Shown here: piece after piece, positions 1 through 64,000 of the stretch | Position numbering within the stretch: the first letter of the stretch is position 1 | Layout of the letters: every line of letters starts with the position of its first letter | From: an uncultured delta proteobacterium | Lineage (GTDB): Bacteria > Myxococcota_A > Polyangia > Polyangiales > B10-G4 | Direction of reading: 5' to 3' | Assembly: GCA_963727445.1 (NCBI GenBank) | Contig: CAVSGI010000013.1 | Coordinates: 145,316-209,315 of the forward strand | DNA length: 64,000 nucleotides | Position numbers and translations under genes: made by a program | Notes under the pieces: generated by a model | What the model saw: the letters and a program-made list of their open reading frames with translations, nothing else | Told to the model about the DNA's origin: nothing | The model's database searches: none

Positions 1-1820
1 TGACGGCGGACTGGAACGGGCCGCGCATCGAGGACCACGCGCTCATCGGTGACCTCAGGACCGCCGCGCTGATCGCTCACGACGGCCGAATCAACTTCAT
101 GTGCTCGCCGACGTTCGACTCGCCGCCGATCTTCGCGCGGCTGCTCGATCCCGAGGCGGGCGGCTTCTTTCAGATCGCCCCCGACTCCACGGAGTTCGCG
201 CACCAGCAGCTGTATCTGCCGGGCACCAACGTCCTGCTGACGCGCTTCATGGCCGAGGATGGTCTGGTCGAGGTCACCGACTTCATGCCCGTGCGGGCCA
301 CGGGCCCCCGGCACAACCTGATCCGCATGGTCCGCTGTCTTCGGGGTGAGGCACGGATGAGGCTCGTCTGCGATCCGCGCTTCGACTTCGGTCGCGTGAG
401 CCACCGTACGACCGTGAGCAAAGGCGACGTGTTCTTCGAACCCGAAGGCGATCTCACGCCGCTCCGTCTCCACACCCCCGCCGAATGCGAGGCGAGGCAG
501 GACGGCGGCGTGCAGGGGATTTTCAGTCTGCGCGCCGGCGAAGAGCGCGCCTTCGTGCTCGAAGATGCATCGGCAGAGCTGGGTTCCCGGGACTACGACT
601 TCTGCCAGCGCGCGCGCGAAGACACGGTGCGGTTCTGGCAGCGTTGGATCGGGGGCTGCCGGTACGAGGGACGGTGGCGCGCCATGGTCTACCGCTCGGC
701 GCTCACGCTCAAGCTCATGACGTCCCAGGACCACGGATCGATCATCGCGGCGCCTACGCTCGGTCTTCCGGAGGTCGTGGGGGGCGAGCGAAACTGGGAC
801 TATCGGTACAGCTGGATCCGCGACGCGTCGCTGTGCCTGAAGGCGTTCCTGTCGCTCGGACACACCGAGGAGGTGGAGGCGTTCGTCGGCTGGCTCGAAG
901 ACCGGATCGCCGATTCGCCCCGGGACGGTCTGAAGCCGCTGTACCGACTCGATGGAACGAAGGTCAGCACCGAGAGCGAGGTCGACGTCCGCGGATATCA
1001 GGACTCGCGGCCGGTGCGCGTGGGCAATGGAGCCGGCGATCAGCTCCAGCTCGACATGTACGGACCGCTCTTCGACGCGCTCCACTCGTACTGCCAGAGT
1101 GGAGGGACGCTCTCTCATCGCCTGTGGGAGCAGCTGGTCGGGCTGGCCAACTGGCTCTCCTCGAACTGGGAGACGCCCGACGACGGGATCTGGGAGTTTC
1201 GTGGACCGCGGCAGCATTTCCTTCTGTCGAGGGTGATGTGCTGGACGGCGCTCGACCGGGCGCTCCGCATCGCCGACGCGCGCTCGTTGCCCGGCCCGCG
1301 GGAGCGCTGGCGAGAGGAGCGCGACCGGATCTACGCCGACGTTCATGCGCGGTTCTGGAACGAGGAACGTGGCGCTTTCGTTCAGCGTCTCGGCGCCGCC
1401 GATCTCGACGCCTCGGCGCTCATGATGCCGCTGATGGGCTTCTGTGGTGGGGCCGATCCCCGCTGGCTGTCCACCCTCGACGCCATCGGCGAAGACCTGT
1501 CCTCCGACGTGCTGGTCTGGAGATATCGACCGGGCGTCGATACCGACGAGGACCGGGTCGATCCGATGACGTCGAAGGAGGGGAGCTTCACCATGTGCAG
1601 CTTCTGGCTCGTCGAGGGCCTCGCCCGCGCCGGCCGTCTCGAAGAGGCGCGTTTGAAGTTCGAGAAGCTCCTGGGACATGCCAACTCGCTGGGGCTCTAC
1701 TCGGAGGAGCTGGGCCACCGTGGTCAACAGCTCGGAAACTTCCCCCAGGCGCTGACGCACATCGGCCTGATCGACGCGGCCCTCGCCCTCGATCGCCGGT
1801 TGAGCGAGCCGGACTACTGA
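1..1820 (+). CDS. Glycoside hydrolase family 15 (glucoamylase/glucodextranase-like), 5' partial
   Basis: The reading frame is open from position 3 (TADWNGPRIEDHALIGDLRTAALIAHDGRINFMCSPTFDS...), the typical GH15 N-terminal motif, so the gene starts upstream of the window. TGA at 1818-1820. Confidence 0.8.
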   Translation, partial: TADWNGPRIEDHALIGDLRTAALIAHDGRINFMCSPTFDSPPIFARLLDPEAGGFFQIAPDSTEFAHQQLYLPGTNVLLTRFMAEDGLVEVTDFMPVRATGPRHNLIRMVRCLRGEARMRLVCDPRFDFGRVSHRTTVSKGDVFFEPEGDLTPLRLHTPAECEARQDGGVQGIFSLRAGEERAFVLEDASAELGSRDYDFCQRAREDTVRFWQRWIGGCRYEGRWRAMVYRSALTLKLMTSQDHGSIIAAPTLGLPEVVGGERNWDYRYSWIRDASLCLKAFLSLGHTEEVEAFVGWLEDRIADSPRDGLKPLYRLDGTKVSTESEVDVRGYQDSRPVRVGNGAGDQLQLDMYGPLFDALHSYCQSGGTLSHRLWEQLVGLANWLSSNWETPDDGIWEFRGPRQHFLLSRVMCWTALDRALRIADARSLPGPRERWREERDRIYADVHARFWNEERGAFVQRLGAADLDASALMMPLMGFCGGADPRWLSTLDAIGEDLSSDVLVWRYRPGVDTDEDRVDPMTSKEGSFTMCSFWLVEGLARAGRLEEARLKFEKLLGHANSLGLYSEELGHRGQQLGNFPQALTHIGLIDAALALDRRLSEPDY

Positions 1821-4800
1821 AGCCCGCTCGGCGAGTCCGAGAGCAGCGCCTGGACCACCTCGATGGCGAGGAAGGAGCGGCGCAGCTCGTCGTCCACGAT
1901 GGCGTCGGCGGCCGCACGCATGCGGCTCCGCGCTTCGCCGGCGACGCGCGCAGCATGGGCTTCGTCGCCGGCTGCGAGGAGCGCCTGCACGCGGGCGTGG
2001 AACACCTCCGCTTCGCCCTCCTCGACCGAGCCCAGCGCCTCGTAAAAGGCGTACGCACGAGCGGAAATGTCGAGCGCCTCGGCGACGTGCCCGAGCGCTC
2101 GGTGCGCCTCGGCCGCGGTCGTGAGCGCGTTCATCTCGAGGTCGCGGAGGCTTCGGGCGTGCGCTTCGGCCGCGACGCGCTCCGCTTCACGAAGCGCGAC
2201 CTCGCGCTGCCCGCTCGCCAGCAGCGCTGCCGCGCGGTAGCCGCCCGCCATCAGCAACAGGCGCGTCTCGGAGGTCGCCTCGGCGATGGCGATCGCCTCG
2301 TCGAGATGGCGCAGCGCATCTTCGGCATCGCCCACGCCGAGGCGCGCGTAGGCGAGGTTGGCGAGGGAGTAGCCCTCCATGGTGCGATGACCCACGCGGC
2401 GACAATCGGCGATCGCACCCGACAGCGCCTCGGCGGCTGCGTCGAAGGCGCCGAGCCGGTTGTACACGTCGGCAAGATTCGCGCGCGCGCCCGCGGCCCG
2501 ACGCACGTCACCCAGCGCTTCGTACGCCTCGGCGAGCTCGACGTACGCCGAGACGCGCTCGGTGAGCGCGCCGGCAATCGCGAGATGATGCGCGCGCCAG
2601 GAGAGCACCGTCGTCCGCAGGCGCCTGTCCACGCCCGCCGCCCGCCGCACCGCGTCCGCGAGCGCCTCCTCGGCCTCGGCGCGACGACCGGCGCGCATCG
2701 CGACCAGGAACTGCCGACCCGACGCCAGCACCTGCGCCTCCTCGTCGCCGCTCGCGCGCGCGAGCGTCACCGCCTCCGCCGCCACGGGGAGCGCGTCTTC
2801 GATGCGACCTCGGCGCCAGAGCCACACCGCCTTCTCCGACAGCGCGCGCGCGCGCTGACGGTCGTCGGTCGCCGCGGCGAGCGCCTCTTCGAGCGCCTGC
2901 CCCTGCTCCTCGTGTCGGCCGAGGAAGCGCAGCGCGTCGACCCGAAGGGCGTGAAGGTCGAAGGCCGCCGGCGCCGATGCCCCGAGCGCCAGCGCACGCT
3001 CGGCCGAACGGAGCGCGGTCTGGGTGTCGCCCCGCCGGATCGCCACGTGCGCAGCGTCGACGTAGGCCGTCGCGGCGCGCGCGGGCTCTGCGCCGCGCTC
3101 GTGATGAAGCGCGCGCTCCTCGGCGTCGGCGTCCGGTTGCGCCGCCAGATGGGCCGCCGCGCGCCGGTGGCGCTCGGGGCGCGCGTCGTCGCCCAGCGAG
3201 CGGTAGGCGACCTCGCGCACCAGGGGGGAGAGCCGGTGACGCAGGGACGCCCGCCGCCCGCGCGCCGTGCAGAGGTCGCGCTGGACGAGCGCAGCGAGGT
3301 GCGCCTCGGCATCGACGGCGGCCACGGCCTCCGCCTCGCGCGCGCTGAAATCCCGGTCCCACACCGAGACGTCGCGGCAGAACGCGCGAGTCTTTTCGGG
3401 GAGGTGGTCGAGGCGGGACTGGATCGCCGCTTCGACGGTGGCCGGCAGCGGCAGTGCGTCGACGGTCACGTCGAGCTGATCCTCTTCGTCGAGCGCGCGC
3501 ACGGACTGGATCACGAAGTAGGGGTTGCCGGCGCTCCGCTCGTGAAGACGCTGGGTGAGTGCGTCGCCCAGCTCACGGCCCGCGATCGAAGCGGCGAGGG
3601 CGGCGGTCCCGCGGCGGGTGAGGCCGCGCGGTCGAATGCGCCCTGCCCGCATGCTCCCGAAGGGCGGCGTCTCCCACGGCACGAGCTCCGGCCGCACGGA
3701 CGCGAGGAGCCAGAGCGGCCGCTCCTCGCAGGCATCCACCAGCTCTTCGAGGAGCTCGAGGGACGCATCGTCGGCCCAGTGCAGGTCGTGGATGCACAAG
3801 ACGAGCGGAGCGGCGGCGGCGAGCGCGCCGAGCCACTCGAGGAGCGCGAGGCGCGAACGATCCCGCGCCCACACGATGTCGTTTCCGGCGCCGGAGACGG
3901 TGGTGTCGGCCGCCGTCATCAGATCCGCGAGCGCCTCGGCGTGAGCGTGCGCCTGGGGGCCCGGGCCGAGCGCCCGAGCGAGGGCGCGCCGAAGCGCAGC
4001 GCGCACGTCCTGTCCCTCGCCCGACCCCAGCGTGCGCGCGATCAACCGGCGGGCGAGGGAGAGGTCCGCTTCGCGCTCGGCGGCGTTGGCGTTCACGGAG
4101 ACGAAGCGCGCGTCCGCACGTCCCTCGACGATGCGCCGTGCCTCGCCCGCGAGGCGCGCCTTGCCGATCCCGAGCGGCCCTTCGAGGAGCGTCACCTCCG
4201 CCCGCTCGTCGCCGGCGACCGCGTCCCAGGCCTGCCGCAGCTGTGCCACCTCTGCTTCGCGATCGAAGAGCGGCAGCGCGTCGGCGCTGGTGGTGGGTGC
4301 GCCGCGGCGGAGCTCGAAGAGCCCCGAGCGGATGCGCTCCACGCTGTGGGCGTCGGAGAGATGCCGCGCCGCCTCGGCGTCGAGCCCCACGCCACCGAGG
4401 CGCGCGGCGGCGGCGTGCTCCGCCGCGTCGAGGGCGTCGCCGGAAAAACCGGGCCCGGTGCTCGTCGCCCACCCGGTCGCGACGCCCACCCCCTCCGCGG
4501 CGTCACGCGCAGCGAGCCCTGCCGCCGCGGCGCGCGCGACCTCGTCGCCCTCCCAGGACGCATCGCCGAAGACCGCGAGGGCACGCCGGCCCACCAGCTC
4601 GATGAACGTCCCCCGCTCGCGCTCGGCCGCCTCGCGAACAGCCGCGAGGTCACGGACACCGACCGCCAGCAGAAAGGCGATCACCCGGCGCTCGCCGGGG
4701 AGCATCGAAGAGCTGCGCTTCGACGCCGCGCCCGCGGGCAGGTCGAGCTCCGCCCCTTCGAGCGCCTCGGCGAAGGCCTCCATCGAAGCGAAGCGCGCCG

Positions 4801-5545
4801 CCGGGCTCCGCGAGAGGGCGCGCTCGATCACCTTCGCGAGCCCTGGCGGGACCGGGTCGCCGCGCTTGCCGAGGGGGACGAGCTCCTCCATCAGCGTGGC
4901 GACCAACGTCGCGAGGGGCGTCTGCCGGGCGAAGGGGGGCGCGCCGCTCAGGCCCTCGTAGAGGACGGCGGCGAGGGCCCACTGGTCCGCGCGCGCGTCG
5001 ATGTCGGCGTGGCCCTGCGCCTGTTCGGGCGAGAGGTAGCCGACGGTGCCCGGCACGGCGCCCGTGCGCGTCAGGCGGGTGCGATCGTCGAGCACGCGCG
5101 CGATACCGAAGTCGAGGACCTTGAGCTGGCCGCCGCGCGCGAGGAAGAGGTTGCCGGGCTTGACGTCGCGATGCACCACCGACGCCGCGTGGACCGCCGC
5201 GAGACCACGCGCGGCCTCCGCCCCCCACGCGACGAGGTCCCTCGCCTCCGGCCGGCCCCGCGCGAAGACGTCGGCCAGGGTCTCGCCCTCGAGGAGCTCG
5301 AAGGCGATGTAGGGCGTGCCCTGGTCGTCCTCGCCGGCGTCGACCACGCGCGCGACGTTGTCGTGCGCGATGCGGATCATCGCCTCGCAATCGAAGCGCG
5401 CGCGAAAGGCCTCGCTCTCGAGCGCCGCCCGCAGAACCTTCAAAGCGACCGGCCCCTCGGGGCCGATCGCTCGGTACACCACCCCCATCCCACCTTCGCC
5501 GAGGCGTGCTTCGATGCGATAGGGGCCTATCGTCGCCGGGAGCAA
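1814..5545 (-). CDS. Ser/Thr protein kinase with AAA+ ATPase (P-loop GPLGIGKARL) and C-terminal TPR repeats
   Basis: N-terminal Hanks kinase motifs (LGEGGMGVVY, ALKVL, HRDVKPGNLF, DFGIAR, SPEQ), followed by a P-loop NTPase and long TPR-like Ala/Leu-rich repeats. TTG start at 5545 (no nearby ATG). Convergent with the GH15 gene, overlapping it by 7 nt. Confidence 0.8.
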   Translation of the reverse strand: MLPATIGPYRIEARLGEGGMGVVYRAIGPEGPVALKVLRAALESEAFRARFDCEAMIRIAHDNVARVVDAGEDDQGTPYIAFELLEGETLADVFARGRPEARDLVAWGAEAARGLAAVHAASVVHRDVKPGNLFLARGGQLKVLDFGIARVLDDRTRLTRTGAVPGTVGYLSPEQAQGHADIDARADQWALAAVLYEGLSGAPPFARQTPLATLVATLMEELVPLGKRGDPVPPGLAKVIERALSRSPAARFASMEAFAEALEGAELDLPAGAASKRSSSMLPGERRVIAFLLAVGVRDLAAVREAAERERGTFIELVGRRALAVFGDASWEGDEVARAAAAGLAARDAAEGVGVATGWATSTGPGFSGDALDAAEHAAAARLGGVGLDAEAARHLSDAHSVERIRSGLFELRRGAPTTSADALPLFDREAEVAQLRQAWDAVAGDERAEVTLLEGPLGIGKARLAGEARRIVEGRADARFVSVNANAAEREADLSLARRLIARTLGSGEGQDVRAALRRALARALGPGPQAHAHAEALADLMTAADTTVSGAGNDIVWARDRSRLALLEWLGALAAAAPLVLCIHDLHWADDASLELLEELVDACEERPLWLLASVRPELVPWETPPFGSMRAGRIRPRGLTRRGTAALAASIAGRELGDALTQRLHERSAGNPYFVIQSVRALDEEDQLDVTVDALPLPATVEAAIQSRLDHLPEKTRAFCRDVSVWDRDFSAREAEAVAAVDAEAHLAALVQRDLCTARGRRASLRHRLSPLVREVAYRSLGDDARPERHRRAAAHLAAQPDADAEERALHHERGAEPARAATAYVDAAHVAIRRGDTQTALRSAERALALGASAPAAFDLHALRVDALRFLGRHEEQGQALEEALAAATDDRQRARALSEKAVWLWRRGRIEDALPVAAEAVTLARASGDEEAQVLASGRQFLVAMRAGRRAEAEEALADAVRRAAGVDRRLRTTVLSWRAHHLAIAGALTERVSAYVELAEAYEALGDVRRAAGARANLADVYNRLGAFDAAAEALSGAIADCRRVGHRTMEGYSLANLAYARLGVGDAEDALRHLDEAIAIAEATSETRLLLMAGGYRAAALLASGQREVALREAERVAAEAHARSLRDLEMNALTTAAEAHRALGHVAEALDISARAYAFYEALGSVEEGEAEVFHARVQALLAAGDEAHAARVAGEARSRMRAAADAIVDDELRRSFLAIEVVQALLSDSPSGLQ

Positions 5546-5565
5546 CCCGGCGATTCTACGTCAGC

Positions 5566-6339
5566 TCAGGGAAAACACTCGGCCGGGGGCGCGAGCGGAT
5601 TCAAACCGCAGGAGGGAACGCTGTCGGCGCAGGAGCTGAGGGCGTCGGCTTCGCTGCGGCAGGCGCCGGTGAAAGCCGCGGCTTGGCATGCCCCGTCGTC
5701 GCCGCATGCGTCGTCGAGGCAGCAGAGGAGCTCACCGGCCTCGTCGTCACAGCCGAGGGAGGTGGCGCAGGCGAGCGCCGACTGGCTCATGCACGTGTTG
5801 CATTCGTCGTTGGCGGGATCGGCGGCGAAGGCATCGTAGTCGCTCTGGGTCTCGATGCGCATCACCGCGTAGAGCTGCTCGGTGGTGCACGCGGGCGTGG
5901 TGGGACGTGAGACGGTCGCGGGAGGACAGCTGGCGGCGCCGTCGCTGGGGGTCGTCGTCCCGCCATCGGATGGAGGCGTGGTGCCGCCGTCGGAGGTGCC
6001 GGCGTCGCTCGTCATCGAAGGGTCGTCGCAGGCGGTGGTGTCGCAGACCCACTGCGCGCCGAAGCCCGAGCCGGTGTCCATGCAGGTGCAGGTGCTCAGG
6101 CCCACGCCGACGATGCCGTCGAGGGTCTGGGCGCAGCTCCCCATGCAGCTGACGTCGGGACGAGGGCTGCCGCAGGTGATGTCGGGGACGATGGAGCCGG
6201 GGTCGGGGCAGCTGGGATCGCTGTCGCCGACGCCGCCGTCGCCGAGGCCCAGGGGCGCTCCGGGCAGACGCGACGTGCAGCCCAGGGCGATGAGAAGGAG
6301 GAGAGAAACGAGGAGAAAGCTTCGAATCGATACAGGCAT
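5566..6339 (-). CDS. Cys-rich secreted lipoprotein (hypothetical)
   Basis: ATG at 6339. Signal peptide with lipobox LIALGC. 24 Cys, with Ser/Thr/Gly/Asp-rich linker segments. Confidence 0.55.
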   Translation of the reverse strand: MPVSIRSFLLVSLLLLIALGCTSRLPGAPLGLGDGGVGDSDPSCPDPGSIVPDITCGSPRPDVSCMGSCAQTLDGIVGVGLSTCTCMDTGSGFGAQWVCDTTACDDPSMTSDAGTSDGGTTPPSDGGTTTPSDGAASCPPATVSRPTTPACTTEQLYAVMRIETQSDYDAFAADPANDECNTCMSQSALACATSLGCDDEAGELLCCLDDACGDDGACQAAAFTGACRSEADALSSCADSVPSCGLNPLAPPAECFP

Positions 6340-6393
6340 GCCCCCCGGTACGACGCGGGGGGCGGGCCCTTTAGATCGGTCGCGAGAAAATTC

Positions 6394-6831
6394 TCAGGTG
6401 GCGTCAGCGGTGGCGTCGCCCCCGTCGAGGGTGGCGTCACCCCCGTCGAGCGCCCCGTCGGTCGCCGCGCCGTCCCCGCTGTCGCCGCCATCGAGCGAAG
6501 CGTCACCTGCGTCGCCGCCGTCCCCGGCGTCGACAGAGGCGTCACCGGCGTCCATCGACGCATCCCCCGTGGCGCCGTCGAGGCCGCCGCCATCGGCGCT
6601 GGCGTCCGCGGGCGGCGTGCTGGTGTCCGCCGCCGTCCCGGTATCCGACAGTCCACCATCGGCGCCGCTCCCCGCATCGGCCGTCCCGCTATCCGTGAGC
6701 GTGGGCGGCTCGGGCTGGGGCCCCGCGAGGCAGGCGCCCAGAAAGAGCGCCGCGACGACGGCGAAGAGGCGAAGCGAAGACACGTGGGTAGCGTAGCGCA
6801 CCCACCACGATTTCTTGATCCATCCAATCAC
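6394..6831 (-). CDS. Lipoprotein with Asp/Gly-rich DGGDA-type repeats (hypothetical)
   Basis: Signal peptide LFAVVAALFLGAC (lipobox), then degenerate acidic repeats (DAGDASLDGGDSGDGAATDG...). The tool start is GTG at 6831; the true start is uncertain. Confidence 0.45.
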   Translation of the reverse strand: MIGWIKKSWWVRYATHVSSLRLFAVVAALFLGACLAGPQPEPPTLTDSGTADAGSGADGGLSDTGTAADTSTPPADASADGGGLDGATGDASMDAGDASVDAGDGGDAGDASLDGGDSGDGAATDGALDGGDATLDGGDATADAT

Positions 6832-6944
6832 GGGCTCGACCCACTGCAGGTGCCGATCCAGAAGGAAAACTCAAGAATTTCCATTTCACACATTCAGCCA
6901 CCAGGCACAGCGGGGCTCAGAAAGGCCCGAGATGACACGACGCA

Positions 6945-8804
6945 TCAGATCGGTGGACTGATCAACCGGAGGTCGAGGCCGCCGGGATAGAAGTAGCTGG
7001 TGTAGGAGCCGAAGCCGTAGACGAGGATGCCGAAGGGCGCCGTCCCCTCGATGGTGTGAACGCCGCCACGGATCGGCCGCGCCGTCCGGCTCATCGTCGT
7101 GCCCTCAATCGGCGAAAAGCCCGACACCAGCTCGCCGTCCAAAACGACGGTCGCCCCCGAGGGCGCGATGAGGTTCATCAAGCTGTCGTTGTAGGTCTCC
7201 GGCGCCAGGAAGACGTAGCTCGACCGGAACTGCTCGGTGGGAATGGCGAGGGCCATCGAAGGATCGCCGTTGCCGCGGATCCCGCCCGTGCCGATGCCGT
7301 TGTAGTCCTGTCCGACGAGGTACTGGGCGACGAGGATCGGCCCCGAGCCCGTGACCTTCACCGCCTGGTCGAGCTCCACCTCCATGAAGGCGCCGCGCTG
7401 GAGCGTCGTCGCCGGCGCGATGGCGGGCTCGAAGGTGATCTCGTTTCCCGCCGCCGCCGACACGACCCGAAGCAGGTTGGGCTCGCCGCGCAACGCGCGG
7501 GTCGGCGCGACGAGCACCTCGGTGCCGAGCGCCTCCACCGGGAAGATCGCTTCCTCGAGATGATCGCAGGCCCAGCGATCGTGCGGCACGAAGGTGCAGT
7601 CGTGGCCACCAATCACCGCCACCGGACCGGTGGCGCGGATCTCGGTGCCGGTGAGATCCCACTCGGGCCCGAGGAGGCAGTAGCTCGCGTCGTAGCCCGG
7701 CTCGTCCTCCCAGCCGCCGGGACACTCGGTCCCGGGCACGCTGGAGGCGAGCTCGAGCACGTCACCGCGCGCGAGGGTGAAGCTCTGGGTGTCGCCCGGC
7801 GCCATTCCCATCACGCCGCCCGAGCCGGTCCCGGGAAGGACGTTCGCGCTCGAGGTCACCTCCACCGTCACCGGCGCATCGTCGACGCCGACGATGGCGA
7901 CGAAGCCCGGCAGGGCGCCGTAGTCCATGCCGAGTCGCAACAGATGGGTCGGACGGCTCACGGCGAGGTAGCTGCCGGTGAGCACGTGGGCCGGCAGGAG
8001 CAGGGACGCGTCGTTGGTGAAGCTGAAGCACTCGCCGTCGCCGAGCATCTCCATCGGCTCCATCGCGCAATCTCCGTCGCGCCGGTAGTCGAGCGGGTTG
8101 AACTGGTAGACCGTGACCGGCACCTCGCTGGTGAGGTGGTAGGCGCCGTCCTGAACCAGCACCGACCCGCCGCCCGTCGGGTTTCGGAGCTCCTCCACCC
8201 ACGGGAGCTTCATCGTCTCGAGGCCGCCGGGGGCCACCGTCGCCCGTGCGACCTCGGCGCCCGCGCGCTCGATCACGACCTCGGCGTCGACCAGCGAGGG
8301 GTTGGCGACGACCACCGCGAACTCGAACTCCTGGGCGAGCTGAGAGTTGCGGGTGGTGACCGGGTAATACTCGCAGCCGATGTAGCTCTGCGAGGTCTCG
8401 GCCTCCGCGCAGAGGTCGCGGCATCCGGAGGGGCTGCAGTGCAGGCCGCCGCTCACGTCGCAGGCCTCGCCCCGGTCGAAGTCGCTTCCCTCGGGGTTAC
8501 AGACCTGTGGCGTCTCGCCATCGCAGCTCACGGTGTTCGGCACGCAGCGTCGGCAGCCGAGCCCGCGCGCGCAGACGTTGCCGCTGGCCGCGCAGTCCTC
8601 ACGGCCCTCTTCCGTGCCGTCCGCGCCACAGCTCAGAGCCGTGTCGCCGATGCAGATCAGGCCAGCAGCCATCCCCTCGCAGGGGTTGGTGACGCCGCCG
8701 TCCACCGGCGGCGGTGGCGGATGCTCGTCGCCGCAGCCCACCAAAACCGGGGTCAGAACGAGCCACGCCGCGAAGAAGCGCGAGATACGCGAGGCGGCCC
8801 CCAT
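6945..8804 (-). CDS. Large secreted lipoprotein, IgGFc-binding-like N-terminal domain family (hypothetical)
   Basis: ATG at 8804 gives MGAASRISRFFAAWLVLTPVLVGCG (lipobox). The tool's TTG at 8819 is less likely. The C-terminal GGVHTIEGTAPFGILVYGFGSYTSYFYPGGLDL is reminiscent of IgGFc_binding-type domains (from memory). Confidence 0.55.
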   Translation of the reverse strand: MGAASRISRFFAAWLVLTPVLVGCGDEHPPPPPVDGGVTNPCEGMAAGLICIGDTALSCGADGTEEGREDCAASGNVCARGLGCRRCVPNTVSCDGETPQVCNPEGSDFDRGEACDVSGGLHCSPSGCRDLCAEAETSQSYIGCEYYPVTTRNSQLAQEFEFAVVVANPSLVDAEVVIERAGAEVARATVAPGGLETMKLPWVEELRNPTGGGSVLVQDGAYHLTSEVPVTVYQFNPLDYRRDGDCAMEPMEMLGDGECFSFTNDASLLLPAHVLTGSYLAVSRPTHLLRLGMDYGALPGFVAIVGVDDAPVTVEVTSSANVLPGTGSGGVMGMAPGDTQSFTLARGDVLELASSVPGTECPGGWEDEPGYDASYCLLGPEWDLTGTEIRATGPVAVIGGHDCTFVPHDRWACDHLEEAIFPVEALGTEVLVAPTRALRGEPNLLRVVSAAAGNEITFEPAIAPATTLQRGAFMEVELDQAVKVTGSGPILVAQYLVGQDYNGIGTGGIRGNGDPSMALAIPTEQFRSSYVFLAPETYNDSLMNLIAPSGATVVLDGELVSGFSPIEGTTMSRTARPIRGGVHTIEGTAPFGILVYGFGSYTSYFYPGGLDLRLISPPI

Positions 8805-8827
8805 GCGTCGAGTGTACAACAGCGTGT

Positions 8828-10015
8828 ATGGGGCGGCGCTACGGCGACTATCGCGAAATCTTCCGCGGGCGACGTCTGCCCCTCGCCTACTGCGACCTCG
8901 CGCTCTTCGACGACAACGTGGCGTCCATCGCCCGGCGCGCCGGGGGCGTCCCCATTCGGGTGGCCAGCAAGTCCATCCGCTGCCGCGCGCTCCTCGAGCG
9001 CGTGCTCGCCCACGACGGCTACCAGGGGGTGATGTGTTTCACCGCGGCCGAGGCTGCGTTTCTGGCGCATGAAGGCTTCGACGATCTCCTCGTCGCCTAC
9101 CCCACCGTCGACGCTGTCGAGGTGCGGATGGCGATGGCGGAGATCGCCCGAGGTAAGCGCATCGTGCTGATGGTCGACGACGTCGCCCAGGTGGACAAGC
9201 TCGGCCCCCTCGCCGAGGAAGGTGGCGTCACCCTCTCGCTCTGCCTCGACGTCGACATGTCGATGAGCCTGCCAGGCCTGCACTTCGGCGTGCGTCGGTC
9301 GCCCATCCGCGATCTCGAAGGCGCCGCGCGCGTCGCCCGCGCCATCAAGAAGCACCCGCAGCTCTCGCTCACCGGCGTGATGGGATACGAAGCGCAGATC
9401 GCCGGGCTCCCGGACGCCGTGCCCGGCAAGGGGCCGGCGATGGCCGTGATCCGCGCGCTGAAGAAGCGCTCCATCGCGCAGCTCACGAAGCGGCGCGGCG
9501 AGATCGTTCGCGGCCTGGTGGAGCGGGGCTTCGAGATCACCTTCGTCAACGGCGGGGGCACCGGCTCGCTCGAGAGCACGCGGCGCGATCCGGTGGTCAC
9601 CGAGCTCACGGCGGGGTCGGGCTTCTTCTCGCCCGCGCTCTTCGACGATTACGCCGGCTTCCAGCACGCCCCGGCGGTGGGCTTCGCGCTGGCCGTGACC
9701 CGCCGCCCGGCGCCGCGGATCGTGACCTGCCACGGCGGCGGCTACATCGCCTCGGGCGCCACCGGCGACGACAAGCAGCCGAAGCCCTACCTGCCCGAGG
9801 GCGCGTCGCTCCTGCCCCTCGAAGGCGCGGGGGAGGTGCAGACCCCGGTCTTGCTCCCAGCCGAGATCGACGTGCCGATCGGCGATCCCATCTTCTTCCG
9901 CCACGCGAAGGCGGGCGAGCTCTGCGAGCGCTTCAGCACCCTTGCGCTCATCGAAAACGGCGTGGTGGAGCAGGACGTGCCCACCTATCGGGGCGACGGC
10001 AAGACCTTCCTCTGA
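8828..10015 (+). CDS. Alanine racemase N-terminal-domain protein (D-serine deaminase / D-threonine aldolase-like, PLP-dependent)
   Basis: The ATG at 8828 (MGRRYGDY...) avoids overlap with the divergent lipoprotein gene. Matches fold-type III PLP enzymes of the DSD1 family (RVASKSIRCRALLERV..., VMGYEAQIAG). Confidence 0.7.
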   Translation: MGRRYGDYREIFRGRRLPLAYCDLALFDDNVASIARRAGGVPIRVASKSIRCRALLERVLAHDGYQGVMCFTAAEAAFLAHEGFDDLLVAYPTVDAVEVRMAMAEIARGKRIVLMVDDVAQVDKLGPLAEEGGVTLSLCLDVDMSMSLPGLHFGVRRSPIRDLEGAARVARAIKKHPQLSLTGVMGYEAQIAGLPDAVPGKGPAMAVIRALKKRSIAQLTKRRGEIVRGLVERGFEITFVNGGGTGSLESTRRDPVVTELTAGSGFFSPALFDDYAGFQHAPAVGFALAVTRRPAPRIVTCHGGGYIASGATGDDKQPKPYLPEGASLLPLEGAGEVQTPVLLPAEIDVPIGDPIFFRHAKAGELCERFSTLALIENGVVEQDVPTYRGDGKTFL

Positions 10016-10066
10016 GGGCGGCCGAGGTGCCCCTTTTCCGGGAGGGCCGAGCGTCCCTCCGCTCCG

Positions 10067-10094
10067 TTGACAGCCCCCCCTTCACGGCTATAGT
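10067..10094 (+). promoter_or_regulatory. Sigma70-type promoter for tRNA-Met
   Basis: TTGACA (10067-10072), 16-nt spacer, TATAGT (10089-10094), ending 13 nt upstream of the tRNA 5' end. Confidence 0.55.
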
Positions 10095-10107
10095 GGCGCG
10101 CCCTTTC

Positions 10108-10184
10108 GGCGATGTAGCTCAGGGGTTCAGAGCGGGCGTTTCATACGCGCTAGGTCGGTGGTTCAAATCCACCCATCGCCACCA
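10108..10184 (+). tRNA. tRNA-Met: tRNA-Met, anticodon CAT (elongator-type, G1-C72 paired; could also be tRNA-Ile-lysidine)
   Basis: Hand-folded cloverleaf: 7-bp acceptor stem GGCGATG/CATCGCC, D-arm GCTC/GAGC, anticodon loop TTCATAC, T-arm GGTGG-TTCAAAT-CCACC, encoded ACCA 3' end. Confidence 0.85.
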
Positions 10185-10186
10185 AG

Positions 10187-10213
10187 ATCGCCCACAGGTC
10201 GCCGGCCTGTGGG
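10187..10213 (+). terminator. Perfect 10-bp hairpin immediately downstream of the tRNA (putative terminator)
   Basis: CGCCCACAGG-tcgccgg-CCTGTGGGCG. There is no strong U-tract, as is usual in high-GC genomes. Confidence 0.45.
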
Positions 10214-10302
10214 CGTTCGATCGTTGGGATTCGGTTTCCGAGACGCAGCTCTCGCACGTTCAGGCAGTTGACACGGTGCGGCAAAGCGTTAAGAGGCTGC
10301 GC

Positions 10303-11715
10303 GTGAAGTCTGTCGTGAGCCTGCGGTTCGTCCTGATCGGGGCGATGGGAACGGCGTTGGGAGCCCTGACGCTCTACTTCGCCCTCGAAACCGGGCTCTC
10401 ACCGCTGATCGCCGTGGGCACCGCGCTCGCGCTGGTGTGCCTCCTCGCCATCGGCTGGGGGCGCCGCCTCGACCAGATCGTCGGCTTCCTCAAGGCCCAG
10501 TCCGAGCGCGCCGAGGTGCTGCGGCGCCTGCCGCCCATGGGCACCGACGACATCGGCAAAGCCGCGCGCGGGGTCAACACCATCCTGACCGCCACCACCG
10601 ACGCCAGCGTCGACGCCATCGACAGCTCCCTCGAGCTCGCCGAGAAGGAGCGCGAGCTGGCGCTGGCGGCGGCCCTGCAGGGCAAGACCGCCGAGCTCGA
10701 GAAGCGCCTCGGTGAGCGCGCCCTCCTCTTCGAGCTGCTCCGCGAAGCCACCGAGAACAGCAGCATGGACGAGGTGCTGCCGCCCATGGCCGGCCGCCTC
10801 GCCAAGGCGCTGCGCCTGCGTGAGGGCGCGATCCTGGTGCGCGATGGCGACCGCTTCGTGATCCGCGCCGTCCACGGCTTCTCCGATCCGGAGTCTCTGA
10901 TCGGCCGCTTCATCGAGAAGGGCGAAGGGATCAGCGGCGAGGTCACGGACGCCGCCGAACCGATCGTCATTCGTGACGTCCGCGCCGAGCCCGGCTACCT
11001 CGCGTTCTGGGGCGCTGCCGACAAGAGCGGCAGCTTCGCCGCCGTCCCCATCCGCCAGGGCGAAGAGAATCTCGGCATCCTGGCGCTGACGCGGCCGGAG
11101 GACGATCCCCTCACGGACGTCGAGGTCCGCTTCCTCAGCGCCGTCGCCGCTACCCTGGCTCTCACCATTCACCACATCGCGCTTGTGGACGAGCTTCGCG
11201 AGTCCTCGACCCACGACGAGCTCACCGGCCTCGCCAACCGCCGCCTCCTCGGAGCGCGCCTCGGACGCGAGATCGACCGGGCCCGCCGCTTCGAGTCCTC
11301 CCTCGCGGTGCTGACGCTCGACATCGACCACTTCAAGCAGCTCAACGACCGCTTCGGACACCCCACGGGGGACGCCGTGCTTCGCGACGTCGCGCGGGTC
11401 CTCGAAGAGGGGGTGCGGAGCGTCGACACCGTGGCCCGGACCGGCGGCGAGGAGTTCGTCGTGGTCCTGCCCCGAACCGACGCCGAGGCCGCTCAGCGGG
11501 TCGCCGACAAGCTGAGGGCCCGCATCGCGGCCCACGACATGGCCGGGCTCGGAGGCCAGGCCCAGGTGACGATCTCCCTCGGCGTGGCGGTCCTGACGGC
11601 CGGTGAAAGCGCAGAATCCATGCTGGCGAGGGCGGATGCCGCCCTTTACGAGGCCAAGGAAGCCGGCCGCGACCGCGTCCGTGTCTCCCGCCCCGACGGC
11701 GCTTTCGCAGCCTGA
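10303..11715 (+). CDS. Membrane-anchored GAF-GGDEF diguanylate cyclase
   Basis: GTG at 10303 with AAGAGG 8 nt upstream (ATG alternative at 10345). The tool ORF start at 10027 would run through the tRNA. Two TM segments, a GAF-like region, and a GGDEF domain with the GGEEF active site (RTGGEEFVVVL). Confidence 0.8.
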   Translation: MKSVVSLRFVLIGAMGTALGALTLYFALETGLSPLIAVGTALALVCLLAIGWGRRLDQIVGFLKAQSERAEVLRRLPPMGTDDIGKAARGVNTILTATTDASVDAIDSSLELAEKERELALAAALQGKTAELEKRLGERALLFELLREATENSSMDEVLPPMAGRLAKALRLREGAILVRDGDRFVIRAVHGFSDPESLIGRFIEKGEGISGEVTDAAEPIVIRDVRAEPGYLAFWGAADKSGSFAAVPIRQGEENLGILALTRPEDDPLTDVEVRFLSAVAATLALTIHHIALVDELRESSTHDELTGLANRRLLGARLGREIDRARRFESSLAVLTLDIDHFKQLNDRFGHPTGDAVLRDVARVLEEGVRSVDTVARTGGEEFVVVLPRTDAEAAQRVADKLRARIAAHDMAGLGGQAQVTISLGVAVLTAGESAESMLARADAALYEAKEAGRDRVRVSRPDGAFAA

Positions 11716-11849
11716 TCGGCGTTTTCGCCAACACGGCTGCAACAAAAGCGTCGCTCGCGCATACAGCAGTCGATGAGCGGTCGATCCGCATCACAATTGT
11801 CGGGGGCAACTCGCGCCCCGGGATCGATTGGAGGTAACCTCCAGCGGCC

Positions 11850-12410
11850 ATGGCCGACGGTGCCAAGAGCCCGTCCGACGAGGAGCTGATGAGCGCCTTC
11901 GTCGGCGGGGACCACGCGGCGTTTCGGGTCCTCTTCGACCGCTATGCACCCATGCTCATGCGTATGGCGAGAAGAAGGCTCAGCTCCGACGAAGAGGCCC
12001 GTGAGGTCGTCCAGCAGACCTTTTTCCAACTGAACAAGGCACGAAACGACTTCCGTCAAGGCGAGAAGCTTCGCCCCTGGGTGGTCACGATCACCATGAA
12101 TCTGATCCGCGAGCACTATCGCCGTCGCGGTCGCCGCAAGGAGTCGACGCTCGACGCGGCGATCCACACCGTCGGGGTTCAGCCCAAGGACCGCCTCGAG
12201 CAGGCGGAGCGGGAGGCGCAGCTTCGCGCGGCGATCGCACGGCTCCCCGACAGCCAGCGGACGGTGGTGGAGCTGCACTGGCTCTCGGAGCTGCCTTTCG
12301 CGGAGGTCGCCCGCATCGTGGGGGCCAAAGAAGGTGCCGTTCGCGTGCGGGCCCACCGCGCGTACAAACGACTCAAGGAGCTGCTCGAACGGGAGCTCCA
12401 AGCCCAATGA
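11850..12410 (+). CDS. ECF (sigma-70 family, group 4) RNA polymerase sigma factor
   Basis: Region 2/4 motifs (FRVLFDRYAPMLMRMARRRL..., VVELHWLSELPFAEVARIVGAKEGAVRVRAHRAYKRLK). GGAGG upstream. Confidence 0.85.
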   Translation: MADGAKSPSDEELMSAFVGGDHAAFRVLFDRYAPMLMRMARRRLSSDEEAREVVQQTFFQLNKARNDFRQGEKLRPWVVTITMNLIREHYRRRGRRKESTLDAAIHTVGVQPKDRLEQAEREAQLRAAIARLPDSQRTVVELHWLSELPFAEVARIVGAKEGAVRVRAHRAYKRLKELLERELQAQ

Positions 12411-13138
12411 CCGACGAAACCGAACAGATGGATCCGGAGCTCGATGGGCTCCTCGCGGCGGCCGGCGACGGCAGCGGGGCGGGGCTCGACCGGAGCGATC
12501 TCGACGCGATGTTCGAGGCCGTCGAGGAACGGGTCAGCGCGACGAAGGGCAAGCCGCTCCCCTGGCTGAAGAGCCGCTCCACGCTGGTGCGCCGGGTGCT
12601 CGCGCTCGGCTCTTTCGCGGTGATCTTCGCGGCGATCGCGGCGGGCACTCCCGCCGCCAACTGGGAGAAGCTCGGCTCGGGCCAGATGATCGCGGCGCTG
12701 ATCGCGCTCTTCGTGCTCATGGTCGCGACCCTGATGGTGGCGCTGCGGCCGCTTCACAAGCCGGAGCTTCCCCGGCCATGGCTCCTTTCGCTGGCTGCGG
12801 GCTCGGTCGTCGCGACCTTCGTGCTGGCGGTCACCGTTCACGGGCCATCGGCGCATCAGCACGTCGGCGAGCTCCTCGCCGGCGCGACCCCGTGCATGTA
12901 TTTCGGGCTCTTCGCGGGTGTACCCGTCTATGGGATGGCGCGTCTCCTCGACCGGGGAACCTATCTGGGCCCGCTTCTGGCCGCGGCCGCCGCGGGGTTG
13001 ACCGGCAACTTCATGCTTCAGCTGCACTGCCCCATGTCCGATCCGATGCACAACATCGCGGGGCATGCGTCGGTGGCGCTGATCTTCGTCGGCGGGATCC
13101 TCTTGCTCGAGTCGATCGTGCGCCGACTGCGCAAGTGA
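12407..13138 (+). CDS. Membrane anti-sigma factor, NrsF/DUF1109-like (6 TM)
   Basis: ATGA start/stop overlap with the sigma gene. Acidic cytoplasmic N-terminus followed by six hydrophobic helices. Confidence 0.65.
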   Translation: MTDETEQMDPELDGLLAAAGDGSGAGLDRSDLDAMFEAVEERVSATKGKPLPWLKSRSTLVRRVLALGSFAVIFAAIAAGTPAANWEKLGSGQMIAALIALFVLMVATLMVALRPLHKPELPRPWLLSLAAGSVVATFVLAVTVHGPSAHQHVGELLAGATPCMYFGLFAGVPVYGMARLLDRGTYLGPLLAAAAAGLTGNFMLQLHCPMSDPMHNIAGHASVALIFVGGILLLESIVRRLRK

Positions 13139-13194
13139 CGCGCAACGCGATCTCCGCTCACAGCGATGCGAAGGTGTAGTACCTTCACGGGCTC

Positions 13195-14595
13195 ATGGCT
13201 GCGGACACATTCGACGTCGTGTCGCCGGTCGACGGCAAAGTGCTCGTCACGCGACCGCATGCGACCGCCGACGAGCTCGGCGCGGCGCTCGACCGCGCGG
13301 CCGTGGCGCAGCGTGCGTGGGCGCGGACGCCGCTCTCCGAACGCAAGGCGCTGGTCGGCCGCATGGTCGACGCGGTGGTGGCGAAGTCGGAGGTGCTCGC
13401 GAAGGAGCTGACCCTGCAGATGGGTCGTCCCATCCGGTCGACCCCGGGAGAGATCCGTGGCTTCGAAGAGCGCGGGCGCGGGATGATCGCGATGGCGGAG
13501 GATTCGCTCGCGCCGATCGAGCTCGGTTCCAAGGAAGGCTTTCACCGCTACATCACCCGCGAGCCGCTGGGGCTGGTGCTGGTGCTGGCGCCGTGGAACT
13601 ACCCGTGGCTCACCAGCGTGAACAGCATCGTGCCGGCGCTCCTCGCTGGCAACACGGTGCTGCTCAAGCACTCGGGGCAGACGCCGCTGGTCTCCGAACG
13701 GATGAAGGAAGCCGCCGACGAGGCGGGTCTGCCGGCCGGCGTTTTCCAGTACCTGCACCTCGGCCACGATCAAGTGGCCGGCGCGGTCTCCGATCCGCGG
13801 GTCGCCTTCGTGGCCTTCACGGGCTCGGTGGAGGGCGGGCGCGCTGTGCATCGCGCGGCGGCGGACCGCTTCATCGCCTGCGGCCTCGAGCTGGGCGGCA
13901 AGGATCCGGCCTACGTGCGAGCCGACGCCGACCTCGATTTCTCGGTGGAGAACCTGGTCGACGGCTCCTTCTTCAACTCGGGTCAGAGCTGCTGCGGCAT
14001 CGAGCGCATCTACGTTCACGGCGACGTGTACGACCGCTTCGTCGACGCCTTCGTCGCGCTCACCGAGCAGTACCGCCTCGGCGACCCGACCGATCCCGAG
14101 ACGACCATGGGGCCCGTGGTGCGTGTCTCGGCCGCCGACTTCGTCCGCCAGCAGACCGCCGCCGCGGTCGAGGCCGGCGCGCGGGCGCTCATCGACCCGA
14201 AGAAGTTCGCAGCGGGGACGGCGCACGGTCCGCAGTATCTGGCGCCTCAGGTTCTGGTCGACGTCGATCACCGCATGGACGTGATGAGCGAAGAGACCTT
14301 CGGCCCGGTGGTGGGCATCATGAAGGTCTCCTCCGACGACGAGGCGATCGAGAAGATGAACGACAGCCGCTATGGGCTCACGGCGTCGGTCTGGACGGCG
14401 GACGAGACCCGGGCCATCGCCATTGGTGAGCGGATCGAAACCGGCACGCTCTTCATGAACCGCTGCGACTATCTCGACCCGGAGCTCGCCTGGACCGGCG
14501 TGAAGGACTCGGGTCGAGGCTGCACGCTCTCCCGCGTCGGCTACGAGCATCTGACCCGCCCGAAGAGCTATCACCTGCGCAAGAAGACCAGCTAG
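13195..14595 (+). CDS. NAD(P)-dependent aldehyde dehydrogenase
   Basis: ALDH family motifs (LELGGKDP, FFNSGQSCCGIERIYV with the catalytic Cys, EETFGPV). Confidence 0.85.
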   Translation: MAADTFDVVSPVDGKVLVTRPHATADELGAALDRAAVAQRAWARTPLSERKALVGRMVDAVVAKSEVLAKELTLQMGRPIRSTPGEIRGFEERGRGMIAMAEDSLAPIELGSKEGFHRYITREPLGLVLVLAPWNYPWLTSVNSIVPALLAGNTVLLKHSGQTPLVSERMKEAADEAGLPAGVFQYLHLGHDQVAGAVSDPRVAFVAFTGSVEGGRAVHRAAADRFIACGLELGGKDPAYVRADADLDFSVENLVDGSFFNSGQSCCGIERIYVHGDVYDRFVDAFVALTEQYRLGDPTDPETTMGPVVRVSAADFVRQQTAAAVEAGARALIDPKKFAAGTAHGPQYLAPQVLVDVDHRMDVMSEETFGPVVGIMKVSSDDEAIEKMNDSRYGLTASVWTADETRAIAIGERIETGTLFMNRCDYLDPELAWTGVKDSGRGCTLSRVGYEHLTRPKSYHLRKKTS

Positions 14596-14603
14596 TGCCT
14601 GGT

Positions 14604-14942
14604 ATGGCCCCAGCCCTGGCCCTCCTGGCCGTCCTGGTTTCGTCATTCGGATGCGGCAGCAGCGGCATGGTCGACTCCGACCGCAAGCGCCTCGCCGCGC
14701 CCACGGCCGAGCAGCAGGCCTGCTCCTTCGACAACGAGTGCATCCTGGTCGAGGACTGCTGCGGCTGCGCCAACGGCGGCACCCAGCAGGCGGTGCGCAG
14801 CGACGTGGTGGACCAGCTCGAAGCCGCGGGCGCATCGGAGTGCGCCGAGCGCGCATGCACGCCGGGCGTCGCGAGCGCGCACCGGAGCTGCACCGCCTCG
14901 GCCTCCGTCTGCCGCGGCGGTCGCTGCATCCCTCAGATCTGA
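14604..14942 (+). CDS. Small Cys-rich lipoprotein (hypothetical)
   Basis: ATG at 14604 (the tool's GTG at 14595 overlaps the ALDH stop). Lipobox VSSFGC, then 12 Cys in about 90 aa. Confidence 0.5.
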   Translation: MAPALALLAVLVSSFGCGSSGMVDSDRKRLAAPTAEQQACSFDNECILVEDCCGCANGGTQQAVRSDVVDQLEAAGASECAERACTPGVASAHRSCTASASVCRGGRCIPQI

Positions 14943-14943
14943 C

Positions 14944-16296
14944 GTGAGACGCGCGAGCGAGAAGGTCTGCATCATCGGCGCCGGGTCGAGCGGCATCGCG
15001 AGCGCGAAGGTCCTGGCCGAGCGCGGCATCGACTTCGACTGCTTCGAGAAGGGATCAGGCATCGGCGGCAACTGGCGCTACGAAAACGACAACGAGATGT
15101 CGTCCGCTTACGCGTCTCTGCACATCAACACCTCGAAGACGCTGATGCAGTACTCGGACTATCCGATGCCCGAGCGCTACCCCGACTATCCGGGACACGC
15201 GGAGATCCTCGCGTACTTCGAGAGCTACGTGGATCACTTCGGCTTCCGGGACGCGATCCACTTCGAGACCGAGGTGCGGAGCATCGACCGGGACGACGAC
15301 GGCTGGACCGTCACGACGAGCAGCCAGAGAGGCGAAGAGCAGACGCGACGCTATCGGGCGGTGCTGGTGGCGAACGGCCATCACTGGGACGCGCGCTGGC
15401 CGGACTTTCCCGGCGAGCTCGACGACTCGGTGGAGGTGATGCACTCGCACTACTACCGAACGCCGCGCGAGCTGATCGGCAAGCGCGTCCTGGTGGTCGG
15501 CATCGGCAACTCCGCGGTCGACATCGCCTGCGAGGCCTGCCACGTGGCGGAGCGCACCGTCATCTCGTCGCGCCGGAGCGCGTACATCTTCCCGAAATAC
15601 GTCTTCGGCATCCCCACCGATCAGATGATCGACCCGCGCGTGAACAAGCTGCCCTTCCCGGTGCAGGTGAACATCGCCCGGGCGGCGGTTCGCGTGGCGC
15701 AGGGCAACCAGGAAGCCTACGGCGTGAAGAAGCCGGCCCACGCGATCCACCAGGCGCATCCGACCATCTCGGACGAGCTCCTGCCGCTGGTGGGACACGG
15801 GCGGATCGTCATGAAGCCGAACGTCGCCCAGCTCGAAGGCGAAAGCGTCCGCTTCGTCGACGGCACGCGCGAGGCTTTCGACGTGGTGATCTACTGCACC
15901 GGCTATCGAATCACCTTCCCCTTCTTCGATCGCTCGGTGATCGACCCCATCGGCAACGAGGTGCGCCTCTTTCACCGGGTGGTGCATCCCGAGCTCGAGG
16001 GCCTTCATTTCATCGGGCTCGTCCAGCCCCTCGGCGCCATCATGCCCCTGGCCGAGCTCCAGTCGCACTGGGTCGCTGGCCTCCTCGATGGCGAGATGGC
16101 GCTGCCCGAGCGCGCGAAGATGGAGCGCGAGATCGACGCCTACGCGCGCGCCACCCGAGAGCGCTACGTCTCCTCGCCCCGCCACACCATCCAGGTCGAC
16201 TTCCATCCGTACATCGAAGAGCTGAAAGCCGAGATGCGCCGCGGCCGGCGTCGCGCGCGAAGACGCGGCCTGCTCGGTCGCTTGACGAGGCGCTGA
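14944..16296 (+). CDS. Flavin-containing monooxygenase (FMO/Baeyer-Villiger type)
   Basis: FAD motif CIIGAGSSG, FMO identifying motif (FEKGSGIGGNWRY), NADPH motif (VLVVGIGNSAVD). Confidence 0.85.
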   Translation: MRRASEKVCIIGAGSSGIASAKVLAERGIDFDCFEKGSGIGGNWRYENDNEMSSAYASLHINTSKTLMQYSDYPMPERYPDYPGHAEILAYFESYVDHFGFRDAIHFETEVRSIDRDDDGWTVTTSSQRGEEQTRRYRAVLVANGHHWDARWPDFPGELDDSVEVMHSHYYRTPRELIGKRVLVVGIGNSAVDIACEACHVAERTVISSRRSAYIFPKYVFGIPTDQMIDPRVNKLPFPVQVNIARAAVRVAQGNQEAYGVKKPAHAIHQAHPTISDELLPLVGHGRIVMKPNVAQLEGESVRFVDGTREAFDVVIYCTGYRITFPFFDRSVIDPIGNEVRLFHRVVHPELEGLHFIGLVQPLGAIMPLAELQSHWVAGLLDGEMALPERAKMEREIDAYARATRERYVSSPRHTIQVDFHPYIEELKAEMRRGRRRARRRGLLGRLTRR

Positions 16297-16322
16297 GCTC
16301 TTCTTTCGCCTATGCTCCAGCC

Positions 16323-16892
<570 letters not shown>

Positions 16893-16893
16893 G

Positions 16894-18687
16894 ATGGAGA
16901 CGCGCGACGAAGAGATGCCGAAGAGAGAGCACCCGCCCCTGGCCAAGCGCGCCAAGGCGGCGAGCCGGTCCGTATTGCTCGTTCCCGTCGCCTGCGTTCT
17001 GCTGGCCACCGTTCTGGCGCTCGCACTCCTTTGGGGAGACGTCCGGTCTCTTGTCGACAATCACCTGGCCGAGGTCGCTCCGTTCCTTCTGATCGCCATC
17101 CTCGCGGGCACCCTGGGCGTGAGCGCGCTGCTCTACCTCTCGATTCGAGGCAACCGAATACCGGCCGCGCTCACGTTCTTCTTCGCCTCGTTGCCCTGGC
17201 TCACCGGGCTCGCCGGATTGCGTTGGAAGGTCGCGACGACCCTGGCGCTCGAGCTCGACCCGATCACCACCAGGACGGCCGCCCTCGATGCGCTCGGTGA
17301 TGGCCTCTCCGCTCACGCGTGCGGCGCGTACTTCGCGGGAGCGCTGTACTTCGCCACTGCCGTGGGCAGCGCGTCGGCCGCGCGGACCCTCTGGCCAGCG
17401 AAACAGAGCACCCGGAGCCGCGAGCTCCTCTGTGTGGCAGCCCTCGCGCTCCCGGTGACGGCCATCGCGCTCGCCACGGCGATCCGGAGCCATCTCGAGG
17501 CCGAGGCCTACATCGGATTCCTCCACGTCGATGTCGAATCACAACTCGTGTTCCTCGAAAGGGGCACTGACTCGCTCGTCCGCGCCGAGTCCGCGAGTCG
17601 CGTGGTTCTCGGCCTGTCCATCGCCGGCGCGATCACGCTCCTGCTCTTCTCGCTTCGTCACCGACCGGCGGCGAAGACGTCGCTCTTCGGAGCGGCAGCG
17701 CTCGCCGTCGCGCTCTTCCCCGTGGCTCTGGACCGTTACGGGCGCCGCGCAACCGAGGAGTCCGTGGAGCGGATCGTCGAGTCGCCTTGGGTTCGTGTCG
17801 AGGGCTTCGCGCCGGTCCCCATGTCGGCGCCATTCGATGAGCAGACGTTCGAAAGACCGTGGCTCATCGCGGATGCGCAGGGTCTACACCTCCCCTCCGG
17901 AGAGCGGCTCTCGAGGGAGCAGGCGATCGCGCCGGTGAGAGCCGCGGCGCGAATCGCAGACGCGGAGGCGTCCGAGCAGGAGCGACGACGCGCGGAGCGG
18001 GAGGCGGAGCGCGCGCGAAATCCGCCCGGTCCCTCCGACCTCGTAGAAGACTGGGCTCCGCGCGCGTCGCTGTCAGTCGAGATTCCCGGTTGCGAGGTGT
18101 ACGACGACTTCGACGAGCTCGTCGTCGCCGTCGATCGCCGGACGCCCCTGACGGCTTTCCGCGATCTCGTCGCGCTCGCATCTCAGGCCGAGCGGCACGT
18201 ACTGGTCCTGGTCGGCAACGATCCGGTCGTCGTCCCGCCAGCCACCCGAAGATCGCTGCCCATCGGCAGTGCCTCCGTCGCGTATCGACCCCGCGTCTTG
18301 CGATGGAAGCTCCCGATCGGAGCGTGCGCGCCGGCGGACGATCGCACACATCTGATCTTGATGGGTCGCGTCGGAACCACGCCGCTCTCCGCTGTCACGA
18401 CCTACGCAGGCGGCCGCGAAGTCTCGCTCGACGATCGGGAGACTTTCGCCAGCCTCTACCGCGTCCTACCCAGCGCGCGCGTCGTAGCGCTCCTCGCGCT
18501 CGACCAGGGCGCGACCGCAGAGAGCTTGGTCGAGACCGCCCGGCGTATCGCAGCCGTGATCGATGTCCGACACTGGGTTTTGTCGTCGGGGCCGTTGCCC
18601 GCGCCCATGGAGCTCGACCCGCAGATTGGATTCGAACAACCCGGACTCGTTGGAGGTGACGGGCGACAATGGCCGCGGCCGCGCTGA
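16894..18687 (+). CDS. Hypothetical polytopic membrane protein with large cytoplasmic C-terminal region
   Basis: ATG at 16894, 2 nt after the upstream stop. About 7 hydrophobic helices in the first 270 aa. No recognised domain. Confidence 0.5.
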   Translation: METRDEEMPKREHPPLAKRAKAASRSVLLVPVACVLLATVLALALLWGDVRSLVDNHLAEVAPFLLIAILAGTLGVSALLYLSIRGNRIPAALTFFFASLPWLTGLAGLRWKVATTLALELDPITTRTAALDALGDGLSAHACGAYFAGALYFATAVGSASAARTLWPAKQSTRSRELLCVAALALPVTAIALATAIRSHLEAEAYIGFLHVDVESQLVFLERGTDSLVRAESASRVVLGLSIAGAITLLLFSLRHRPAAKTSLFGAAALAVALFPVALDRYGRRATEESVERIVESPWVRVEGFAPVPMSAPFDEQTFERPWLIADAQGLHLPSGERLSREQAIAPVRAAARIADAEASEQERRRAEREAERARNPPGPSDLVEDWAPRASLSVEIPGCEVYDDFDELVVAVDRRTPLTAFRDLVALASQAERHVLVLVGNDPVVVPPATRRSLPIGSASVAYRPRVLRWKLPIGACAPADDRTHLILMGRVGTTPLSAVTTYAGGREVSLDDRETFASLYRVLPSARVVALLALDQGATAESLVETARRIAAVIDVRHWVLSSGPLPAPMELDPQIGFEQPGLVGGDGRQWPRPR

Positions 18688-18702
18688 GAGCCTCGAACCA
18701 GC

Positions 18703-19506
18703 TCAACCGACGCGCTTCGCGCCGAGGGTGCACGTCGCAAAGTTCCACAGACGTCCGCACTCGCAGCGGACACGAGGAACGGCGGGGACGCGCCGAGCAC
18801 CGCGAAGGATCTTTCGACACGCGGGGCAGCCGAGGGTGATGATCGCGAACCGCCGAGCCCCTGCATACTCGTTGTAGTGCAGCGCGGGCACCCCGTAGTA
18901 GTGCGCGGCGACTTCGAGGATCTCGGAATGGTCGTTCTTGCCCCAGTACATCGGGCCGATGTAGTCGTCCTCGGTTTGGAGGTAGAGGCGGCTACCCCTC
19001 GTGAGGCGAAGCTCGAGCAGACCCCGAAGGCGGCCCGCTGGGAGGAGCTTCGTTCCCTTGATGATGCCGTCGGGGGTGAAGGTCAGCTTGGGCGAAGTCC
19101 GCAGCGCAAACACTGTGATGGCGATGGCGAAGGAGAGCCAGACGAAACCCGTGATGCGCTCGGCGAGGCTCGCGTACGCCCAGCTCTCGAAGAACAACAT
19201 CTTCAGCGGCAAGAACGTGAAGAACCAGGTGACCAGCATCAGGGTCGGGGCGCGCGTGGCCGAATAGACGATGGTGTCGCCCTTCCTTCGCCAGCGCTTC
19301 CCCTTGCCCGCGACCACCCGCCACGCCGCTTCCACGTCGGCGCTAGGGGGATGTGGCCCGAAGAGCGCGTCGCACTCGGTGCAATGACCGATCATTCGCG
19401 TGCCGGAGAAGGCCGACTCGGTATGCCCCGATCCGCAGCTCGGGCAGCGCTGGTGGGGAAGGTCGGAGCGGTAGGGGCCCGCGGCGGCGGCGGTGTCGGC
19501 GCTCAT
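18703..19506 (-). CDS. Membrane protein with N- and C-terminal zinc-ribbon motifs and a PH-like middle region (hypothetical)
   Basis: ATG at 19506 (tool TTG at 19524). CPSCGS...CTEC at the N-terminus and CPAC...CECG at the C-terminus, two or three TM helices, and YLQTEDDYIGPMYWGKNDHSEIL resembling a bacterial PH domain. Confidence 0.5.
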   Translation of the reverse strand: MSADTAAAAGPYRSDLPHQRCPSCGSGHTESAFSGTRMIGHCTECDALFGPHPPSADVEAAWRVVAGKGKRWRRKGDTIVYSATRAPTLMLVTWFFTFLPLKMLFFESWAYASLAERITGFVWLSFAIAITVFALRTSPKLTFTPDGIIKGTKLLPAGRLRGLLELRLTRGSRLYLQTEDDYIGPMYWGKNDHSEILEVAAHYYGVPALHYNEYAGARRFAIITLGCPACRKILRGARRVPAVPRVRCECGRLWNFATCTLGAKRVG

Positions 19507-19601
19507 CTCGGCGAAGTTGGGCAAGGGGCGGGCCAGGAGAACACATCTATAGCCTGGAACGAGTGTATGCGCGAGGCGTCGAGATCTCGCGGACTCGCGG
19601 T

Positions 19602-21380
19602 ATGCTCCCCGCCATGCACGTCGTCGTCGCCGCCGCGACGCCCATCCTCTCGGACGCGATCGCGACGCCGCTGGCTGCGGCGGGGCACGAGGTCGAGCGT
19701 GCGGACAGCGCGGACGCGCTGAGGCAGATCCTCTCGGGCCATCCGCGTCCCGCGGCCGCCTTCATCGCCCGGCGACTCCCGGGAGGGGACGCGCTCACCC
19801 TCAGTCGCGAAGTGGAGGACGTTCCTCTGGTGCTGGTGTCCCCCGACGAGCGGGACCGCGAGGCCGCCCGCGCCGCGCGCCTGGCTGGCTTCATCCACGC
19901 ACCCTTCTCGCCCGGGGACGTGCTGGGAGCGCTGGGCGTGTCGACCCGGCACCAGCGGGTGGTCCTCCTCGTCGACGACAGCGAGCTGGTGCACAAGCAC
20001 ACCGGGCCGATCCTCGAGGAGGCCGGCTACGAAGTGGTGCACGCCTACGACGGCAAGCAGGGCCTGAGCATGCTCGACGAAGCGCGTCCCGATCTGGTGA
20101 TCACCGACGTCGAGATGCCGGAGATGGACGGCTACCAGGTGTGCGCGGCGATCAAGGACGAGCCCGACACCGCGGGCATCCCGGTGATCATCTGCTCGAG
20201 CCTGGGGGAGGCGCGCGACCTCGAGCGCGGCTTCGACGTCGGCGCCGACGACTACATCGTCAAGCCGATCGTCCCCGAGGAGCTGCTCTCGCGCGTGCGC
20301 GACCTGCTGGCGGAGCTGGCGCTCTCGGGACGCGAGCGGGTGCTGGTCGTCGACGATTCGCCGGCCATCCGCCATCTGGTGGGCGACGCCCTCACGCGTC
20401 AGGGCTTCGAGGTGACGACCGCGGTGGACGGACGGGACGGCATGGAACGTGCGCTGGCGGCCTCACCCGCGTACGAGCTGATCCTCACCGACTACGACAT
20501 GCCGCGGATGACCGGCTTCGAGATGGTGCACGCGCTCAAGCGCGAAGCCCAGACGCGCGACACGCCGGTGCTGATGCTCACCGCCCGTGACAGCCGGCGG
20601 GATCGCGCGCAGATGCGCGCCGCGGGCCTCACCGCCTATCTGGTCAAGCCCTTCACTCAGGACAAGTGCGTCGCGATGGTGGAGCGCATGCTCGCCGAGC
20701 GCCGCCTCAAGGCCTACAAGGAGGCCTCCAAGCTCTACATCTCGGACGGCGCGCGCGAAGCGGCCGAGGCGCAGGCCTCGAGCGGCGCGCTCTTCTCCTA
20801 CCGGGCCGACCACCAGCAGATGACGGTGCTCTTCAGCGACCTCTGCGGATTCACGAGCATGTCGAGCGCGATGGAGGCGCCGGAGGTGGTGGAGCTTCTC
20901 AACGGCTACTTCGACGCGATGTGCCCCGTGATCAAGGCGCGCGGGGGAGACATCGACAAGTTCATCGGCGACGCCATCATGGCGATCTTCGAGAAGTCGC
21001 AGGTCTTCGACGAGTCACACATGCTGCGGGCCGCGCGCGCCGCGTGGGAGATGCAGCAGGCGATGGCTGTGTTCAACGCCACCATCGGCAAGGATCCGCC
21101 GCTGCAGATGCGCATCGGTCTCAACACCGGGGATGCGGTGCGGGGCGACATCGGGAGCCGCTACGTGCGTCGCGACTACACGGTGATCGGCGACACGGTG
21201 AACCGCGCGCAGCGCTACGAGTCGAACGCGCCCAAGGGCGGCGTGCTGATGAGCGCCGAGCTCTACGCCCTGATCCAGGAACACGTCGTCGTCGAGCCCC
21301 TCGAGGGGCTCAAGCTCAAGGGGATCGATCGGCCGGTGACGGGTTACGTGCTCAGAGGCTTCGTGGAGGACGACGAGTGA
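19602..21380 (+). CDS. Triple-receiver response regulator fused to class III adenylyl/guanylyl cyclase (CHD) domain
   Basis: Degenerate REC1, then canonical REC2 (LLVDDSE...DLVITDVEMPEMDG...KP) and REC3 (LVVDDSP...LILTDYDMPRMTG...KP), then the CHD domain (MTVLFSDLCGFT, KFIGDAIMAIF, GLNTGDAVRGDIGS). ATG at 19602; the tool ORF extends upstream. Confidence 0.8.
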   Translation: MLPAMHVVVAAATPILSDAIATPLAAAGHEVERADSADALRQILSGHPRPAAAFIARRLPGGDALTLSREVEDVPLVLVSPDERDREAARAARLAGFIHAPFSPGDVLGALGVSTRHQRVVLLVDDSELVHKHTGPILEEAGYEVVHAYDGKQGLSMLDEARPDLVITDVEMPEMDGYQVCAAIKDEPDTAGIPVIICSSLGEARDLERGFDVGADDYIVKPIVPEELLSRVRDLLAELALSGRERVLVVDDSPAIRHLVGDALTRQGFEVTTAVDGRDGMERALAASPAYELILTDYDMPRMTGFEMVHALKREAQTRDTPVLMLTARDSRRDRAQMRAAGLTAYLVKPFTQDKCVAMVERMLAERRLKAYKEASKLYISDGAREAAEAQASSGALFSYRADHQQMTVLFSDLCGFTSMSSAMEAPEVVELLNGYFDAMCPVIKARGGDIDKFIGDAIMAIFEKSQVFDESHMLRAARAAWEMQQAMAVFNATIGKDPPLQMRIGLNTGDAVRGDIGSRYVRRDYTVIGDTVNRAQRYESNAPKGGVLMSAELYALIQEHVVVEPLEGLKLKGIDRPVTGYVLRGFVEDDE

Positions 21381-22483
21381 CGGGCGACAAGAAGAAGATC
21401 CGCGTCCTCATCGTCGACGACAGCGCCTTCATGCGCATGGCGGTCTCGAAGACCATCAGCGCCGACGAGCGCTTCGAGGTGATCGGCCAGGCGAAGGACG
21501 GGCAGGACGGGGTGGAGAAGGCCCTCGAGCTCGAGCCCGACGTCATGACGATGGACTTCAACATGCCGCGCCTGAACGGCGCGCAGGCGGTGCGTGCGAT
21601 CCTGGAGAAGCAGGCCACCCCCATCGTCATGCTCTCGGCGCACACCTACGACGGAGCCAAGGAGACCGTCGAAGCGCTCTCGGCGGGCGCGGTGGACTTC
21701 GTGACCAAACCCGATGGCGAGGTCTCGATGGATCTGAGCAGCGTCGCCGACGAGCTGCTGCGCAAGCTGAAGACGGCGAGTCGCGCGCGGCCGCAGGTAG
21801 CGCCGGCCTCGGAGCCGACGCCGAAGCCGCGCGGCATGGGCGATGTGACGCTTCGGATGCGCGTGGTGCCGCAGCCGACCGAAGAGCAACCACGCAAGCG
21901 CCAGAGCTTCGCCTCGGCCATCCTCGACCCGGCGTGCATCATCGCGATCTCGACGGGCGGGCCCTCGGCGCTCGAACGGGTGATCCCGCTCCTGCCCGCG
22001 AGCTTCGGCATGGGGACGCTCATCGTTCAGCACATGCCAGGGCACTTCACCCGCGCTCTCGCCGAACGCCTCGATCAGATGAGCGCCGTGACGGTGCGCG
22101 AAGCGCGGCCCTCGGAACGACTGGTGGCCGGGGTGGTGCTTGTCGCGCCTGGCGATCACCACGTGGTCTTCGAGAAGAACGGGATGATCAAGCTGACCCA
22201 AGGCCCACCGGTCAACGGTTGCCGCCCGAGCGCGGACGTCACGCTGCAATCGGCGGCGCCAGTCTACGGCAGCAAGCTCACCACCGTGGTGATGACGGGC
22301 ATGGGCCGCGACGGAGCCCTCGGCGCGTCGGCGGTGAAGGCGGCCGGGGGCCGCGTCCTCGCTCAGGACCGGGAGACGTCGGTTGTCTACGGCATGCCCA
22401 AGGCGGTCGCCGACATGGGCCTCGTGGACGAGGTGCTGCCCCTCGGGCGGATCGCCGCGAAGCTCGCGCGCCTCAGGACCTGA
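21377..22483 (+). CDS. cheB: Chemotaxis response regulator protein-glutamate methylesterase CheB
   Basis: GTG start at 21377 overlapping the cyclase stop (GTGA). REC domain (IRVLIVDDSAFMR...DVMTMDFNMPRLNG) and CheB methylesterase domain (IAISTGGPSALERVIP..., QHMPGHFT, catalytic Ser/His/Asp context). Confidence 0.8.
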   Translation: MTGDKKKIRVLIVDDSAFMRMAVSKTISADERFEVIGQAKDGQDGVEKALELEPDVMTMDFNMPRLNGAQAVRAILEKQATPIVMLSAHTYDGAKETVEALSAGAVDFVTKPDGEVSMDLSSVADELLRKLKTASRARPQVAPASEPTPKPRGMGDVTLRMRVVPQPTEEQPRKRQSFASAILDPACIIAISTGGPSALERVIPLLPASFGMGTLIVQHMPGHFTRALAERLDQMSAVTVREARPSERLVAGVVLVAPGDHHVVFEKNGMIKLTQGPPVNGCRPSADVTLQSAAPVYGSKLTTVVMTGMGRDGALGASAVKAAGGRVLAQDRETSVVYGMPKAVADMGLVDEVLPLGRIAAKLARLRT

Positions 22484-23009
22484 CGGCGCGCCTCTCGGCT
22501 TTGCGGAGGGTTCCGAACCACTTGGGTGCGTAGAGCATCAGCGTCAGACCGAGACCGAAGGCGAGGTGGTAGAAGGCGAACCACCAGCTGTCGAGCAACT
22601 CGGCGAGCTTCATGTTCAGCACCGGAAGGACCACGTAGGCCATCGCGACGAAGACCACCGCTCCGTAGAGTAAGCCGGAGCCGAGCAGGCCGCCGAGCGT
22701 GCGCACGCGGCGCACCGCGAACGCGAACAGGACGCCGAGCGCCCCACCGAAGACGAAGTGGATGCCGATCCCGGCCGCGGCCGCCAGACCGGGGTGCGCA
22801 GCGCTGTAGGCGCTGCCGAGGAAGGTCGAGGTGACCAGCGTGATGAGCTCGAAGCCCGAGTGGTCCTGCGCGGCGGCATTGACGACCGCCAGCATGGCGA
22901 TCAGTCCCGCCGAGACAGCACCCGCCGCGGCGCCCGCCCAAAGGCGACGCGTCCAACGGTAGTGCGGTGCCTCCCGCCGGAGCACACGTTTGGTGTCGTC
23001 GATGGTCAT
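22473..23009 (-). CDS. Hypothetical membrane protein (4-5 TM)
   Basis: ATG at 23009. Hydrophobic helices throughout. No recognisable domain. Confidence 0.5.
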   Translation of the reverse strand: MTIDDTKRVLRREAPHYRWTRRLWAGAAAGAVSAGLIAMLAVVNAAAQDHSGFELITLVTSTFLGSAYSAAHPGLAAAAGIGIHFVFGGALGVLFAFAVRRVRTLGGLLGSGLLYGAVVFVAMAYVVLPVLNMKLAELLDSWWFAFYHLAFGLGLTLMLYAPKWFGTLRKAERRAVRS

Positions 23010-23196
23010 GATGACCTGGCGGGCTGCACGTCTCGATCCACGTGCACGTTCGACCGAATGTCGTGGCTACGTAGGGAACGGACGTGGCGAGGCGCTACGG
23101 GTGTGGCACTTCGCAACGCTCTCGGCGCCACGCCCTGGCGGCAGCGCGTCGTGATGCTGGGGTGATGTGGCGCGCCGCACCACACCACCCGGCCCG

Positions 23197-24369
23197 TCAC
23201 GGCATGGTCAGCGGACACATGGGCGTGGCCGTCGTGTCCTGCAGCGGCAGGTAGTAGATGTAGGTCGCGATCGCCTCGGCGTCCTCGTCGGTCAGACCCC
23301 AATAGCCATCGGGACCGATGGGCATGGGCGGGCAGATCTCGGTGGAGGCCGTGATGACGTTCTTGATCATGGCGATGCTGTCGTACATCGTGCCGTTCAC
23401 GCCCTGGGTGATGTTCTTGGAGTGGATGGAGAGGGTGCCGCCCATGCCGTCGGGGAGGGGGAAGATGCGCCCGCCCGAGAACGCGAGAGAGACATCGATC
23501 GGCGGGGCACCCGCGACCATCTGCTCCGGGGTGTGGCACTCCATGCAGGGCGTCGCGAGATACCGCCCCTCCATCGCGACCGTGTAGAGCGGATCCGACA
23601 CGTCGAGGGTGGGCAACGGGACGTCGTCGGGACGGAGCGGCGTCACCGGGTCGGGGAAGTTCGGCATGGGGGTGATGGTGTTGTCGACCGCCGGGATGGA
23701 GCGCAGGTACGCGATGATCGCGTCGATGTCGGACTCGCTGAGCAGGCGGATCGTCCAATACGGCATGATCGGGTTCATCCGGTTCCCATCCCGATCGATA
23801 CCCGCGGTGAGGGCCACGCGGATCTCGGTGTCGGTCCACATGCCGAGGCCCGTGTCCATGTCGGGGGTGAGGTTGGGCGGGTTGATGTCGGGGATGAGCC
23901 CCATGCCCAGGTCCTCGACGCCCGAGAGACGCTGGCCGGGGATGAACATGCCGGTGCTGGGATCGCGCGGGGAGTGACAGTCGACGCAGGTCCAGACGTG
24001 GTTGACGAGGTAGTCGCCGCGTGCGACCGGATCGTAGCCGGCGTCGGCGTCGCCGCCGTCGCCGCCGTCACCACTGGCGTCACCGGCGTCGCCGCCGTCA
24101 CCAGCGCTGCCGTCGCCGCCGTCACCACTGGCGTCACCGCCGTCACCGCCGTCACCAGCGCTGCCGTCGCCGCCGTCCATCGACCCATCGGGCGTCGCGT
24201 CCATCGACCCATCGGGCGTCGCGTCCATCGACCCATCGGGCATGGCATCCATCATCGACCCGGTGTCCACCGACGAGTCGGCGACGCTGGTGTCCATCAC
24301 CATCGAGTCGTCACCGCACCCCCAAAGCCCAACGCCCACGAGCGTCGCCAAGACGATCGAAATCCGCAT
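23197..24369 (-). CDS. Di-haem c-type cytochrome lipoprotein with long acidic repeat linker
   Basis: ATG at 24369 gives MRISIVLATLVGVGLWGCGDD (lipobox). Two CxxCH motifs (CVDCH, CMECH). The N-terminal linker is encoded by tandem DNA repeats. Confidence 0.75.
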   Translation of the reverse strand: MRISIVLATLVGVGLWGCGDDSMVMDTSVADSSVDTGSMMDAMPDGSMDATPDGSMDATPDGSMDGGDGSAGDGGDGGDASGDGGDGSAGDGGDAGDASGDGGDGGDADAGYDPVARGDYLVNHVWTCVDCHSPRDPSTGMFIPGQRLSGVEDLGMGLIPDINPPNLTPDMDTGLGMWTDTEIRVALTAGIDRDGNRMNPIMPYWTIRLLSESDIDAIIAYLRSIPAVDNTITPMPNFPDPVTPLRPDDVPLPTLDVSDPLYTVAMEGRYLATPCMECHTPEQMVAGAPPIDVSLAFSGGRIFPLPDGMGGTLSIHSKNITQGVNGTMYDSIAMIKNVITASTEICPPMPIGPDGYWGLTDEDAEAIATYIYYLPLQDTTATPMCPLTMP

Positions 24370-24534
24370 TCCCAAGCCCTCCACGCGCAAGGAAGGATGC
24401 TGCCTGATCGCTCAAAATGACGCAATGGTTGCCAACGGTGAGTCACCGCTCGCGGGGTGGGTGTGTGTGCGATGGTGCGGCGACCCGTCGCGGCATGGGT
24501 GCGGGCCGTGAACGCTATCGTATACTCACGCTCC

Positions 24535-25824
24535 GTGCGTCGCTTCAGCCTCCCGCTCGCCGCCGTCTTGCTCCTCTTCACCACGTCGATGGGGTGTGGC
24601 GACGACACGACAGTGGTGGTGGACTCGGGGGTCGTCGATGTCGACACCGGCGTCTCCATGGACACCGGCACGACGATGGACTCGACCACGTCCATGGATA
24701 CGGGCACGACGATGGACAGCGGGGTCGAGGACACGGGGGTCGTCGACACCGGCCCCGAGGACACCGGCCCCCCGCCCTTCGGCCTCGAGACCCTCGTCTA
24801 CAACGAGGACTGCGTCGTCGAGGTGGTCAACCCGGACGAGACCATCGACGTCGCGATGAACATCTCCGAGACCGGCTGCTACACCGACGCGGTCGCCAAG
24901 ACCGTCGCCTCCTCCCTGGTCCCCTTCTCGATCAACTCGCCGCTGTGGACCGACGGCGTGTCGAAGCGACGCTTCTTCGCGATCCCGCCGGGCACCCACG
25001 TGGGCTATCGGGGTGACTACTCCTGGCTCTGGCCGGTGGGGACCATCCTCATGAAGGAGTTCATCCTCCAGACGGACGAGAGCGATCCCGACTCGAACTT
25101 CGTCCTCGAGACGCGCTTCCTCGTGAAGTACGACCCGCGCTTCTGGCGCGGCTACAGCTATCGATGGAACGCCGAGGGCACCGACGCCACGCTGGTGATG
25201 AACGGGACCATGGACACCCTCGTCGACTACGAGGTCACCGACACCAGCGGCGGAACGTACATGCACACTCACGTCTTTCCGGCGCGAGTCACTTGTCTTC
25301 AGTGTCACGCCCCGCGCGCCAACGGCGGCAACGGCACTCAGACGGCGCAGCTGAACCGCGACTTCGACTACACCGCCTGGGGCGGCACCGTCGACAACCA
25401 GATCCGCACCTTCGAGCACATCGGCCTCTTCGACGCTCCTCTGCCCGGGGCTCCGGAGGACCTGCCGCGGATGCCCAACCCCTCGGACACCAGCGCCTCC
25501 CTCGAAGAGCGCGCGCGCGCCTATCTCCACGCCAACTGCGCCCACTGCCACCGCGAGAACGGCTCCGCCGTCACCTCGACCCTGTGGATCCCCTGGGAAT
25601 ACACCCTCGAAGACAGCAACGCCTGCATCGGGCGCGACTCGGGGAGCACGCCGGGCGACATGTGCGAGACCCTCGACGTTCGCATCGTGCCCGGCGACTC
25701 GATGGGCTCGCTGATCCGCTGTGTCATGGAGACGGGTGCCATGCCGCCCGTCGGGACCTATGTGGCCGATCCGGCCCGACAGGTCGTCTTCGACTGGATC
25801 GACTCCCTCGCCTCATGTCCATGA
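24535..25824 (+). CDS. Putative c-type cytochrome lipoprotein (two CxxCH motifs)
   Basis: CLQCH and CAHCH haem-binding motifs. Lipobox TTSMGCG. Start ambiguous: GTG at 24535, ATG at 24472, or tool GTG at 24457. Confidence 0.65.
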   Translation: MRRFSLPLAAVLLLFTTSMGCGDDTTVVVDSGVVDVDTGVSMDTGTTMDSTTSMDTGTTMDSGVEDTGVVDTGPEDTGPPPFGLETLVYNEDCVVEVVNPDETIDVAMNISETGCYTDAVAKTVASSLVPFSINSPLWTDGVSKRRFFAIPPGTHVGYRGDYSWLWPVGTILMKEFILQTDESDPDSNFVLETRFLVKYDPRFWRGYSYRWNAEGTDATLVMNGTMDTLVDYEVTDTSGGTYMHTHVFPARVTCLQCHAPRANGGNGTQTAQLNRDFDYTAWGGTVDNQIRTFEHIGLFDAPLPGAPEDLPRMPNPSDTSASLEERARAYLHANCAHCHRENGSAVTSTLWIPWEYTLEDSNACIGRDSGSTPGDMCETLDVRIVPGDSMGSLIRCVMETGAMPPVGTYVADPARQVVFDWIDSLASCP

Positions 25825-26354
25825 GCCCGAAACCGCGCCCGGCTGCCCCGACCCCCGTCCTGGTCGCCGTTGGAATGCTGCTCGCGCTGCCCCTGCTCGT
25901 CGCGCCGAAGTGCTTCGACTACGACGGCGCGCCGCCGGTCGTGGATTCCGGCATGCCCGATGCCACGATGATGGACGGCGGGGCCATGACCGACGCCGCC
26001 GTGGACGGCGCCGTGGACGCTCCCGTCGACACGGGACCGGACTTCGTCCCCGCCGTGCCCTGCCCCGAACCGAACACCGCGGTCTTCCTGATCCGAAACC
26101 TGGCCTACAACATCGTCTGCGGCTGCGCCGAGGCGGAGGGCCGGGCGTGTACCGTGCCCCGGGGGACCACCATCATCTGGAACTTCGCCGACGGCGTGCA
26201 GCACAACGTCAGCCCCGTGGAAGACTCCTTCATGCGCTCCACCGATCGGGTCAGCGGTCGGTACGTCCAGACCTTCATGGAGCCCGGGACCTACGGCTAC
26301 GGTTGCACCCTTCATCCGAGCGAGATGAGCGGGTACTCGCTCGTCGTCGAGTGA
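25821..26354 (+). CDS. Cupredoxin (type-1 blue copper protein, plastocyanin/amicyanin-like)
   Basis: ATG at 25821 overlaps the upstream stop (ATGA); ATG at 25815 is an alternative. C-terminal copper-ligand pattern GTYGYGCTLHPSEMSG (Cys-x2-His-x4-Met). Leader PLLVAPKCFDYD. Confidence 0.7.
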   Translation: MSPKPRPAAPTPVLVAVGMLLALPLLVAPKCFDYDGAPPVVDSGMPDATMMDGGAMTDAAVDGAVDAPVDTGPDFVPAVPCPEPNTAVFLIRNLAYNIVCGCAEAEGRACTVPRGTTIIWNFADGVQHNVSPVEDSFMRSTDRVSGRYVQTFMEPGTYGYGCTLHPSEMSGYSLVVE

Positions 26355-26436
26355 ACGACCGCGCCCTCGCCTGATCGAAGCGTCCGCGGCCGTGGTGGCC
26401 TTGCCGGCGGACGGGGCGTCGTTACGGGCGCTTGTG

Positions 26437-27642
26437 ATGGACACCGACACGACGACGGAGCCGCCCCGCCGCGGGCGCCGCGTTGTCGTTCTGCGCTACG
26501 TGGCGACGTTCGCAGTGTTTCTCACCGTGCTCGGCGTGCTGGCCGGCATCAAGGGCTGGCAGATCACGACGATCGTCGCCTTCGCCGAGGATGCAGAACG
26601 GCGCGGGCCACCGCCGGATGCGGTGGCGGCGACGACCCTCTCCGAGGAGGCGTGGGAGGACCGGCTCGAGACGGTGGGGACGCTCTCGGCGCGCCAGCGC
26701 GTCGCGCTCACCAGCGAGGTGGCCGGGGAGGTGGTGCGCATCGCGTTCGACTCCGGCGACGTCGTGGAGCGAGGCGATGTGCTGGTCGTCCTCGACTCGG
26801 CGACGGATCGCGCCGACCTACGCTCGGCGGAGGCCACTGCGGAGCTCGCGGAGCTCATGGCGAATCGCACGGATGAGCTCGCCGGGCGCGGCGTCGTACC
26901 GGTCGAGGACCGGGAGCAGGCGGTCGCCGATCTCGAGACGACGCGCGCGCGCGTCTCTTCCCTGCACGCGACGCTCGCGAAGAAGACGATCCGCGCCCCC
27001 TTCTCCGGGCGGCTCGGGATCCGCAACGTCGACCTCGGTCAATACATCGCGCCAGGCACGGTGCTCACGACGCTCACGGACGCGGAGGGGACCTTCGTGG
27101 ACTTCACGATCCCCCAGGACGAGCTCGCGAGCGTGAGCCTCGGCCTGCCCGTCCGACTTTCGGCCGACCGAATCACCAGCGACGTGTCGGCGACGATCGC
27201 CGCTATCGAGCCGGACGTGGATCGGAGAACGCGTGCGGCGCGGATCCGGGCGGTGCTCGAGGGCGACTCCGAGCAGCTTCGACCGGGCATGTTCGTCGAC
27301 GTCCAGGTGGTGCTCCCGACGCGGCGCACCGCGATCGCCGCGCCCGTCACCGCCGTCGTGCACGCACCCTATGGAGACTCGGTCTACGTCCTTTCGGAGC
27401 TGCCCTCGGACGCGCCCGGCATGCGGGAGACATCCGACGGAGAGCCCATCTTCCTGGCGCGACAGACGTTCGTGCACACGGGTCGGACGCGCGGAGACTT
27501 CATCGAGATCGAAGGCGGCGTGGAGCCGGGCGCGCGGGTCGTGACCGCTGGCGCCTTCAAGCTCCACGACGGCTCGCACGTCTACCTGAGCGAAGACGTC
27601 GCTCCACGTCCGGAGCTCGAGCCCACGCCCGAGAACCGGTGA
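26437..27642 (+). CDS. RND efflux periplasmic adaptor (membrane fusion protein, HlyD family)
   Basis: Single N-terminal TM, a coiled-coil hairpin, then beta-barrel/MP-proximal domains. Immediately upstream of the RND permease. Confidence 0.8.
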   Translation: MDTDTTTEPPRRGRRVVVLRYVATFAVFLTVLGVLAGIKGWQITTIVAFAEDAERRGPPPDAVAATTLSEEAWEDRLETVGTLSARQRVALTSEVAGEVVRIAFDSGDVVERGDVLVVLDSATDRADLRSAEATAELAELMANRTDELAGRGVVPVEDREQAVADLETTRARVSSLHATLAKKTIRAPFSGRLGIRNVDLGQYIAPGTVLTTLTDAEGTFVDFTIPQDELASVSLGLPVRLSADRITSDVSATIAAIEPDVDRRTRAARIRAVLEGDSEQLRPGMFVDVQVVLPTRRTAIAAPVTAVVHAPYGDSVYVLSELPSDAPGMRETSDGEPIFLARQTFVHTGRTRGDFIEIEGGVEPGARVVTAGAFKLHDGSHVYLSEDVAPRPELEPTPENR

Positions 27643-27646
27643 ACGC

Positions 27647-30600
27647 ATGAAGTTCGCTTACCTCTTCCTCAGGCGACCGACGTTGGCGATCGTCCTGAAC
27701 GTCTTGATCGCCGTCGGTGGCATTCAAGCGATCCGGTCTCTCAGCGTCCGCCAGTATCCGAAGACCGAAAGCGCGACGATCGTGATCCGCACGGCGTACA
27801 TCGGTGCGAACGCCGACCTCGTGCGTGGATTCATCACGGTTCCCATCGAGCGCGCCGTGGCAGCCGCGGACGGCATCGACTACATCGAATCGCAGAGCGA
27901 GGAGGGCTTCTCGGAGATCGACGTGCGGCTGCGCCTCAACTTCCCGGCGACCGATGCCCTCGCGGACATCAGCTCCCGCGTCGATCAGGTGCGCGCCGAC
28001 CTGCCACCGGAAGCAGAGATCCCGACGATCACCATCGAGCCATCGGACGCACAGGTCGCGGCGATGTACATGAGCTTCGCTTCGTCCGAGTTCGAAGACA
28101 ACGAGATCACCGACTACCTGGTTCGTGAGGTCCAGCCGAGGCTCTCGGCGCTTCGTGGCGTCCAGCGCGCCGACATCCTCGGTGGTCGCACCTTCGCGAT
28201 CCGGGCGTGGCTCGATCCCGACCGAATGGCGGCGCTCGGCGTCGCGCCCGCCGACATCCGACGGGCGATCGGGGAGAACAATTATCTGGCAGCCGTCGGG
28301 GAGACGAAGGGTGCGCTGGTGCGCATCGATCTCACGGCGTCGACCGATCGGCGGTCGCTCCAGGAGTTCCGGGATCTCGTCGTCCAGAGCGATGGGGACA
28401 CGCTGGTACGGCTCTCCGACGTCGCCAACGTGGAGCTGGGCTCGGAGGACTACGATCAGGAGGTCCGGTTCTCCGGGGACGAAGCGATCTTCATGGGCGT
28501 TTGGGTCCTGCCGAACGCGAACACGCTCGAGGTGATCCAGCGCGTGCGCGCCGAGATACAGGAGGTCGAGCGGGAGCTGCCCGCCGGGATGCAGGCGCAC
28601 ATCGCGTACGACTCGACGGTCTACATCGAAGACGCGATGACCGACGTCTTCGACACGCTGCTCGAGACGATCCTCATCGTCGTCATCGTCATCACGGCGT
28701 TCCTGGGCTCTCTGAGGAGCTCGATCGTCCCGGTGATCGCGATCCCGCTGTCGCTCATCGGCGCCGTGTTCCTGATGCAGCTCTTCGGCTTCACCCTGAA
28801 CCTCCTGACGCTCCTCGCGGTCGTCTTGTCGGTCGGGCTGGTGGTCGACGACGCGATCGTCGTGGTCGAGAACGTCGATCGCCACATTCGCTCGGGGGAA
28901 TCGCGCACCCGCGCCGCAGTCAAAGCCGTTCGCGAGCTGGTCGGCCCCATCATCGCGATGACGGTCACGCTCCTCGCCGTCTACGTGCCGATCGGCTTCC
29001 AGGGCGGGCTGACCGGCGCGCTCTTCCGCGAGTTCGCCTTCACCCTCGCCGGGGCGATCTTCATCTCCGGCATCGTCGCCCTCACGCTCTCTCCCGTCAT
29101 GTCGGCCAGACTCCTGCCCGACGAGCCCGGACGCGTCGCTCGCTGGATAGCCGGGCTCTTCGAAGCCGTTCGGCTCCGGTACGTGCGCGTGCTCGACACC
29201 TCGCTTTCGATGCGACCCGCGGTCTACATCGTGTGGATCGGGCTCTCCCTCTCGACGATCCCGATGTTCATGTTCTCTCCCGTGGAGCTCGCGCCTCAGG
29301 AGGATCAGGGCGTCGTCTTCACCACCCTCGACGTCCCCGCCAACGCGTCGCTCGAACGCATCGCGAGCTGGTCACACGCGATCCAGAGCATCTTCCAGAA
29401 GGATCCCGACTACGACCACAGCTTCCAGCTCACCACGCCCAACGGAGGATTCGGCGGCTTCGTCGCCGTGCCGTGGTCTCGACGCACCCGCACCGTCTTC
29501 GACATGCAGCGTTCGATCGGCGAAGAGACGAAGGCCCTCGCCGGTGTACGCGCTCCGATGTTCCTCAGGCCCGCGCTCCCGAGTCCGGGGACGATGCCGG
29601 TCGAGGTCGTGATCACGTCGACGGCCGACCATTCGGAGATACAGCACTTCACGCAGGAGATCACCGACGAGGTGGCAGAGAGCGGGCAATTCGCGTTTCC
29701 CCCGCTCTCGAACGTGCACATCGATCGTCAGAGGAACGACTTCGTGCTCGACCGAAACCAGCTCGCGACCATGGGCATCACCATGCAGACCGTCGGCCGC
29801 GACCTCTCGTCGATGCTCTCCGGAAACTACGTCAACCGCTTCTCCCTGGACGGACGCGCTTACGAGGTCATCCCCCAGATCCAGCGAAGCTCGCGCCTGA
29901 GCCCGGAGCAGATCGAGCGGGTCCACGTCACCGGACCGGACGGCACCCTGGTGCCGCTCGGCGCCGTCTCGGCGCTTCGCCAGCACGTCGAGCCCCGAGC
30001 GTTGCCCCGCTTTCAACAGCTCAACGCGATCAAGCTCTCGGGCATCCCCACACGCTCGCTCGACGACGCGCTCACCACGATCGAGCAAGCCGCCGCCGAC
30101 ACGCTGCCCCCCGGCTATCACGTCGACTACACGGGTGAGTCCAGGCAGCTCCGCGAAGAGGGCGGCAAGTTCCTGCCCGTCTTCGGCCTCGCCATTTTGG
30201 TCGTCTTCCTGGTGCTCGCCGCGCAGCTGGACTCGTTTCGCGACCCTTTCGTGATCCTCGCGGGCTCGGTTCCGCTGGCGCTCTTCGGCGCGCTCATCTT
30301 CACCTTCCTGCACTTCGACGGACCGCCGGGCGTGCACTTCGGACTGACCGAGGGGTGGACCACGACGATGAACATCTACTCGCAGGTGGGTCTGGTCACG
30401 CTCGCCGGGCTCATCTCGAAGAACGCGATCCTCATCGTCTCCTTCGCAAACGAGCGGCAGAAGGAGGGGCTGTCGAAGGTCGATGCGGTCAGGGACGCAG
30501 CGTCGACGCGCCTGAGGCCGATCCTCATGACCACCGCCGCGACGGTGGCGGGTCACTTTCCGCTCACGCTCGTCACTGGTCCCGGCGCGGCGGCGCGAAA

Positions 30601-30733
30601 CTCGATCGGGATCGTGCTGGTCGGCGGAATGGCGATCGGAACGCTCTTCACCCTCTTCGTCGTGCCCTCCGTCTACGTCCTCGTCGCCAAGACGCGGAGC
30701 AGCCGCACGGAGCCGGAGCCAGGGCTCGGCTGA
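27647..30733 (+). CDS. RND efflux transporter permease (AcrB/HAE1 family)
   Basis: 1028 aa with 12 TM helices and canonical AcrB N-terminal sequence (MKFAYLFLRRPTLAIVLNVLI...). Confidence 0.9.
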   Translation: MKFAYLFLRRPTLAIVLNVLIAVGGIQAIRSLSVRQYPKTESATIVIRTAYIGANADLVRGFITVPIERAVAAADGIDYIESQSEEGFSEIDVRLRLNFPATDALADISSRVDQVRADLPPEAEIPTITIEPSDAQVAAMYMSFASSEFEDNEITDYLVREVQPRLSALRGVQRADILGGRTFAIRAWLDPDRMAALGVAPADIRRAIGENNYLAAVGETKGALVRIDLTASTDRRSLQEFRDLVVQSDGDTLVRLSDVANVELGSEDYDQEVRFSGDEAIFMGVWVLPNANTLEVIQRVRAEIQEVERELPAGMQAHIAYDSTVYIEDAMTDVFDTLLETILIVVIVITAFLGSLRSSIVPVIAIPLSLIGAVFLMQLFGFTLNLLTLLAVVLSVGLVVDDAIVVVENVDRHIRSGESRTRAAVKAVRELVGPIIAMTVTLLAVYVPIGFQGGLTGALFREFAFTLAGAIFISGIVALTLSPVMSARLLPDEPGRVARWIAGLFEAVRLRYVRVLDTSLSMRPAVYIVWIGLSLSTIPMFMFSPVELAPQEDQGVVFTTLDVPANASLERIASWSHAIQSIFQKDPDYDHSFQLTTPNGGFGGFVAVPWSRRTRTVFDMQRSIGEETKALAGVRAPMFLRPALPSPGTMPVEVVITSTADHSEIQHFTQEITDEVAESGQFAFPPLSNVHIDRQRNDFVLDRNQLATMGITMQTVGRDLSSMLSGNYVNRFSLDGRAYEVIPQIQRSSRLSPEQIERVHVTGPDGTLVPLGAVSALRQHVEPRALPRFQQLNAIKLSGIPTRSLDDALTTIEQAAADTLPPGYHVDYTGESRQLREEGGKFLPVFGLAILVVFLVLAAQLDSFRDPFVILAGSVPLALFGALIFTFLHFDGPPGVHFGLTEGWTTTMNIYSQVGLVTLAGLISKNAILIVSFANERQKEGLSKVDAVRDAASTRLRPILMTTAATVAGHFPLTLVTGPGAAARNSIGIVLVGGMAIGTLFTLFVVPSVYVLVAKTRSSRTEPEPGLG

Positions 30734-30886
30734 GCCGCTCGAGGGCCGGGCCCCAGCGCTCGAATGAGGCGTGGGATGGGCTGCGCCCTCCGTTGCCGGG
30801 TCTTGGCGCGGGCCTGACCGGGCCCCGAATGCACCCTTCATCCAGTCGCGCGGAGCGGCTACTCTCGCCCGGTCGGTGGCGGAGGG

Positions 30887-32095
30887 ATGATAGGCAGCCG
30901 AAAAGGGATCGTCGGGCTCATCGCCTTCGCGGCCGTGCTCGCGCTCTGGCCGGCGGGGGAGGCGCACGCCATCCCCGCGTTCGCGCGGACCTACAACGTC
31001 CCCTGCGCCAGCTGTCACTCCTTCATCACGCGCCGCAACGAGTTCGGTGACGTCTTCCGCAAGAGCGGCTTTCGCTGGCCGCTCATGGCCGAGGGCGGGA
31101 GCCCGGAGCTCGAGGTCACCGAGCTCAAGGGGATCGGCCTGCTCGACGCGTGGCTCCCTCGGACGGTCCCGATCTCGGTGGAGGGCGCGCTCTCGGGTTC
31201 GGTGAGCACCGATCCCGACGCCGAGCCCATCACCATCGGCACGCCGGCCCTCACCCTCATCTCGGGCGCCGCATTTGGCGAGCACGTCTCGCTCTTCGGT
31301 CGCTTCAGCACCACCGGCCCACCGGCGGAGCTCTACGTCCACTTCGCGCGGCTCGGCGACTTACCCGAGCTCAACCTGCGCGCTGGCTACTTCGAACAGA
31401 CGACGACGCAGTTCCGACCGAACGAGAACCTCCTCGGGAGCTATCTCCACGGCACGTCGGCGATCAGCGGCTTCATACCATCGCAAGCGCGCGGCGGCAT
31501 CGAGGCCAACGGCGTCTTACGCTTCCTGGGCTCGCGCACCTTCTACGCCGGCGGCATCGTTCAGAACGCCGACCTCGGCTCGAACATGGACGGGTACTTC
31601 CGTCTCGAGCAGAAGATCGGAGGCATCAACCTGTTGGGCCAGGAACCCGAGATCGACCTCATGGAGGAGGAGTCCTTCTTCGACCAGGTCTACGCCACTG
31701 TCGCGGGGTGGTGCTACTTCGGGCGGGTGGGGGACATCACCGGGTTCAACACCCACCGGATCCGGCGCTTCGCCCTCGAAGGGTCGCTCTACGTCCATGG
31801 CTTCACGCTCCAGGGCGCGATGATGTTGGGCTTCGACGACGAGGTCCGCACGAACCGCGCGATCAACAGCGTCTCGTGGTTCCTCGAGGCCCAGTACCCG
31901 ATCGCCTCCTGGCTCTCGGTCGTCTACATCTACCAGTATCAGGATTCGAACGATCTGATGCGCGAGCGGCAACAGCACGACGCCGGCATCATCGCGCTCA
32001 TCACCGAGAACGTGCGAACGCGCCTCAAGTTCTCCTACTCGGACGACGGCGTCAAAAACGACATCGTCGAGCTCCAGATCCTGGCGGCGATGTGA
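30887..32095 (+). CDS. Secreted putative outer-membrane beta-barrel-like protein carrying an N-terminal CxxCH haem motif (hypothetical)
   Basis: Signal peptide ending AHA. YNVPCASCHSF lies just after the cleavage site. The remainder has alternating hydrophobic/polar beta-strand character. It is not TolC-like. Confidence 0.5.
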   Translation: MIGSRKGIVGLIAFAAVLALWPAGEAHAIPAFARTYNVPCASCHSFITRRNEFGDVFRKSGFRWPLMAEGGSPELEVTELKGIGLLDAWLPRTVPISVEGALSGSVSTDPDAEPITIGTPALTLISGAAFGEHVSLFGRFSTTGPPAELYVHFARLGDLPELNLRAGYFEQTTTQFRPNENLLGSYLHGTSAISGFIPSQARGGIEANGVLRFLGSRTFYAGGIVQNADLGSNMDGYFRLEQKIGGINLLGQEPEIDLMEEESFFDQVYATVAGWCYFGRVGDITGFNTHRIRRFALEGSLYVHGFTLQGAMMLGFDDEVRTNRAINSVSWFLEAQYPIASWLSVVYIYQYQDSNDLMRERQQHDAGIIALITENVRTRLKFSYSDDGVKNDIVELQILAAM

Positions 32096-35000
32096 TGAAC
32101 AAAGGGCTGGGTCTCACAGCCAAGCTCCTCCTCGTCACGGTCGTCGTCGTCGTGGCTTCCTTCGCCGCGGTGTGGTGGATCGCGACCGACACCTCGCGCA
32201 TCGGCCTGATCGCGCTCTCGGACGAAAACCTCGCGCTCTCCACACAGAACCTGGCCCGCGCGATTCAGAGCAGCCTCGCCGACGCCCGCGCCGACGCGCG
32301 CGCCACTGCGCGCCTCGACCTCGCCGCCGAGCCGATGGACGCGGGCGATCCGAAGAACTTCGACTGGCTCGCCGACGAGCTCACCGAGAGCAAAGACAAG
32401 TACGCCGCGGTGGTGGCGGTCGACAACGAAGGCGTGGTCCGCGGCAGCAACACTCGCTACGACGAGGATGAGGGCGACGCGGAGGTGTCGTTGCACGACT
32501 GCCACCTCGGGGGCGGCTGGCTCGAGGAGGTCGCCCAGGCCGAGGTCGGCACCGCCGTCTGGATCTCGCCAATGACCGACGAGTGCCTCGCTCCCTTCAG
32601 CGACGGGCCGGTGGTCGGATACGCGCTCCCGGTCTTCGACATCCTCGACGACCGCCTCGGCGCCATCGCCTTCTTCGTGAAGGTCAGCCACTTCCGCGAG
32701 ATCCTCGACGGCTACGTCAGCCGCAGCGACGAGGACAGCGTGAACTCGCTGGCGCTGATCCTGGGCCGCGACGGGCGCCCGGTGGTGTTGCCGCAGGGGC
32801 TGGAGAACAGCACCTTCGCCGACGCGCGGCTCGACGGCGAGATCGAAGGCAGTGGCGTGCTCACCGCCGAGTCGGGGGAGCGCTACCGCGTCCGCGGCAC
32901 CCCCCTCTCGGGCGCCGGGGAGGACGCGGGGTGGTCGGTGCTTCTGCTGACGCACCAGGCGGCCTTCGACGCGCCGGTGGAGAAGCTCAGCACGTCGCTC
33001 TTGTGGCTCTTCGTGATCGCGGTGTTGATCGTGGTGATCGCGCTCACCCTCGCCGGCACGCGCCTCCTCAGCCCGATCCGGCGGCTCACCGCCGCCGTCA
33101 GCAAGACCACGCGCGCCACCGAGTTTCGTCAGCTCCCCGTCGAGACCCGCGACGAGGTCGGTGCCCTGACGCGCACCTTCAACGCGATCTTCGGCACCCT
33201 CAAGGAGTACGAGGAGAGCCTCGAGCAGAAGGTCGAGGAGCGCACCGAGCAGCTTCGCGAAGCGAAGCAGGAGGTCTCGGACATCCTCGACAACATGGCG
33301 CAGGCGATCTTCACGGTCGGCGCCGGACGAAGGGTGAATCAGGAGTACTCGGCGTATTGCGAGGAGCTCCTGGGCGAGGTGGAGATCGCGGGGTCGGACG
33401 CCCTCGACGTGCTGGGCCTCGCCGAAGACGATCCCGCGCGCAAGAGCCTGCGCTTCTGGCTCGACACGGTCATCGGCGCGAGCGAGCTCCAGTGGGCGCT
33501 CGCGGGGGGCGGGGGTCCGGTCAAGGAGCTCACCTACACGGGACACCCGGACGGAGAGGAGCGTGTTCTGCAGCTCGAGTACGCGCCGATCTACGCGGAT
33601 GCCGTCCTCGACAAGGTGATGATCATCGCGCGCGACATGACCGCCGTGGTGCGCCTGCAGGAAGAGGTCATCAAGAAGGAGGACGAGAACCGCGAGAACC
33701 TCGAGCGCGTCGCGGAGCTCGCCCAGCTCGACCCCGAGCTCTTCACGAAGTTCCTCGCCGAAGCCGACGAGATCGTCGAGCGCTGCCACGAGGCCATCGC
33801 GCAGCTTCGCGCCGACATGAGCGACGCGGAGGCCGTCAACGCGCTCTTCCGTGCGATGCACACGCTGAAGGCCAACGCGCGCATCTTCAAGATGACCAGC
33901 GTGCAGAACGTCGCCCACGACGCCGAGGACCGCTTCCAGAAGGTGCGCGACGGAGACGTGAAGCTGACGCCCGAGGCCATCGACGAGCTCGAGGCGAGCC
34001 TCGCGGTGGTGCGCCAGCGGCTCGACGAGTACGACCGCCTGGGCCAGCGGGTGCTCCTCGGCCAGGGCGGCGGCGCGCGCGAGGCGCTGGCCCGCGCCGA
34101 CAAGCCCCTCGACGCGCTCGAAAAGGTCGCCGTGCGCCTCGGCGCGAGCGTGCTCGCCGTGGACGAGGGCGCCGATCGCACGGAGCTCGACGCGGCGATC
34201 GAAGAGGCCAAAGACCTCGCGTCGCGGATCGGCTCGCTGGGGATGCCGAGCCTCGCCGGGCGCGTGGTGGAGACGCTCGAGCAGATCGCGAAGGACGCGA
34301 GCGCGGGCGCCGAAGCGGCCAGGACCCTCGCCGAGCAGACCGCCGACCAGCACGCCTTCCATCGGGAGCTGTCGCGTTTGCCGGACGCCGCCGCGTTCCT
34401 CGAAGAGAGCCAGCCCATGAGTCAGAAGACCGCCGACGACCTGGCGGGCGCGGCCGAGGGAGGCGTCGATGCGCTGAACCGGACCCTCGGCGGCCTCCAC
34501 ACCTTCAAGGCGCACGCGCGGAGCAGCGGCGTCCGCTCGCTGCAGGATCTCGCCCACGCGATGGAAGACCGCCTGGCGGAGCTCCGCGACCAGGGCGAGG
34601 CGCTCGACGAGGCCGAGGAGCGAAAGGCCGCGGCCAAGCTGGGCCGGATGATCGCCCTGCTCGGCGACGCCCAACAGCTCATCGAGAACGCCGCGCCGAA
34701 GGACGAACGCCGGAAGAAGGGCGCGACGGTGCGCGTGCCGGCCGCGCGGGTGATGGAGGTGCGGCGCCAGGTGAAAGAGCTCGCGCGCGCCCTCGAAGCT
34801 CGTCTGCCTCAGAGCGACGTCAAGAAGGCCTACGACTCACTCCACGCCGCGGTTCGCGAGCTGACGGTGGTGCCGCTCTCGGATCTCTTCGATCGCATGA
34901 CCAAGATGGTCCTCGACCTCTCGATCGAGGTGCACAAGCCCCTTCACGACCTCGCGGTCGAGGGCGCCGACATCCAGGTCGACACCAAGCTGATCGAGAA

Positions 35001-35442
35001 GCTGCGCGACGTCCTGACCCACGGCCTGCGCAACGCAGTCGACCACGGCATCGAGGAGCCGGGCGAGCGACCGGACGACAAGCCGCGACGCGCCACCATC
35101 TCGGTGACCGCCAGCTGGAAGGACGACGACCTCGTCGTGGCCGTCACCGACGACGGGCGCGGCATCGACGTGGAGCGCGTTCGCGCCACCGCCGTCGAGC
35201 GCCACAAGCTCAGCGAAGAGGACGCCGCCCGCGCCACCGACGCCGAGCTCATCGAGCTCCTCTTCACGCCGGGCTTCTCCACCGCGCGCCGCGTCACCGA
35301 GCTCTCTGGCCGCGGCGTCGGCCTCGACGTGATCCGCACCACCATGCGCGAGCTCAAGGGCGACGCGACGCTGACCTCGACGCGCGGCGAAGGGACGACG
35401 CTCACGCTGCGGATCCCGGCGAGCTACTACCAGGAGCTCTGA
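32095..35442 (+). CDS. Membrane sensor kinase of CheA lineage: periplasmic sensor-TM-HAMP-Hpt-Hpt-CheA-type HATPase, lacking P2 and P5/CheW domains
   Basis: ATG at 32095 overlaps the upstream stop by 1 nt. Two TM helices flank a periplasmic domain of about 270 aa. Two Hpt motifs (AMHTLKANARIF, LHTFKAHARSSG). CheA P4-type ATPase (GRGVGLDVIRTTMRELKG). Confidence 0.75.
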   Translation: MNKGLGLTAKLLLVTVVVVVASFAAVWWIATDTSRIGLIALSDENLALSTQNLARAIQSSLADARADARATARLDLAAEPMDAGDPKNFDWLADELTESKDKYAAVVAVDNEGVVRGSNTRYDEDEGDAEVSLHDCHLGGGWLEEVAQAEVGTAVWISPMTDECLAPFSDGPVVGYALPVFDILDDRLGAIAFFVKVSHFREILDGYVSRSDEDSVNSLALILGRDGRPVVLPQGLENSTFADARLDGEIEGSGVLTAESGERYRVRGTPLSGAGEDAGWSVLLLTHQAAFDAPVEKLSTSLLWLFVIAVLIVVIALTLAGTRLLSPIRRLTAAVSKTTRATEFRQLPVETRDEVGALTRTFNAIFGTLKEYEESLEQKVEERTEQLREAKQEVSDILDNMAQAIFTVGAGRRVNQEYSAYCEELLGEVEIAGSDALDVLGLAEDDPARKSLRFWLDTVIGASELQWALAGGGGPVKELTYTGHPDGEERVLQLEYAPIYADAVLDKVMIIARDMTAVVRLQEEVIKKEDENRENLERVAELAQLDPELFTKFLAEADEIVERCHEAIAQLRADMSDAEAVNALFRAMHTLKANARIFKMTSVQNVAHDAEDRFQKVRDGDVKLTPEAIDELEASLAVVRQRLDEYDRLGQRVLLGQGGGAREALARADKPLDALEKVAVRLGASVLAVDEGADRTELDAAIEEAKDLASRIGSLGMPSLAGRVVETLEQIAKDASAGAEAARTLAEQTADQHAFHRELSRLPDAAAFLEESQPMSQKTADDLAGAAEGGVDALNRTLGGLHTFKAHARSSGVRSLQDLAHAMEDRLAELRDQGEALDEAEERKAAAKLGRMIALLGDAQQLIENAAPKDERRKKGATVRVPAARVMEVRRQVKELARALEARLPQSDVKKAYDSLHAAVRELTVVPLSDLFDRMTKMVLDLSIEVHKPLHDLAVEGADIQVDTKLIEKLRDVLTHGLRNAVDHGIEEPGERPDDKPRRATISVTASWKDDDLVVAVTDDGRGIDVERVRATAVERHKLSEEDAARATDAELIELLFTPGFSTARRVTELSGRGVGLDVIRTTMRELKGDATLTSTRGEGTTLTLRIPASYYQEL

Positions 35443-35446
35443 TGCC

Positions 35447-36769
35447 TCAACGGACGTCCCGCGCGGCTTCGAGGGGGCCGATGCCGAGGTTCCACTCGCG
35501 GTCGAGGAAGGCGAAGGCGTCGGCCGCGACCGGGCCGAAGGCTGGGCCGAGCGCGAAGCCCTCGGCGACGAGGCGAACGAAGCTGCCCGTGCTGATCGCA
35601 GCGCCGAGCAGAACCTTCATGGCGGCTTCTTCGCCCTCCTCTGCCCAGCGAAATCCGCCAGCGTCTCGCACCAGCCCGGCCTCGCGGGGCGCGTCGATCT
35701 CGGCCGGGACGATGCGATGCGTCACCGCGTACGGTGCGCGAAGCGACGCCTCCAGGATCAGCCGCTCCAGCTCACTGGGGCGATAGTCGAGGTCCTCGCC
35801 CTCGCTGATGGCGAGATGCAGGAGGAAGAGCGGAAGGTCGGGCAGGGACTTGGCGAGGCTGCCGAGGGCGGCACCGTAGCGCGGATTGAGCTCGGTGGGC
35901 CGGAAGCCGTCCGCGGTGAGAACGCCGTCGACCGTGAGGCAGCCGCGATAACCCACCGTGTCCCGCAGGTGAGTGCCGATGCGCCGGGCGACATCGCGCA
36001 TCGCTTCGCGGTCCTCCTCCGGGGGCAGCCAGAACGTCGAGCAGGCCGCGTAGGCGAGGCGGCTCTGTCCCGGCACGCGGAAGACGAGCATCTCACAGGG
36101 CCGGAACGTGATGACCGCCTCCGGGAAGACGATGGCGTGAATCGAGCAGGGCACACCGTCGAGAAAGGGCATGACCCGCACGCGGTCGGCGTGGACCGAG
36201 AGGAACGTCTGGGCTTCGGCCGCGTCGTCGGGGGTGCGAACCCACCGAAGGAACTGCGCGCCTCCGTGCCAGCCTTCTCGGTTGTCGGCGACCCACACCG
36301 TGCCGAGCCCTCGGTCGAGGCGCGCAGCCGCGGCGACGGGGGCATCGCCTCGGACATCGACGATCTCGCTCGGTGCGCGTGTCACGCCGACCTCGTCCCA
36401 GAGCGCGTCGACCCGCATCTTGTCCTCGAGCTGCGCCCACGCCTCGGGACGCCCCCCGAAGACGTGCCTCCCGGCGACCGTCCCTCCGTTGCTGAAGAGC
36501 GCGCGGATGACCCGTGCCTCTCCCTCGGGGTCGAAGGCGTCCACCTGGGCCTGCACCTCGGCCGACAGCGAGTCGATCGCCGCCTCGCAAGCGCGGATCC
36601 CGCCCATCATGTCCTCACCCCGCACACCGAGGTCGACCATCGGCATGCGTCCAGGCTCGGGCAGAGGCCCCGTGCCGCGGCTGCCGCCGATGGCCATCAC
36701 CCGAGCGGCGCCGAGATCGAGGAGGTGCTCGGCTTGCCGGGCGGCATTGACGAGGACGTCCGTCGCCAC
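35447..36769 (-). CDS. ATP-grasp superfamily protein of unknown substrate (hypothetical)
   Basis: C-terminal ATP-grasp-like catalytic loop (FRPTELNPRYG). GTG start at 36769 is uncertain (an internal M is possible). Confidence 0.45.
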   Translation of the reverse strand: MATDVLVNAARQAEHLLDLGAARVMAIGGSRGTGPLPEPGRMPMVDLGVRGEDMMGGIRACEAAIDSLSAEVQAQVDAFDPEGEARVIRALFSNGGTVAGRHVFGGRPEAWAQLEDKMRVDALWDEVGVTRAPSEIVDVRGDAPVAAAARLDRGLGTVWVADNREGWHGGAQFLRWVRTPDDAAEAQTFLSVHADRVRVMPFLDGVPCSIHAIVFPEAVITFRPCEMLVFRVPGQSRLAYAACSTFWLPPEEDREAMRDVARRIGTHLRDTVGYRGCLTVDGVLTADGFRPTELNPRYGAALGSLAKSLPDLPLFLLHLAISEGEDLDYRPSELERLILEASLRAPYAVTHRIVPAEIDAPREAGLVRDAGGFRWAEEGEEAAMKVLLGAAISTGSFVRLVAEGFALGPAFGPVAADAFAFLDREWNLGIGPLEAARDVR

Positions 36770-36839
36770 GAATCCAGGGCCGTCCGCGGATCACCTTCGA
36801 CAGCTCGTCGCGATAGTGGCCAGCGTTCGTCATCGGGCC

Positions 36840-37649
36840 TCAGAAGCGTGTGCGTGCGACGCAGCCGGTCAGCCCGCAGGCGAGGTCGACCTCGTCGTCG
36901 TCCTCGCCCAACGTGACGAGGGTCCAGACGAGCCCGGCCGCGGCGGCAGCGATCGCCAGGCCGAACATCACGTCGGTGACTGTGGTGAGCGTGCGCAAGG
37001 AGTCGCCCTCGCCGGCGAGCTCCGGAGAGCATCGATGGTCGGGACAGCTCTCCTCGAGAGATTGATACTTGTCGTTCGCCAACAGCCCGGTCACGAGGCC
37101 GACGATCGCCGTAGCGCCCGCAACCGAGAAGAGCAGGACGGGCCCCAGGAGGTTGGCGCCCGAGGTCGTGGGCATCTCCGCTTCAGGCATGGTCGAATCC
37201 TCGAGTGGCTCGGGCGCGGGCCCCACGTCCTCGGATTCCTCGCCCGCGGAGAGGTTCCGAATCACCTCGATCCGACTGCGGACGTAGTTCTCGTTGGCAG
37301 CGTCTGGGCGCTCCTGAAGGAAGCGTTCGTAGTAGTCGGCGGCTTCGCTCATTCGGCCGAGGCGGTCGAGCGCGGTCGCGATGTTGTAGAGGAGCTCGGG
37401 ACGCGCGCTCAGCTCGAATGCGTCTTGCCAGCGCTGTAACGCGTCTTCGAAGCGGCCGTCCTGAAAAGCTGCGGTCCCGGCGTTGTACAGGTCGCGGGCC
37501 TCACGATCCGCTTCTGGATCGGCCGCGGAGCCCCCGCCATCGTCGGCGGATACCTCCGAGGGCACCTCTTCCGATGACGCCTCCTGGGCGGAGACTCCAG
37601 ATGCGAGGGCCCACACGACTCCCGCGAGCGCGAATGCCCAGATTCGCAT
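36840..37649 (-). CDS. Secreted/membrane-anchored TPR-repeat protein
   Basis: ATG at 37649 gives the signal peptide MRIWAFALAGVVWALASGVSAQ. TPR-like repeats follow (AFQDGRFEDALQRWQDAF..., YNIATALDRLGRMSEAADYYERFL). C-terminal TM helix. Confidence 0.65.
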   Translation of the reverse strand: MRIWAFALAGVVWALASGVSAQEASSEEVPSEVSADDGGGSAADPEADREARDLYNAGTAAFQDGRFEDALQRWQDAFELSARPELLYNIATALDRLGRMSEAADYYERFLQERPDAANENYVRSRIEVIRNLSAGEESEDVGPAPEPLEDSTMPEAEMPTTSGANLLGPVLLFSVAGATAIVGLVTGLLANDKYQSLEESCPDHRCSPELAGEGDSLRTLTTVTDVMFGLAIAAAAAGLVWTLVTLGEDDDEVDLACGLTGCVARTRF

Positions 37650-37660
37650 CGACGGCCCGC

Positions 37661-40600
37661 TCACGGCAGCACCACCGGCGTCGGCGTACGGTAGAGCGGA
37701 CCGCTCCCAGCGGCCCCCACTTCGTTTCGGCCCCAACACTGGAGGGAACCAGCGGGGGTCGCGCTTCCCTCGAGCACACAGGTGGTGTGGGCGCCCTCGG
37801 TCCCCGCCACGACCTCCGTGACGTTCGTGACGCCCATCACCAGGGCGGGAGTGCTGGCCGAAGCGGTGCCGCCGTTACCGAGCTCATAGAAGGACGAGCC
37901 GCCCCAGCATCTCACCGATCCGTCCACGTAGGCGGCGCAGCTGTGATCCGCGCCCGCGGCCACGCTGACCGCCTCGATGGACGTGAACGCGACGGCCACT
38001 GGCGTGGCGCTGTTGGTCGCCGATCCATCACCGAGCTGGCCGCCATCGCCGCGGCCCCAGCAGTGCACCTCGCCGGACGCAAGCAGAGCGCACGCATGAG
38101 ACTCCCCGGCGGCGAGCCCCTGAACGGTGCTGAGGCCGCTCACGGTGACCGGAGCAGTGGAATCGGTCGTGCTCCCATTGCCGAGCTGACCGTAGTCGTT
38201 GGCCCCGAAGCAGTCGACGGTGCCGCCACTGCGGAGCACGCAGCTGAAATTCGCGCCGAGGGCCAAATCCGTTCCGTCGTCGATGCCCGGGACCGCGCCA
38301 CCGGGTACGTCGAAGGTACCGGTGGTCGTCCGGCCGAGCTGACCATGGTCGTTCTCGCCCCAGCAGTGGATGGCCCCGGCGGAGGTGATTGCGCACGAGT
38401 GATTCGAGCCCGCGTCGATCGCGATCTCCTCCCCCGCCAGCGCGACCAGGATCGGCGTGCCGGAGCTCGTCGGCGTGGACACCCCCACCGCGCCCACCGC
38501 GTTGCGCCCCCAACAATAGGCTTGTCGACCCATGGCGCCGCCCAGGTCCTCGACCGCGCACGAGTGAGTGCCCCCCGCTGCGATATCGACGACGTTGGTC
38601 AGGTCGCTGACCAGCACGGGCGCGCTTCTGTTGAGCGCGGCGCCGTCGCCCAGTTGCCCGTAGTTGTCGTTGCCCCAGCACATGGCGTGACCCGCTTGGA
38701 TGGCGCAACCGTGGCTCCCCCCGTGTGAGAGCGCCGTGAAGCCACTGGGGAGCGTCCCCATCGCGTCGCGAACCGGCTCGGCTCGCTCGAGTTGCATGGT
38801 GTCGCGGGGGACCGCGCCGAAGAACGCCGCGCCCCAGCATTCGTAGGCGGTGCCCCGACGGCCGCACGCCGCCCACCGCCCGCCCCGGACGTCGCGATAC
38901 ATGTCGAGAGCAGCGATGCGCGAGGGCGCCTCTCCATCCGTGGTGCGGGGGGTGTTGTTCCCGTTCCCGTATTGACTCTCGTAGTTGCGGCCCTGGCACC
39001 GCACCCCGTCGCTCTTCCGGTAACAGAGCGAGTAGACGCTCTGCCAATGGTCGACGACCCCCGAGGTCTCGATGGGCACCGGCGTCGACTCCGGGCCGCT
39101 TCGAGCGCCGATCTGTCCCGCTGTGTTGTCCCCCCAACACCAGAGCTCTCCACCCGCGCCGCGCACACAGAACGTCCGGAACTCCGCCGTGATGGCGACG
39201 GCGTTGCTGATATCCGCCACCTGCACGGGAATGTAGGTGTTGGACGAGACGCCACCATCACCGAGTTGTCCAGCCGTGTTGGCTCCCCAACAGTAGACGC
39301 TCCCGTCGTCGATGACCGCACAGGTCGCGTCCTGCCCGACCGCGACGCCGACGGCGGCGCCGCCAGGGGCCCAGGGGGAGGCCACGAGCTTGGCCGTGAA
39401 GGGCGTGCCGGAGGGGATGCCCGCCGAGCCGCCGTAATTCGTTCCCCAGCACCACACCGCCCCCGCATCGTCGACCGCACACGTGCGGACGTAGCTGTCG
39501 ACGTCGACGAAGGTCCGCGGGTCGAAGGCGGCGGCGTCGGTAATTGCCAGCACCGGAGTCGGATACGCAGACTCCGGGAGGGTGTTGCCTGCGCCGAGCT
39601 GACCGAGATCGTTGGCCCCCCAGCAGAGGAGCTCGCCCGCATCATCGATGATGCAGGTGTGACCGACACCAGCCGACACCTTCCGCGCGAGCTGAGTCGG
39701 CGCGCCCGCATCCGCGCTCTGGGGAACGGGCGCGGCGCCCTCGAGCGCACGTGGGTACTCCGCCGGGCCGCATTGATAGGCGTCATTCTCGCCCCAGCAG
39801 AAGACCCGGCCGCTCGCGCGGATCAAGCAGCCATGACCCCAATCCACGTCTCCGTCGACCGGTGGATCGCAGACGCCATCGGTGCAGGTCGTGCCCGCGG
39901 GACACACCGTTCCACATGCACCACAGTTCGACGTATCGGAACCCAGGTCCGCTTCGCAACCCGTGCTCGCGTCCCCATCGCAGTCGTCGAAGCCGGTCTC
40001 GCAGGAGTCGATGACGCACGCGGATGCCGCGCAACTCCCACTGGCGACGTGAGTGTCGTCGCAGGCAGCACCACAGGCTCCGCAGTTCGCCAGTTCGTTG
40101 GCGGTGTCGGCTTCGCACCCGTTCGACTCGTCTCCGTCGCAGTCACCGCGATCCGCGGCGCAGGTGAAGCCGCAGACCGAGCTCACGCACGTAGCCGTGG
40201 CACCGGCCACATCCGTGCAGACCATGTCACACCTGCCGCAGTGCGCCGGGTTCGTGGTCGTGTCGACGCATTGGGTCCCGCAAGTGGTCGCGGCACACAT
40301 GTCGGAACAGACCGGACTCCCTCCGCTGGAATCACAGAGCTGCCCCGAATCACAAGCCACGTCGCAGCTGCCGCACGCATCGACGCTGGTGAGGTCGGCT
40401 TCGCACCCGTTCGACGGGTCGCCGTCGCAATCGCTCCGGTTCGTTTCACAGCTGTAGGTGCATGCACCGTCCGCACACGAGGCGGAGGCGTGACTCCGGC
40501 TGGCGCAATCGGCGGCCGTCGTGCACTCGTCTCCGCCGTCGGGCTGGGCGTCCGAACCACCATCATTCCCGCTGTCCACGGGGCCGTCGAAGGTGAAGTC

Positions 40601-40678
40601 CGAAGCGTTGTCGACGAGACTGCACCCTCCCGCAAGGGCGACGAGCGCAAGCACCGCAGCTGTCTTGACAGTTTGCAT
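37661..40678 (-). CDS. Lipoprotein with N-terminal Cys-rich repeats and multiple RCC1/BLIP-II-like repeats
   Basis: Lipobox LALAGGCS. CGxCxxxC-type Cys repeats, then about 12 repeats of the form ...CWG.N..GQLG... Confidence 0.75.
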   Translation of the reverse strand: MQTVKTAAVLALVALAGGCSLVDNASDFTFDGPVDSGNDGGSDAQPDGGDECTTAADCASRSHASASCADGACTYSCETNRSDCDGDPSNGCEADLTSVDACGSCDVACDSGQLCDSSGGSPVCSDMCAATTCGTQCVDTTTNPAHCGRCDMVCTDVAGATATCVSSVCGFTCAADRGDCDGDESNGCEADTANELANCGACGAACDDTHVASGSCAASACVIDSCETGFDDCDGDASTGCEADLGSDTSNCGACGTVCPAGTTCTDGVCDPPVDGDVDWGHGCLIRASGRVFCWGENDAYQCGPAEYPRALEGAAPVPQSADAGAPTQLARKVSAGVGHTCIIDDAGELLCWGANDLGQLGAGNTLPESAYPTPVLAITDAAAFDPRTFVDVDSYVRTCAVDDAGAVWCWGTNYGGSAGIPSGTPFTAKLVASPWAPGGAAVGVAVGQDATCAVIDDGSVYCWGANTAGQLGDGGVSSNTYIPVQVADISNAVAITAEFRTFCVRGAGGELWCWGDNTAGQIGARSGPESTPVPIETSGVVDHWQSVYSLCYRKSDGVRCQGRNYESQYGNGNNTPRTTDGEAPSRIAALDMYRDVRGGRWAACGRRGTAYECWGAAFFGAVPRDTMQLERAEPVRDAMGTLPSGFTALSHGGSHGCAIQAGHAMCWGNDNYGQLGDGAALNRSAPVLVSDLTNVVDIAAGGTHSCAVEDLGGAMGRQAYCWGRNAVGAVGVSTPTSSGTPILVALAGEEIAIDAGSNHSCAITSAGAIHCWGENDHGQLGRTTTGTFDVPGGAVPGIDDGTDLALGANFSCVLRSGGTVDCFGANDYGQLGNGSTTDSTAPVTVSGLSTVQGLAAGESHACALLASGEVHCWGRGDGGQLGDGSATNSATPVAVAFTSIEAVSVAAGADHSCAAYVDGSVRCWGGSSFYELGNGGTASASTPALVMGVTNVTEVVAGTEGAHTTCVLEGSATPAGSLQCWGRNEVGAAGSGPLYRTPTPVVLP

Positions 40679-40704
40679 TCCCCTCGAGCGCGCAGATTAC
40701 ACAA

Positions 40705-40911
40705 TCATGGCCAGCCCCAGAAGCCTTCAGCGTCGAGCCTCAGGCGCGGCCGCGCCGGTGGCGGCAGGGTCCCCGGGAACTCGTCGAAGCGGATGGAACG
40801 CACGGCGACCCGCGGCCCCTCGGGCGTGAAGACGCGAACGATCTCCCAGTTGCGCCGGTTCGGGCGCGGGGCGCGGAGGTTCACCAGCGTCCCATCGTCG
40901 CTGACCACCAT
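40705..40911 (-). CDS. Possible small protein (68 aa, hypothetical)
   Basis: Balanced amino-acid composition, unlike the shadow ORFs. Lies in the intergenic space between the Cys-rich gene and the RCC1 gene, on the same strand. No homology recognised. Confidence 0.2.
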   Translation of the reverse strand: MVVSDDGTLVNLRAPRPNRRNWEIVRVFTPEGPRVAVRSIRFDEFPGTLPPPARPRLRLDAEGFWGWP

Positions 40912-41001
40912 CCGCCGCGTTATCCGTCCGCGGTCGCTTCCGCTGAAGAACGCCTTCCTGGTCCACCTGCCCGTAGCGCGGGTTGGCGTCGTCCTCTGGG
41001 C

Positions 41002-42126
41002 TCAGTCGCCGCGGTTGTAGCAGACGGCGATCCCGCCATAGGTGGTGCAGCTGTACTTGCGGGGGCAGTCGCAAGGGCAGGAGGCGCACCCGAGGGGTAC
41101 CTCGTAGCGCTCGCAGTTCCCGTTGCGACACAGGCGGCCTGCACTGCACGTTCGACCGCAAAACCCACAGTTGAGGTCGTCTGTGTCGAGGTCGACGCAC
41201 GAGCCGCTGCAGACCGTCTCCCCGGACATGCAGACGCTGACGCACGACGAATCGCTGCACACCTCCCCCGTCATGCAGGGATTGCCGACCGAGCCGCAGT
41301 TGGCCGGATCGGTGGTGGTGTCGATACACGAAGAGCCAGACGCCGAGAGACCGGGACGGCACTCGCACATCGACGCGACGCACCACTCGTCGTCGTTGCA
41401 CGCGTTGGTGAGCGCTCCGCAATGGCTCGAGTCCGAGGTGAGGTCGCGGCAGTTGCTCGGCGGGTCGAATGTCAGTCCCGGAGCACAGCCGCACGAGCCG
41501 GAAATACATGTCAGATCGTTGTTGCAGCGGTTTCCACAGGAGCCGCAGTTGTTGTCGTCGGTCATGAGGTCGAAGCCTTCGTCGACCATCGAGTCGCAGT
41601 CGTCGTCCATGCCGTTACAGAGCTCGGCCGTCAGGCAGCCGTCGACGCTGATGATGTCTCCGAGGGTGTCGCCCGGCACGTCCGGAGTGGCGTCCATGCC
41701 CGCATCCGGAAACTCGCCTCCGCAGCGCCCCTCGACGCACACCTCCATCGCGCACGCGGTGCCGGTCTGCGGCGAGGCGAGAGGGATGACGTGAGGCGAC
41801 TGATCTGCGGGCAGGTCGAGCTCGAGCTGGCCTCCGACGAACCACACGCAGGACCCATCCCGCGCCCGCGCCTCGAGACAGTAGTGCCCGGGGTCGAGGA
41901 TGGGAGGCGAGTCCGTGGCCGTTCCGCTGGCCACCGGGAAGAGGGTCCGGTAGCGCTCGGTCCCGTCGCAGCTGCCCTCGAGGATCAACGCCTCGACGAA
42001 CACGGCACGCGCCTGATCGGCTTCGCTCGCGAAGGAAACTCCCAGATCAGCTCGTGCGGAATCCGCCGTGCAGCTCGCCAGAGCCAGCGCGAGCGAGACA
42101 TGCACGACCACCCACCGCGTCCCCAT
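41002..42126 (-). CDS. Cys-rich repeat lipoprotein (myxobacterial CxxCGxxC-type repeat family), C-terminus ...NRGD
   Basis: ATG at 42126 gives MGTRWVVVHVSLALALASC (lipobox). Tandem NCGxCGxxC modules. The tool ORF's long Arg-rich N-terminal extension was rejected. Confidence 0.65.
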   Translation of the reverse strand: MGTRWVVVHVSLALALASCTADSARADLGVSFASEADQARAVFVEALILEGSCDGTERYRTLFPVASGTATDSPPILDPGHYCLEARARDGSCVWFVGGQLELDLPADQSPHVIPLASPQTGTACAMEVCVEGRCGGEFPDAGMDATPDVPGDTLGDIISVDGCLTAELCNGMDDDCDSMVDEGFDLMTDDNNCGSCGNRCNNDLTCISGSCGCAPGLTFDPPSNCRDLTSDSSHCGALTNACNDDEWCVASMCECRPGLSASGSSCIDTTTDPANCGSVGNPCMTGEVCSDSSCVSVCMSGETVCSGSCVDLDTDDLNCGFCGRTCSAGRLCRNGNCERYEVPLGCASCPCDCPRKYSCTTYGGIAVCYNRGD

Positions 42127-42258
42127 GCTCTCAGTATACACACCGTCCGGTCGGCGACTGTTAGGATGGTCAGTCGGTAAGCACTGCATCTTCGGCTGAG
42201 TCGCCGAGAAGGAGGGGATACGGAAACGACGGCGAACCGAAGCGCTCTGGTCGCGGCG

Positions 42259-44280
42259 GTGCTCTGTTCGCTGGCGACGTCCGCGATCGGGTGCGGGGAC
42301 GATGGCGGCGCCGACGCCGGACCGGCCGATGTCGGTGTGTCGGTAGACCCAGCAGCGCCCGACATCCCGTGGCTCGACCTCGGCGTTCCACCCGTCGCGA
42401 TCACACCATGTCCCGACGGATGGCACGAGGAGGCCGGCGACGTGACGACGTGCGCACCGTACCTGCCCGCCGGACCGGACGCCTGCGCGGTGGGCGAGGC
42501 GCACTTCCCCGGGGAGCCGGGCTGCCGGCCGATCGGCGATCCCTGTCCGGCGGGTACGTTCGCCGACACGCTGCCGACCGACGGCCCGGTCGTCTACGTC
42601 GACGCGGCGGCCGCCCCGGGCGGGGACGGATCGCTCGCCTCTCCCTACGCTGCCTTGAACGAGGTGGGCTGGCTGTCGCTCGCTGCCGGCACGACAGTCG
42701 CGCTCGCGCGAGGAGTCTACCCGGGGACCGTTCCGCTCAAAGCCGGCGTGCGTGTGGTTGGCGCGTGCGTCGCGGAAACGCACCTCGTTGGCGTCGATGC
42801 GCCCGTGCTCGGGGTCGTCACGGTGACGAGCGCGGGCGAGCCCGCGGAGCTGCGCAACGTCGCCATCGAGGGCGCGTCCCAGGGCGGTGTCTACGTCGAC
42901 CTCGGCCACGCGATCACCCTCGATGGAGTCGCGATCGATGGCGTGACGAGAGTGGGCATCGGCGGCACGGACGCGGGGAGCGTGATCCACGCGACGAACG
43001 TGGTGGTTCGCGCCACGCGGGCGGACGCGGGCGCTGCGCGCGGGATCGAGGTGGTGGACGGCGCTGCGTTCGAAGGCGCTCACCTGGTGGTCACCGACAA
43101 CCCGGAGGTCGGCATGGTCGCGTCGGGCGGGTCCCTGGTCGCGAGCGACGCCCTGATCGGTGGCGGCTCACAGCGGCAGGGGGTGGCGGCCCAGATCGAC
43201 GCAGATGTCACGATCACGCGGGTGCTCCTGATGGACAACCGCGAGCTCGGCCTGCTGGTGATCGGCGCCACCGCGACGCTCGCCGAATCGGTCGTGCGTG
43301 GCACGTCACCCGTCGGAACCGGCCGGGCCATCAACGCTCAGGAAGGCGCGACGCTGAACGCCTCTCGAGTGCTCGTCACGAACAACCAGGACACCGCTAT
43401 CGGCGTGATCCAACCGGGGACCGTGGCCGTGCTCACCGACCTGGTGGTGAAAGATACCGAGTCACATCCAACCAGCGGCCTCTACGGTGACGGCATCGAA
43501 GTCACCGACGGCGCGCATGTCGAAGCGACGCGCCTGCTCTTGTCGCGCAACCAGGCGTTCGGGATGGCGATCCACGGCGAGGGGACGGAGGCGATCGTCA
43601 CCGACGCGGTCGTCCAGGACACACAGGCGCAACAGGCCGACGCTCGCTTCGGTCGCGGCATCGCCGTCGAGGCGATGGCGCACCTCACGGCGACACGCAT
43701 GCTCGTCTCGGGGAACCACGATGTGGGGTTGGGCACGTCGGGGCTGGGAACCGAAGCGATGCTGACCGATGTCGTCATCCGCGACAGCCTGCCGCGCGAG
43801 GTCGACCACGCCTTCGGCTACGGGCTCGCGGCACAGTTCGGGTCGCAGATCGTCGGCGAGCGCGTGGTCGTCGATGCCGCGCGGGGGTCGGGACTCTGGG
43901 CGGCGGCCAATGCCTCGGTGACGCTCGAAGACATCTCGATCTCCGACGTGAGGACAGCGGAGTGCGACTGCCCGGATTACATGGTGGGGATGGGCGTGAC
44001 GGTGGCCGTGGCGACGGTGACTCTGACGGACTTCGTCATCCGAGACGTGGCGACCTGCGGTGTCTTCCTCAGCGACTCGACCATCGTCACCGGTCCGACC
44101 GCGCTCGACCTCGAGCGTGGACGGATCGCCCGGTCGACCATCGGCGCGTGTGTTCAGGTCGACGGCTACGACCTGATGCGACTCGGTCAGGAGGTGGTCT
44201 ACGAGGACAACGGCGTCAACCTCGACACGACGATGCTGGCCGTGCCCACGGTCCCCGACTCGCTCTCCGAGGAGCCCTGA
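42259..44280 (+). CDS. Right-handed parallel beta-helix repeat lipoprotein (pectate-lyase-fold, hypothetical)
   Basis: Repeated V/I-x-V-x-D-x-G beta-helix rungs throughout. GTG at 42259. An in-frame lipoprotein signal (RSALVAAVLCSLATSAIGC) extends upstream with no canonical start, so the 5' end is uncertain. Confidence 0.6.
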   Translation: MLCSLATSAIGCGDDGGADAGPADVGVSVDPAAPDIPWLDLGVPPVAITPCPDGWHEEAGDVTTCAPYLPAGPDACAVGEAHFPGEPGCRPIGDPCPAGTFADTLPTDGPVVYVDAAAAPGGDGSLASPYAALNEVGWLSLAAGTTVALARGVYPGTVPLKAGVRVVGACVAETHLVGVDAPVLGVVTVTSAGEPAELRNVAIEGASQGGVYVDLGHAITLDGVAIDGVTRVGIGGTDAGSVIHATNVVVRATRADAGAARGIEVVDGAAFEGAHLVVTDNPEVGMVASGGSLVASDALIGGGSQRQGVAAQIDADVTITRVLLMDNRELGLLVIGATATLAESVVRGTSPVGTGRAINAQEGATLNASRVLVTNNQDTAIGVIQPGTVAVLTDLVVKDTESHPTSGLYGDGIEVTDGAHVEATRLLLSRNQAFGMAIHGEGTEAIVTDAVVQDTQAQQADARFGRGIAVEAMAHLTATRMLVSGNHDVGLGTSGLGTEAMLTDVVIRDSLPREVDHAFGYGLAAQFGSQIVGERVVVDAARGSGLWAAANASVTLEDISISDVRTAECDCPDYMVGMGVTVAVATVTLTDFVIRDVATCGVFLSDSTIVTGPTALDLERGRIARSTIGACVQVDGYDLMRLGQEVVYEDNGVNLDTTMLAVPTVPDSLSEEP

Positions 44281-44358
44281 CGCCCGATGAGCTGACTACG
44301 GTCGACCTGCCGCGTGACTCGCTTGCGTTCGCGTGCCGTGGAGCGTAATCCGCCAACG

Positions 44359-45573
44359 ATGAAAGCGCGGCTCGCGAAGTGGGGGAGCTTGGTCCTTGTC
44401 GTGCTCGCTGCTGTCGCCTTCGTGGTGATCCGCCAGCGCGGTCCGGAGGTGCCGGTGGCGACGGCGAGCCGCGGGCCGGTCGTGCAGACCCTGGTGGTCA
44501 GCGGTCGCGTGCTCGCACCGGCGGAGATCGATCTCGGGACCTCGGTCACCGCGCGGGTGGAGACGGTGGTGGTGGACGTCGGCGACCGCGTGGAAGAGGG
44601 GCAGCCGCTCCTCACCCTCGATGCCGCCGAAGCGCAGGCCGCGGTTCAGGAAGCGGAAGCGGCGGAGCGCCGGGCCGCAGCGGGGCTCCGGCAGGTTCGA
44701 CGCGTCACCGGGCCCATCGCCGAGGACAGCCTCGAGAGCGCGCGCGTCCGGCTTCAGGACGCGGAGGAGAATCTCGCGCGCGTCCGCACCCTGGTGCGCA
44801 GCGGCGCCATGCCACGAAACCAGCTCGACGAAGCGGTGCGTGCGCGCGATCTCGCCCAGACCGATCTCGGCACCGCCTCCACCCGTGTGTCCAGCGCCGC
44901 GGCCGGCGGCCCCGAGTCGGCCCTCGCCGCCGCTCAGCTCGCCCAGGCCGAAGCCTCCCTCGTCGCGGCGCGCGCGCGTCTTTCGCAGACGCGCCTGACG
45001 GCCCCGACCTCGGGCGTCATTCTCCACCGGAACGTCGACCCGGGCATGGTCGTGTCCCCCGGACAAGAGCTGCTCACGCTCCTGGCCGACGGTCAGGCGC
45101 GCCTGGTGGTCGAGCCAGACGAGTCACACCTGTCCCTGCTCGTCGAAGGCCGAACGGCGGAGGCCTCGGCCGACGCCTTCCCCGACGACCGCTTCGACGC
45201 GCGGGTGACGTGGATCGCGCCGGCGATCGATCCAGAGCGCGGCACCGTGGAGGTGCGCCTCCAGGTGCCTGAGCCGCCCGACTACCTCCGCGCAGACATG
45301 ACGGTGAGCGTCGAGATCGAGGTGGGACGGTCCGAGGAAGCGCTGGTGGTTCCGGCGGTGGCGGTGCGAGACGCCGCCACCGACGCTCCCTACGTGCTGC
45401 TGGTCCGGGACGGGCGCGCGCAGAAGCAGGACGTCACACTCGGGCTCAGGGGCAACGAGCTCTTCGAGATCGAAGGCGGCCTCGACGAGGGGGACGTGGT
45501 CGTCACGGGTGACATCCGCACGGTCTCGCCCGGCGACCGCGTCCGACCCGTGCGCTCGGCGGAGAGCGGCTGA
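44359..45573 (+). CDS. Efflux periplasmic adaptor (MacA/HlyD family)
   Basis: ATG at 44359. Single TM, coiled-coil, beta-barrel. First gene of a three-gene ABC exporter operon. Confidence 0.75.
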   Translation: MKARLAKWGSLVLVVLAAVAFVVIRQRGPEVPVATASRGPVVQTLVVSGRVLAPAEIDLGTSVTARVETVVVDVGDRVEEGQPLLTLDAAEAQAAVQEAEAAERRAAAGLRQVRRVTGPIAEDSLESARVRLQDAEENLARVRTLVRSGAMPRNQLDEAVRARDLAQTDLGTASTRVSSAAAGGPESALAAAQLAQAEASLVAARARLSQTRLTAPTSGVILHRNVDPGMVVSPGQELLTLLADGQARLVVEPDESHLSLLVEGRTAEASADAFPDDRFDARVTWIAPAIDPERGTVEVRLQVPEPPDYLRADMTVSVEIEVGRSEEALVVPAVAVRDAATDAPYVLLVRDGRAQKQDVTLGLRGNELFEIEGGLDEGDVVVTGDIRTVSPGDRVRPVRSAESG

Positions 45574-46787
45574 TGCCCCTCGAGTGGTACGTGGCGCTGC
45601 GCTTCCTCCGCGAAGGCCGCGCCCAGTCCATCCTCATCATCTCCGGGGTCGCGGTGGGGATCGCGGTGATCGTCTTCCTGACGGCGCTGATCAGCGGGCT
45701 CCAGTCGAGCCTGATCGAAAAGACCCTCGGCACGCAGCCGCAGGTGATCGTCCGCCCGCCGGACGAAGCGGTGCGCCCGCTCCGCGCCGCCGACGATGGC
45801 CAGGTGCTCCGCATCATCGAGCGCCCCGCCCAGCGCGTGCAGTCGATCGACGAGTGGCCGCGCGTCCTCGGGCAGATCGAGGCGACCCCCGGAGTGCGCG
45901 CCGCCTCGCCCATGGTGACCGGCTCCGCCTTCGCCATCCGCGGGACCACCAGCCGCGCCGTGGCGTTGATGGGGGTGAGTCAAGAGCGCTACGCCCGCGT
46001 CATTCCGGTCGACCAGCACATCGTGCGCGGCGCGTATCGCATCGAGAGCACCGACGCCCTGATCGGCACCGAGCTCGCCGACGACCTGGGCGTGGACGTG
46101 GGCAGCCGCATCCGGGTGAGCACCGCCGGCGGCCGGAACCAGGTGCTGACGGTGCGCGGCATCTTCGACCTCGGCAATCGCGACGTGAATCAGCGCTGGG
46201 TGCTCTCGACCATCCGGAGCGCGCAGACGCTCCTCGACCTGGTGGGCGGCGTGAGCTCCATCGAGCTCACCACCGACGAGATCTTCGATGCCAGTGGGGT
46301 CGCCCGCGAGATCGAAGGACGCACCGGACTCACCGCGGAGAGCTGGACGGAACGCAACAGCCAGCTCCTCACGGCGCTCTCGTCGCAGAGCGCTTCGAGC
46401 ACCACCATCAAGGCGTTCATCGTGCTCGCGGTGGCGATGGGTATCGCCAGCGTCCTCATCGTCTCGGTGGTCCAGCGCCAGAAGCAGGTGGGCATCCTGC
46501 GCGCGATGGGGATGTCGCGACGGAGCGTGCTCCTGGTATTCCTCTATCAGGGCCTGGTCGTGGGGCTGGGGGGCGCCGCGGCCGGATGCGTGCTCGGCTC
46601 CCTCATCGCCATGGTCTTCGCGCGCATGGCGACGGGCCCGGATGGCTCGCCGCTCTTCCCGATCACCCTGAGCGCAGAGCTCTACCTCGTGGCGACGCTG
46701 ATCGCGGCGGGGACGGGCGTGCTCTCGGCGGTGCTCCCGGCGCGGCGCGCGGCCCGCCTGGATCCCGCGACCGCGATCAGGCAATGA
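45573..46787 (+). CDS. ABC transporter permease, FtsX/MacB/LolE family
   Basis: TGATG overlap with the adaptor gene. Four TM helices with a large periplasmic loop (FtsX-like topology). Confidence 0.8.
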   Translation: MPLEWYVALRFLREGRAQSILIISGVAVGIAVIVFLTALISGLQSSLIEKTLGTQPQVIVRPPDEAVRPLRAADDGQVLRIIERPAQRVQSIDEWPRVLGQIEATPGVRAASPMVTGSAFAIRGTTSRAVALMGVSQERYARVIPVDQHIVRGAYRIESTDALIGTELADDLGVDVGSRIRVSTAGGRNQVLTVRGIFDLGNRDVNQRWVLSTIRSAQTLLDLVGGVSSIELTTDEIFDASGVAREIEGRTGLTAESWTERNSQLLTALSSQSASSTTIKAFIVLAVAMGIASVLIVSVVQRQKQVGILRAMGMSRRSVLLVFLYQGLVVGLGGAAAGCVLGSLIAMVFARMATGPDGSPLFPITLSAELYLVATLIAAGTGVLSAVLPARRAARLDPATAIRQ

Positions 46788-47530
46788 CGAGCGCGCCCAC
46801 CATGCGCCTCCGCGGTGTGACCCGAATCTACGGGGAGGGACAGAGCGCGACGCACGCGCTCCGCGGGATCGACCTCGACTTCGGCGAGGGGGAGTTCTCG
46901 GCGCTCATCGGCCCCTCCGGCTCGGGCAAGAGCACGCTCCTGAACGTCATGGGACTCCTCGACCAGCCGACCTCGGGCACCGTGGAGGTAGAGGGCCGCG
47001 ACGTCTCGACGATGAACGACGACGAGCGCACCCGCCTGCGCGGACAGACCCTCGGCTTCGTCTTTCAGTTCCACCATCTGCTGCCCGCCTTCACCGCGCT
47101 CGAGAACGTCCAGCTGCCGCTGGTGATCGACGAGGGCCGAGTCAAGGGCGCGATGCAGGAGCGCGCCCGTTCACTCCTCGAGCGCGTCGGCCTCGGCGAC
47201 AAGCTCGACAGCCCCTCGGGCGAGCTCTCGGGCGGGCAGCAACAACGCGTCGCGATCGCCCGCGCTCTGTGCATGCGCCCCGCGCTGGTGCTCGCCGACG
47301 AGCCCACCGGGAACCTGGACACCGGCTCCTCCGATCGGGTCTTCGAGCTGCTTCGGGAGATCAACCGCGAAGAGGGCACCGCCTTCATCGTCGTCACCCA
47401 CGACCCGCGCATCGCCCAGCGTTGTGATCGCATCGTCGAGCTCGTCGACGGCCGGGTCGAATCGGACTCGGGCGTTGGCGGCGAGGAGCAGCGGGACGTG
47501 GCGACGTCGGGATCATCGAAGGGCGCGTGA
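46784..47530 (+). CDS. ABC transporter ATP-binding protein (MacB/LolD-like)
   Basis: ATGA overlap with the permease gene. Walker A GPSGSGKST, ABC signature LSGGQQQRVAIARA, Walker B LVLADEPTGNLD. Confidence 0.9.
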   Translation: MTSAPTMRLRGVTRIYGEGQSATHALRGIDLDFGEGEFSALIGPSGSGKSTLLNVMGLLDQPTSGTVEVEGRDVSTMNDDERTRLRGQTLGFVFQFHHLLPAFTALENVQLPLVIDEGRVKGAMQERARSLLERVGLGDKLDSPSGELSGGQQQRVAIARALCMRPALVLADEPTGNLDTGSSDRVFELLREINREEGTAFIVVTHDPRIAQRCDRIVELVDGRVESDSGVGGEEQRDVATSGSSKGA

Positions 47531-49129
47531 TGCTCGGGCTCCTCGCCGATCGGTCCCTTGCACGGCGCGGGAGGAAGGAGTCGCCGCGACGCCGAAGCAC
47601 TCGGGATACCGCTCGCGCCATCCGGAGAGCGCCGTGGTAAAGGCCGGCTCGAGGGTGCGTTGGACGACGCCCAGGAGCCCGCGAACGCCCTGACACGGAT
47701 CGTTCGGGAACATGCGCGCCGGCAGCGCGCGCCACGCCTCGGCAGGGGGAAGCGCGTCCAGCACGAAGACCGGCTCTGGATCGATCCGCTCCGGATAGTG
47801 TTCCACGAAGCTGGAGGCGAGGGCGCGGTTGTAGAGCGCCGAATCGATGTGCCCGGCGTCGAGGGAGACGTTGGCGAAGTTGTAGCGGGCGGTCACGCTG
47901 AGCGGCTCCATCTCGACGGCGTGAGCCCAGAGCAACGCGCGGCGTGCGCCAGGGCCGTTGGTGGCGGAAGGTCTGCGCGGCGAGGAGAAGGGCGACGACG
48001 CAGTGGCCGCGATGCGAGCGCGCGGGGCGGCGAAGATCCGGGCGATGGCGACGGCGGTCAGCACGCTCGCGGCGGCGACGGCGGGGTAGAGCACGCGCTC
48101 GGGGAGCAGCGCGGGAAGGACGACCAGGGAGTTCGAGACGAGGACGAGCGTGCCACAGAGGATCGCGAGGGTGACGGCCAAGCCCACCGCGCGACGCTTG
48201 ATGGCGACGATCAAGGCGGCGACGAGCGCGACCAGGACGATGACGCCAGGGATGGCGTGGGGAAGGAGCGTCTCGAGCGATCCGTCCATCACGGCGTAGC
48301 CGTGGGTCGGCGACAGGCCGGTCGGGACGAAGCACAGCGCCGCGGCGCGGCCGATCACCGCGAGCGCGAGGACCTGACGCGAGCCGAGCGTCATGTCGTA
48401 GGCGATGTTGTTGCTCCACTCGATCGTCGCTCGGGTGAAGGAGAGCTGGAGGGCGACGACGATGAGGGTGACCACCAGGGGCGGAAGCGTGGCCTGGGCG
48501 CGCTCACGCATCGGCGACTCGCTCCGCAAAGCGACGACCAGCGCGCAAGCCGGCCCGAAGAGGACGGCGGACTCCTTCACGAAGGAAGCGAGGACGACGA
48601 GCACCGCGGCCGATGTGGCGTGACGGAGGTTGGGCTCTTCCGGGCGCGCGACGACGACCAGCGCGGCGAGTCCGAGCGCCGTCCCGAGGATGTCCGCCTG
48701 CGCCACGTTGGCTCCGATGGCTTCCGCGTGGGCGCCGTGGACCGCGAAGATCACGCCGGCCATCGTCGCCACCAGACGCGAGGCGCCCAGCCGGCGCGCG
48801 ACCGTGATCAGGAGGCCGGTGGCGAGCACGTGGAGCACGAGGGTGACCACCCGAAACACCAGCGGCGCTCCGCCGCCCACCGCGTACTCGGCGCGGAGCA
48901 GCAGTGTCGCGAGGGGACGGTACGTCGTGATCCCCTCGGCGAGCGGGGTTCCCCAGAAGTCGCGCACGAAGGCTTCGTGAAGCGGCACGGCGCCCTGCAC
49001 CACTGGGCTATGGACGATCGCGTTCTCGTCATCGAAGACGAATCGCCCGTCGAGGTTCAGCGCTCCGCACGCGGCTGCCGACAGAAGGGCCAGACCGTTG
49101 CCGACGGAGGTTGAGGAGCTCTCCCGCAT
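47513..49129 (-). CDS. Polytopic membrane protein, GT-C-type glycosyltransferase-like (PMT/ArnT/TMTC DUF1736-like), hypothetical
   Basis: ATG at 49129. More than 10 TM helices. N-terminal motif NAIVHSPVVQ...FWGTPL...TYRPLATL resembles GT-C mannosyltransferase-like proteins (from memory). Its 3' end overlaps the convergent ABC ATPase gene by 18 nt. Confidence 0.55.
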   Translation of the reverse strand: MRESSSTSVGNGLALLSAAACGALNLDGRFVFDDENAIVHSPVVQGAVPLHEAFVRDFWGTPLAEGITTYRPLATLLLRAEYAVGGGAPLVFRVVTLVLHVLATGLLITVARRLGASRLVATMAGVIFAVHGAHAEAIGANVAQADILGTALGLAALVVVARPEEPNLRHATSAAVLVVLASFVKESAVLFGPACALVVALRSESPMRERAQATLPPLVVTLIVVALQLSFTRATIEWSNNIAYDMTLGSRQVLALAVIGRAAALCFVPTGLSPTHGYAVMDGSLETLLPHAIPGVIVLVALVAALIVAIKRRAVGLAVTLAILCGTLVLVSNSLVVLPALLPERVLYPAVAAASVLTAVAIARIFAAPRARIAATASSPFSSPRRPSATNGPGARRALLWAHAVEMEPLSVTARYNFANVSLDAGHIDSALYNRALASSFVEHYPERIDPEPVFVLDALPPAEAWRALPARMFPNDPCQGVRGLLGVVQRTLEPAFTTALSGWRERYPECFGVAATPSSRAVQGTDRRGARASRALR

Positions 49130-49139
49130 CACTCGCGGG

Positions 49140-49330
49140 GAGTGTCGCCCCCTTCTTTGGCCGACGCCACCTGCGCATCAGCCTTACAGACGCTGGGTTT
49201 CGCGGATATATACTATATATGCGTTCAGTCTTCTGACATGAAATGAGCTACGCGATTCGAGTAGCTCCGAAGGTGTGCGTGGGTGGGCGTTCATTGCGAG
49301 GCCGAGATGAATCGGCAGCGGCTCGCGCTT
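49140..49330. other. AT-rich intergenic island (about 45% GC against a ~70% background) with a TATA-rich tract and a 7-bp hairpin
   Basis: ggatatatactatatatgcg followed by GAGCTAC-gcgattcga-GTAGCTC. Lies upstream of the GT-C-like gene. Confidence 0.4.
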
Positions 49331-49388
49331 GGTGACGTCGCGGGGCAGATGCAGCGGCGGCGCTGAGGCGGCGAGCGCGGTCGTCGCT

Positions 49389-50282
49389 TCAGAGCGTGTT
49401 CCAGCTCCCGATCGGCGAGGTCATCATCGCTCCGCCGGCCGAGTGCCCGTCGGACAAGGCGTTGCCCATGAGGCCGGCCTCGCTGATCGTGCCGCCGAAG
49501 CGGATCGCGTCGACGAGATCCGGGTCAGCGGGCGCATAGCTGCCGCCGAGCTCGGCGAGCGGGATGGCGAAGTTGTGCGTGACGTCCGCGGCGCCGAAGC
49601 CGCCGAGGGTCAGCGTCACCCCGGACATGCTCTCGTCGAAGGCGCCATCGGCGGTGGAGACCGTGGCGTCGACGACCACCTCGACGTGGGCCGGCTCATC
49701 CGGCGCGCCGACACCGGGCGGCTGGCGCACGGTGGGCTGACAGGTGATCGTGCCGTCCATGTAGGTGAACGCCAGCGTCAGCTCCGTCGCTGGCGACCCG
49801 TCGGCGTAGGTGAAGGCGACGGTGTGCGGTCCCATGGCGAGGTCGAGGAGCGCCTGACCCGTGAGCCCCTCGCACTCCTCCGTGAGGCTCCCGAGCTCGT
49901 AGGGCGCCGTGTCCGGTAGCCAGTCGACGCAGAGGGCAATCTCGCTGGCGCACGCCGCGCAGCACCCCTCCCCACCCTCGCACACGCACGGGTTCACCAC
50001 GGCCCACTGGCAGGTGAGCCCCGTCGGACAAGTGAACGAAGAACCGCAGGACTGGTAGCAGCCCGAGGCGATCGTGCGCACGCCCTCGGACACGCATCCC
50101 GGCTCGTAGTGCTCCTCACCCGAAGGGCAGATCGATCCGTCGCCTGGCGTCGAGTCGGAGCTCGAGTCCACGGTCGCGTCGATGGCCCCGTCGGTCCCGC
50201 CATCTGGCGCCGTGGAGCTGTCCGGGCACGCGGAGACGAGGCTCGTGACGATGACGACGAAGACGAGAGTGGTGGTTCGCAT
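49389..50282 (-). CDS. Cys-rich secreted lipoprotein (hypothetical)
   Basis: ATG at 50282 gives MRTTTLVFVVIVTSLVSAC (lipobox). The upstream part of the tool ORF was rejected. Confidence 0.55.
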   Translation of the reverse strand: MRTTTLVFVVIVTSLVSACPDSSTAPDGGTDGAIDATVDSSSDSTPGDGSICPSGEEHYEPGCVSEGVRTIASGCYQSCGSSFTCPTGLTCQWAVVNPCVCEGGEGCCAACASEIALCVDWLPDTAPYELGSLTEECEGLTGQALLDLAMGPHTVAFTYADGSPATELTLAFTYMDGTITCQPTVRQPPGVGAPDEPAHVEVVVDATVSTADGAFDESMSGVTLTLGGFGAADVTHNFAIPLAELGGSYAPADPDLVDAIRFGGTISEAGLMGNALSDGHSAGGAMMTSPIGSWNTL

Positions 50283-50413
50283 GAACGACTCCGCGAGCAG
50301 CTGTGCCAGATTGAGCAGATCCGGCTGGTGATCCTGCGATGTGCAGTCACCGTGCCAGGCCCCGGCCACGCCGCGAGGGACGACGCCGTCCGCCACGAAG
50401 CGTTCGCTCGAAC

Positions 50414-52180
50414 CTACGAAGTAGAAGTCGTGAGGACGAGCGGCATCGCCTCGGACACCTCCTCCACCGTCGTCGCCGTGCGCGTGATGGACACGGGCGT
50501 CGAGACGTCGCCGCCCTGAGCCGTGAGCGTGAGCGTGAGCGGGAGCAGGCGCTCGATTCCGGACAAGCCGACGCCGCTCCTGCCAGGACTGAGAGGGATC
50601 GTCGGCGACGAGGACAACGATTCCGACGAGAGCTGCAGAGAGACGGTGACGCCGGCGAGCGCCTCGTTCAGCACATAACTGATGCCATCGGCCCGCAGCC
50701 ACGCGCGCGCGATCTCGACGCCGGGCTCGAGGGTCGTGGGTTCGGTCACGCCCGTGGGGGTCACGACGAACACGTCGCCGTCGGTCAGCTCGACCGTGAA
50801 GCGTTGATCGGCGAACGCGGCGTCGAGGGTGGTCATCTCGGCGGTCAACGTGTCGACCCCGGGCGAGACCGCGAACAGCGCGCTCGCGCGATCGGTGAGG
50901 GTGGCGTCGAGGTGGCTTCGCATGTCGAAGACGCCGCCCCACGCCCGCCGGAGCGCGACCCGATGCTGGTCGACCGAGAGGAACACCTGCGTGACCGTGT
51001 CGCGGATCGTGAAGCTCACACCGAGAAGGTCGAAGGGGAGGTCGAGCCGGCCGGCAGCGCCATCCTCGTCCCACGCGATGGGCCCCTCGACGGGCGCCGC
51101 GCGCGTCCAGTCGATCCCGTCGATGCCGCCAGCCACCACGACACGCGCCTCCAATGCCTCGGGGGCATCGACAGTGGTGGTGACGCCGATCTCGACCTCC
51201 GTGCCGTCGAGCGGGAGGGCGACGTCGCCCAGCTCCCCCGGGCGCGTGATCGTCGCGCTCTCGATCGTCACGCCGTCGCGCGCGAGGAGCGCGCAGCCCG
51301 TCGTCGTCACCTCCTCGGTCACTCCGTGCTCGTCGGTGACCGTCTCGGTCGTTCGCTTGCAGCGCACGATGTCGGGGCCGGGGCCGGGCGATTCGAGGTC
51401 GCCTTCGCGGATCAAGCCATCGGCGGTCAGCACATAAGCGCCCGAGCCAGTGACCATTCCCTCTACCTCGGCGTCGGCGCTACCCGCGCTGATGCCTACC
51501 GAATCGGCCCCGTTGGGCACGATCAAGCGGACCGTCGTGGACTCGTCACCGCGAAGGAGAATCGCTCCGCTCCCGATCGTCAGCTCCTCTGCGCCATCGG
51601 CGGTGGTCGCGCCCCGAAGGGGAACGGTGCGCTGCACGTTGCGAAGCGTCCCTACCGTCGTCTGGTTGCGCACCTGTAGCGTCCACAGATCGAACGGCAT
51701 CTCGGGACCGATCGGTGCCATCGCGGACGCGAGCTCTGCGATCGTGTACGCGACGCGAACCTCGGCGCTCTCGACGCCGAGCGCGAAGTCGCCGTCGATC
51801 CAGGTGCTCGCGCTGACGCGCAACGGATAGTCCTCGGCACGGATGGAAGAGATCGGCGCCGGTGCATCGAGGCGCACCGACCCGAGCGGTCGTCCATCGG
51901 CCCCCCACACTTCGACGATGGACGGCGACAACGGCGCCTCGGGGCTCGCGGTGCACGTCATCGTGTCGGCCCGGAAGAACCCCTCGCCATCCGTCGTGAT
52001 CGCGCAGGTGAACCAGGGCGTCGCGGCGCCATCGGCCGCCCCGCCCGAGACCAGACGAGGCGTCGGCTCGCCGACGTCGGTGGCACATCCGACGAGCGCA
52101 GCGACCAGGGTGGCGAGCACGAGAGGACCGCGGGTGCAGTGGGGGGAGGAGGTCATGGGGCGAGGGACAGCAGCTTTCAT
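50414..52180 (-). CDS. Large secreted lipoprotein (hypothetical, beta-rich)
   Basis: Start at 52180 (MKAAVPRPMTSS...) or 52156. Lipobox LVAALVGCATD. Confidence 0.5.
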   Translation of the reverse strand: MKAAVPRPMTSSPHCTRGPLVLATLVAALVGCATDVGEPTPRLVSGGAADGAATPWFTCAITTDGEGFFRADTMTCTASPEAPLSPSIVEVWGADGRPLGSVRLDAPAPISSIRAEDYPLRVSASTWIDGDFALGVESAEVRVAYTIAELASAMAPIGPEMPFDLWTLQVRNQTTVGTLRNVQRTVPLRGATTADGAEELTIGSGAILLRGDESTTVRLIVPNGADSVGISAGSADAEVEGMVTGSGAYVLTADGLIREGDLESPGPGPDIVRCKRTTETVTDEHGVTEEVTTTGCALLARDGVTIESATITRPGELGDVALPLDGTEVEIGVTTTVDAPEALEARVVVAGGIDGIDWTRAAPVEGPIAWDEDGAAGRLDLPFDLLGVSFTIRDTVTQVFLSVDQHRVALRRAWGGVFDMRSHLDATLTDRASALFAVSPGVDTLTAEMTTLDAAFADQRFTVELTDGDVFVVTPTGVTEPTTLEPGVEIARAWLRADGISYVLNEALAGVTVSLQLSSESLSSSPTIPLSPGRSGVGLSGIERLLPLTLTLTAQGGDVSTPVSITRTATTVEEVSEAMPLVLTTSTS

Positions 52181-52299
52181 TCCGTCGCACCAGACGCCAA
52201 GAGGACCGGCCTTTCGGGGGCAGTGGCTACTCCACTCGCCGCGCTCGCCCTGGTCGACGGGGACGACCATCCCCAGAGCGCATCCACGGATGGTCTAGG

Positions 52300-52860
52300 A
52301 TGGTGCCCATGGGGCGTCTCCCCGCGGTCGTGTCTCTCGCATTCGCGCTGTTCGGCGTTGGATGTCGGGTCGGGTACTCCCACGAAGCTCCGGACACGGG
52401 ACTGGAGACCGGCCTGGACGCCACGCTCGGGGACACCGCGACCACGGACACCGCGACGACGGACGCCGCGACGGTGGACAGTCAGCCGAGCGACACGGGG
52501 AGAGACGCCGCGCTGGATACGAGCTCGGCCGACACTCTGCCCCCCACGTCCGATGCAACCCTCATGGACGCGAGCCCCGATGGAACGCCCCCGGATGCGA
52601 GCCCCGACGCTCCCCTCGGCGGGTCGGGCACCTGCGTGGGCTCCGACGTCTGCAGCTTCACCTGCACGGACCCACCCTGCAGCTATCACTGCGCGGACAC
52701 CTCCGAGTGCACCATCAGCTGTCCCACGGTGAGGTGTCTGGTCGCGTGTGATCCCGATGCGACGTGCCACATCGACTGCGGGACGGGAGAGTGCATGATG
52801 TGCGGGGGCAGCGGGTTGGGCTGTGTGATCATGTGCCGTGGGGGCACCTGCGGGGCGTAG
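52300..52860 (+). CDS. Cys-rich lipoprotein with acidic Thr/Asp linker (hypothetical)
   Basis: Lipobox LFGVGCR. C-terminal module of about 80 aa with 20 Cys. Confidence 0.5.
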   Translation: MVPMGRLPAVVSLAFALFGVGCRVGYSHEAPDTGLETGLDATLGDTATTDTATTDAATVDSQPSDTGRDAALDTSSADTLPPTSDATLMDASPDGTPPDASPDAPLGGSGTCVGSDVCSFTCTDPPCSYHCADTSECTISCPTVRCLVACDPDATCHIDCGTGECMMCGGSGLGCVIMCRGGTCGA

Positions 52861-52933
52861 CTCCACTGTGTGGCGACGTACGCGCACCACACCTCGTCTT
52901 GCGTTCTCCGCGAGCGACGGATAAACCGAAGGG

Positions 52934-54007
52934 ATGCGGCGGGCTCCTTTCTCTCTTTCCCTGACTCTGCTCCTCCTCGCCTGTGGTCCCTCACGCATGC
53001 GTGGGCCCATGGGGGACGCGGCGGTCCTGCCGGACACAGGCGTACCGTCGGACAGCGCGATGCCTCCGGATTCTTCGATGCCCCCCCCAACGGATGGGGG
53101 GACGCCCGACTCCACGGTGGTGGACAGCCCGCTGGTGGACCCCACGTGCGTCGACGGCATGTACTCCGAGACGCTGCCGAACCCATCCGCCAGCATCGAC
53201 GACCTCCTCACCAGTTACAGCGCGTCTGCGTTCCAGACCTTCATCGACTCAATCCTCGATCGTCGCTACCCCATTGGCTCCTTCCTCGTACGCGGTGGTC
53301 GTTCGAACCCGTCGTTTCCCGAGGACTGCGACGTGACCTTCGTCGGGTCGACCTCGCCCACCTCGGATCAGGTCTTCCAGCGGCTCGGCACCATCGTTCA
53401 CGAGTGCGGGCATACCTACGACTTCACGCTCGGCGGCTTCAGTGACAACGGTTACGCGATTCGCGACGACCTCTCTTTCACGTGCCCCATGGGCGACACC
53501 ACCGACCGAGGTGGTCAGACCTTTCCCCGCAGCGAGCTCACGGGGGACGCGTACTACCCGATGCGCCCCGCATGCGGCACGGATCCGTGTGACTTCTACG
53601 CCGACAGGTACCTGATCTCGTCGGGAAGCGAGCAGGGCTTCAATTCGGTCCTCGAGGAGGCGACGCAGTACGTGAACTCCCTCGCCACGGCCTACGCCTT
53701 CGCCGATCGCCGCGGGAGCGGCTCTCAGAGCGACAAGGACGGCATCCTCACGTTTCTCTGGTACATCGAGCGCTACCTGCGCCTCGCTCGCACCGAATAT
53801 CCGGCCGCCTACGGCTTCATCACGGGCAACGATTGCTGGCGCGAGCTGATCCTGACCATCTGGGGTCGTGGATGGCTCTACCTCGAGCTCACGCGCGACG
53901 ACCCGCGCTTGGGCATCCACGACGACGAGCTCTTCCCGTTGGTGGAGGACCCGGAGCTGGTGGCGGAGATCCAAGCGATCCGCGACGCGCACGGCTGCAG
54001 CATGTAG
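52934..54007 (+). CDS. Lipoprotein with HExxH motif (putative zinc metallopeptidase, hypothetical)
   Basis: Lipobox LLLACGP. HECGH zinc-binding motif in the context TIVHECGHTYDF. No confident family assignment. Confidence 0.5.
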   Translation: MRRAPFSLSLTLLLLACGPSRMRGPMGDAAVLPDTGVPSDSAMPPDSSMPPPTDGGTPDSTVVDSPLVDPTCVDGMYSETLPNPSASIDDLLTSYSASAFQTFIDSILDRRYPIGSFLVRGGRSNPSFPEDCDVTFVGSTSPTSDQVFQRLGTIVHECGHTYDFTLGGFSDNGYAIRDDLSFTCPMGDTTDRGGQTFPRSELTGDAYYPMRPACGTDPCDFYADRYLISSGSEQGFNSVLEEATQYVNSLATAYAFADRRGSGSQSDKDGILTFLWYIERYLRLARTEYPAAYGFITGNDCWRELILTIWGRGWLYLELTRDDPRLGIHDDELFPLVEDPELVAEIQAIRDAHGCSM

Positions 54008-54030
54008 AACTTCCTCGGTTGCTCGGTGGG

Positions 54031-55692
54031 TCAATCGTCGTCGTCGGATCCCCGACCCAGGAGCGCGTCTCGCCAGACGTGGAGCGCCGCGACGAGCGAC
54101 GCCGTGCCGGCGACGGCGCCCGTGGTCAGGGTCAGCCAGTCGAAGCGGGGCGAGTAGAGCTTCTGGCCCCACCAGGAGAGGATGTCGAAGGGGCCCGTCA
54201 AGAGCAGGCCCGCGATCACCAGCGCCTTCAGGCGCCCACTCGCGCCGGACATGCTCAACAGGAGCGCGAGCACGCCGTAAGTGACGGTGTAGCCGAAGAG
54301 GTGGCTGTGGCTCGTGCCGAGCAGGCGCGCCTCCGAGAGCCGCTGGAAGTAGCTGAAGGTCGAGTCGCTCACGACCTGGGTCTGCACGTAGGCGTCGGTG
54401 ATGGCGACGAGCTGCGCGAGCATGAGACCAAGCACGATCAGCGAGAGCGCGAGCCGCACCTCGCCGGGCATCTCGCGGAGGCGAGGCCAGCGCGCCAGCG
54501 CCTTCTGCCTCTGCGCCCACCCCGCCGCGACCCAGATCGCGCCGAGATAGAACGCGATCAGGAGAAGGACCAGGATGGTGGCGGTCGACGCCGGCATCAT
54601 CGACGCCTCTCCGTCCGCCTCCACCGCCTCGAAGCGCAGCGCGGTCTCGCCCGTCGCGCCACCGTCCGTCTCGGCCGCGGCCCCCGCGTCGTCGCCGGCG
54701 CTCTCTTCGCTCGCCGCCGCCTGCGCCGCGAGATGCGTGGCGACGACGTACAGCACCTTCCGCACCTCGTCGCGGATCGCCCGCTGCACCGCTTCGCGAC
54801 CTTCGATCACCGGACAGTCGCCTTCACCAGGTTCGGGCAGCGCGTCCTTCGGCTGACCTGCGAGACAGCGCAGGTACGGGATGTAGAGGTCGCCCTCCTC
54901 CCCCGGCGCCCGAAAGATGATCACCCGCGACGCGGTGCCGTCACGCGCGACCGCGGTCAGCAGGGCGTACTTGCCGCGCTCGTCCCGCAGGTGATGGAAG
55001 ACCGCCACGCCGCGACGACGGTCGCGCACCACGTTGAAGTAGAGCGTCGGCAGACGGTCCTCGACGTCGAGCGTCGCGCCCACCGCCTCCTCGACCGCCG
55101 CGATCTCGGCGTCGTCGAGCTCTACCTCGGCTGCCTCGATCCGTGACAGATCGTCGAAGACCAGCTCGAGCTGCTCGATGGGGATGAAGAGCTGCGATTT
55201 GCTCGCCTCCCACCGCTCGGTGGGGTTGTCCGGCGTGCTCTCGCGATCCCCCGGGTTCGAGCCGGCCTCGATCTCCGCGAGGTTGGCGAAGCCGTCTCGA
55301 TCCGAGTCCACCCCTTCGATCGCCCGGAAAGCGTCCAGGTCCTCGCCCCGGCGGTGCCACGCTTCACCGTAGGCGTTCCGCTCGGTGTTGCCGTCGTATC
55401 CATGGCAGAGCTGACAGCTCGTCGACGCACCGTAGGCCTCCTTGAAGAGGCGACGGTGCACGGGATACGCGCTCGCACGACCGGCGAGGCCGACCCACAC
55501 GACGACGACCACGAGGGCGAAGAGACTATTCGTCGCCCGCGTCGCCGCGGTCTTCGCGCGGCTCTTCGCGCGGCGCTTCGCGCCGGCCTTCGCGTCGGCC
55601 TCCGCGCCCGCCTCCGCCCTGACCTTCGGCCCGGCTGTTCTCCTCCGCGAGGTTCCGCGCGAAGTTGAGGAAGAGGATGATTTCGCGCGCAT
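54031..55692 (-). CDS. Membrane-anchored c-type cytochrome with Ca-binding (thrombospondin-type-3-like) segment and C-terminal TM region
   Basis: CQLCHG just after a hydrophobic signal/anchor. DSDRDGFANLAEIEAGSNPGD motif. Several C-terminal TM helices. The 5' end is uncertain: the N-terminal 45 aa (K/R/A-rich) overlap the next gene out of frame. Confidence 0.55.
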   Translation of the reverse strand: MRAKSSSSSTSRGTSRRRTAGPKVRAEAGAEADAKAGAKRRAKSRAKTAATRATNSLFALVVVVVWVGLAGRASAYPVHRRLFKEAYGASTSCQLCHGYDGNTERNAYGEAWHRRGEDLDAFRAIEGVDSDRDGFANLAEIEAGSNPGDRESTPDNPTERWEASKSQLFIPIEQLELVFDDLSRIEAAEVELDDAEIAAVEEAVGATLDVEDRLPTLYFNVVRDRRRGVAVFHHLRDERGKYALLTAVARDGTASRVIIFRAPGEEGDLYIPYLRCLAGQPKDALPEPGEGDCPVIEGREAVQRAIRDEVRKVLYVVATHLAAQAAASEESAGDDAGAAAETDGGATGETALRFEAVEADGEASMMPASTATILVLLLIAFYLGAIWVAAGWAQRQKALARWPRLREMPGEVRLALSLIVLGLMLAQLVAITDAYVQTQVVSDSTFSYFQRLSEARLLGTSHSHLFGYTVTYGVLALLLSMSGASGRLKALVIAGLLLTGPFDILSWWGQKLYSPRFDWLTLTTGAVAGTASLVAALHVWRDALLGRGSDDDD

Positions 55693-56002
55693 CAGCTCGT
55701 TCGATTTCCGAGTTCGGCTTGCGCATCATCCGGGTGACGTAGCGTCGAATGCCCTCTTCGTCGAAGGTCCCACCCGTGACGGGGGTGATGCCGGTGTTGA
55801 GCGCCCGGATGGGACGCGCCATGGCGTGACACTTCGTACATCGCTGCGCGAAGATATCGTAGCGGGGTCGGAACTCAGGCGGAAATTGCTCGCGCACCAG
55901 ACGCTGTCGGCGGCCGCGCCCGACCGTTTCCAAGTCGGCGTTCGCGGTGGATGCGGCGCCGGCCCAGGCGACGATCGTCGCGGTCATCACCGCGAGGATC
56001 AT
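55526..56002 (-). CDS. Small secreted c-type cytochrome with low-complexity R/E/G-rich tail
   Basis: ATG at 56002 gives MILAVMTATIVAWAGAASTANA (signal peptide). CTKCHA haem motif. Confidence 0.55.
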   Translation of the reverse strand: MILAVMTATIVAWAGAASTANADLETVGRGRRQRLVREQFPPEFRPRYDIFAQRCTKCHAMARPIRALNTGITPVTGGTFDEEGIRRYVTRMMRKPNSEIERADAREIILFLNFARNLAEENSRAEGQGGGGRGGRREGRREAPREEPREDRGDAGDE

Positions 56003-56040
56003 GCTGATTCGTCGCTTCCAATCCACTCGGATAGCCCGCC

Positions 56041-56952
56041 TCAGGACAAGAGCTCGAAGGCTCCCGAACCGATCTTCACCGGCTCGTCCGGCGCTTCGAG
56101 CTCGACCCCCAATCCCAAATTGAACGACAGCTGGACCCAGAGCGTTCCCTGCCCCAACTCGGGCCGGACCACCACCGCCAGGCACCCGCCTCGCTCGCGC
56201 AGGCGGCACTCCGGTCCGTACAGGAGCAAGGGCGCGCCGTGGCTGAGCTTGACCCCCTGGCGAATGAACCACGCCTTCATGTAGCCGAAGATGTGATTGG
56301 CGAGCTCGCCAGCCACGTCCTCGAGCTCCGCCCGGCTCGGCTCGTCCGGGCTCTGCAGTGTGCGCCTGCGGATGCCCGAGAGCGCCGCATCGTCGCCCGT
56401 GACCAAACACCAGCCCGAGAGCTTCGGGCCCGAGAAAGGAACGATGGCTGCGGTTGCTGCGAACATGAGCTGATTGGCCTTGAAGCACTCCTTGGCTTGG
56501 CTCACCGGGCTCTTGAAAGCGCCCTCGAGCGCGCCGACCGCACAATCGTGAAGCGCACGAACGATCGGCGGGCTGTAGACGTCGAAGCGGAGCAGGTCGC
56601 GAATGGCTTCGGAGAGGGCATCGGCGGTCGGGTTGGGAAGGATGCGATCGGGTGGAAAAGCCCCGAACCTTCCCAGCGCCACCGCCTGGCCCAGCCAGAC
56701 GATCCGCAGAGTCGGATCGAGCCTTCGTAGCTCTGAGACGAGCTTGGCGCCCTCGGATTCACCGACGCGCCCATCCACCACGACCAGCGCCAGGTCGGGC
56801 AGCGATTCGACTCGAGAAACCGCTGCGGGCACCTCGACCAGCTCGACCTCCAGACCGGAGAGCGCGGCCAGCCCCCGAGTGATCTCTTCCCCCAGCTCGG
56901 ACGCGTTGGTGACCAGGAGGGTGCGGATGATGGGTACGGGTTCGGCGCTCAT
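56041..56952 (-). CDS. Receiver-like domain fused to CheX/CheC-family CheY-P phosphatase domain
   Basis: ATG at 56952. N-terminal REC-like fold lacking the canonical DD pair. The C-terminal domain carries the CheC/CheX active-site motif DxxxExxN (DVAGELAN). Confidence 0.6.
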   Translation of the reverse strand: MSAEPVPIIRTLLVTNASELGEEITRGLAALSGLEVELVEVPAAVSRVESLPDLALVVVDGRVGESEGAKLVSELRRLDPTLRIVWLGQAVALGRFGAFPPDRILPNPTADALSEAIRDLLRFDVYSPPIVRALHDCAVGALEGAFKSPVSQAKECFKANQLMFAATAAIVPFSGPKLSGWCLVTGDDAALSGIRRRTLQSPDEPSRAELEDVAGELANHIFGYMKAWFIRQGVKLSHGAPLLLYGPECRLRERGGCLAVVVRPELGQGTLWVQLSFNLGLGVELEAPDEPVKIGSGAFELLS

Positions 56953-56988
56953 GATCGAAGAACGAAGGTACCTCAATTCAGCGACCGA

Positions 56989-58308
56989 TCAGGGCACTAC
57001 GGTGATCACGTCGTGCATCCCAGCGCCGGCGTGGCCAGTGGTCAGGTCCGGAGCCCCATTGGGTGCATGTGTGACGCCGATCGCACAATAGATCTCGTAC
57101 TCGCGTGCGACGGTGGGGACCGCGAGGAGCTGCAAGCGCTCCCCCGGCGCGATGACCGCCCCTCCGAAATACGGGGCTCGCACCTCGACGTCCGCGTCGA
57201 TCGCCGCCCGCATCACCGAGTCGGTGAACATGCCGAGGGCCGTGAAGTCGTGACGGAAGCGATTGGTCGGCTCGTTCTGCAGCTCGATGACATAGCCCAC
57301 GTCCCTGGTGAAGGTCCGCGTGGTCCAGTTGAAGGTGAAGCGGCTCTCCCCCGTCATGGGGTCGAGTCCCTCCTGTGCGACCACGCCGACCAAGACGGAG
57401 GACGCCATGTCCCAGACGGGATCCGATGCGTATCGACGGGGATCCGTGTCCAGCGCGGCGGGGCGATCGGGATCCTCCCCCTGGAACACGGTGAGGTCGT
57501 CGCTCCCCGCGCTGACGGTGATGGTCAGCATCATCCCCTTGCCGGCGTCACCGGTCGCGAAGTCCGGTGTGACGCTGCCGTCGAGGATCTCCGCATAGCG
57601 GTCGCCATCGGTGACCCCCACCGAAGACCACGCCGTGAACGTGCCGGACTCGATGGGCACGAAACGGATGGAGGCCCTGTGCTCGGTGGCCGCATCGAAA
57701 CGCGGCGCGACCGCGTCGATGGTCGGGCCCTCGTAGGCGCCCGAGTTGGTGAGGACGTCGCGATAGGCGATGGCGCGGAAGAACGCGGGTGCCGTCAGGT
57801 CGTGGGCCGCCGTGGCCGTTCCGTCGCCGGGCGACACGACGTGAAGGGTCACTGGAACGGCGGGCTCGAAGGTGAGGTCCGCCGGCGCTCCGGTCTCGTC
57901 GGTCACCTCGAAGGTGCTCGTCGACGCATCCGGATCGCGGAAGGTGACGGTCCTCTCCACGGCGTATTCGTCCCAGTCGTCGCGCCAGTAGGCCCAAGCC
58001 GCCGCACCGTCGCAGCGAAGCGCACGACAGGCAGCGTCGATCATCCCTTCGGGCGTGGGCAAAACGATCATCCCGGTGTCGATGGGCGGAGTCGTATCCG
58101 CCGCGTCGGGGGCGGCGTCCGGCATCGCCTCGGGCGCGGTATCGGCCGGGCCACTGTCCACCACGGCGTCCATCCCGCTGTCGACCGGACCGGTATCCGG
58201 AGGGGGCGGGGCGTCGTAGTCGAAGCACTTGGGCGCGACGAGGAGTGGCGTCACGGCGAGCACGACCGTGACGAGAGCCAAGCCAGAGGGCGCGCGACCA
58301 GTGGACAC
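56989..58308 (-). CDS. Secreted cupredoxin-like protein (C-terminal type-1 copper site) with PLLVAPKCFDYD leader
   Basis: The leader LAVTPLLVAPKCFDYD is near-identical to that of the cupredoxin at 25821. The C-terminal YEIYCAIGVTH...GM has a Cys/His/Met spacing consistent with a blue-copper site. Confidence 0.6.
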   Translation of the reverse strand: MSTGRAPSGLALVTVVLAVTPLLVAPKCFDYDAPPPPDTGPVDSGMDAVVDSGPADTAPEAMPDAAPDAADTTPPIDTGMIVLPTPEGMIDAACRALRCDGAAAWAYWRDDWDEYAVERTVTFRDPDASTSTFEVTDETGAPADLTFEPAVPVTLHVVSPGDGTATAAHDLTAPAFFRAIAYRDVLTNSGAYEGPTIDAVAPRFDAATEHRASIRFVPIESGTFTAWSSVGVTDGDRYAEILDGSVTPDFATGDAGKGMMLTITVSAGSDDLTVFQGEDPDRPAALDTDPRRYASDPVWDMASSVLVGVVAQEGLDPMTGESRFTFNWTTRTFTRDVGYVIELQNEPTNRFRHDFTALGMFTDSVMRAAIDADVEVRAPYFGGAVIAPGERLQLLAVPTVAREYEIYCAIGVTHAPNGAPDLTTGHAGAGMHDVITVVP

Positions 58309-58428
58309 GTGGGAAATCTAGACGCCGGGCCCCCAGCTCACAAGCCGGCACTGGGTCGGAGGCCGTCCACTTCGAGCGTGCTCGCCCGACTTGCCCACGC
58401 AGCAACCTCCCGGGTACCGTCTCCGTCG

Positions 58429-58794
58429 ATGCCATCCATCCTCATCGTCGACGACTCGGCCATCGTTCGTACCCAGGTTCGCAAATGCCTCGAGGACTCC
58501 GGATACGAGATCACCGAAGCGCCCGACGGCCGCGCCGCACTGGCCACCGCCTCCGCGGGTAAGTTCGATCTCGTGGTCACCGACCTGCACATGCCCGGGA
58601 TGGATGGTCTTTCGCTGGTGGAAGAGCTTCGCGGCAGGGACGCGTACGCGAAGATCCCGATCTTCGTGCTCACCACCGAGACCGACACCGACGTGATCAG
58701 CAAGGGGCGCGAGATCGGCGTGACGGCATGGGTCACCAAGCCCGTGCAGCCCGATGTGCTGCTCAACGGCGTGCGCCTGGTCCTTCCGGCCTGA
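58429..58794 (+). CDS. Single-domain CheY-like response regulator
   Basis: ATG at 58429 (the tool ORF's upstream extension was rejected). LIVDDS...[14 protein letters not shown]...TKP receiver motifs. 121 aa. Confidence 0.8.
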
Positions 58795-58797
58795 TCC

Positions 58798-60303
58798 TCA
58801 GCCTTCGGGCGATACCGGCGGCGGCCGCATGGTCCCGAGCTCGCGCTGGTTCGGAAGCGTGACGGTGAAGGTCGAGCCCTTGCCGAGCTCGCTCTCCACC
58901 TCGATGGTTCCGCCGAGCATGTCGCAGAAGCGCCGACAGAGGGCGAGGCCCAGGCCGGTCCCACCGAAGCGGCGCGTGATCGATGCCTCCGCCTGCACGA
59001 AGGGCTGAAAGAGCCGCTGCCGCTGCTCCTCGTTCATGCCGATCCCGGTGTCCTCGACCTCGAAGACCATCCAGGTGTTGTCGCCGCGCAGCTCGCTGCG
59101 CACGCGCACCACCACCTCGCCCGACTCGGTGAACTTGTTCGCGTTGGACAGGAGGTTCATCAGCGTCTGGCGAACCTTCGTGAGGTCGGAGGTCATCACC
59201 GTCGGGTCGTTGACGTACTCGATGCGCAGGGCGTTGCCCGCCTCGTCGAAGAGGCTCTGCACGGTCGCCGCCACCGCGGTGACCATGCCTTTGACGTCGA
59301 AGAGCTCGAAGTAGAGGTCCATCTTTCCCGCTTCGATCTTCGAGATGTCGAGGACGTCGTTGATGAGCGAGAGCAGATGCCTTCCGGCGTCGGAGATGCG
59401 CTTGAGGTCCGAGGAGAAGGTCCCGTCGAGGGCGAGGTCCTCGGCCTCCTCCATCAAGAGCTCGCTGTAGCCGAGGATCGCATTGAGGGGCGTTCGCAGC
59501 TCGTGGCTCATGTTCGCGAGGAACTGGCTCTTGGCGTGGTTTGCGGTGTTGGCCTCGTCGCGGGCGCGCTGCAGCTCCTCGTTGGTCTGCTTGAGCCGAC
59601 GCTCGGCCAGGAGGCGATCGGTGATGTCGCGCTTGACGCCGACGCAGTAGCGGAGCTCGCCTTCGGAATCGAGGACCGGCGAGTAGGTCGCCTCGAGCTC
59701 GAGGGTGTCGCCCGCTTTCGACCTCGCCTTGAGCATGCCGCTCCACACCTGACCGGCGGCGAGGGCCTGCTCGATCTGCGCGAAGTAGAAGATGTCCATC
59801 AGCCCGTCGCGGATCAGCGAGGCGGGCGGCTGCCCCAGCACTTCCTCCGGGGAGTAGCCGAGGGTCTCCGTGAACGCAGGGTTGATGTAGAGCGGGACCA
59901 GCGAACGATCGCTGATCTCGATGATGTCGCCGGCCGACTCCACGGCCTTGGCCAAGAGATCCTCGCGACGCACCAGGCCCGCGTGATTGACCGCATGCCC
60001 GATGTGCCGCATCAGGTCGCCACTCGAGACCGGCATCAACAGGAGCTGGGAGACCAACGCCGGGACGGTGGCGTCACTGTGGCGCGGCATCGTTCCGACG
60101 ATGACGGTCTTGGGGTGCGCGAGGACGAACGCCTCGAGATGGACGCCGAGCTCGGGCGAGGCCACGTCGACCACCAGAACCGCGGGCGCCTTGTCGGGGA
60201 TGTAGCCCGGCTTCTCGAGGGTGACCGGATGTCCAGCGCCGCCCACCTCTTCCGAGAGCTCTTGGAGTCCATCCCCCTCGGTTGCCCAGAACGCGACCCT
60301 CAT
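58798..60303 (-). CDS. Cytoplasmic sensor histidine kinase: receiver-like N-terminus, PAS, HisKA, HATPase
   Basis: ATG at 60303 ([10 protein letters not shown]). PAS segment ([21 protein letters not shown]). H-box [17 protein letters not shown]1 and G2 boxes ([24 protein letters not shown]). The tool ORF's Arg-rich extension to 61836 was rejected. Confidence 0.8.
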
Positions 60304-60453
60304 CTCCGCCGGCCAGTCTACGCCACGTCGGCCCCGAAGGAAGTTCAGGAAGCAGGCACTGGCTCCAAATTCCTCGGGAATGTTCGAGGTTGGCCACCCG
60401 CCAGCCGCGGTTTCGGGGGCAATTGCAGACGTTGGAGGCTCTGGTGATCTACA

Positions 60454-61335
60454 ATGTGGACGTTGGCTGAGCAGCAGAAGCCCCTCCACCGCCGCCGGCA
60501 TGCGGTCCTGATCGAGCTCGCTGGTTCCGAGGTCGTACAGCCCATCGCCGCGGACGTCTTCGATCGCGTCACGGTCACCGATCCGGTGAACGCGATCGAA
60601 GCGATCAGCGATGACGCGGGCGTGAGCGTCGTGCTGATCGATGACAGCGCGGGCACTGGCGCCGGCCCGCTCCTCGACGAGCTGGGCGAAGCAGAGCCGA
60701 GCCTGCCCATCGTGCTGGTGTCGGCGAAGCCCGATGAGCGCGCGCGCATGACCCTGCCGCCGGATCTGGACGGCAAGGCGCTGCGCAACGCGATGAGCAG
60801 CCTCGGCGAGGTCCAGACTTATTCGCCCGCGCTGGTGGATGCCTTCACCGACGCGGTGGTCGGAAGCCTGCACGACGGGTTCATCGAAAGCGCCCAGGTC
60901 ACCGGCGCGTTCTACAAGGCCAATCGACGGCAGCTGGCCGATGTGAACGCGCTCCTCCACTTCGAAGGTGGCGCGTTCTCCGGCTGGGTGGTGATCGCCG
61001 CGAGCGGCGACACGCTGCAGGCCATCTACGCCTCGATGTTCGACGGCGCCGAGGCCGAAAAGAGAGACCTCGAAGATCTCGCAGGCGAGATCGCGAATCA
61101 CGTGGTGGCGCGGCTCCGCCGATGGCTGCCCGACTCCCGGCCGCGCATCGTGAGCGTGCCCGAGATCCTGCGTGGAAAGGCCGAGCTGATACGCAAGACG
61201 CGCGCGCGGCATTCGCTCGCGCTCGAGCTCACCACGGAGCACGCGCCGATGTTCGCGCAGCTGCACTTCGCGTCCGACCTCCCGATCGAGATCGCCGGCG
61301 AGCCGACGCAGCACCAGGCCTTTCAGATGTTCTGA
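60454..61335 (+). CDS. Receiver-like domain fused to CheX/CheC-family phosphatase domain (paralogue of the gene at 56041..56952)
   Basis: Same architecture as the gene at 56041..56952. CheC/CheX motif DLAGEIAN (DxxxExxN). Balanced amino-acid composition, in contrast to the overlapping antisense ORF. Confidence 0.6.
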   Translation: MWTLAEQQKPLHRRRHAVLIELAGSEVVQPIAADVFDRVTVTDPVNAIEAISDDAGVSVVLIDDSAGTGAGPLLDELGEAEPSLPIVLVSAKPDERARMTLPPDLDGKALRNAMSSLGEVQTYSPALVDAFTDAVVGSLHDGFIESAQVTGAFYKANRRQLADVNALLHFEGGAFSGWVVIAASGDTLQAIYASMFDGAEAEKRDLEDLAGEIANHVVARLRRWLPDSRPRIVSVPEILRGKAELIRKTRARHSLALELTTEHAPMFAQLHFASDLPIEIAGEPTQHQAFQMF

Positions 61336-61949
61336 GGGGGCTTGGGCGCGACCGCGCGCTTGACGTATATCGCGACCGTCAGGACCCCGGCAGGGACGCA
61401 CGAGAGCGCCAGGGCCTCGAAGGCTTCCGGGTAGAGCAGGACCGAGGCCACGGCGGCGAACTGCAAGACCGTGTTCACCTTCCCCGCGATCCCGGCGGTG
61501 AAGTCGTGCCCGCGCTTCCACGGACCGTCGACGGAGGCGAAGACGATCATGGCCGGCGCCAGAAGGATCTCCCGGGTGGCGACGGAGACCACCAGGGGAA
61601 GTGGCGGGTGGTAGGCGACCGCCAGCGCCACCAGCACCGAGGTCACGAAGATCTTGTCGCAGAGCGGGTCGAGGAAGGCGCCGAGACCGCTGCCGGCGGC
61701 GAAGCTGCCGGGGTGATGACTCGTCTCCCAGCGATGCTGGCGGATGCGCCGCGCCACCCATCCGTCGAGCATGTCGGAGAGGGCGGCCGCGGCGAGGATG
61801 GTGAGCATCCAGGCGGCAGAGCCGGGGGCGAGCCACAGAAGGGCCGCGAGGGGAAGGCGCAGCAGTGTCACGAGGTTGGGCAGAGCCCGCAGCGCAGGGG
61901 AAACCCGTCCTTCATCGGGGAGGGGTTGCTCCACACCGTCGGCCGCCAT
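61323..61949 (-). CDS. CDP-alcohol phosphatidyltransferase (PgsA-like)
   Basis: D-x2-DG-x2-AR...G-x3-D-x3-D motif (DMLDGWVARR...GAFLDPLCDK). ATG start at about 61949 (MAADGVEQ). The tool's GTG start at 62105 overlaps the kinase gene in another frame. Confidence 0.65.
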   Translation of the reverse strand: MAADGVEQPLPDEGRVSPALRALPNLVTLLRLPLAALLWLAPGSAAWMLTILAAAALSDMLDGWVARRIRQHRWETSHHPGSFAAGSGLGAFLDPLCDKIFVTSVLVALAVAYHPPLPLVVSVATREILLAPAMIVFASVDGPWKRGHDFTAGIAGKVNTVLQFAAVASVLLYPEAFEALALSCVPAGVLTVAIYVKRAVAPKPPQNI

Positions 61950-61989
61950 GCGCTCAACATGGGTCTCGGTCGGGGGTCCTGCACGCGGC

Positions 61990-62847
61990 TCAGGCCACGG
62001 CCGCCAGAACGAAGGCCTCACTGAGCGCCCGCGCCGAGGCGTAGCGGGCGTCGATGTCCCGCGAGAACGCACGCTCCACCACACGCGCCACCGCAGCCGG
62101 CACACGGGCGGCGACTTCGCGGAGGGGTGGAAAGGCGCCTGCCAGAACGGCCTCGTAGATGTGACGCTCCGGCGTCCCGATGAAGGGGCGCTTGCCGCTG
62201 AGCGCCTCGTAGAGGGTGACGCCTGTCGCGTAGACGTCGAGGCGGGGGTCGAGGCCGCGCCCCCTGAGCTGCTCGGGGGACATGTAGGGCGCCGTCCCCA
62301 CCGAGACAGCGCTGGTGGTGATGCCTTCGAGGCCGTCGATCTTCGCGATGCCGAAGTCGACGAGCTTCACGACGTCGGCTGGATCGTCGGTTCGCGGGAG
62401 GAACACGTTCGAAGGTTTGACGTCGCGATGAACGATGCCCAGGGCGTGGATGGCCATGAGCGCGTCGCAGAGCCCTTCCACGATGGGCACCAGCGCGACG
62501 GGTGCGAGCGGTCCGTCGGCGTCGATGCGCTGCGCCAGGGTCTGACCCTCGAGGAGCTCCATCGCCAAGAAGAGCGTCCCGTCGTCGAGGGGACCCGCAT
62601 CCTCGACGCCGATCACGCCTGGGTGTTCGATCGCGGAGAGCGCCATCGCCTCGCGCCGAAAACGCTCGACCAACACCGGGTCGAGCGACGCCTTGCTGCG
62701 TAGCAGCTTGAGCGCGACCCGTCGCCCGTCGCGCTCTTCGTCCACCGCCGCGAGGACGTTCCCGGCGCCGCCGCGGCCGAGGAAACCTTCCACGCGGAAG
62801 CGCCCGCCGATGCGCTGTCCGGGGATGAAGAGCGAGGTACGTTCCAT
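61990..62847 (-). CDS. Ser/Thr protein kinase (kinase domain only)
   Basis: ATG at 62847 (MERTSLF). GRGGAGNV, ALKLL, HRDVKPSNVFL, DFGIAK, PYMSPEQ motifs. Confidence 0.8.
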   Translation of the reverse strand: MERTSLFIPGQRIGGRFRVEGFLGRGGAGNVLAAVDEERDGRRVALKLLRSKASLDPVLVERFRREAMALSAIEHPGVIGVEDAGPLDDGTLFLAMELLEGQTLAQRIDADGPLAPVALVPIVEGLCDALMAIHALGIVHRDVKPSNVFLPRTDDPADVVKLVDFGIAKIDGLEGITTSAVSVGTAPYMSPEQLRGRGLDPRLDVYATGVTLYEALSGKRPFIGTPERHIYEAVLAGAFPPLREVAARVPAAVARVVERAFSRDIDARYASARALSEAFVLAAVA

Positions 62848-62905
62848 CGGCACACCATGTTCGCACCTCGCGTCGGGAACGCACGGATTGTATGCTCTTT
62901 CATCC

Positions 62906-63988
62906 ATGCTTCGCTCCCTTCTCCTCCCTGGACTGGTACTCGCACTCACGTGCTCTTGTCAGGGAGGTGAGGGCACGATGGTCTTCGTGGATCTCCAGAC
63001 CGGCTACGTTCCCGGCGAGGATTTCGACGAAGTCGTCACGCAACTCGTGGAAGCCGGATCCACGGCGGAGGTCCCCTCCACCCACACCGCTCGGGCGGGA
63101 GAGTCCTTTCTCGAGGGGGGCCGTGTGGCCGAGTTTCGCGACATCACGCCCGGACCTACGTCCGTGCGGGTCCAATTGCGGCGAGCCACCGGCGAGCGCA
63201 TCGCCGAGCGCTCGGTGCGCTTCGAGGTCAGCGACAGTCGCGGAATCACCGTGCTGATCGCTCGCTCGTGCGAAGGAGTCACCTGCCCCGGCGCCACGGA
63301 CGGGGCCGAGGCGACGGAGTGCCTCGCCGGCACCTGTGTCACGCCCGACTGCGTCACCCCGGACGACGACGCTTGTGGTCCCATCGCGTGCACGACGGAT
63401 GAGGAGTGCACCCAGGGATGCCTGCGCGGAGCCTGCGCATCCGGCGCCTGCCTCACGCAACCGGACGACGCGCTTTGCTCCGGCGACAGCTGCCAGCCCG
63501 ACGGCGCCTGTGGGCCCGCTTCGAGCGACGCAGGGATGGATGCGGGGGACGCGACGATGGACGCCGGCGTCGACGCGGCGGACGCACGCTTGGACGGGGG
63601 CGATACCGGCGTAGACGCGACGGCTGACGGCGGGGACGCCGGGGGATGTGTTTCCACGTGCGCGTCGCCAGATCTGTGCTGCGCCGGCGCATGCGTGCCC
63701 AGCGACTCCACGAACTGCGGCGCCTGTGGCGTGACGTGCAGCCCCTCCGACGTTTGCTGCGCAGGTGGCTGCTTCGATCTGATGAACGACAACGAGCACT
63801 GCGGGGACTGCTCTACGGCCTGCCCTCCGGCGCAGCATTGCTCGGGCGGGAGCTGCTGCCCCACCGGGCTGACGGGCTGCGCCGGGACTTGCGTCGACAC
63901 GATGTCCGACGACGACAACTGCGGGACCTGTGGAGACGTCTGCTCCGGCTTGACGATGTGCCGCGATGGCGCCTGTAGCTTGCTGTAG
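62906..63988 (+). CDS. Cys-rich repeat lipoprotein (CGxCGxxC modules) with acidic DAG linker
   Basis: ATG at 62906 gives MLRSLLLPGLVLALTCSC (lipobox). The repeated NCGACG/NCGTCG modules are the same family as the gene at 41002..42126. Stop at 63986-63988. Confidence 0.6.
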   Translation: MLRSLLLPGLVLALTCSCQGGEGTMVFVDLQTGYVPGEDFDEVVTQLVEAGSTAEVPSTHTARAGESFLEGGRVAEFRDITPGPTSVRVQLRRATGERIAERSVRFEVSDSRGITVLIARSCEGVTCPGATDGAEATECLAGTCVTPDCVTPDDDACGPIACTTDEECTQGCLRGACASGACLTQPDDALCSGDSCQPDGACGPASSDAGMDAGDATMDAGVDAADARLDGGDTGVDATADGGDAGGCVSTCASPDLCCAGACVPSDSTNCGACGVTCSPSDVCCAGGCFDLMNDNEHCGDCSTACPPAQHCSGGSCCPTGLTGCAGTCVDTMSDDDNCGTCGDVCSGLTMCRDGACSLL

Positions 63989-64000
63989 GTGTGTTCGAAC

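Follow-up and report, generated by a model that had tools for sequence, protein, structure and literature searches.

The 7.3-kb region at positions 54031-61335 of the window (the whole stretch of 64,000 nucleotides analysed) forms one part, sub-cluster B, of a conserved set of approximately 11 to 12 genes, in which a CheY-like response regulator and two CheX-like proteins are encoded together with kinases and redox proteins of the cell envelope (Table 1). The gene cluster is rare yet conserved. All seven genes claimed for the region in a preliminary description were found, with coordinates and strands in agreement. The region makes up only half of the system, since further genes at 24.5-35.4 kb belong to it by synteny. 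Our tentative reading, given slightly less than an even chance, is that an electron relay in the envelope adjusts CheY~P via a kinase and a CheX arm, as a chemotaxis-like switch coupled to redox proteins.

Table 1. Coordinates of genes and sequence features of the system within the window
Feature	Position	Strand	Remarks
Di-haem c-type cytochrome lipoprotein	24457-25824	+	CLQCH, CAHCH, lipobox-like SMGC
Small type-1 cupredoxin	25815-26354	+	H130, C164, H167, M171
Cyc2-like 402-aa haem protein	30887-32095	+	signal peptide, AIPAFARTY-NVP-CASCH, possibly beta-rich body
Hpt sensor kinase	32095-35442	+	TM, ~260-aa periplasmic domain, TM, HAMP, Hpt, HATPase_c
Membrane haem protein (memcyt)	54031-55692	-	start more likely 55512 than 55692
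memcyt, conserved SHxH	54301-54312		in C-terminal helical TM domain
memcyt, TSP3-like Ca site	55273-55308
memcyt, mono-haem c site CQLCH	55402-55416
Small secreted mono-haem cytochrome c	55526-56023	-	signal peptide, CTKCH at 55826-55840
CheX1	56041-56976	-	pseudo-receiver + CheX domain, cytoplasmic; gene inside redox operon
CheX1 active-site motif DVAGELAN	56296-56319		aa 220-227
Secreted 439-aa two-domain protein	56989-58308	-	conserved H353/C408/H426/M431
CheY-like single-domain response regulator	58429-58794	+	Pfam Response_reg 97.6 bits
Cytoplasmic histidine kinase	58798-60303	-	N-terminal ~115 aa, then PAS, HisKA, HATPase_c (Pfam)
CheX2	60454-61335	+	second pseudo-receiver + CheX protein
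CheX2 active-site motif DLAGEIAN	61075-61098		aa 208-215

Response regulator and kinases

The CheY-like protein is, as proposed beforehand, a single-domain response regulator with all five catalytic residues intact (D8, D9, D52, T82 and K104, invariant in 5 orthologues). The assignment of the adjacent gene product as a PAS histidine kinase was likewise confirmed by its Pfam matches. No TM segment was predicted for this kinase, and the receiver likeness of its N-terminal part was not significant. The Hpt sensor kinase contains two TM segments and matches Pfam HAMP, Hpt and HATPase_c, while neither a HisKA nor a CheW-like domain was detected. It is encoded 19 kb away from the 7.3-kb cluster in the window and is not adjacent to the cluster in locus L001 either, but lies inside the cluster in relatives. 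Since it shares 37-57% identity with kinases encoded in or beside the cluster in L006, L007, L008, L010, L011 and L016, it likely serves this system as a second, or ancestral, kinase.

CheX1, CheX2 and the pseudo-receiver-CheX family

CheX1 and CheX2 had been described as paralogues composed of a receiver-like and a CheX domain. The CheX domain and the paralogy hold (29.4 bits for CheX1 and 36.5 bits for CheX2, both above the Pfam CheX gathering threshold of 27 bits; 26% identity to each other across 267 aa, E 1e-21), but the receivers are pseudo-receivers. The DxxxExxN motif reported for both proteins is present in each, and its D, E and N as well as a downstream Pro are invariant in 13 orthologues. 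The motif is likewise unchanged in each of 12 pseudo-receiver-CheX sequences examined. CheX2 orthologues are 59-82% identical. The two genes are on opposite strands as claimed, with the gene for the 439-aa protein between CheX1 and the kinase/CheY pair.

The N-terminal domain of both proteins gave no Pfam Response_reg match. In the AF2 model of CheX1 (pLDDT 82.9), an N-terminal (beta-alpha)5 receiver fold is fused to a CheX fold. Foldseek matched the former to CheY, Spo0F, the CpaE receiver-like domain and HP1043 (TM ~0.72) and the latter to CheX/CheC structures (TM 0.7-0.83), and hhalign aligned the receiver domain of CheX1 with the local response-regulator family (E 9.6e-6). Only one of five catalytic residues is kept in this domain, an Asp (D68). 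With the acidic pair, Thr and Lys gone, phosphorylation of the CheX1 and CheX2 receivers is unlikely.

This architecture defines a widespread family without an existing name (175 cluster representatives at E<=1e-10). Pfam CheX was matched by 105/109 members of the wider family, Response_reg by only 7/109 and weakly at best. At several sampled loci, the pseudo-receiver-CheX gene adjoins genes for a single-domain response regulator and a kinase. In L010, L013 and L014, such triads occur without redox genes, which shows the signalling core to be the older and wider module. One family member, P0110, is an MCP-CheX fusion. Together with the CheA-CheC/CheX fusions reported for Leptospira (PMC10542144), it provides a precedent for a phosphatase tethered to a signalling complex.

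Redox proteins

The two c-type cytochromes proposed for the 7.3-kb region, memcyt and the small secreted protein, are assigned by one conserved CxxCH each and by sub-threshold HMM matches. In memcyt, an inner-membrane protein, a signal peptide is followed by the periplasmic haem c site, the Ca site, an RnfG/NqrC-like domain and a helical TM domain. The Ca-binding segment noticed earlier corresponds to a TSP3-like DSDRDGFANLAE motif, in which D/D/D/G/N/E are invariant. Membrane anchoring was also correctly expected; the anchor consists of the C-terminal TM helices and not of the N-terminus, which is a signal peptide. The TM domain has a precomputed Pfam match to Aq_1264_TM, comprises five helices in an AF2 model of low confidence (pLDDT 56.5 overall) and contains two conserved His only. 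The small cytochrome, whose Pfam cytochrome matches all fall below threshold, is 67-81% identical to its counterparts in L001 and L005-L007, 57% in L008 and 49-55% in L016.

The 439-aa protein had been taken for a secreted cupredoxin-like protein, which was not borne out: nothing was matched in Pfam or by PDB-sequence profile, and the hhalign probability against cupredoxins was 2%. It might be a divergent copper protein, the one indication being its set of H353, C408, H426 and M431, which is invariant in 7 orthologues. The leader motif LLVAPKCFDYD is common to this protein and the small cupredoxin encoded in the second gene group. A phmmer search of the PDB matched the latter to Cu nitrite reductase (its cupredoxin domain, 1.8e-5), to a blue copper protein (6.8e-5) and to amicyanins. 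The hhalign probability for the small cupredoxin was 94%, and it has orthologues in L016 and L008. An RND pump encoded beside this cupredoxin carries a VDDAIVVVEN motif of the AcrB type, not of the Cus type.

The di-haem cytochrome showed only weak matches to Pfam cytochromes and 38-53% identity to proteins encoded within the cluster of L006, L007, L008 and L016. Orthologues of the Cyc2-like protein, whose body shows beta-alternation weakly above that of shuffled sequences, are encoded in L016, L008 and L011, adjoining the Hpt kinase or the cupredoxin. By synteny with L006, L007, L008, L011 and L016, the Hpt kinase, the di-haem cytochrome and the Cyc2-like protein belong to the system; in relatives, their genes and that of the small cupredoxin adjoin the cluster without a gap.

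Conservation of the gene neighbourhood

The cluster is kept in at least 8 independent contigs; all relatives are metagenomic and mostly short contigs, and thus represent a small sample of contexts. All seven genes are present in the same order in L001 (61-87% identity), whereas L005-L009, L011 and L016 contain the cluster in part. The order 439-aa protein, CheX1, small cytochrome and membrane protein is retained in L005-L007. In L008, a rearranged locus of a Myxococcota MAG, genes for the response regulator, CheX, a 439-aa homologue, the membrane protein and the Hpt kinase are found along with those for the small cytochrome, a CheX, the cupredoxin and the Cyc2-like protein; the second CheX-like ORF is highly diverged and has no Pfam match. 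L011 comprises the Cyc2-like gene, the Hpt kinase, CheX, the small cytochrome, the membrane protein and a hybrid HK, while in L016 the complete set is contiguous, with the membrane protein encoded by two split genes. The distant P0060 locus encodes a stand-alone Aq_1264_TM protein, a 139-aa protein, a pseudo-receiver-CheX protein and a soluble MCP. In 10/10 loci with a gene for an Aq_1264_TM or membrane protein, a pseudo-receiver-CheX gene is adjacent or at most three genes away. Since the linkage survives rearrangements and a gene fission, the association of signalling and redox genes is not due to chance. Neither of two outcomes that the preliminary description named as refuting it, a missing CheX match and a neighbourhood without conservation, was observed.

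Proposed mechanism and alternatives

In the proposed mechanism, electrons from an extracytoplasmic donor or acceptor (Fe(II), O2 or other redox-active species) would be carried by the envelope proteins, and both the membrane protein and the Hpt kinase, the latter through its periplasmic domain, would sense the redox state of these proteins. The CheY-like protein would be phosphorylated by the kinases and dephosphorylated by CheX1 and CheX2, presumably by the CheX mechanism, in which Glu and Asn position the hydrolytic water. The pseudo-receiver would not carry phosphate and might dock the phosphatase on the Hpt/DHp surface of a kinase or on a membrane protein. CheX1, encoded between secreted-protein genes of the same operon, would be the phosphatase arm under control of the membrane protein. 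As the system has no DNA-binding regulator, the output would be a protein-protein contact of CheY~P (with a motility or second-messenger effector) rather than transcription. We infer that the redox proteins are the input of this information flow rather than its target. The combination of genes suggests an undescribed route from the extracellular redox or metal state to a cellular signal. Several points count against the mechanism: the signalling module stands without redox genes in L010, L013 and L014, the Hpt kinase gene lies apart from the cluster in the window and in L001, the haem or copper assignments of three proteins are based on motifs below HMM thresholds, the TM domain of the membrane protein was modelled with low confidence, and few contexts were sampled.

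Alternatively, the redox proteins might be the target, with CheY~P and CheX tuning an envelope electron-transport chain post-translationally via the membrane protein, such as a chain that oxidises Fe(II) or takes up extracellular electrons by way of the Cyc2-like protein, the cupredoxin and the cytochromes. The composition is like that of the Cyc2/cupredoxin/di-haem cytochrome chain of iron oxidisers (PMC8406198), a single-domain response regulator must work by protein contact, and the CheX1 gene sits within the redox operon. We consider this unlikely, since the genes inspected in the cluster and homologous loci yielded neither a terminal oxidase nor a quinol oxidoreductase or bc1-type complex, the TM part of the membrane protein has only its two conserved His, and the Hpt kinase's own periplasmic sensor domain suits sensing better than control of a chain.

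The copper- or redox-responsive relay suspected initially is supported as to the recurrent linkage to secreted haem proteins, but not as to a specific copper response. That the copper proteins sense or handle Cu and the pathway adjusts copper homeostasis is improbable, despite a genuine type-1 cupredoxin, the His/Cys/His/Met set of the 439-aa protein and a conserved HxH of the membrane protein facing the periplasm: no gene for copper homeostasis (CopA, CusF, CueO or similar) was identified among those examined in homologous loci, the RND pump by the cupredoxin is of the AcrB type (VDDAIVVVEN) and not Cus, the system is without a transcription factor, and haem proteins outnumber copper proteins.

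FliM and FliN are members of the CheX superfamily that act as adaptors or scaffolds. There is little chance that CheX1 and CheX2 do likewise, binding CheY~P and linking it with the membrane complex or kinases without being phosphatases. Their fold is common to FliM and FliY (Foldseek), the pseudo-receiver hints at a docking role, and the second CheX-like ORF of L008 has diverged beyond a Pfam match, but the catalytic D-x3-E-x2-N ... P signature shows no variation within either paralogue family or among distant relatives, and nearly the entire wider family matches Pfam CheX (105/109). Mere juxtaposition of functionally unlinked genes through genome kinship, conceivable from the closest loci (L001, L002 and L009, 60-87% identical, where gene order could be inherited) and from the triads without redox genes, is very improbable, as co-localisation outlasts rearrangement, fission and divergence to 25-45% identity (L008, L011, L016 and the P0060 locus), flanking genes vary from locus to locus, and the pseudo-receiver-CheX gene is near the Aq_1264_TM or membrane-protein gene in 10/10 loci found.

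Comparison with known systems

The preliminary description did not recognise the combination as a described system. Literature searches indeed yielded no description of this combination of CheY/CheX and periplasmic redox genes, but the pseudo-receiver-CheX architecture is widespread and not specific to the locus. Like CheA, the Hpt kinase has an Hpt phosphotransfer domain and HATPase_c and no HisKA. Unlike CheA, it is equipped with TM helices of its own and with a periplasmic sensor (dCache-like in relatives), HAMP and PAS, and a CheW-like P5 domain was not detected; it would therefore sense directly and not via chemoreceptors.

In comparison to the FMN-binding subunits RnfG/NqrC, inspection of the alignment by eye showed no flavinylation site of the S/T-G-A-T type at the equivalent position of memcyt, whose RnfG/NqrC-like domain is joined to haem c and Ca sites and to the helical Aq_1264_TM domain, and the gene is outside any Rnf or Nqr operon. 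The system resembles the Cyc2-rusticyanin-Cyc1 chain for iron oxidation in Acidithiobacillus and neutrophilic iron oxidisers in that the Cyc2-like protein is encoded along with a small cupredoxin and a di-haem c-type cytochrome. The Cyc2-like protein resembles Cyc2 (consensus AXPXFAR[Q/K][T/Y]; PMC8406198) in its length of ~400 aa, signal peptide, N-terminal CxxCH and PAFAR-x-Y, but one motif position differs, the PXL motif is absent and the porin part is putative. Unlike that chain, the system in the window is linked to CheY, CheX and sensor kinases and not to a terminal oxidase.

The C-terminal fold of CheX1 and CheX2 is that of the CheY-P phosphatases CheX/CheC/FliY (T. maritima CheX, B. 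burgdorferi CheX-CheY3; PDB 1xko, 3hzh), although the sequences are no more than 13-18% identical to CheX proteins of known structure. They share with CheX the single D-x3-E-x2-N ... P signature and the pairing with a CheY-like single-domain regulator, and differ by the additional N-terminal pseudo-receiver (~130 aa), by a cluster without MCP, CheW or CheR genes and, for CheX1, by a gene embedded among those for secreted haem/copper proteins in one operon. Receiver-CheX/CheC response regulators likewise carry a receiver-fold domain ahead of the CheX domain, but the receiver of CheX1 and CheX2 is without 4/5 catalytic residues; with Response_reg matched in so few family members (7/109), regulation by receiver phosphorylation is unlikely. 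The same idea, a phosphatase placed at the signalling complex, is realised in the kinase- or receptor-tethered CheC/CheX proteins, such as CheA-CheC/CheX of Leptospira (PMC10542144).

Gene content and organization of the region

The gene order in the region (Table below; G+C content of the window approximately 69%) was drawn from the ORF listing together with Pfam and NCBIfam scans. The four minus-strand genes, encoding the membrane haem protein, the small cytochrome, CheX1 and a 439-aa secreted protein, are separated by gaps of 12 to 17 bp and look like one operon. The genes of the CheY-like regulator and the PAS kinase are convergent with 3 bp between them, and CheX2 is followed by a CDP-alcohol phosphatidyltransferase and a Ser/Thr kinase. 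A sigma-70 and terminator scan and an alignment of the divergent promoter region gave nothing informative.

Coordinates of the features discussed (positions in the window)
Feature	Position	Strand	Remark
REC-REC-adenylate/guanylate cyclase	19353-21380	+
REC-CheB methylesterase, orphan	~21380-22483	+
Di-haem cytochrome lipoprotein	23197-24390	-	CVDCH and CMECH
Di-haem cytochrome	24457-25824
Small cupredoxin	25815-26354
HlyD-family adaptor	26392-27642	+
AcrB-family RND transporter	27647-30733	+
Cyc2-like haem protein, 402 aa	30887-32095		directly upstream of the Hpt kinase gene
Hpt kinase	32095-35442
Secreted 357-aa protein	52934-54007	+	HECGH (HExxH)
Membrane haem protein	54031-55692	-	likely start 55512
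Small cytochrome	55526-56023	-
CheX1	56041-56976	-
439-aa secreted protein	56989-58308	-
CheY-like regulator	58429-58794	+
PAS-HisKA-HATPase kinase	58798-60303	-
CheX2	60454-61335	+
Ser/Thr protein kinase	61990-62949	-	adjoining CheX2

The secreted 357-aa protein is encoded directly beside the cluster; no family match was obtained for it, and its position beside the cluster is not kept in relatives. A Ser/Thr kinase gene adjoins a CheX2-type gene in four loci, namely in the window and in the related metagenomic loci L001 (10825-11676), L002 (2556-3353) and L015 (10900-11334), the CheX2 relative in the last being 43% identical to CheX2 of the window. This arrangement hints that CheX2 may be tied to Ser/Thr phosphorylation.

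CheX1 and CheX2

CheX1 and CheX2 were scored by the Pfam CheX model at 29.4 and 36.5 bits, respectively, both above the gathering threshold of 27. Each of them carries the DxxxExxN motif (DVAGELAN, aa 220-227, with P249, in CheX1; DLAGEIAN, aa 208-215, in CheX2), which confirms the two CheC/CheX-family paralogues of the preliminary description. They share 26% identity over 267 residues (E 1e-21). The family signature tested was D/S-x3-E-x2-N with a Pro approximately 22 residues further on; its Asp, Glu and Asn and the Pro are invariant in 13 orthologues and are found in more distant relatives as well. In an AlphaFold2 model of CheX1, the only one of the two subjected to the fold test, built on the orthologue alignment (pLDDT 82.9, pTM 0.81), the C-terminal half has the alpha/beta fold of CheX. 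It was matched by Foldseek to the CheC-like and CheX structures 3iic, 3h2d, 6vpw, 3hzh and 1xko in the PDB (TM 0.7-0.83, E down to 4e-10). No match to CheX2 was obtained in the PDB sequence and profile search, and none to CheX1 by tblastn against plasmids. By profile, motif and, for CheX1, fold, the two proteins are assigned to the CheC/CheX/FliY family with an intact catalytic motif, and phosphatase activity is predicted.

The N-terminal half of CheX1 is modelled as a (beta-alpha)5 fold (secondary structure from E16-22 to H118-128), for which Foldseek returned the CpaE receiver-like domain, HP1043, CheY and Spo0F from the PDB (TM approximately 0.72). With hhalign, 115 columns of the N-terminal domain were aligned to the local response-regulator family (E 9.6e-6). 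Among the catalytic residues of a receiver (DD, D, T/S, K), only the Asp at the phospho-acceptor position (D68) remains; other residues stand in place of the acidic pair, the Thr/Ser and the Lys, CheX1 reading T-N at the end of beta1, L-G-Q at the end of beta4 and N-P at the end of beta5. The Pfam model Response_reg (PF00072) matched neither N-terminal domain. A receiver-like domain fused to CheX had been proposed for both paralogues; the receiver fold is borne out by the model, Foldseek and hhalign, but four of the five catalytic residues are gone and the Pfam match is lacking. Since membership in the receivers fails on the catalytic residues, the N-terminal domains are classified, on their sequences, as pseudo-receivers according to the definition in bioRxiv 10.1101/2025.06.23.661182.

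CheY-like regulator and kinases

The regulator encoded next to the 439-aa protein matches Response_reg with 97.6 bits, and D8, D9, D52, T82 and K104 are invariant; from its sequence it is a canonical single-domain receiver. The PAS-HisKA-HATPase kinase contains no transmembrane segment and is thus cytoplasmic. The kinase and the regulator, with all five catalytic residues, were therefore correctly named at the outset. The N-terminal part of the kinase, approximately 115 residues (59914-60303, minus strand), is conserved and by eye resembles alternating beta-alpha units. Its hhalign comparison with receivers was not significant, and the idea of a third pseudo-receiver was dropped for this reason.

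In the clusters of relatives, a further kinase of approximately 900 aa is encoded, which comprises a periplasmic dCache-like domain, HAMP, in part PAS, Hpt and HATPase_c. Its homologue in the window (37-57% identity) was scored with 58 bits for Hpt and 66 bits for HATPase_c in Pfam. A HisKA domain was found by Pfam neither in this protein nor in its homologues from L008, L010 and L011. The CheW-like P5 domain, which couples CheA to chemoreceptors, was detected in none of the four homologues scanned; they stop right after HATPase_c. By domain content the protein is a kinase with a CheA-like core (Hpt P1 and HATPase_c P4) lacking the CheW-like domain and is thus not a canonical CheA.

Elsewhere in the window, a protein with two REC domains and an adenylate/guanylate cyclase domain is encoded, followed by the orphan REC-CheB methylesterase. 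A full chemotaxis operon around the latter was considered and rejected, as scanning of flanking ORFs revealed no CheA, CheW, CheR or MCP.

Haem proteins and the membrane protein

Compared with class I c-type cytochromes, the small cytochrome and the N-terminal part of the membrane protein contain one CxxCH each behind a signal peptide, and both motifs are kept in every orthologue. None of the curated cytochrome c models matched either protein above its threshold, the best matches below it being Dehyd-heme_bind (18.8 bits), Cytochrome_CBB3 (14.8 bits) and GEGP di-haem (58 bits, cut-off 300). The proposal of two c-type cytochromes hence stands on export and on the conserved haem motif, but not on profile matches.

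A TSP3-like Ca-binding motif with invariant D/D/D/G/N/E is present in the membrane protein, in agreement with the Ca-binding segment noticed earlier. Its C-terminal helical domain has a precomputed Pfam match to PF27139 (Aq_1264_TM) and a conserved SHxH; anchoring is thus C-terminal and not N-terminal, as had been supposed. In our own Pfam and NCBIfam scans this domain gave no match (PF27139 being known from the precomputed matches), nor did the membrane protein in PDB sequence and profile searches, and a literature search on Aq_1264_TM (aq_1264) returned nothing. Only the middle domain of the AlphaFold2 model was used, the overall pLDDT being 56.5; it has the RnfG/NqrC FMN_bind fold. At the flavinylation site (S/T-G-A-T type), the corresponding stretch reads V-I-E-G-R-E without a conserved Ser/Thr, as judged by inspection of the alignment alone.

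The 439-aa protein and the small cupredoxin

The 439-aa protein had been described as cupredoxin-like, a similarity that the searches did not support. No match was found in Pfam, even at E<=10, in NCBIfam, or by sequence or profile in the PDB. With hhalign, its C-terminal domain reached a probability of 2% against an alignment of plastocyanin, amicyanin, pseudoazurin and azurin (four reference sequences) and of 0.2% against the small cupredoxin of L016, and the claim of a cupredoxin fold was accordingly lowered to a mere possibility. H353, C408, H426 and M431 are invariant in seven orthologues, with a Cys-His spacing of 17 residues, far over that of known sites. This set of four residues is the one pointer to a possible copper site.

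The small protein encoded at 25815-26354 behaves differently: phmmer against the PDB returned the cupredoxin domain of CuNiR (1.8e-5), the blue copper protein 5fc9 (6.8e-5) and amicyanins (2e-3), and the His/Cys/His/Met ligand set is aligned with H130, C164, H167 and M171. On this evidence, which is stronger than the reference alignment, it is judged to be a genuine cupredoxin. The leader motif LLVAPKCFDYD is common to this protein and the 439-aa protein. In the general form L-[LVS]-[AG]-x-K-C-[FI]-[DE]-Y, it was seen behind the signal-peptide core around 58236 (minus strand) and 25902 (plus strand) of the window and in L001, L005, L006 and L016. Among the sequences compared, it is limited to the two proteins and the orthologues of both. 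It may serve both proteins as a signal for sorting or lipidation, the lipobox being atypical.

A second group of genes at 23-35 kb

With the proteins of L016 as queries, three further parts were found in the window: the di-haem cytochrome, the small cupredoxin and the Cyc2-like haem protein. Their homologues are encoded in or beside the cluster in L006, L007, L008, L011 and L016. Judged by this gene content, the region at 54031-61335 would be half of a larger system.

Cyc2 proteins, in which a cytochrome is fused to a porin, have a signal peptide, a single N-terminal CxxCH and a length of at least 365 aa, and are defined by AXPXFAR[Q/K][T/Y] before the CxxCH and PXL after it (PMC8406198). The 402-aa protein has the signal peptide, the single N-terminal haem motif (CASCH, aa 40-44) and the length, and reads AIPAFARTY-NVP-CASCH, with one mismatch to the Cyc2 motif. 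AIPAFARTY is conserved in three orthologues, the Q/K position being occupied by T or A, and PXL is absent. No transmembrane helix is present, and the period-2 hydrophobic alternation is only z 2-3 over shuffles, by which a porin part of the Cyc2 type, a 16-strand beta-barrel, is weakly suggested. No match was found in PDB sequence, Pfam or NCBIfam searches.

Between the cupredoxin gene and the Cyc2-like gene, the HlyD-family adaptor and the RND transporter are encoded. In TM4 the transporter has the motif VDDAIVVVEN, as in multidrug pumps (AcrB) and not as in Cus/Czc pumps, and the idea of a Cus-type copper exporter was rejected on this ground; the pair is probably an unrelated insertion. An additional di-haem c-type cytochrome lipoprotein (Pfam Cytochrom_C, 42.8 bits), divergent from the di-haem cytochrome starting at 24457, was not detected in the related loci.

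Conservation of the neighbourhood in relatives

The system is rare, as only 6-7 clusters were obtained in word-indexed protein searches for CheX2, CheX1 and the membrane protein. All relatives are metagenomic, and approximately 12 contexts were inspected. In L001, the seven genes are present in unchanged order (61-87% identity) with different left flanks. L005, L006 and L007 encode membrane proteins 50-56% identical to that of the window; in all three the 439-aa protein is still followed by CheX1, the small cytochrome and the membrane protein, with the divergent regulator where the contig is long enough. L008, a Myxococcota MAG and the sole match among 185,579 GTDB species representatives, has the regulator, a clear pseudo-receiver-CheX, the 439-aa homologue, the membrane protein and the small cytochrome, but arranged differently. 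In L011, an Hpt kinase is followed by CheX, the small cytochrome, the membrane protein and a hybrid PAS kinase. L016 (60.5% G+C) has all parts contiguous, including a CheX only approximately 27% identical to CheX1, and its membrane protein is divided between two genes (10853-11686 and 11711-12382), one for the periplasmic haem/RnfG-like part and one for Aq_1264_TM. A PilZ protein is also encoded in this cluster. An EB_dh (ethylbenzene-dehydrogenase-like haem-binding) protein is encoded at the cluster edge in L008 (4472-6334, plus strand) and L016 (1657-3144, minus strand), two distant loci; no homologue of it was identified in the window. The gene neighbourhood is thus conserved, completely in L001 and in parts in L005-L008, L011 and L016.

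The co-localisation survives rearrangement, gene fission and low identity, which argues for a functional link between signalling and redox genes over chance or mere shared descent, as far as gene context can tell. For the same reason, we regard it as very improbable that both groups of genes lie together without any functional link.

The wider pseudo-receiver-CheX family

An exhaustive HMMER search with a CheX1 and CheX2 profile gave 933 cluster representatives at E<=1e-3 (175 at <=1e-10, 35 at <=1e-30), nearly all approximately 300 aa long and covered over both domains. CheX was found by Pfam in 105 of 109 sampled members, Response_reg in only seven of 109, and weakly; other sampled members touch receiver-fold families, e.g. 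OKR_DC_1_N. In the source annotations, family members are named plain 'CheX'.

A single-domain regulator is encoded immediately 5' of the pseudo-receiver-CheX gene in L010, L013, L014 and L016, a histidine kinase immediately after it in L010, L013 and L014, and an Hpt-containing kinase adjacent or a few genes away in all four. Because of this arrangement, the cassette of regulator, pseudo-receiver-CheX and kinase is taken to be the older and wider unit and the redox genes its lineage-specific partner; the cassette seems to be widespread and so far undescribed. At the locus of P0060, a family member more distant still than L016, Aq_1264_TM occurs as a protein of its own (208 aa), and its gene lies two genes upstream of the pseudo-receiver-CheX gene; a 139-aa protein and a soluble MCP-signalling protein are also encoded there. 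Another member, P0110 (1137 aa, on an ENA contig of 594 kb), is a HAMP-MCPsignal chemoreceptor with its C-terminus fused to the CheX domain of this family.

Possible function and comparison with known systems

Starting from the demonstrated domain identities, CheX motif, degenerate receivers, export signals, haem and metal motifs and conserved linkage, we tentatively favour, at slightly less than even chances, an envelope electron relay coupled to a CheY/CheX switch. The envelope haem and copper proteins would form the relay, and its state would be sensed by the membrane protein and the periplasmic domain of the kinase. The CheY-like regulator would be phosphorylated by the kinases and dephosphorylated by CheX1 and CheX2, with the pseudo-receiver as a putative docking module. 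CheX1, the gene of which lies inside the redox operon, might be the arm under the control of the membrane protein. Output would occur through protein contact, as the system includes no DNA-binding regulator.

A more specific reading, which we consider unlikely, is dedicated sensing of extracellular redox conditions, e.g. of Fe(II) or another electron donor. Electrons would enter via the Cyc2-like outer-membrane haem protein and be passed by the cupredoxin and cytochromes to the inner-membrane Aq_1264_TM protein, the redox state of which would directly gate the pseudo-receiver-CheX phosphatase. Electron flux in the envelope would thereby be reflected in the level of the CheY-like switch, allowing energy or metal taxis without chemoreceptors. 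Similarly doubtful is the converse of the coupled relay and switch, with the redox chain as the regulated target and not the input. There is little probability that the relay is specific for copper, and equally little that the CheX-like proteins are non-catalytic adaptors.

Searches of the literature gave no account of a CheY/CheX module associated with cytochromes, cupredoxins or Aq_1264_TM, and nothing on a pseudo-receiver-CheX cassette, on REC-CheX or CheX-like fusions or on Cyc2 with a CheY/kinase neighbourhood, in accordance with the preliminary description, which did not recognise the combination. The system is not categorically new, since each domain belongs to a known family and the chemistry of signalling is the standard one. 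If signalling and redox genes are linked in function, the system would show how the flow of electrons in the envelope, or the redox state of metals, is converted by bacteria into a rapid signal that does not depend on transcription. It would give a functional setting to three families (pseudo-receiver-CheX, Aq_1264_TM and the 439-aa protein) and extend Cyc2-like and cupredoxin modules past the recognised iron oxidisers into Myxococcota-like organisms.

For tethered phosphatases, the CheA-CheC/CheX fusions (PMC10542144) are a precedent, and the MCP-CheX fusion is a second one. Canonical CheA differs from the Hpt kinase of the window in that the CheA-type core here carries its own periplasmic sensor. 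Chemoreceptor arrays are the usual input of CheY/CheX signalling; here, its genes recur together with those of secreted haem and copper proteins and of the Aq_1264_TM membrane family.
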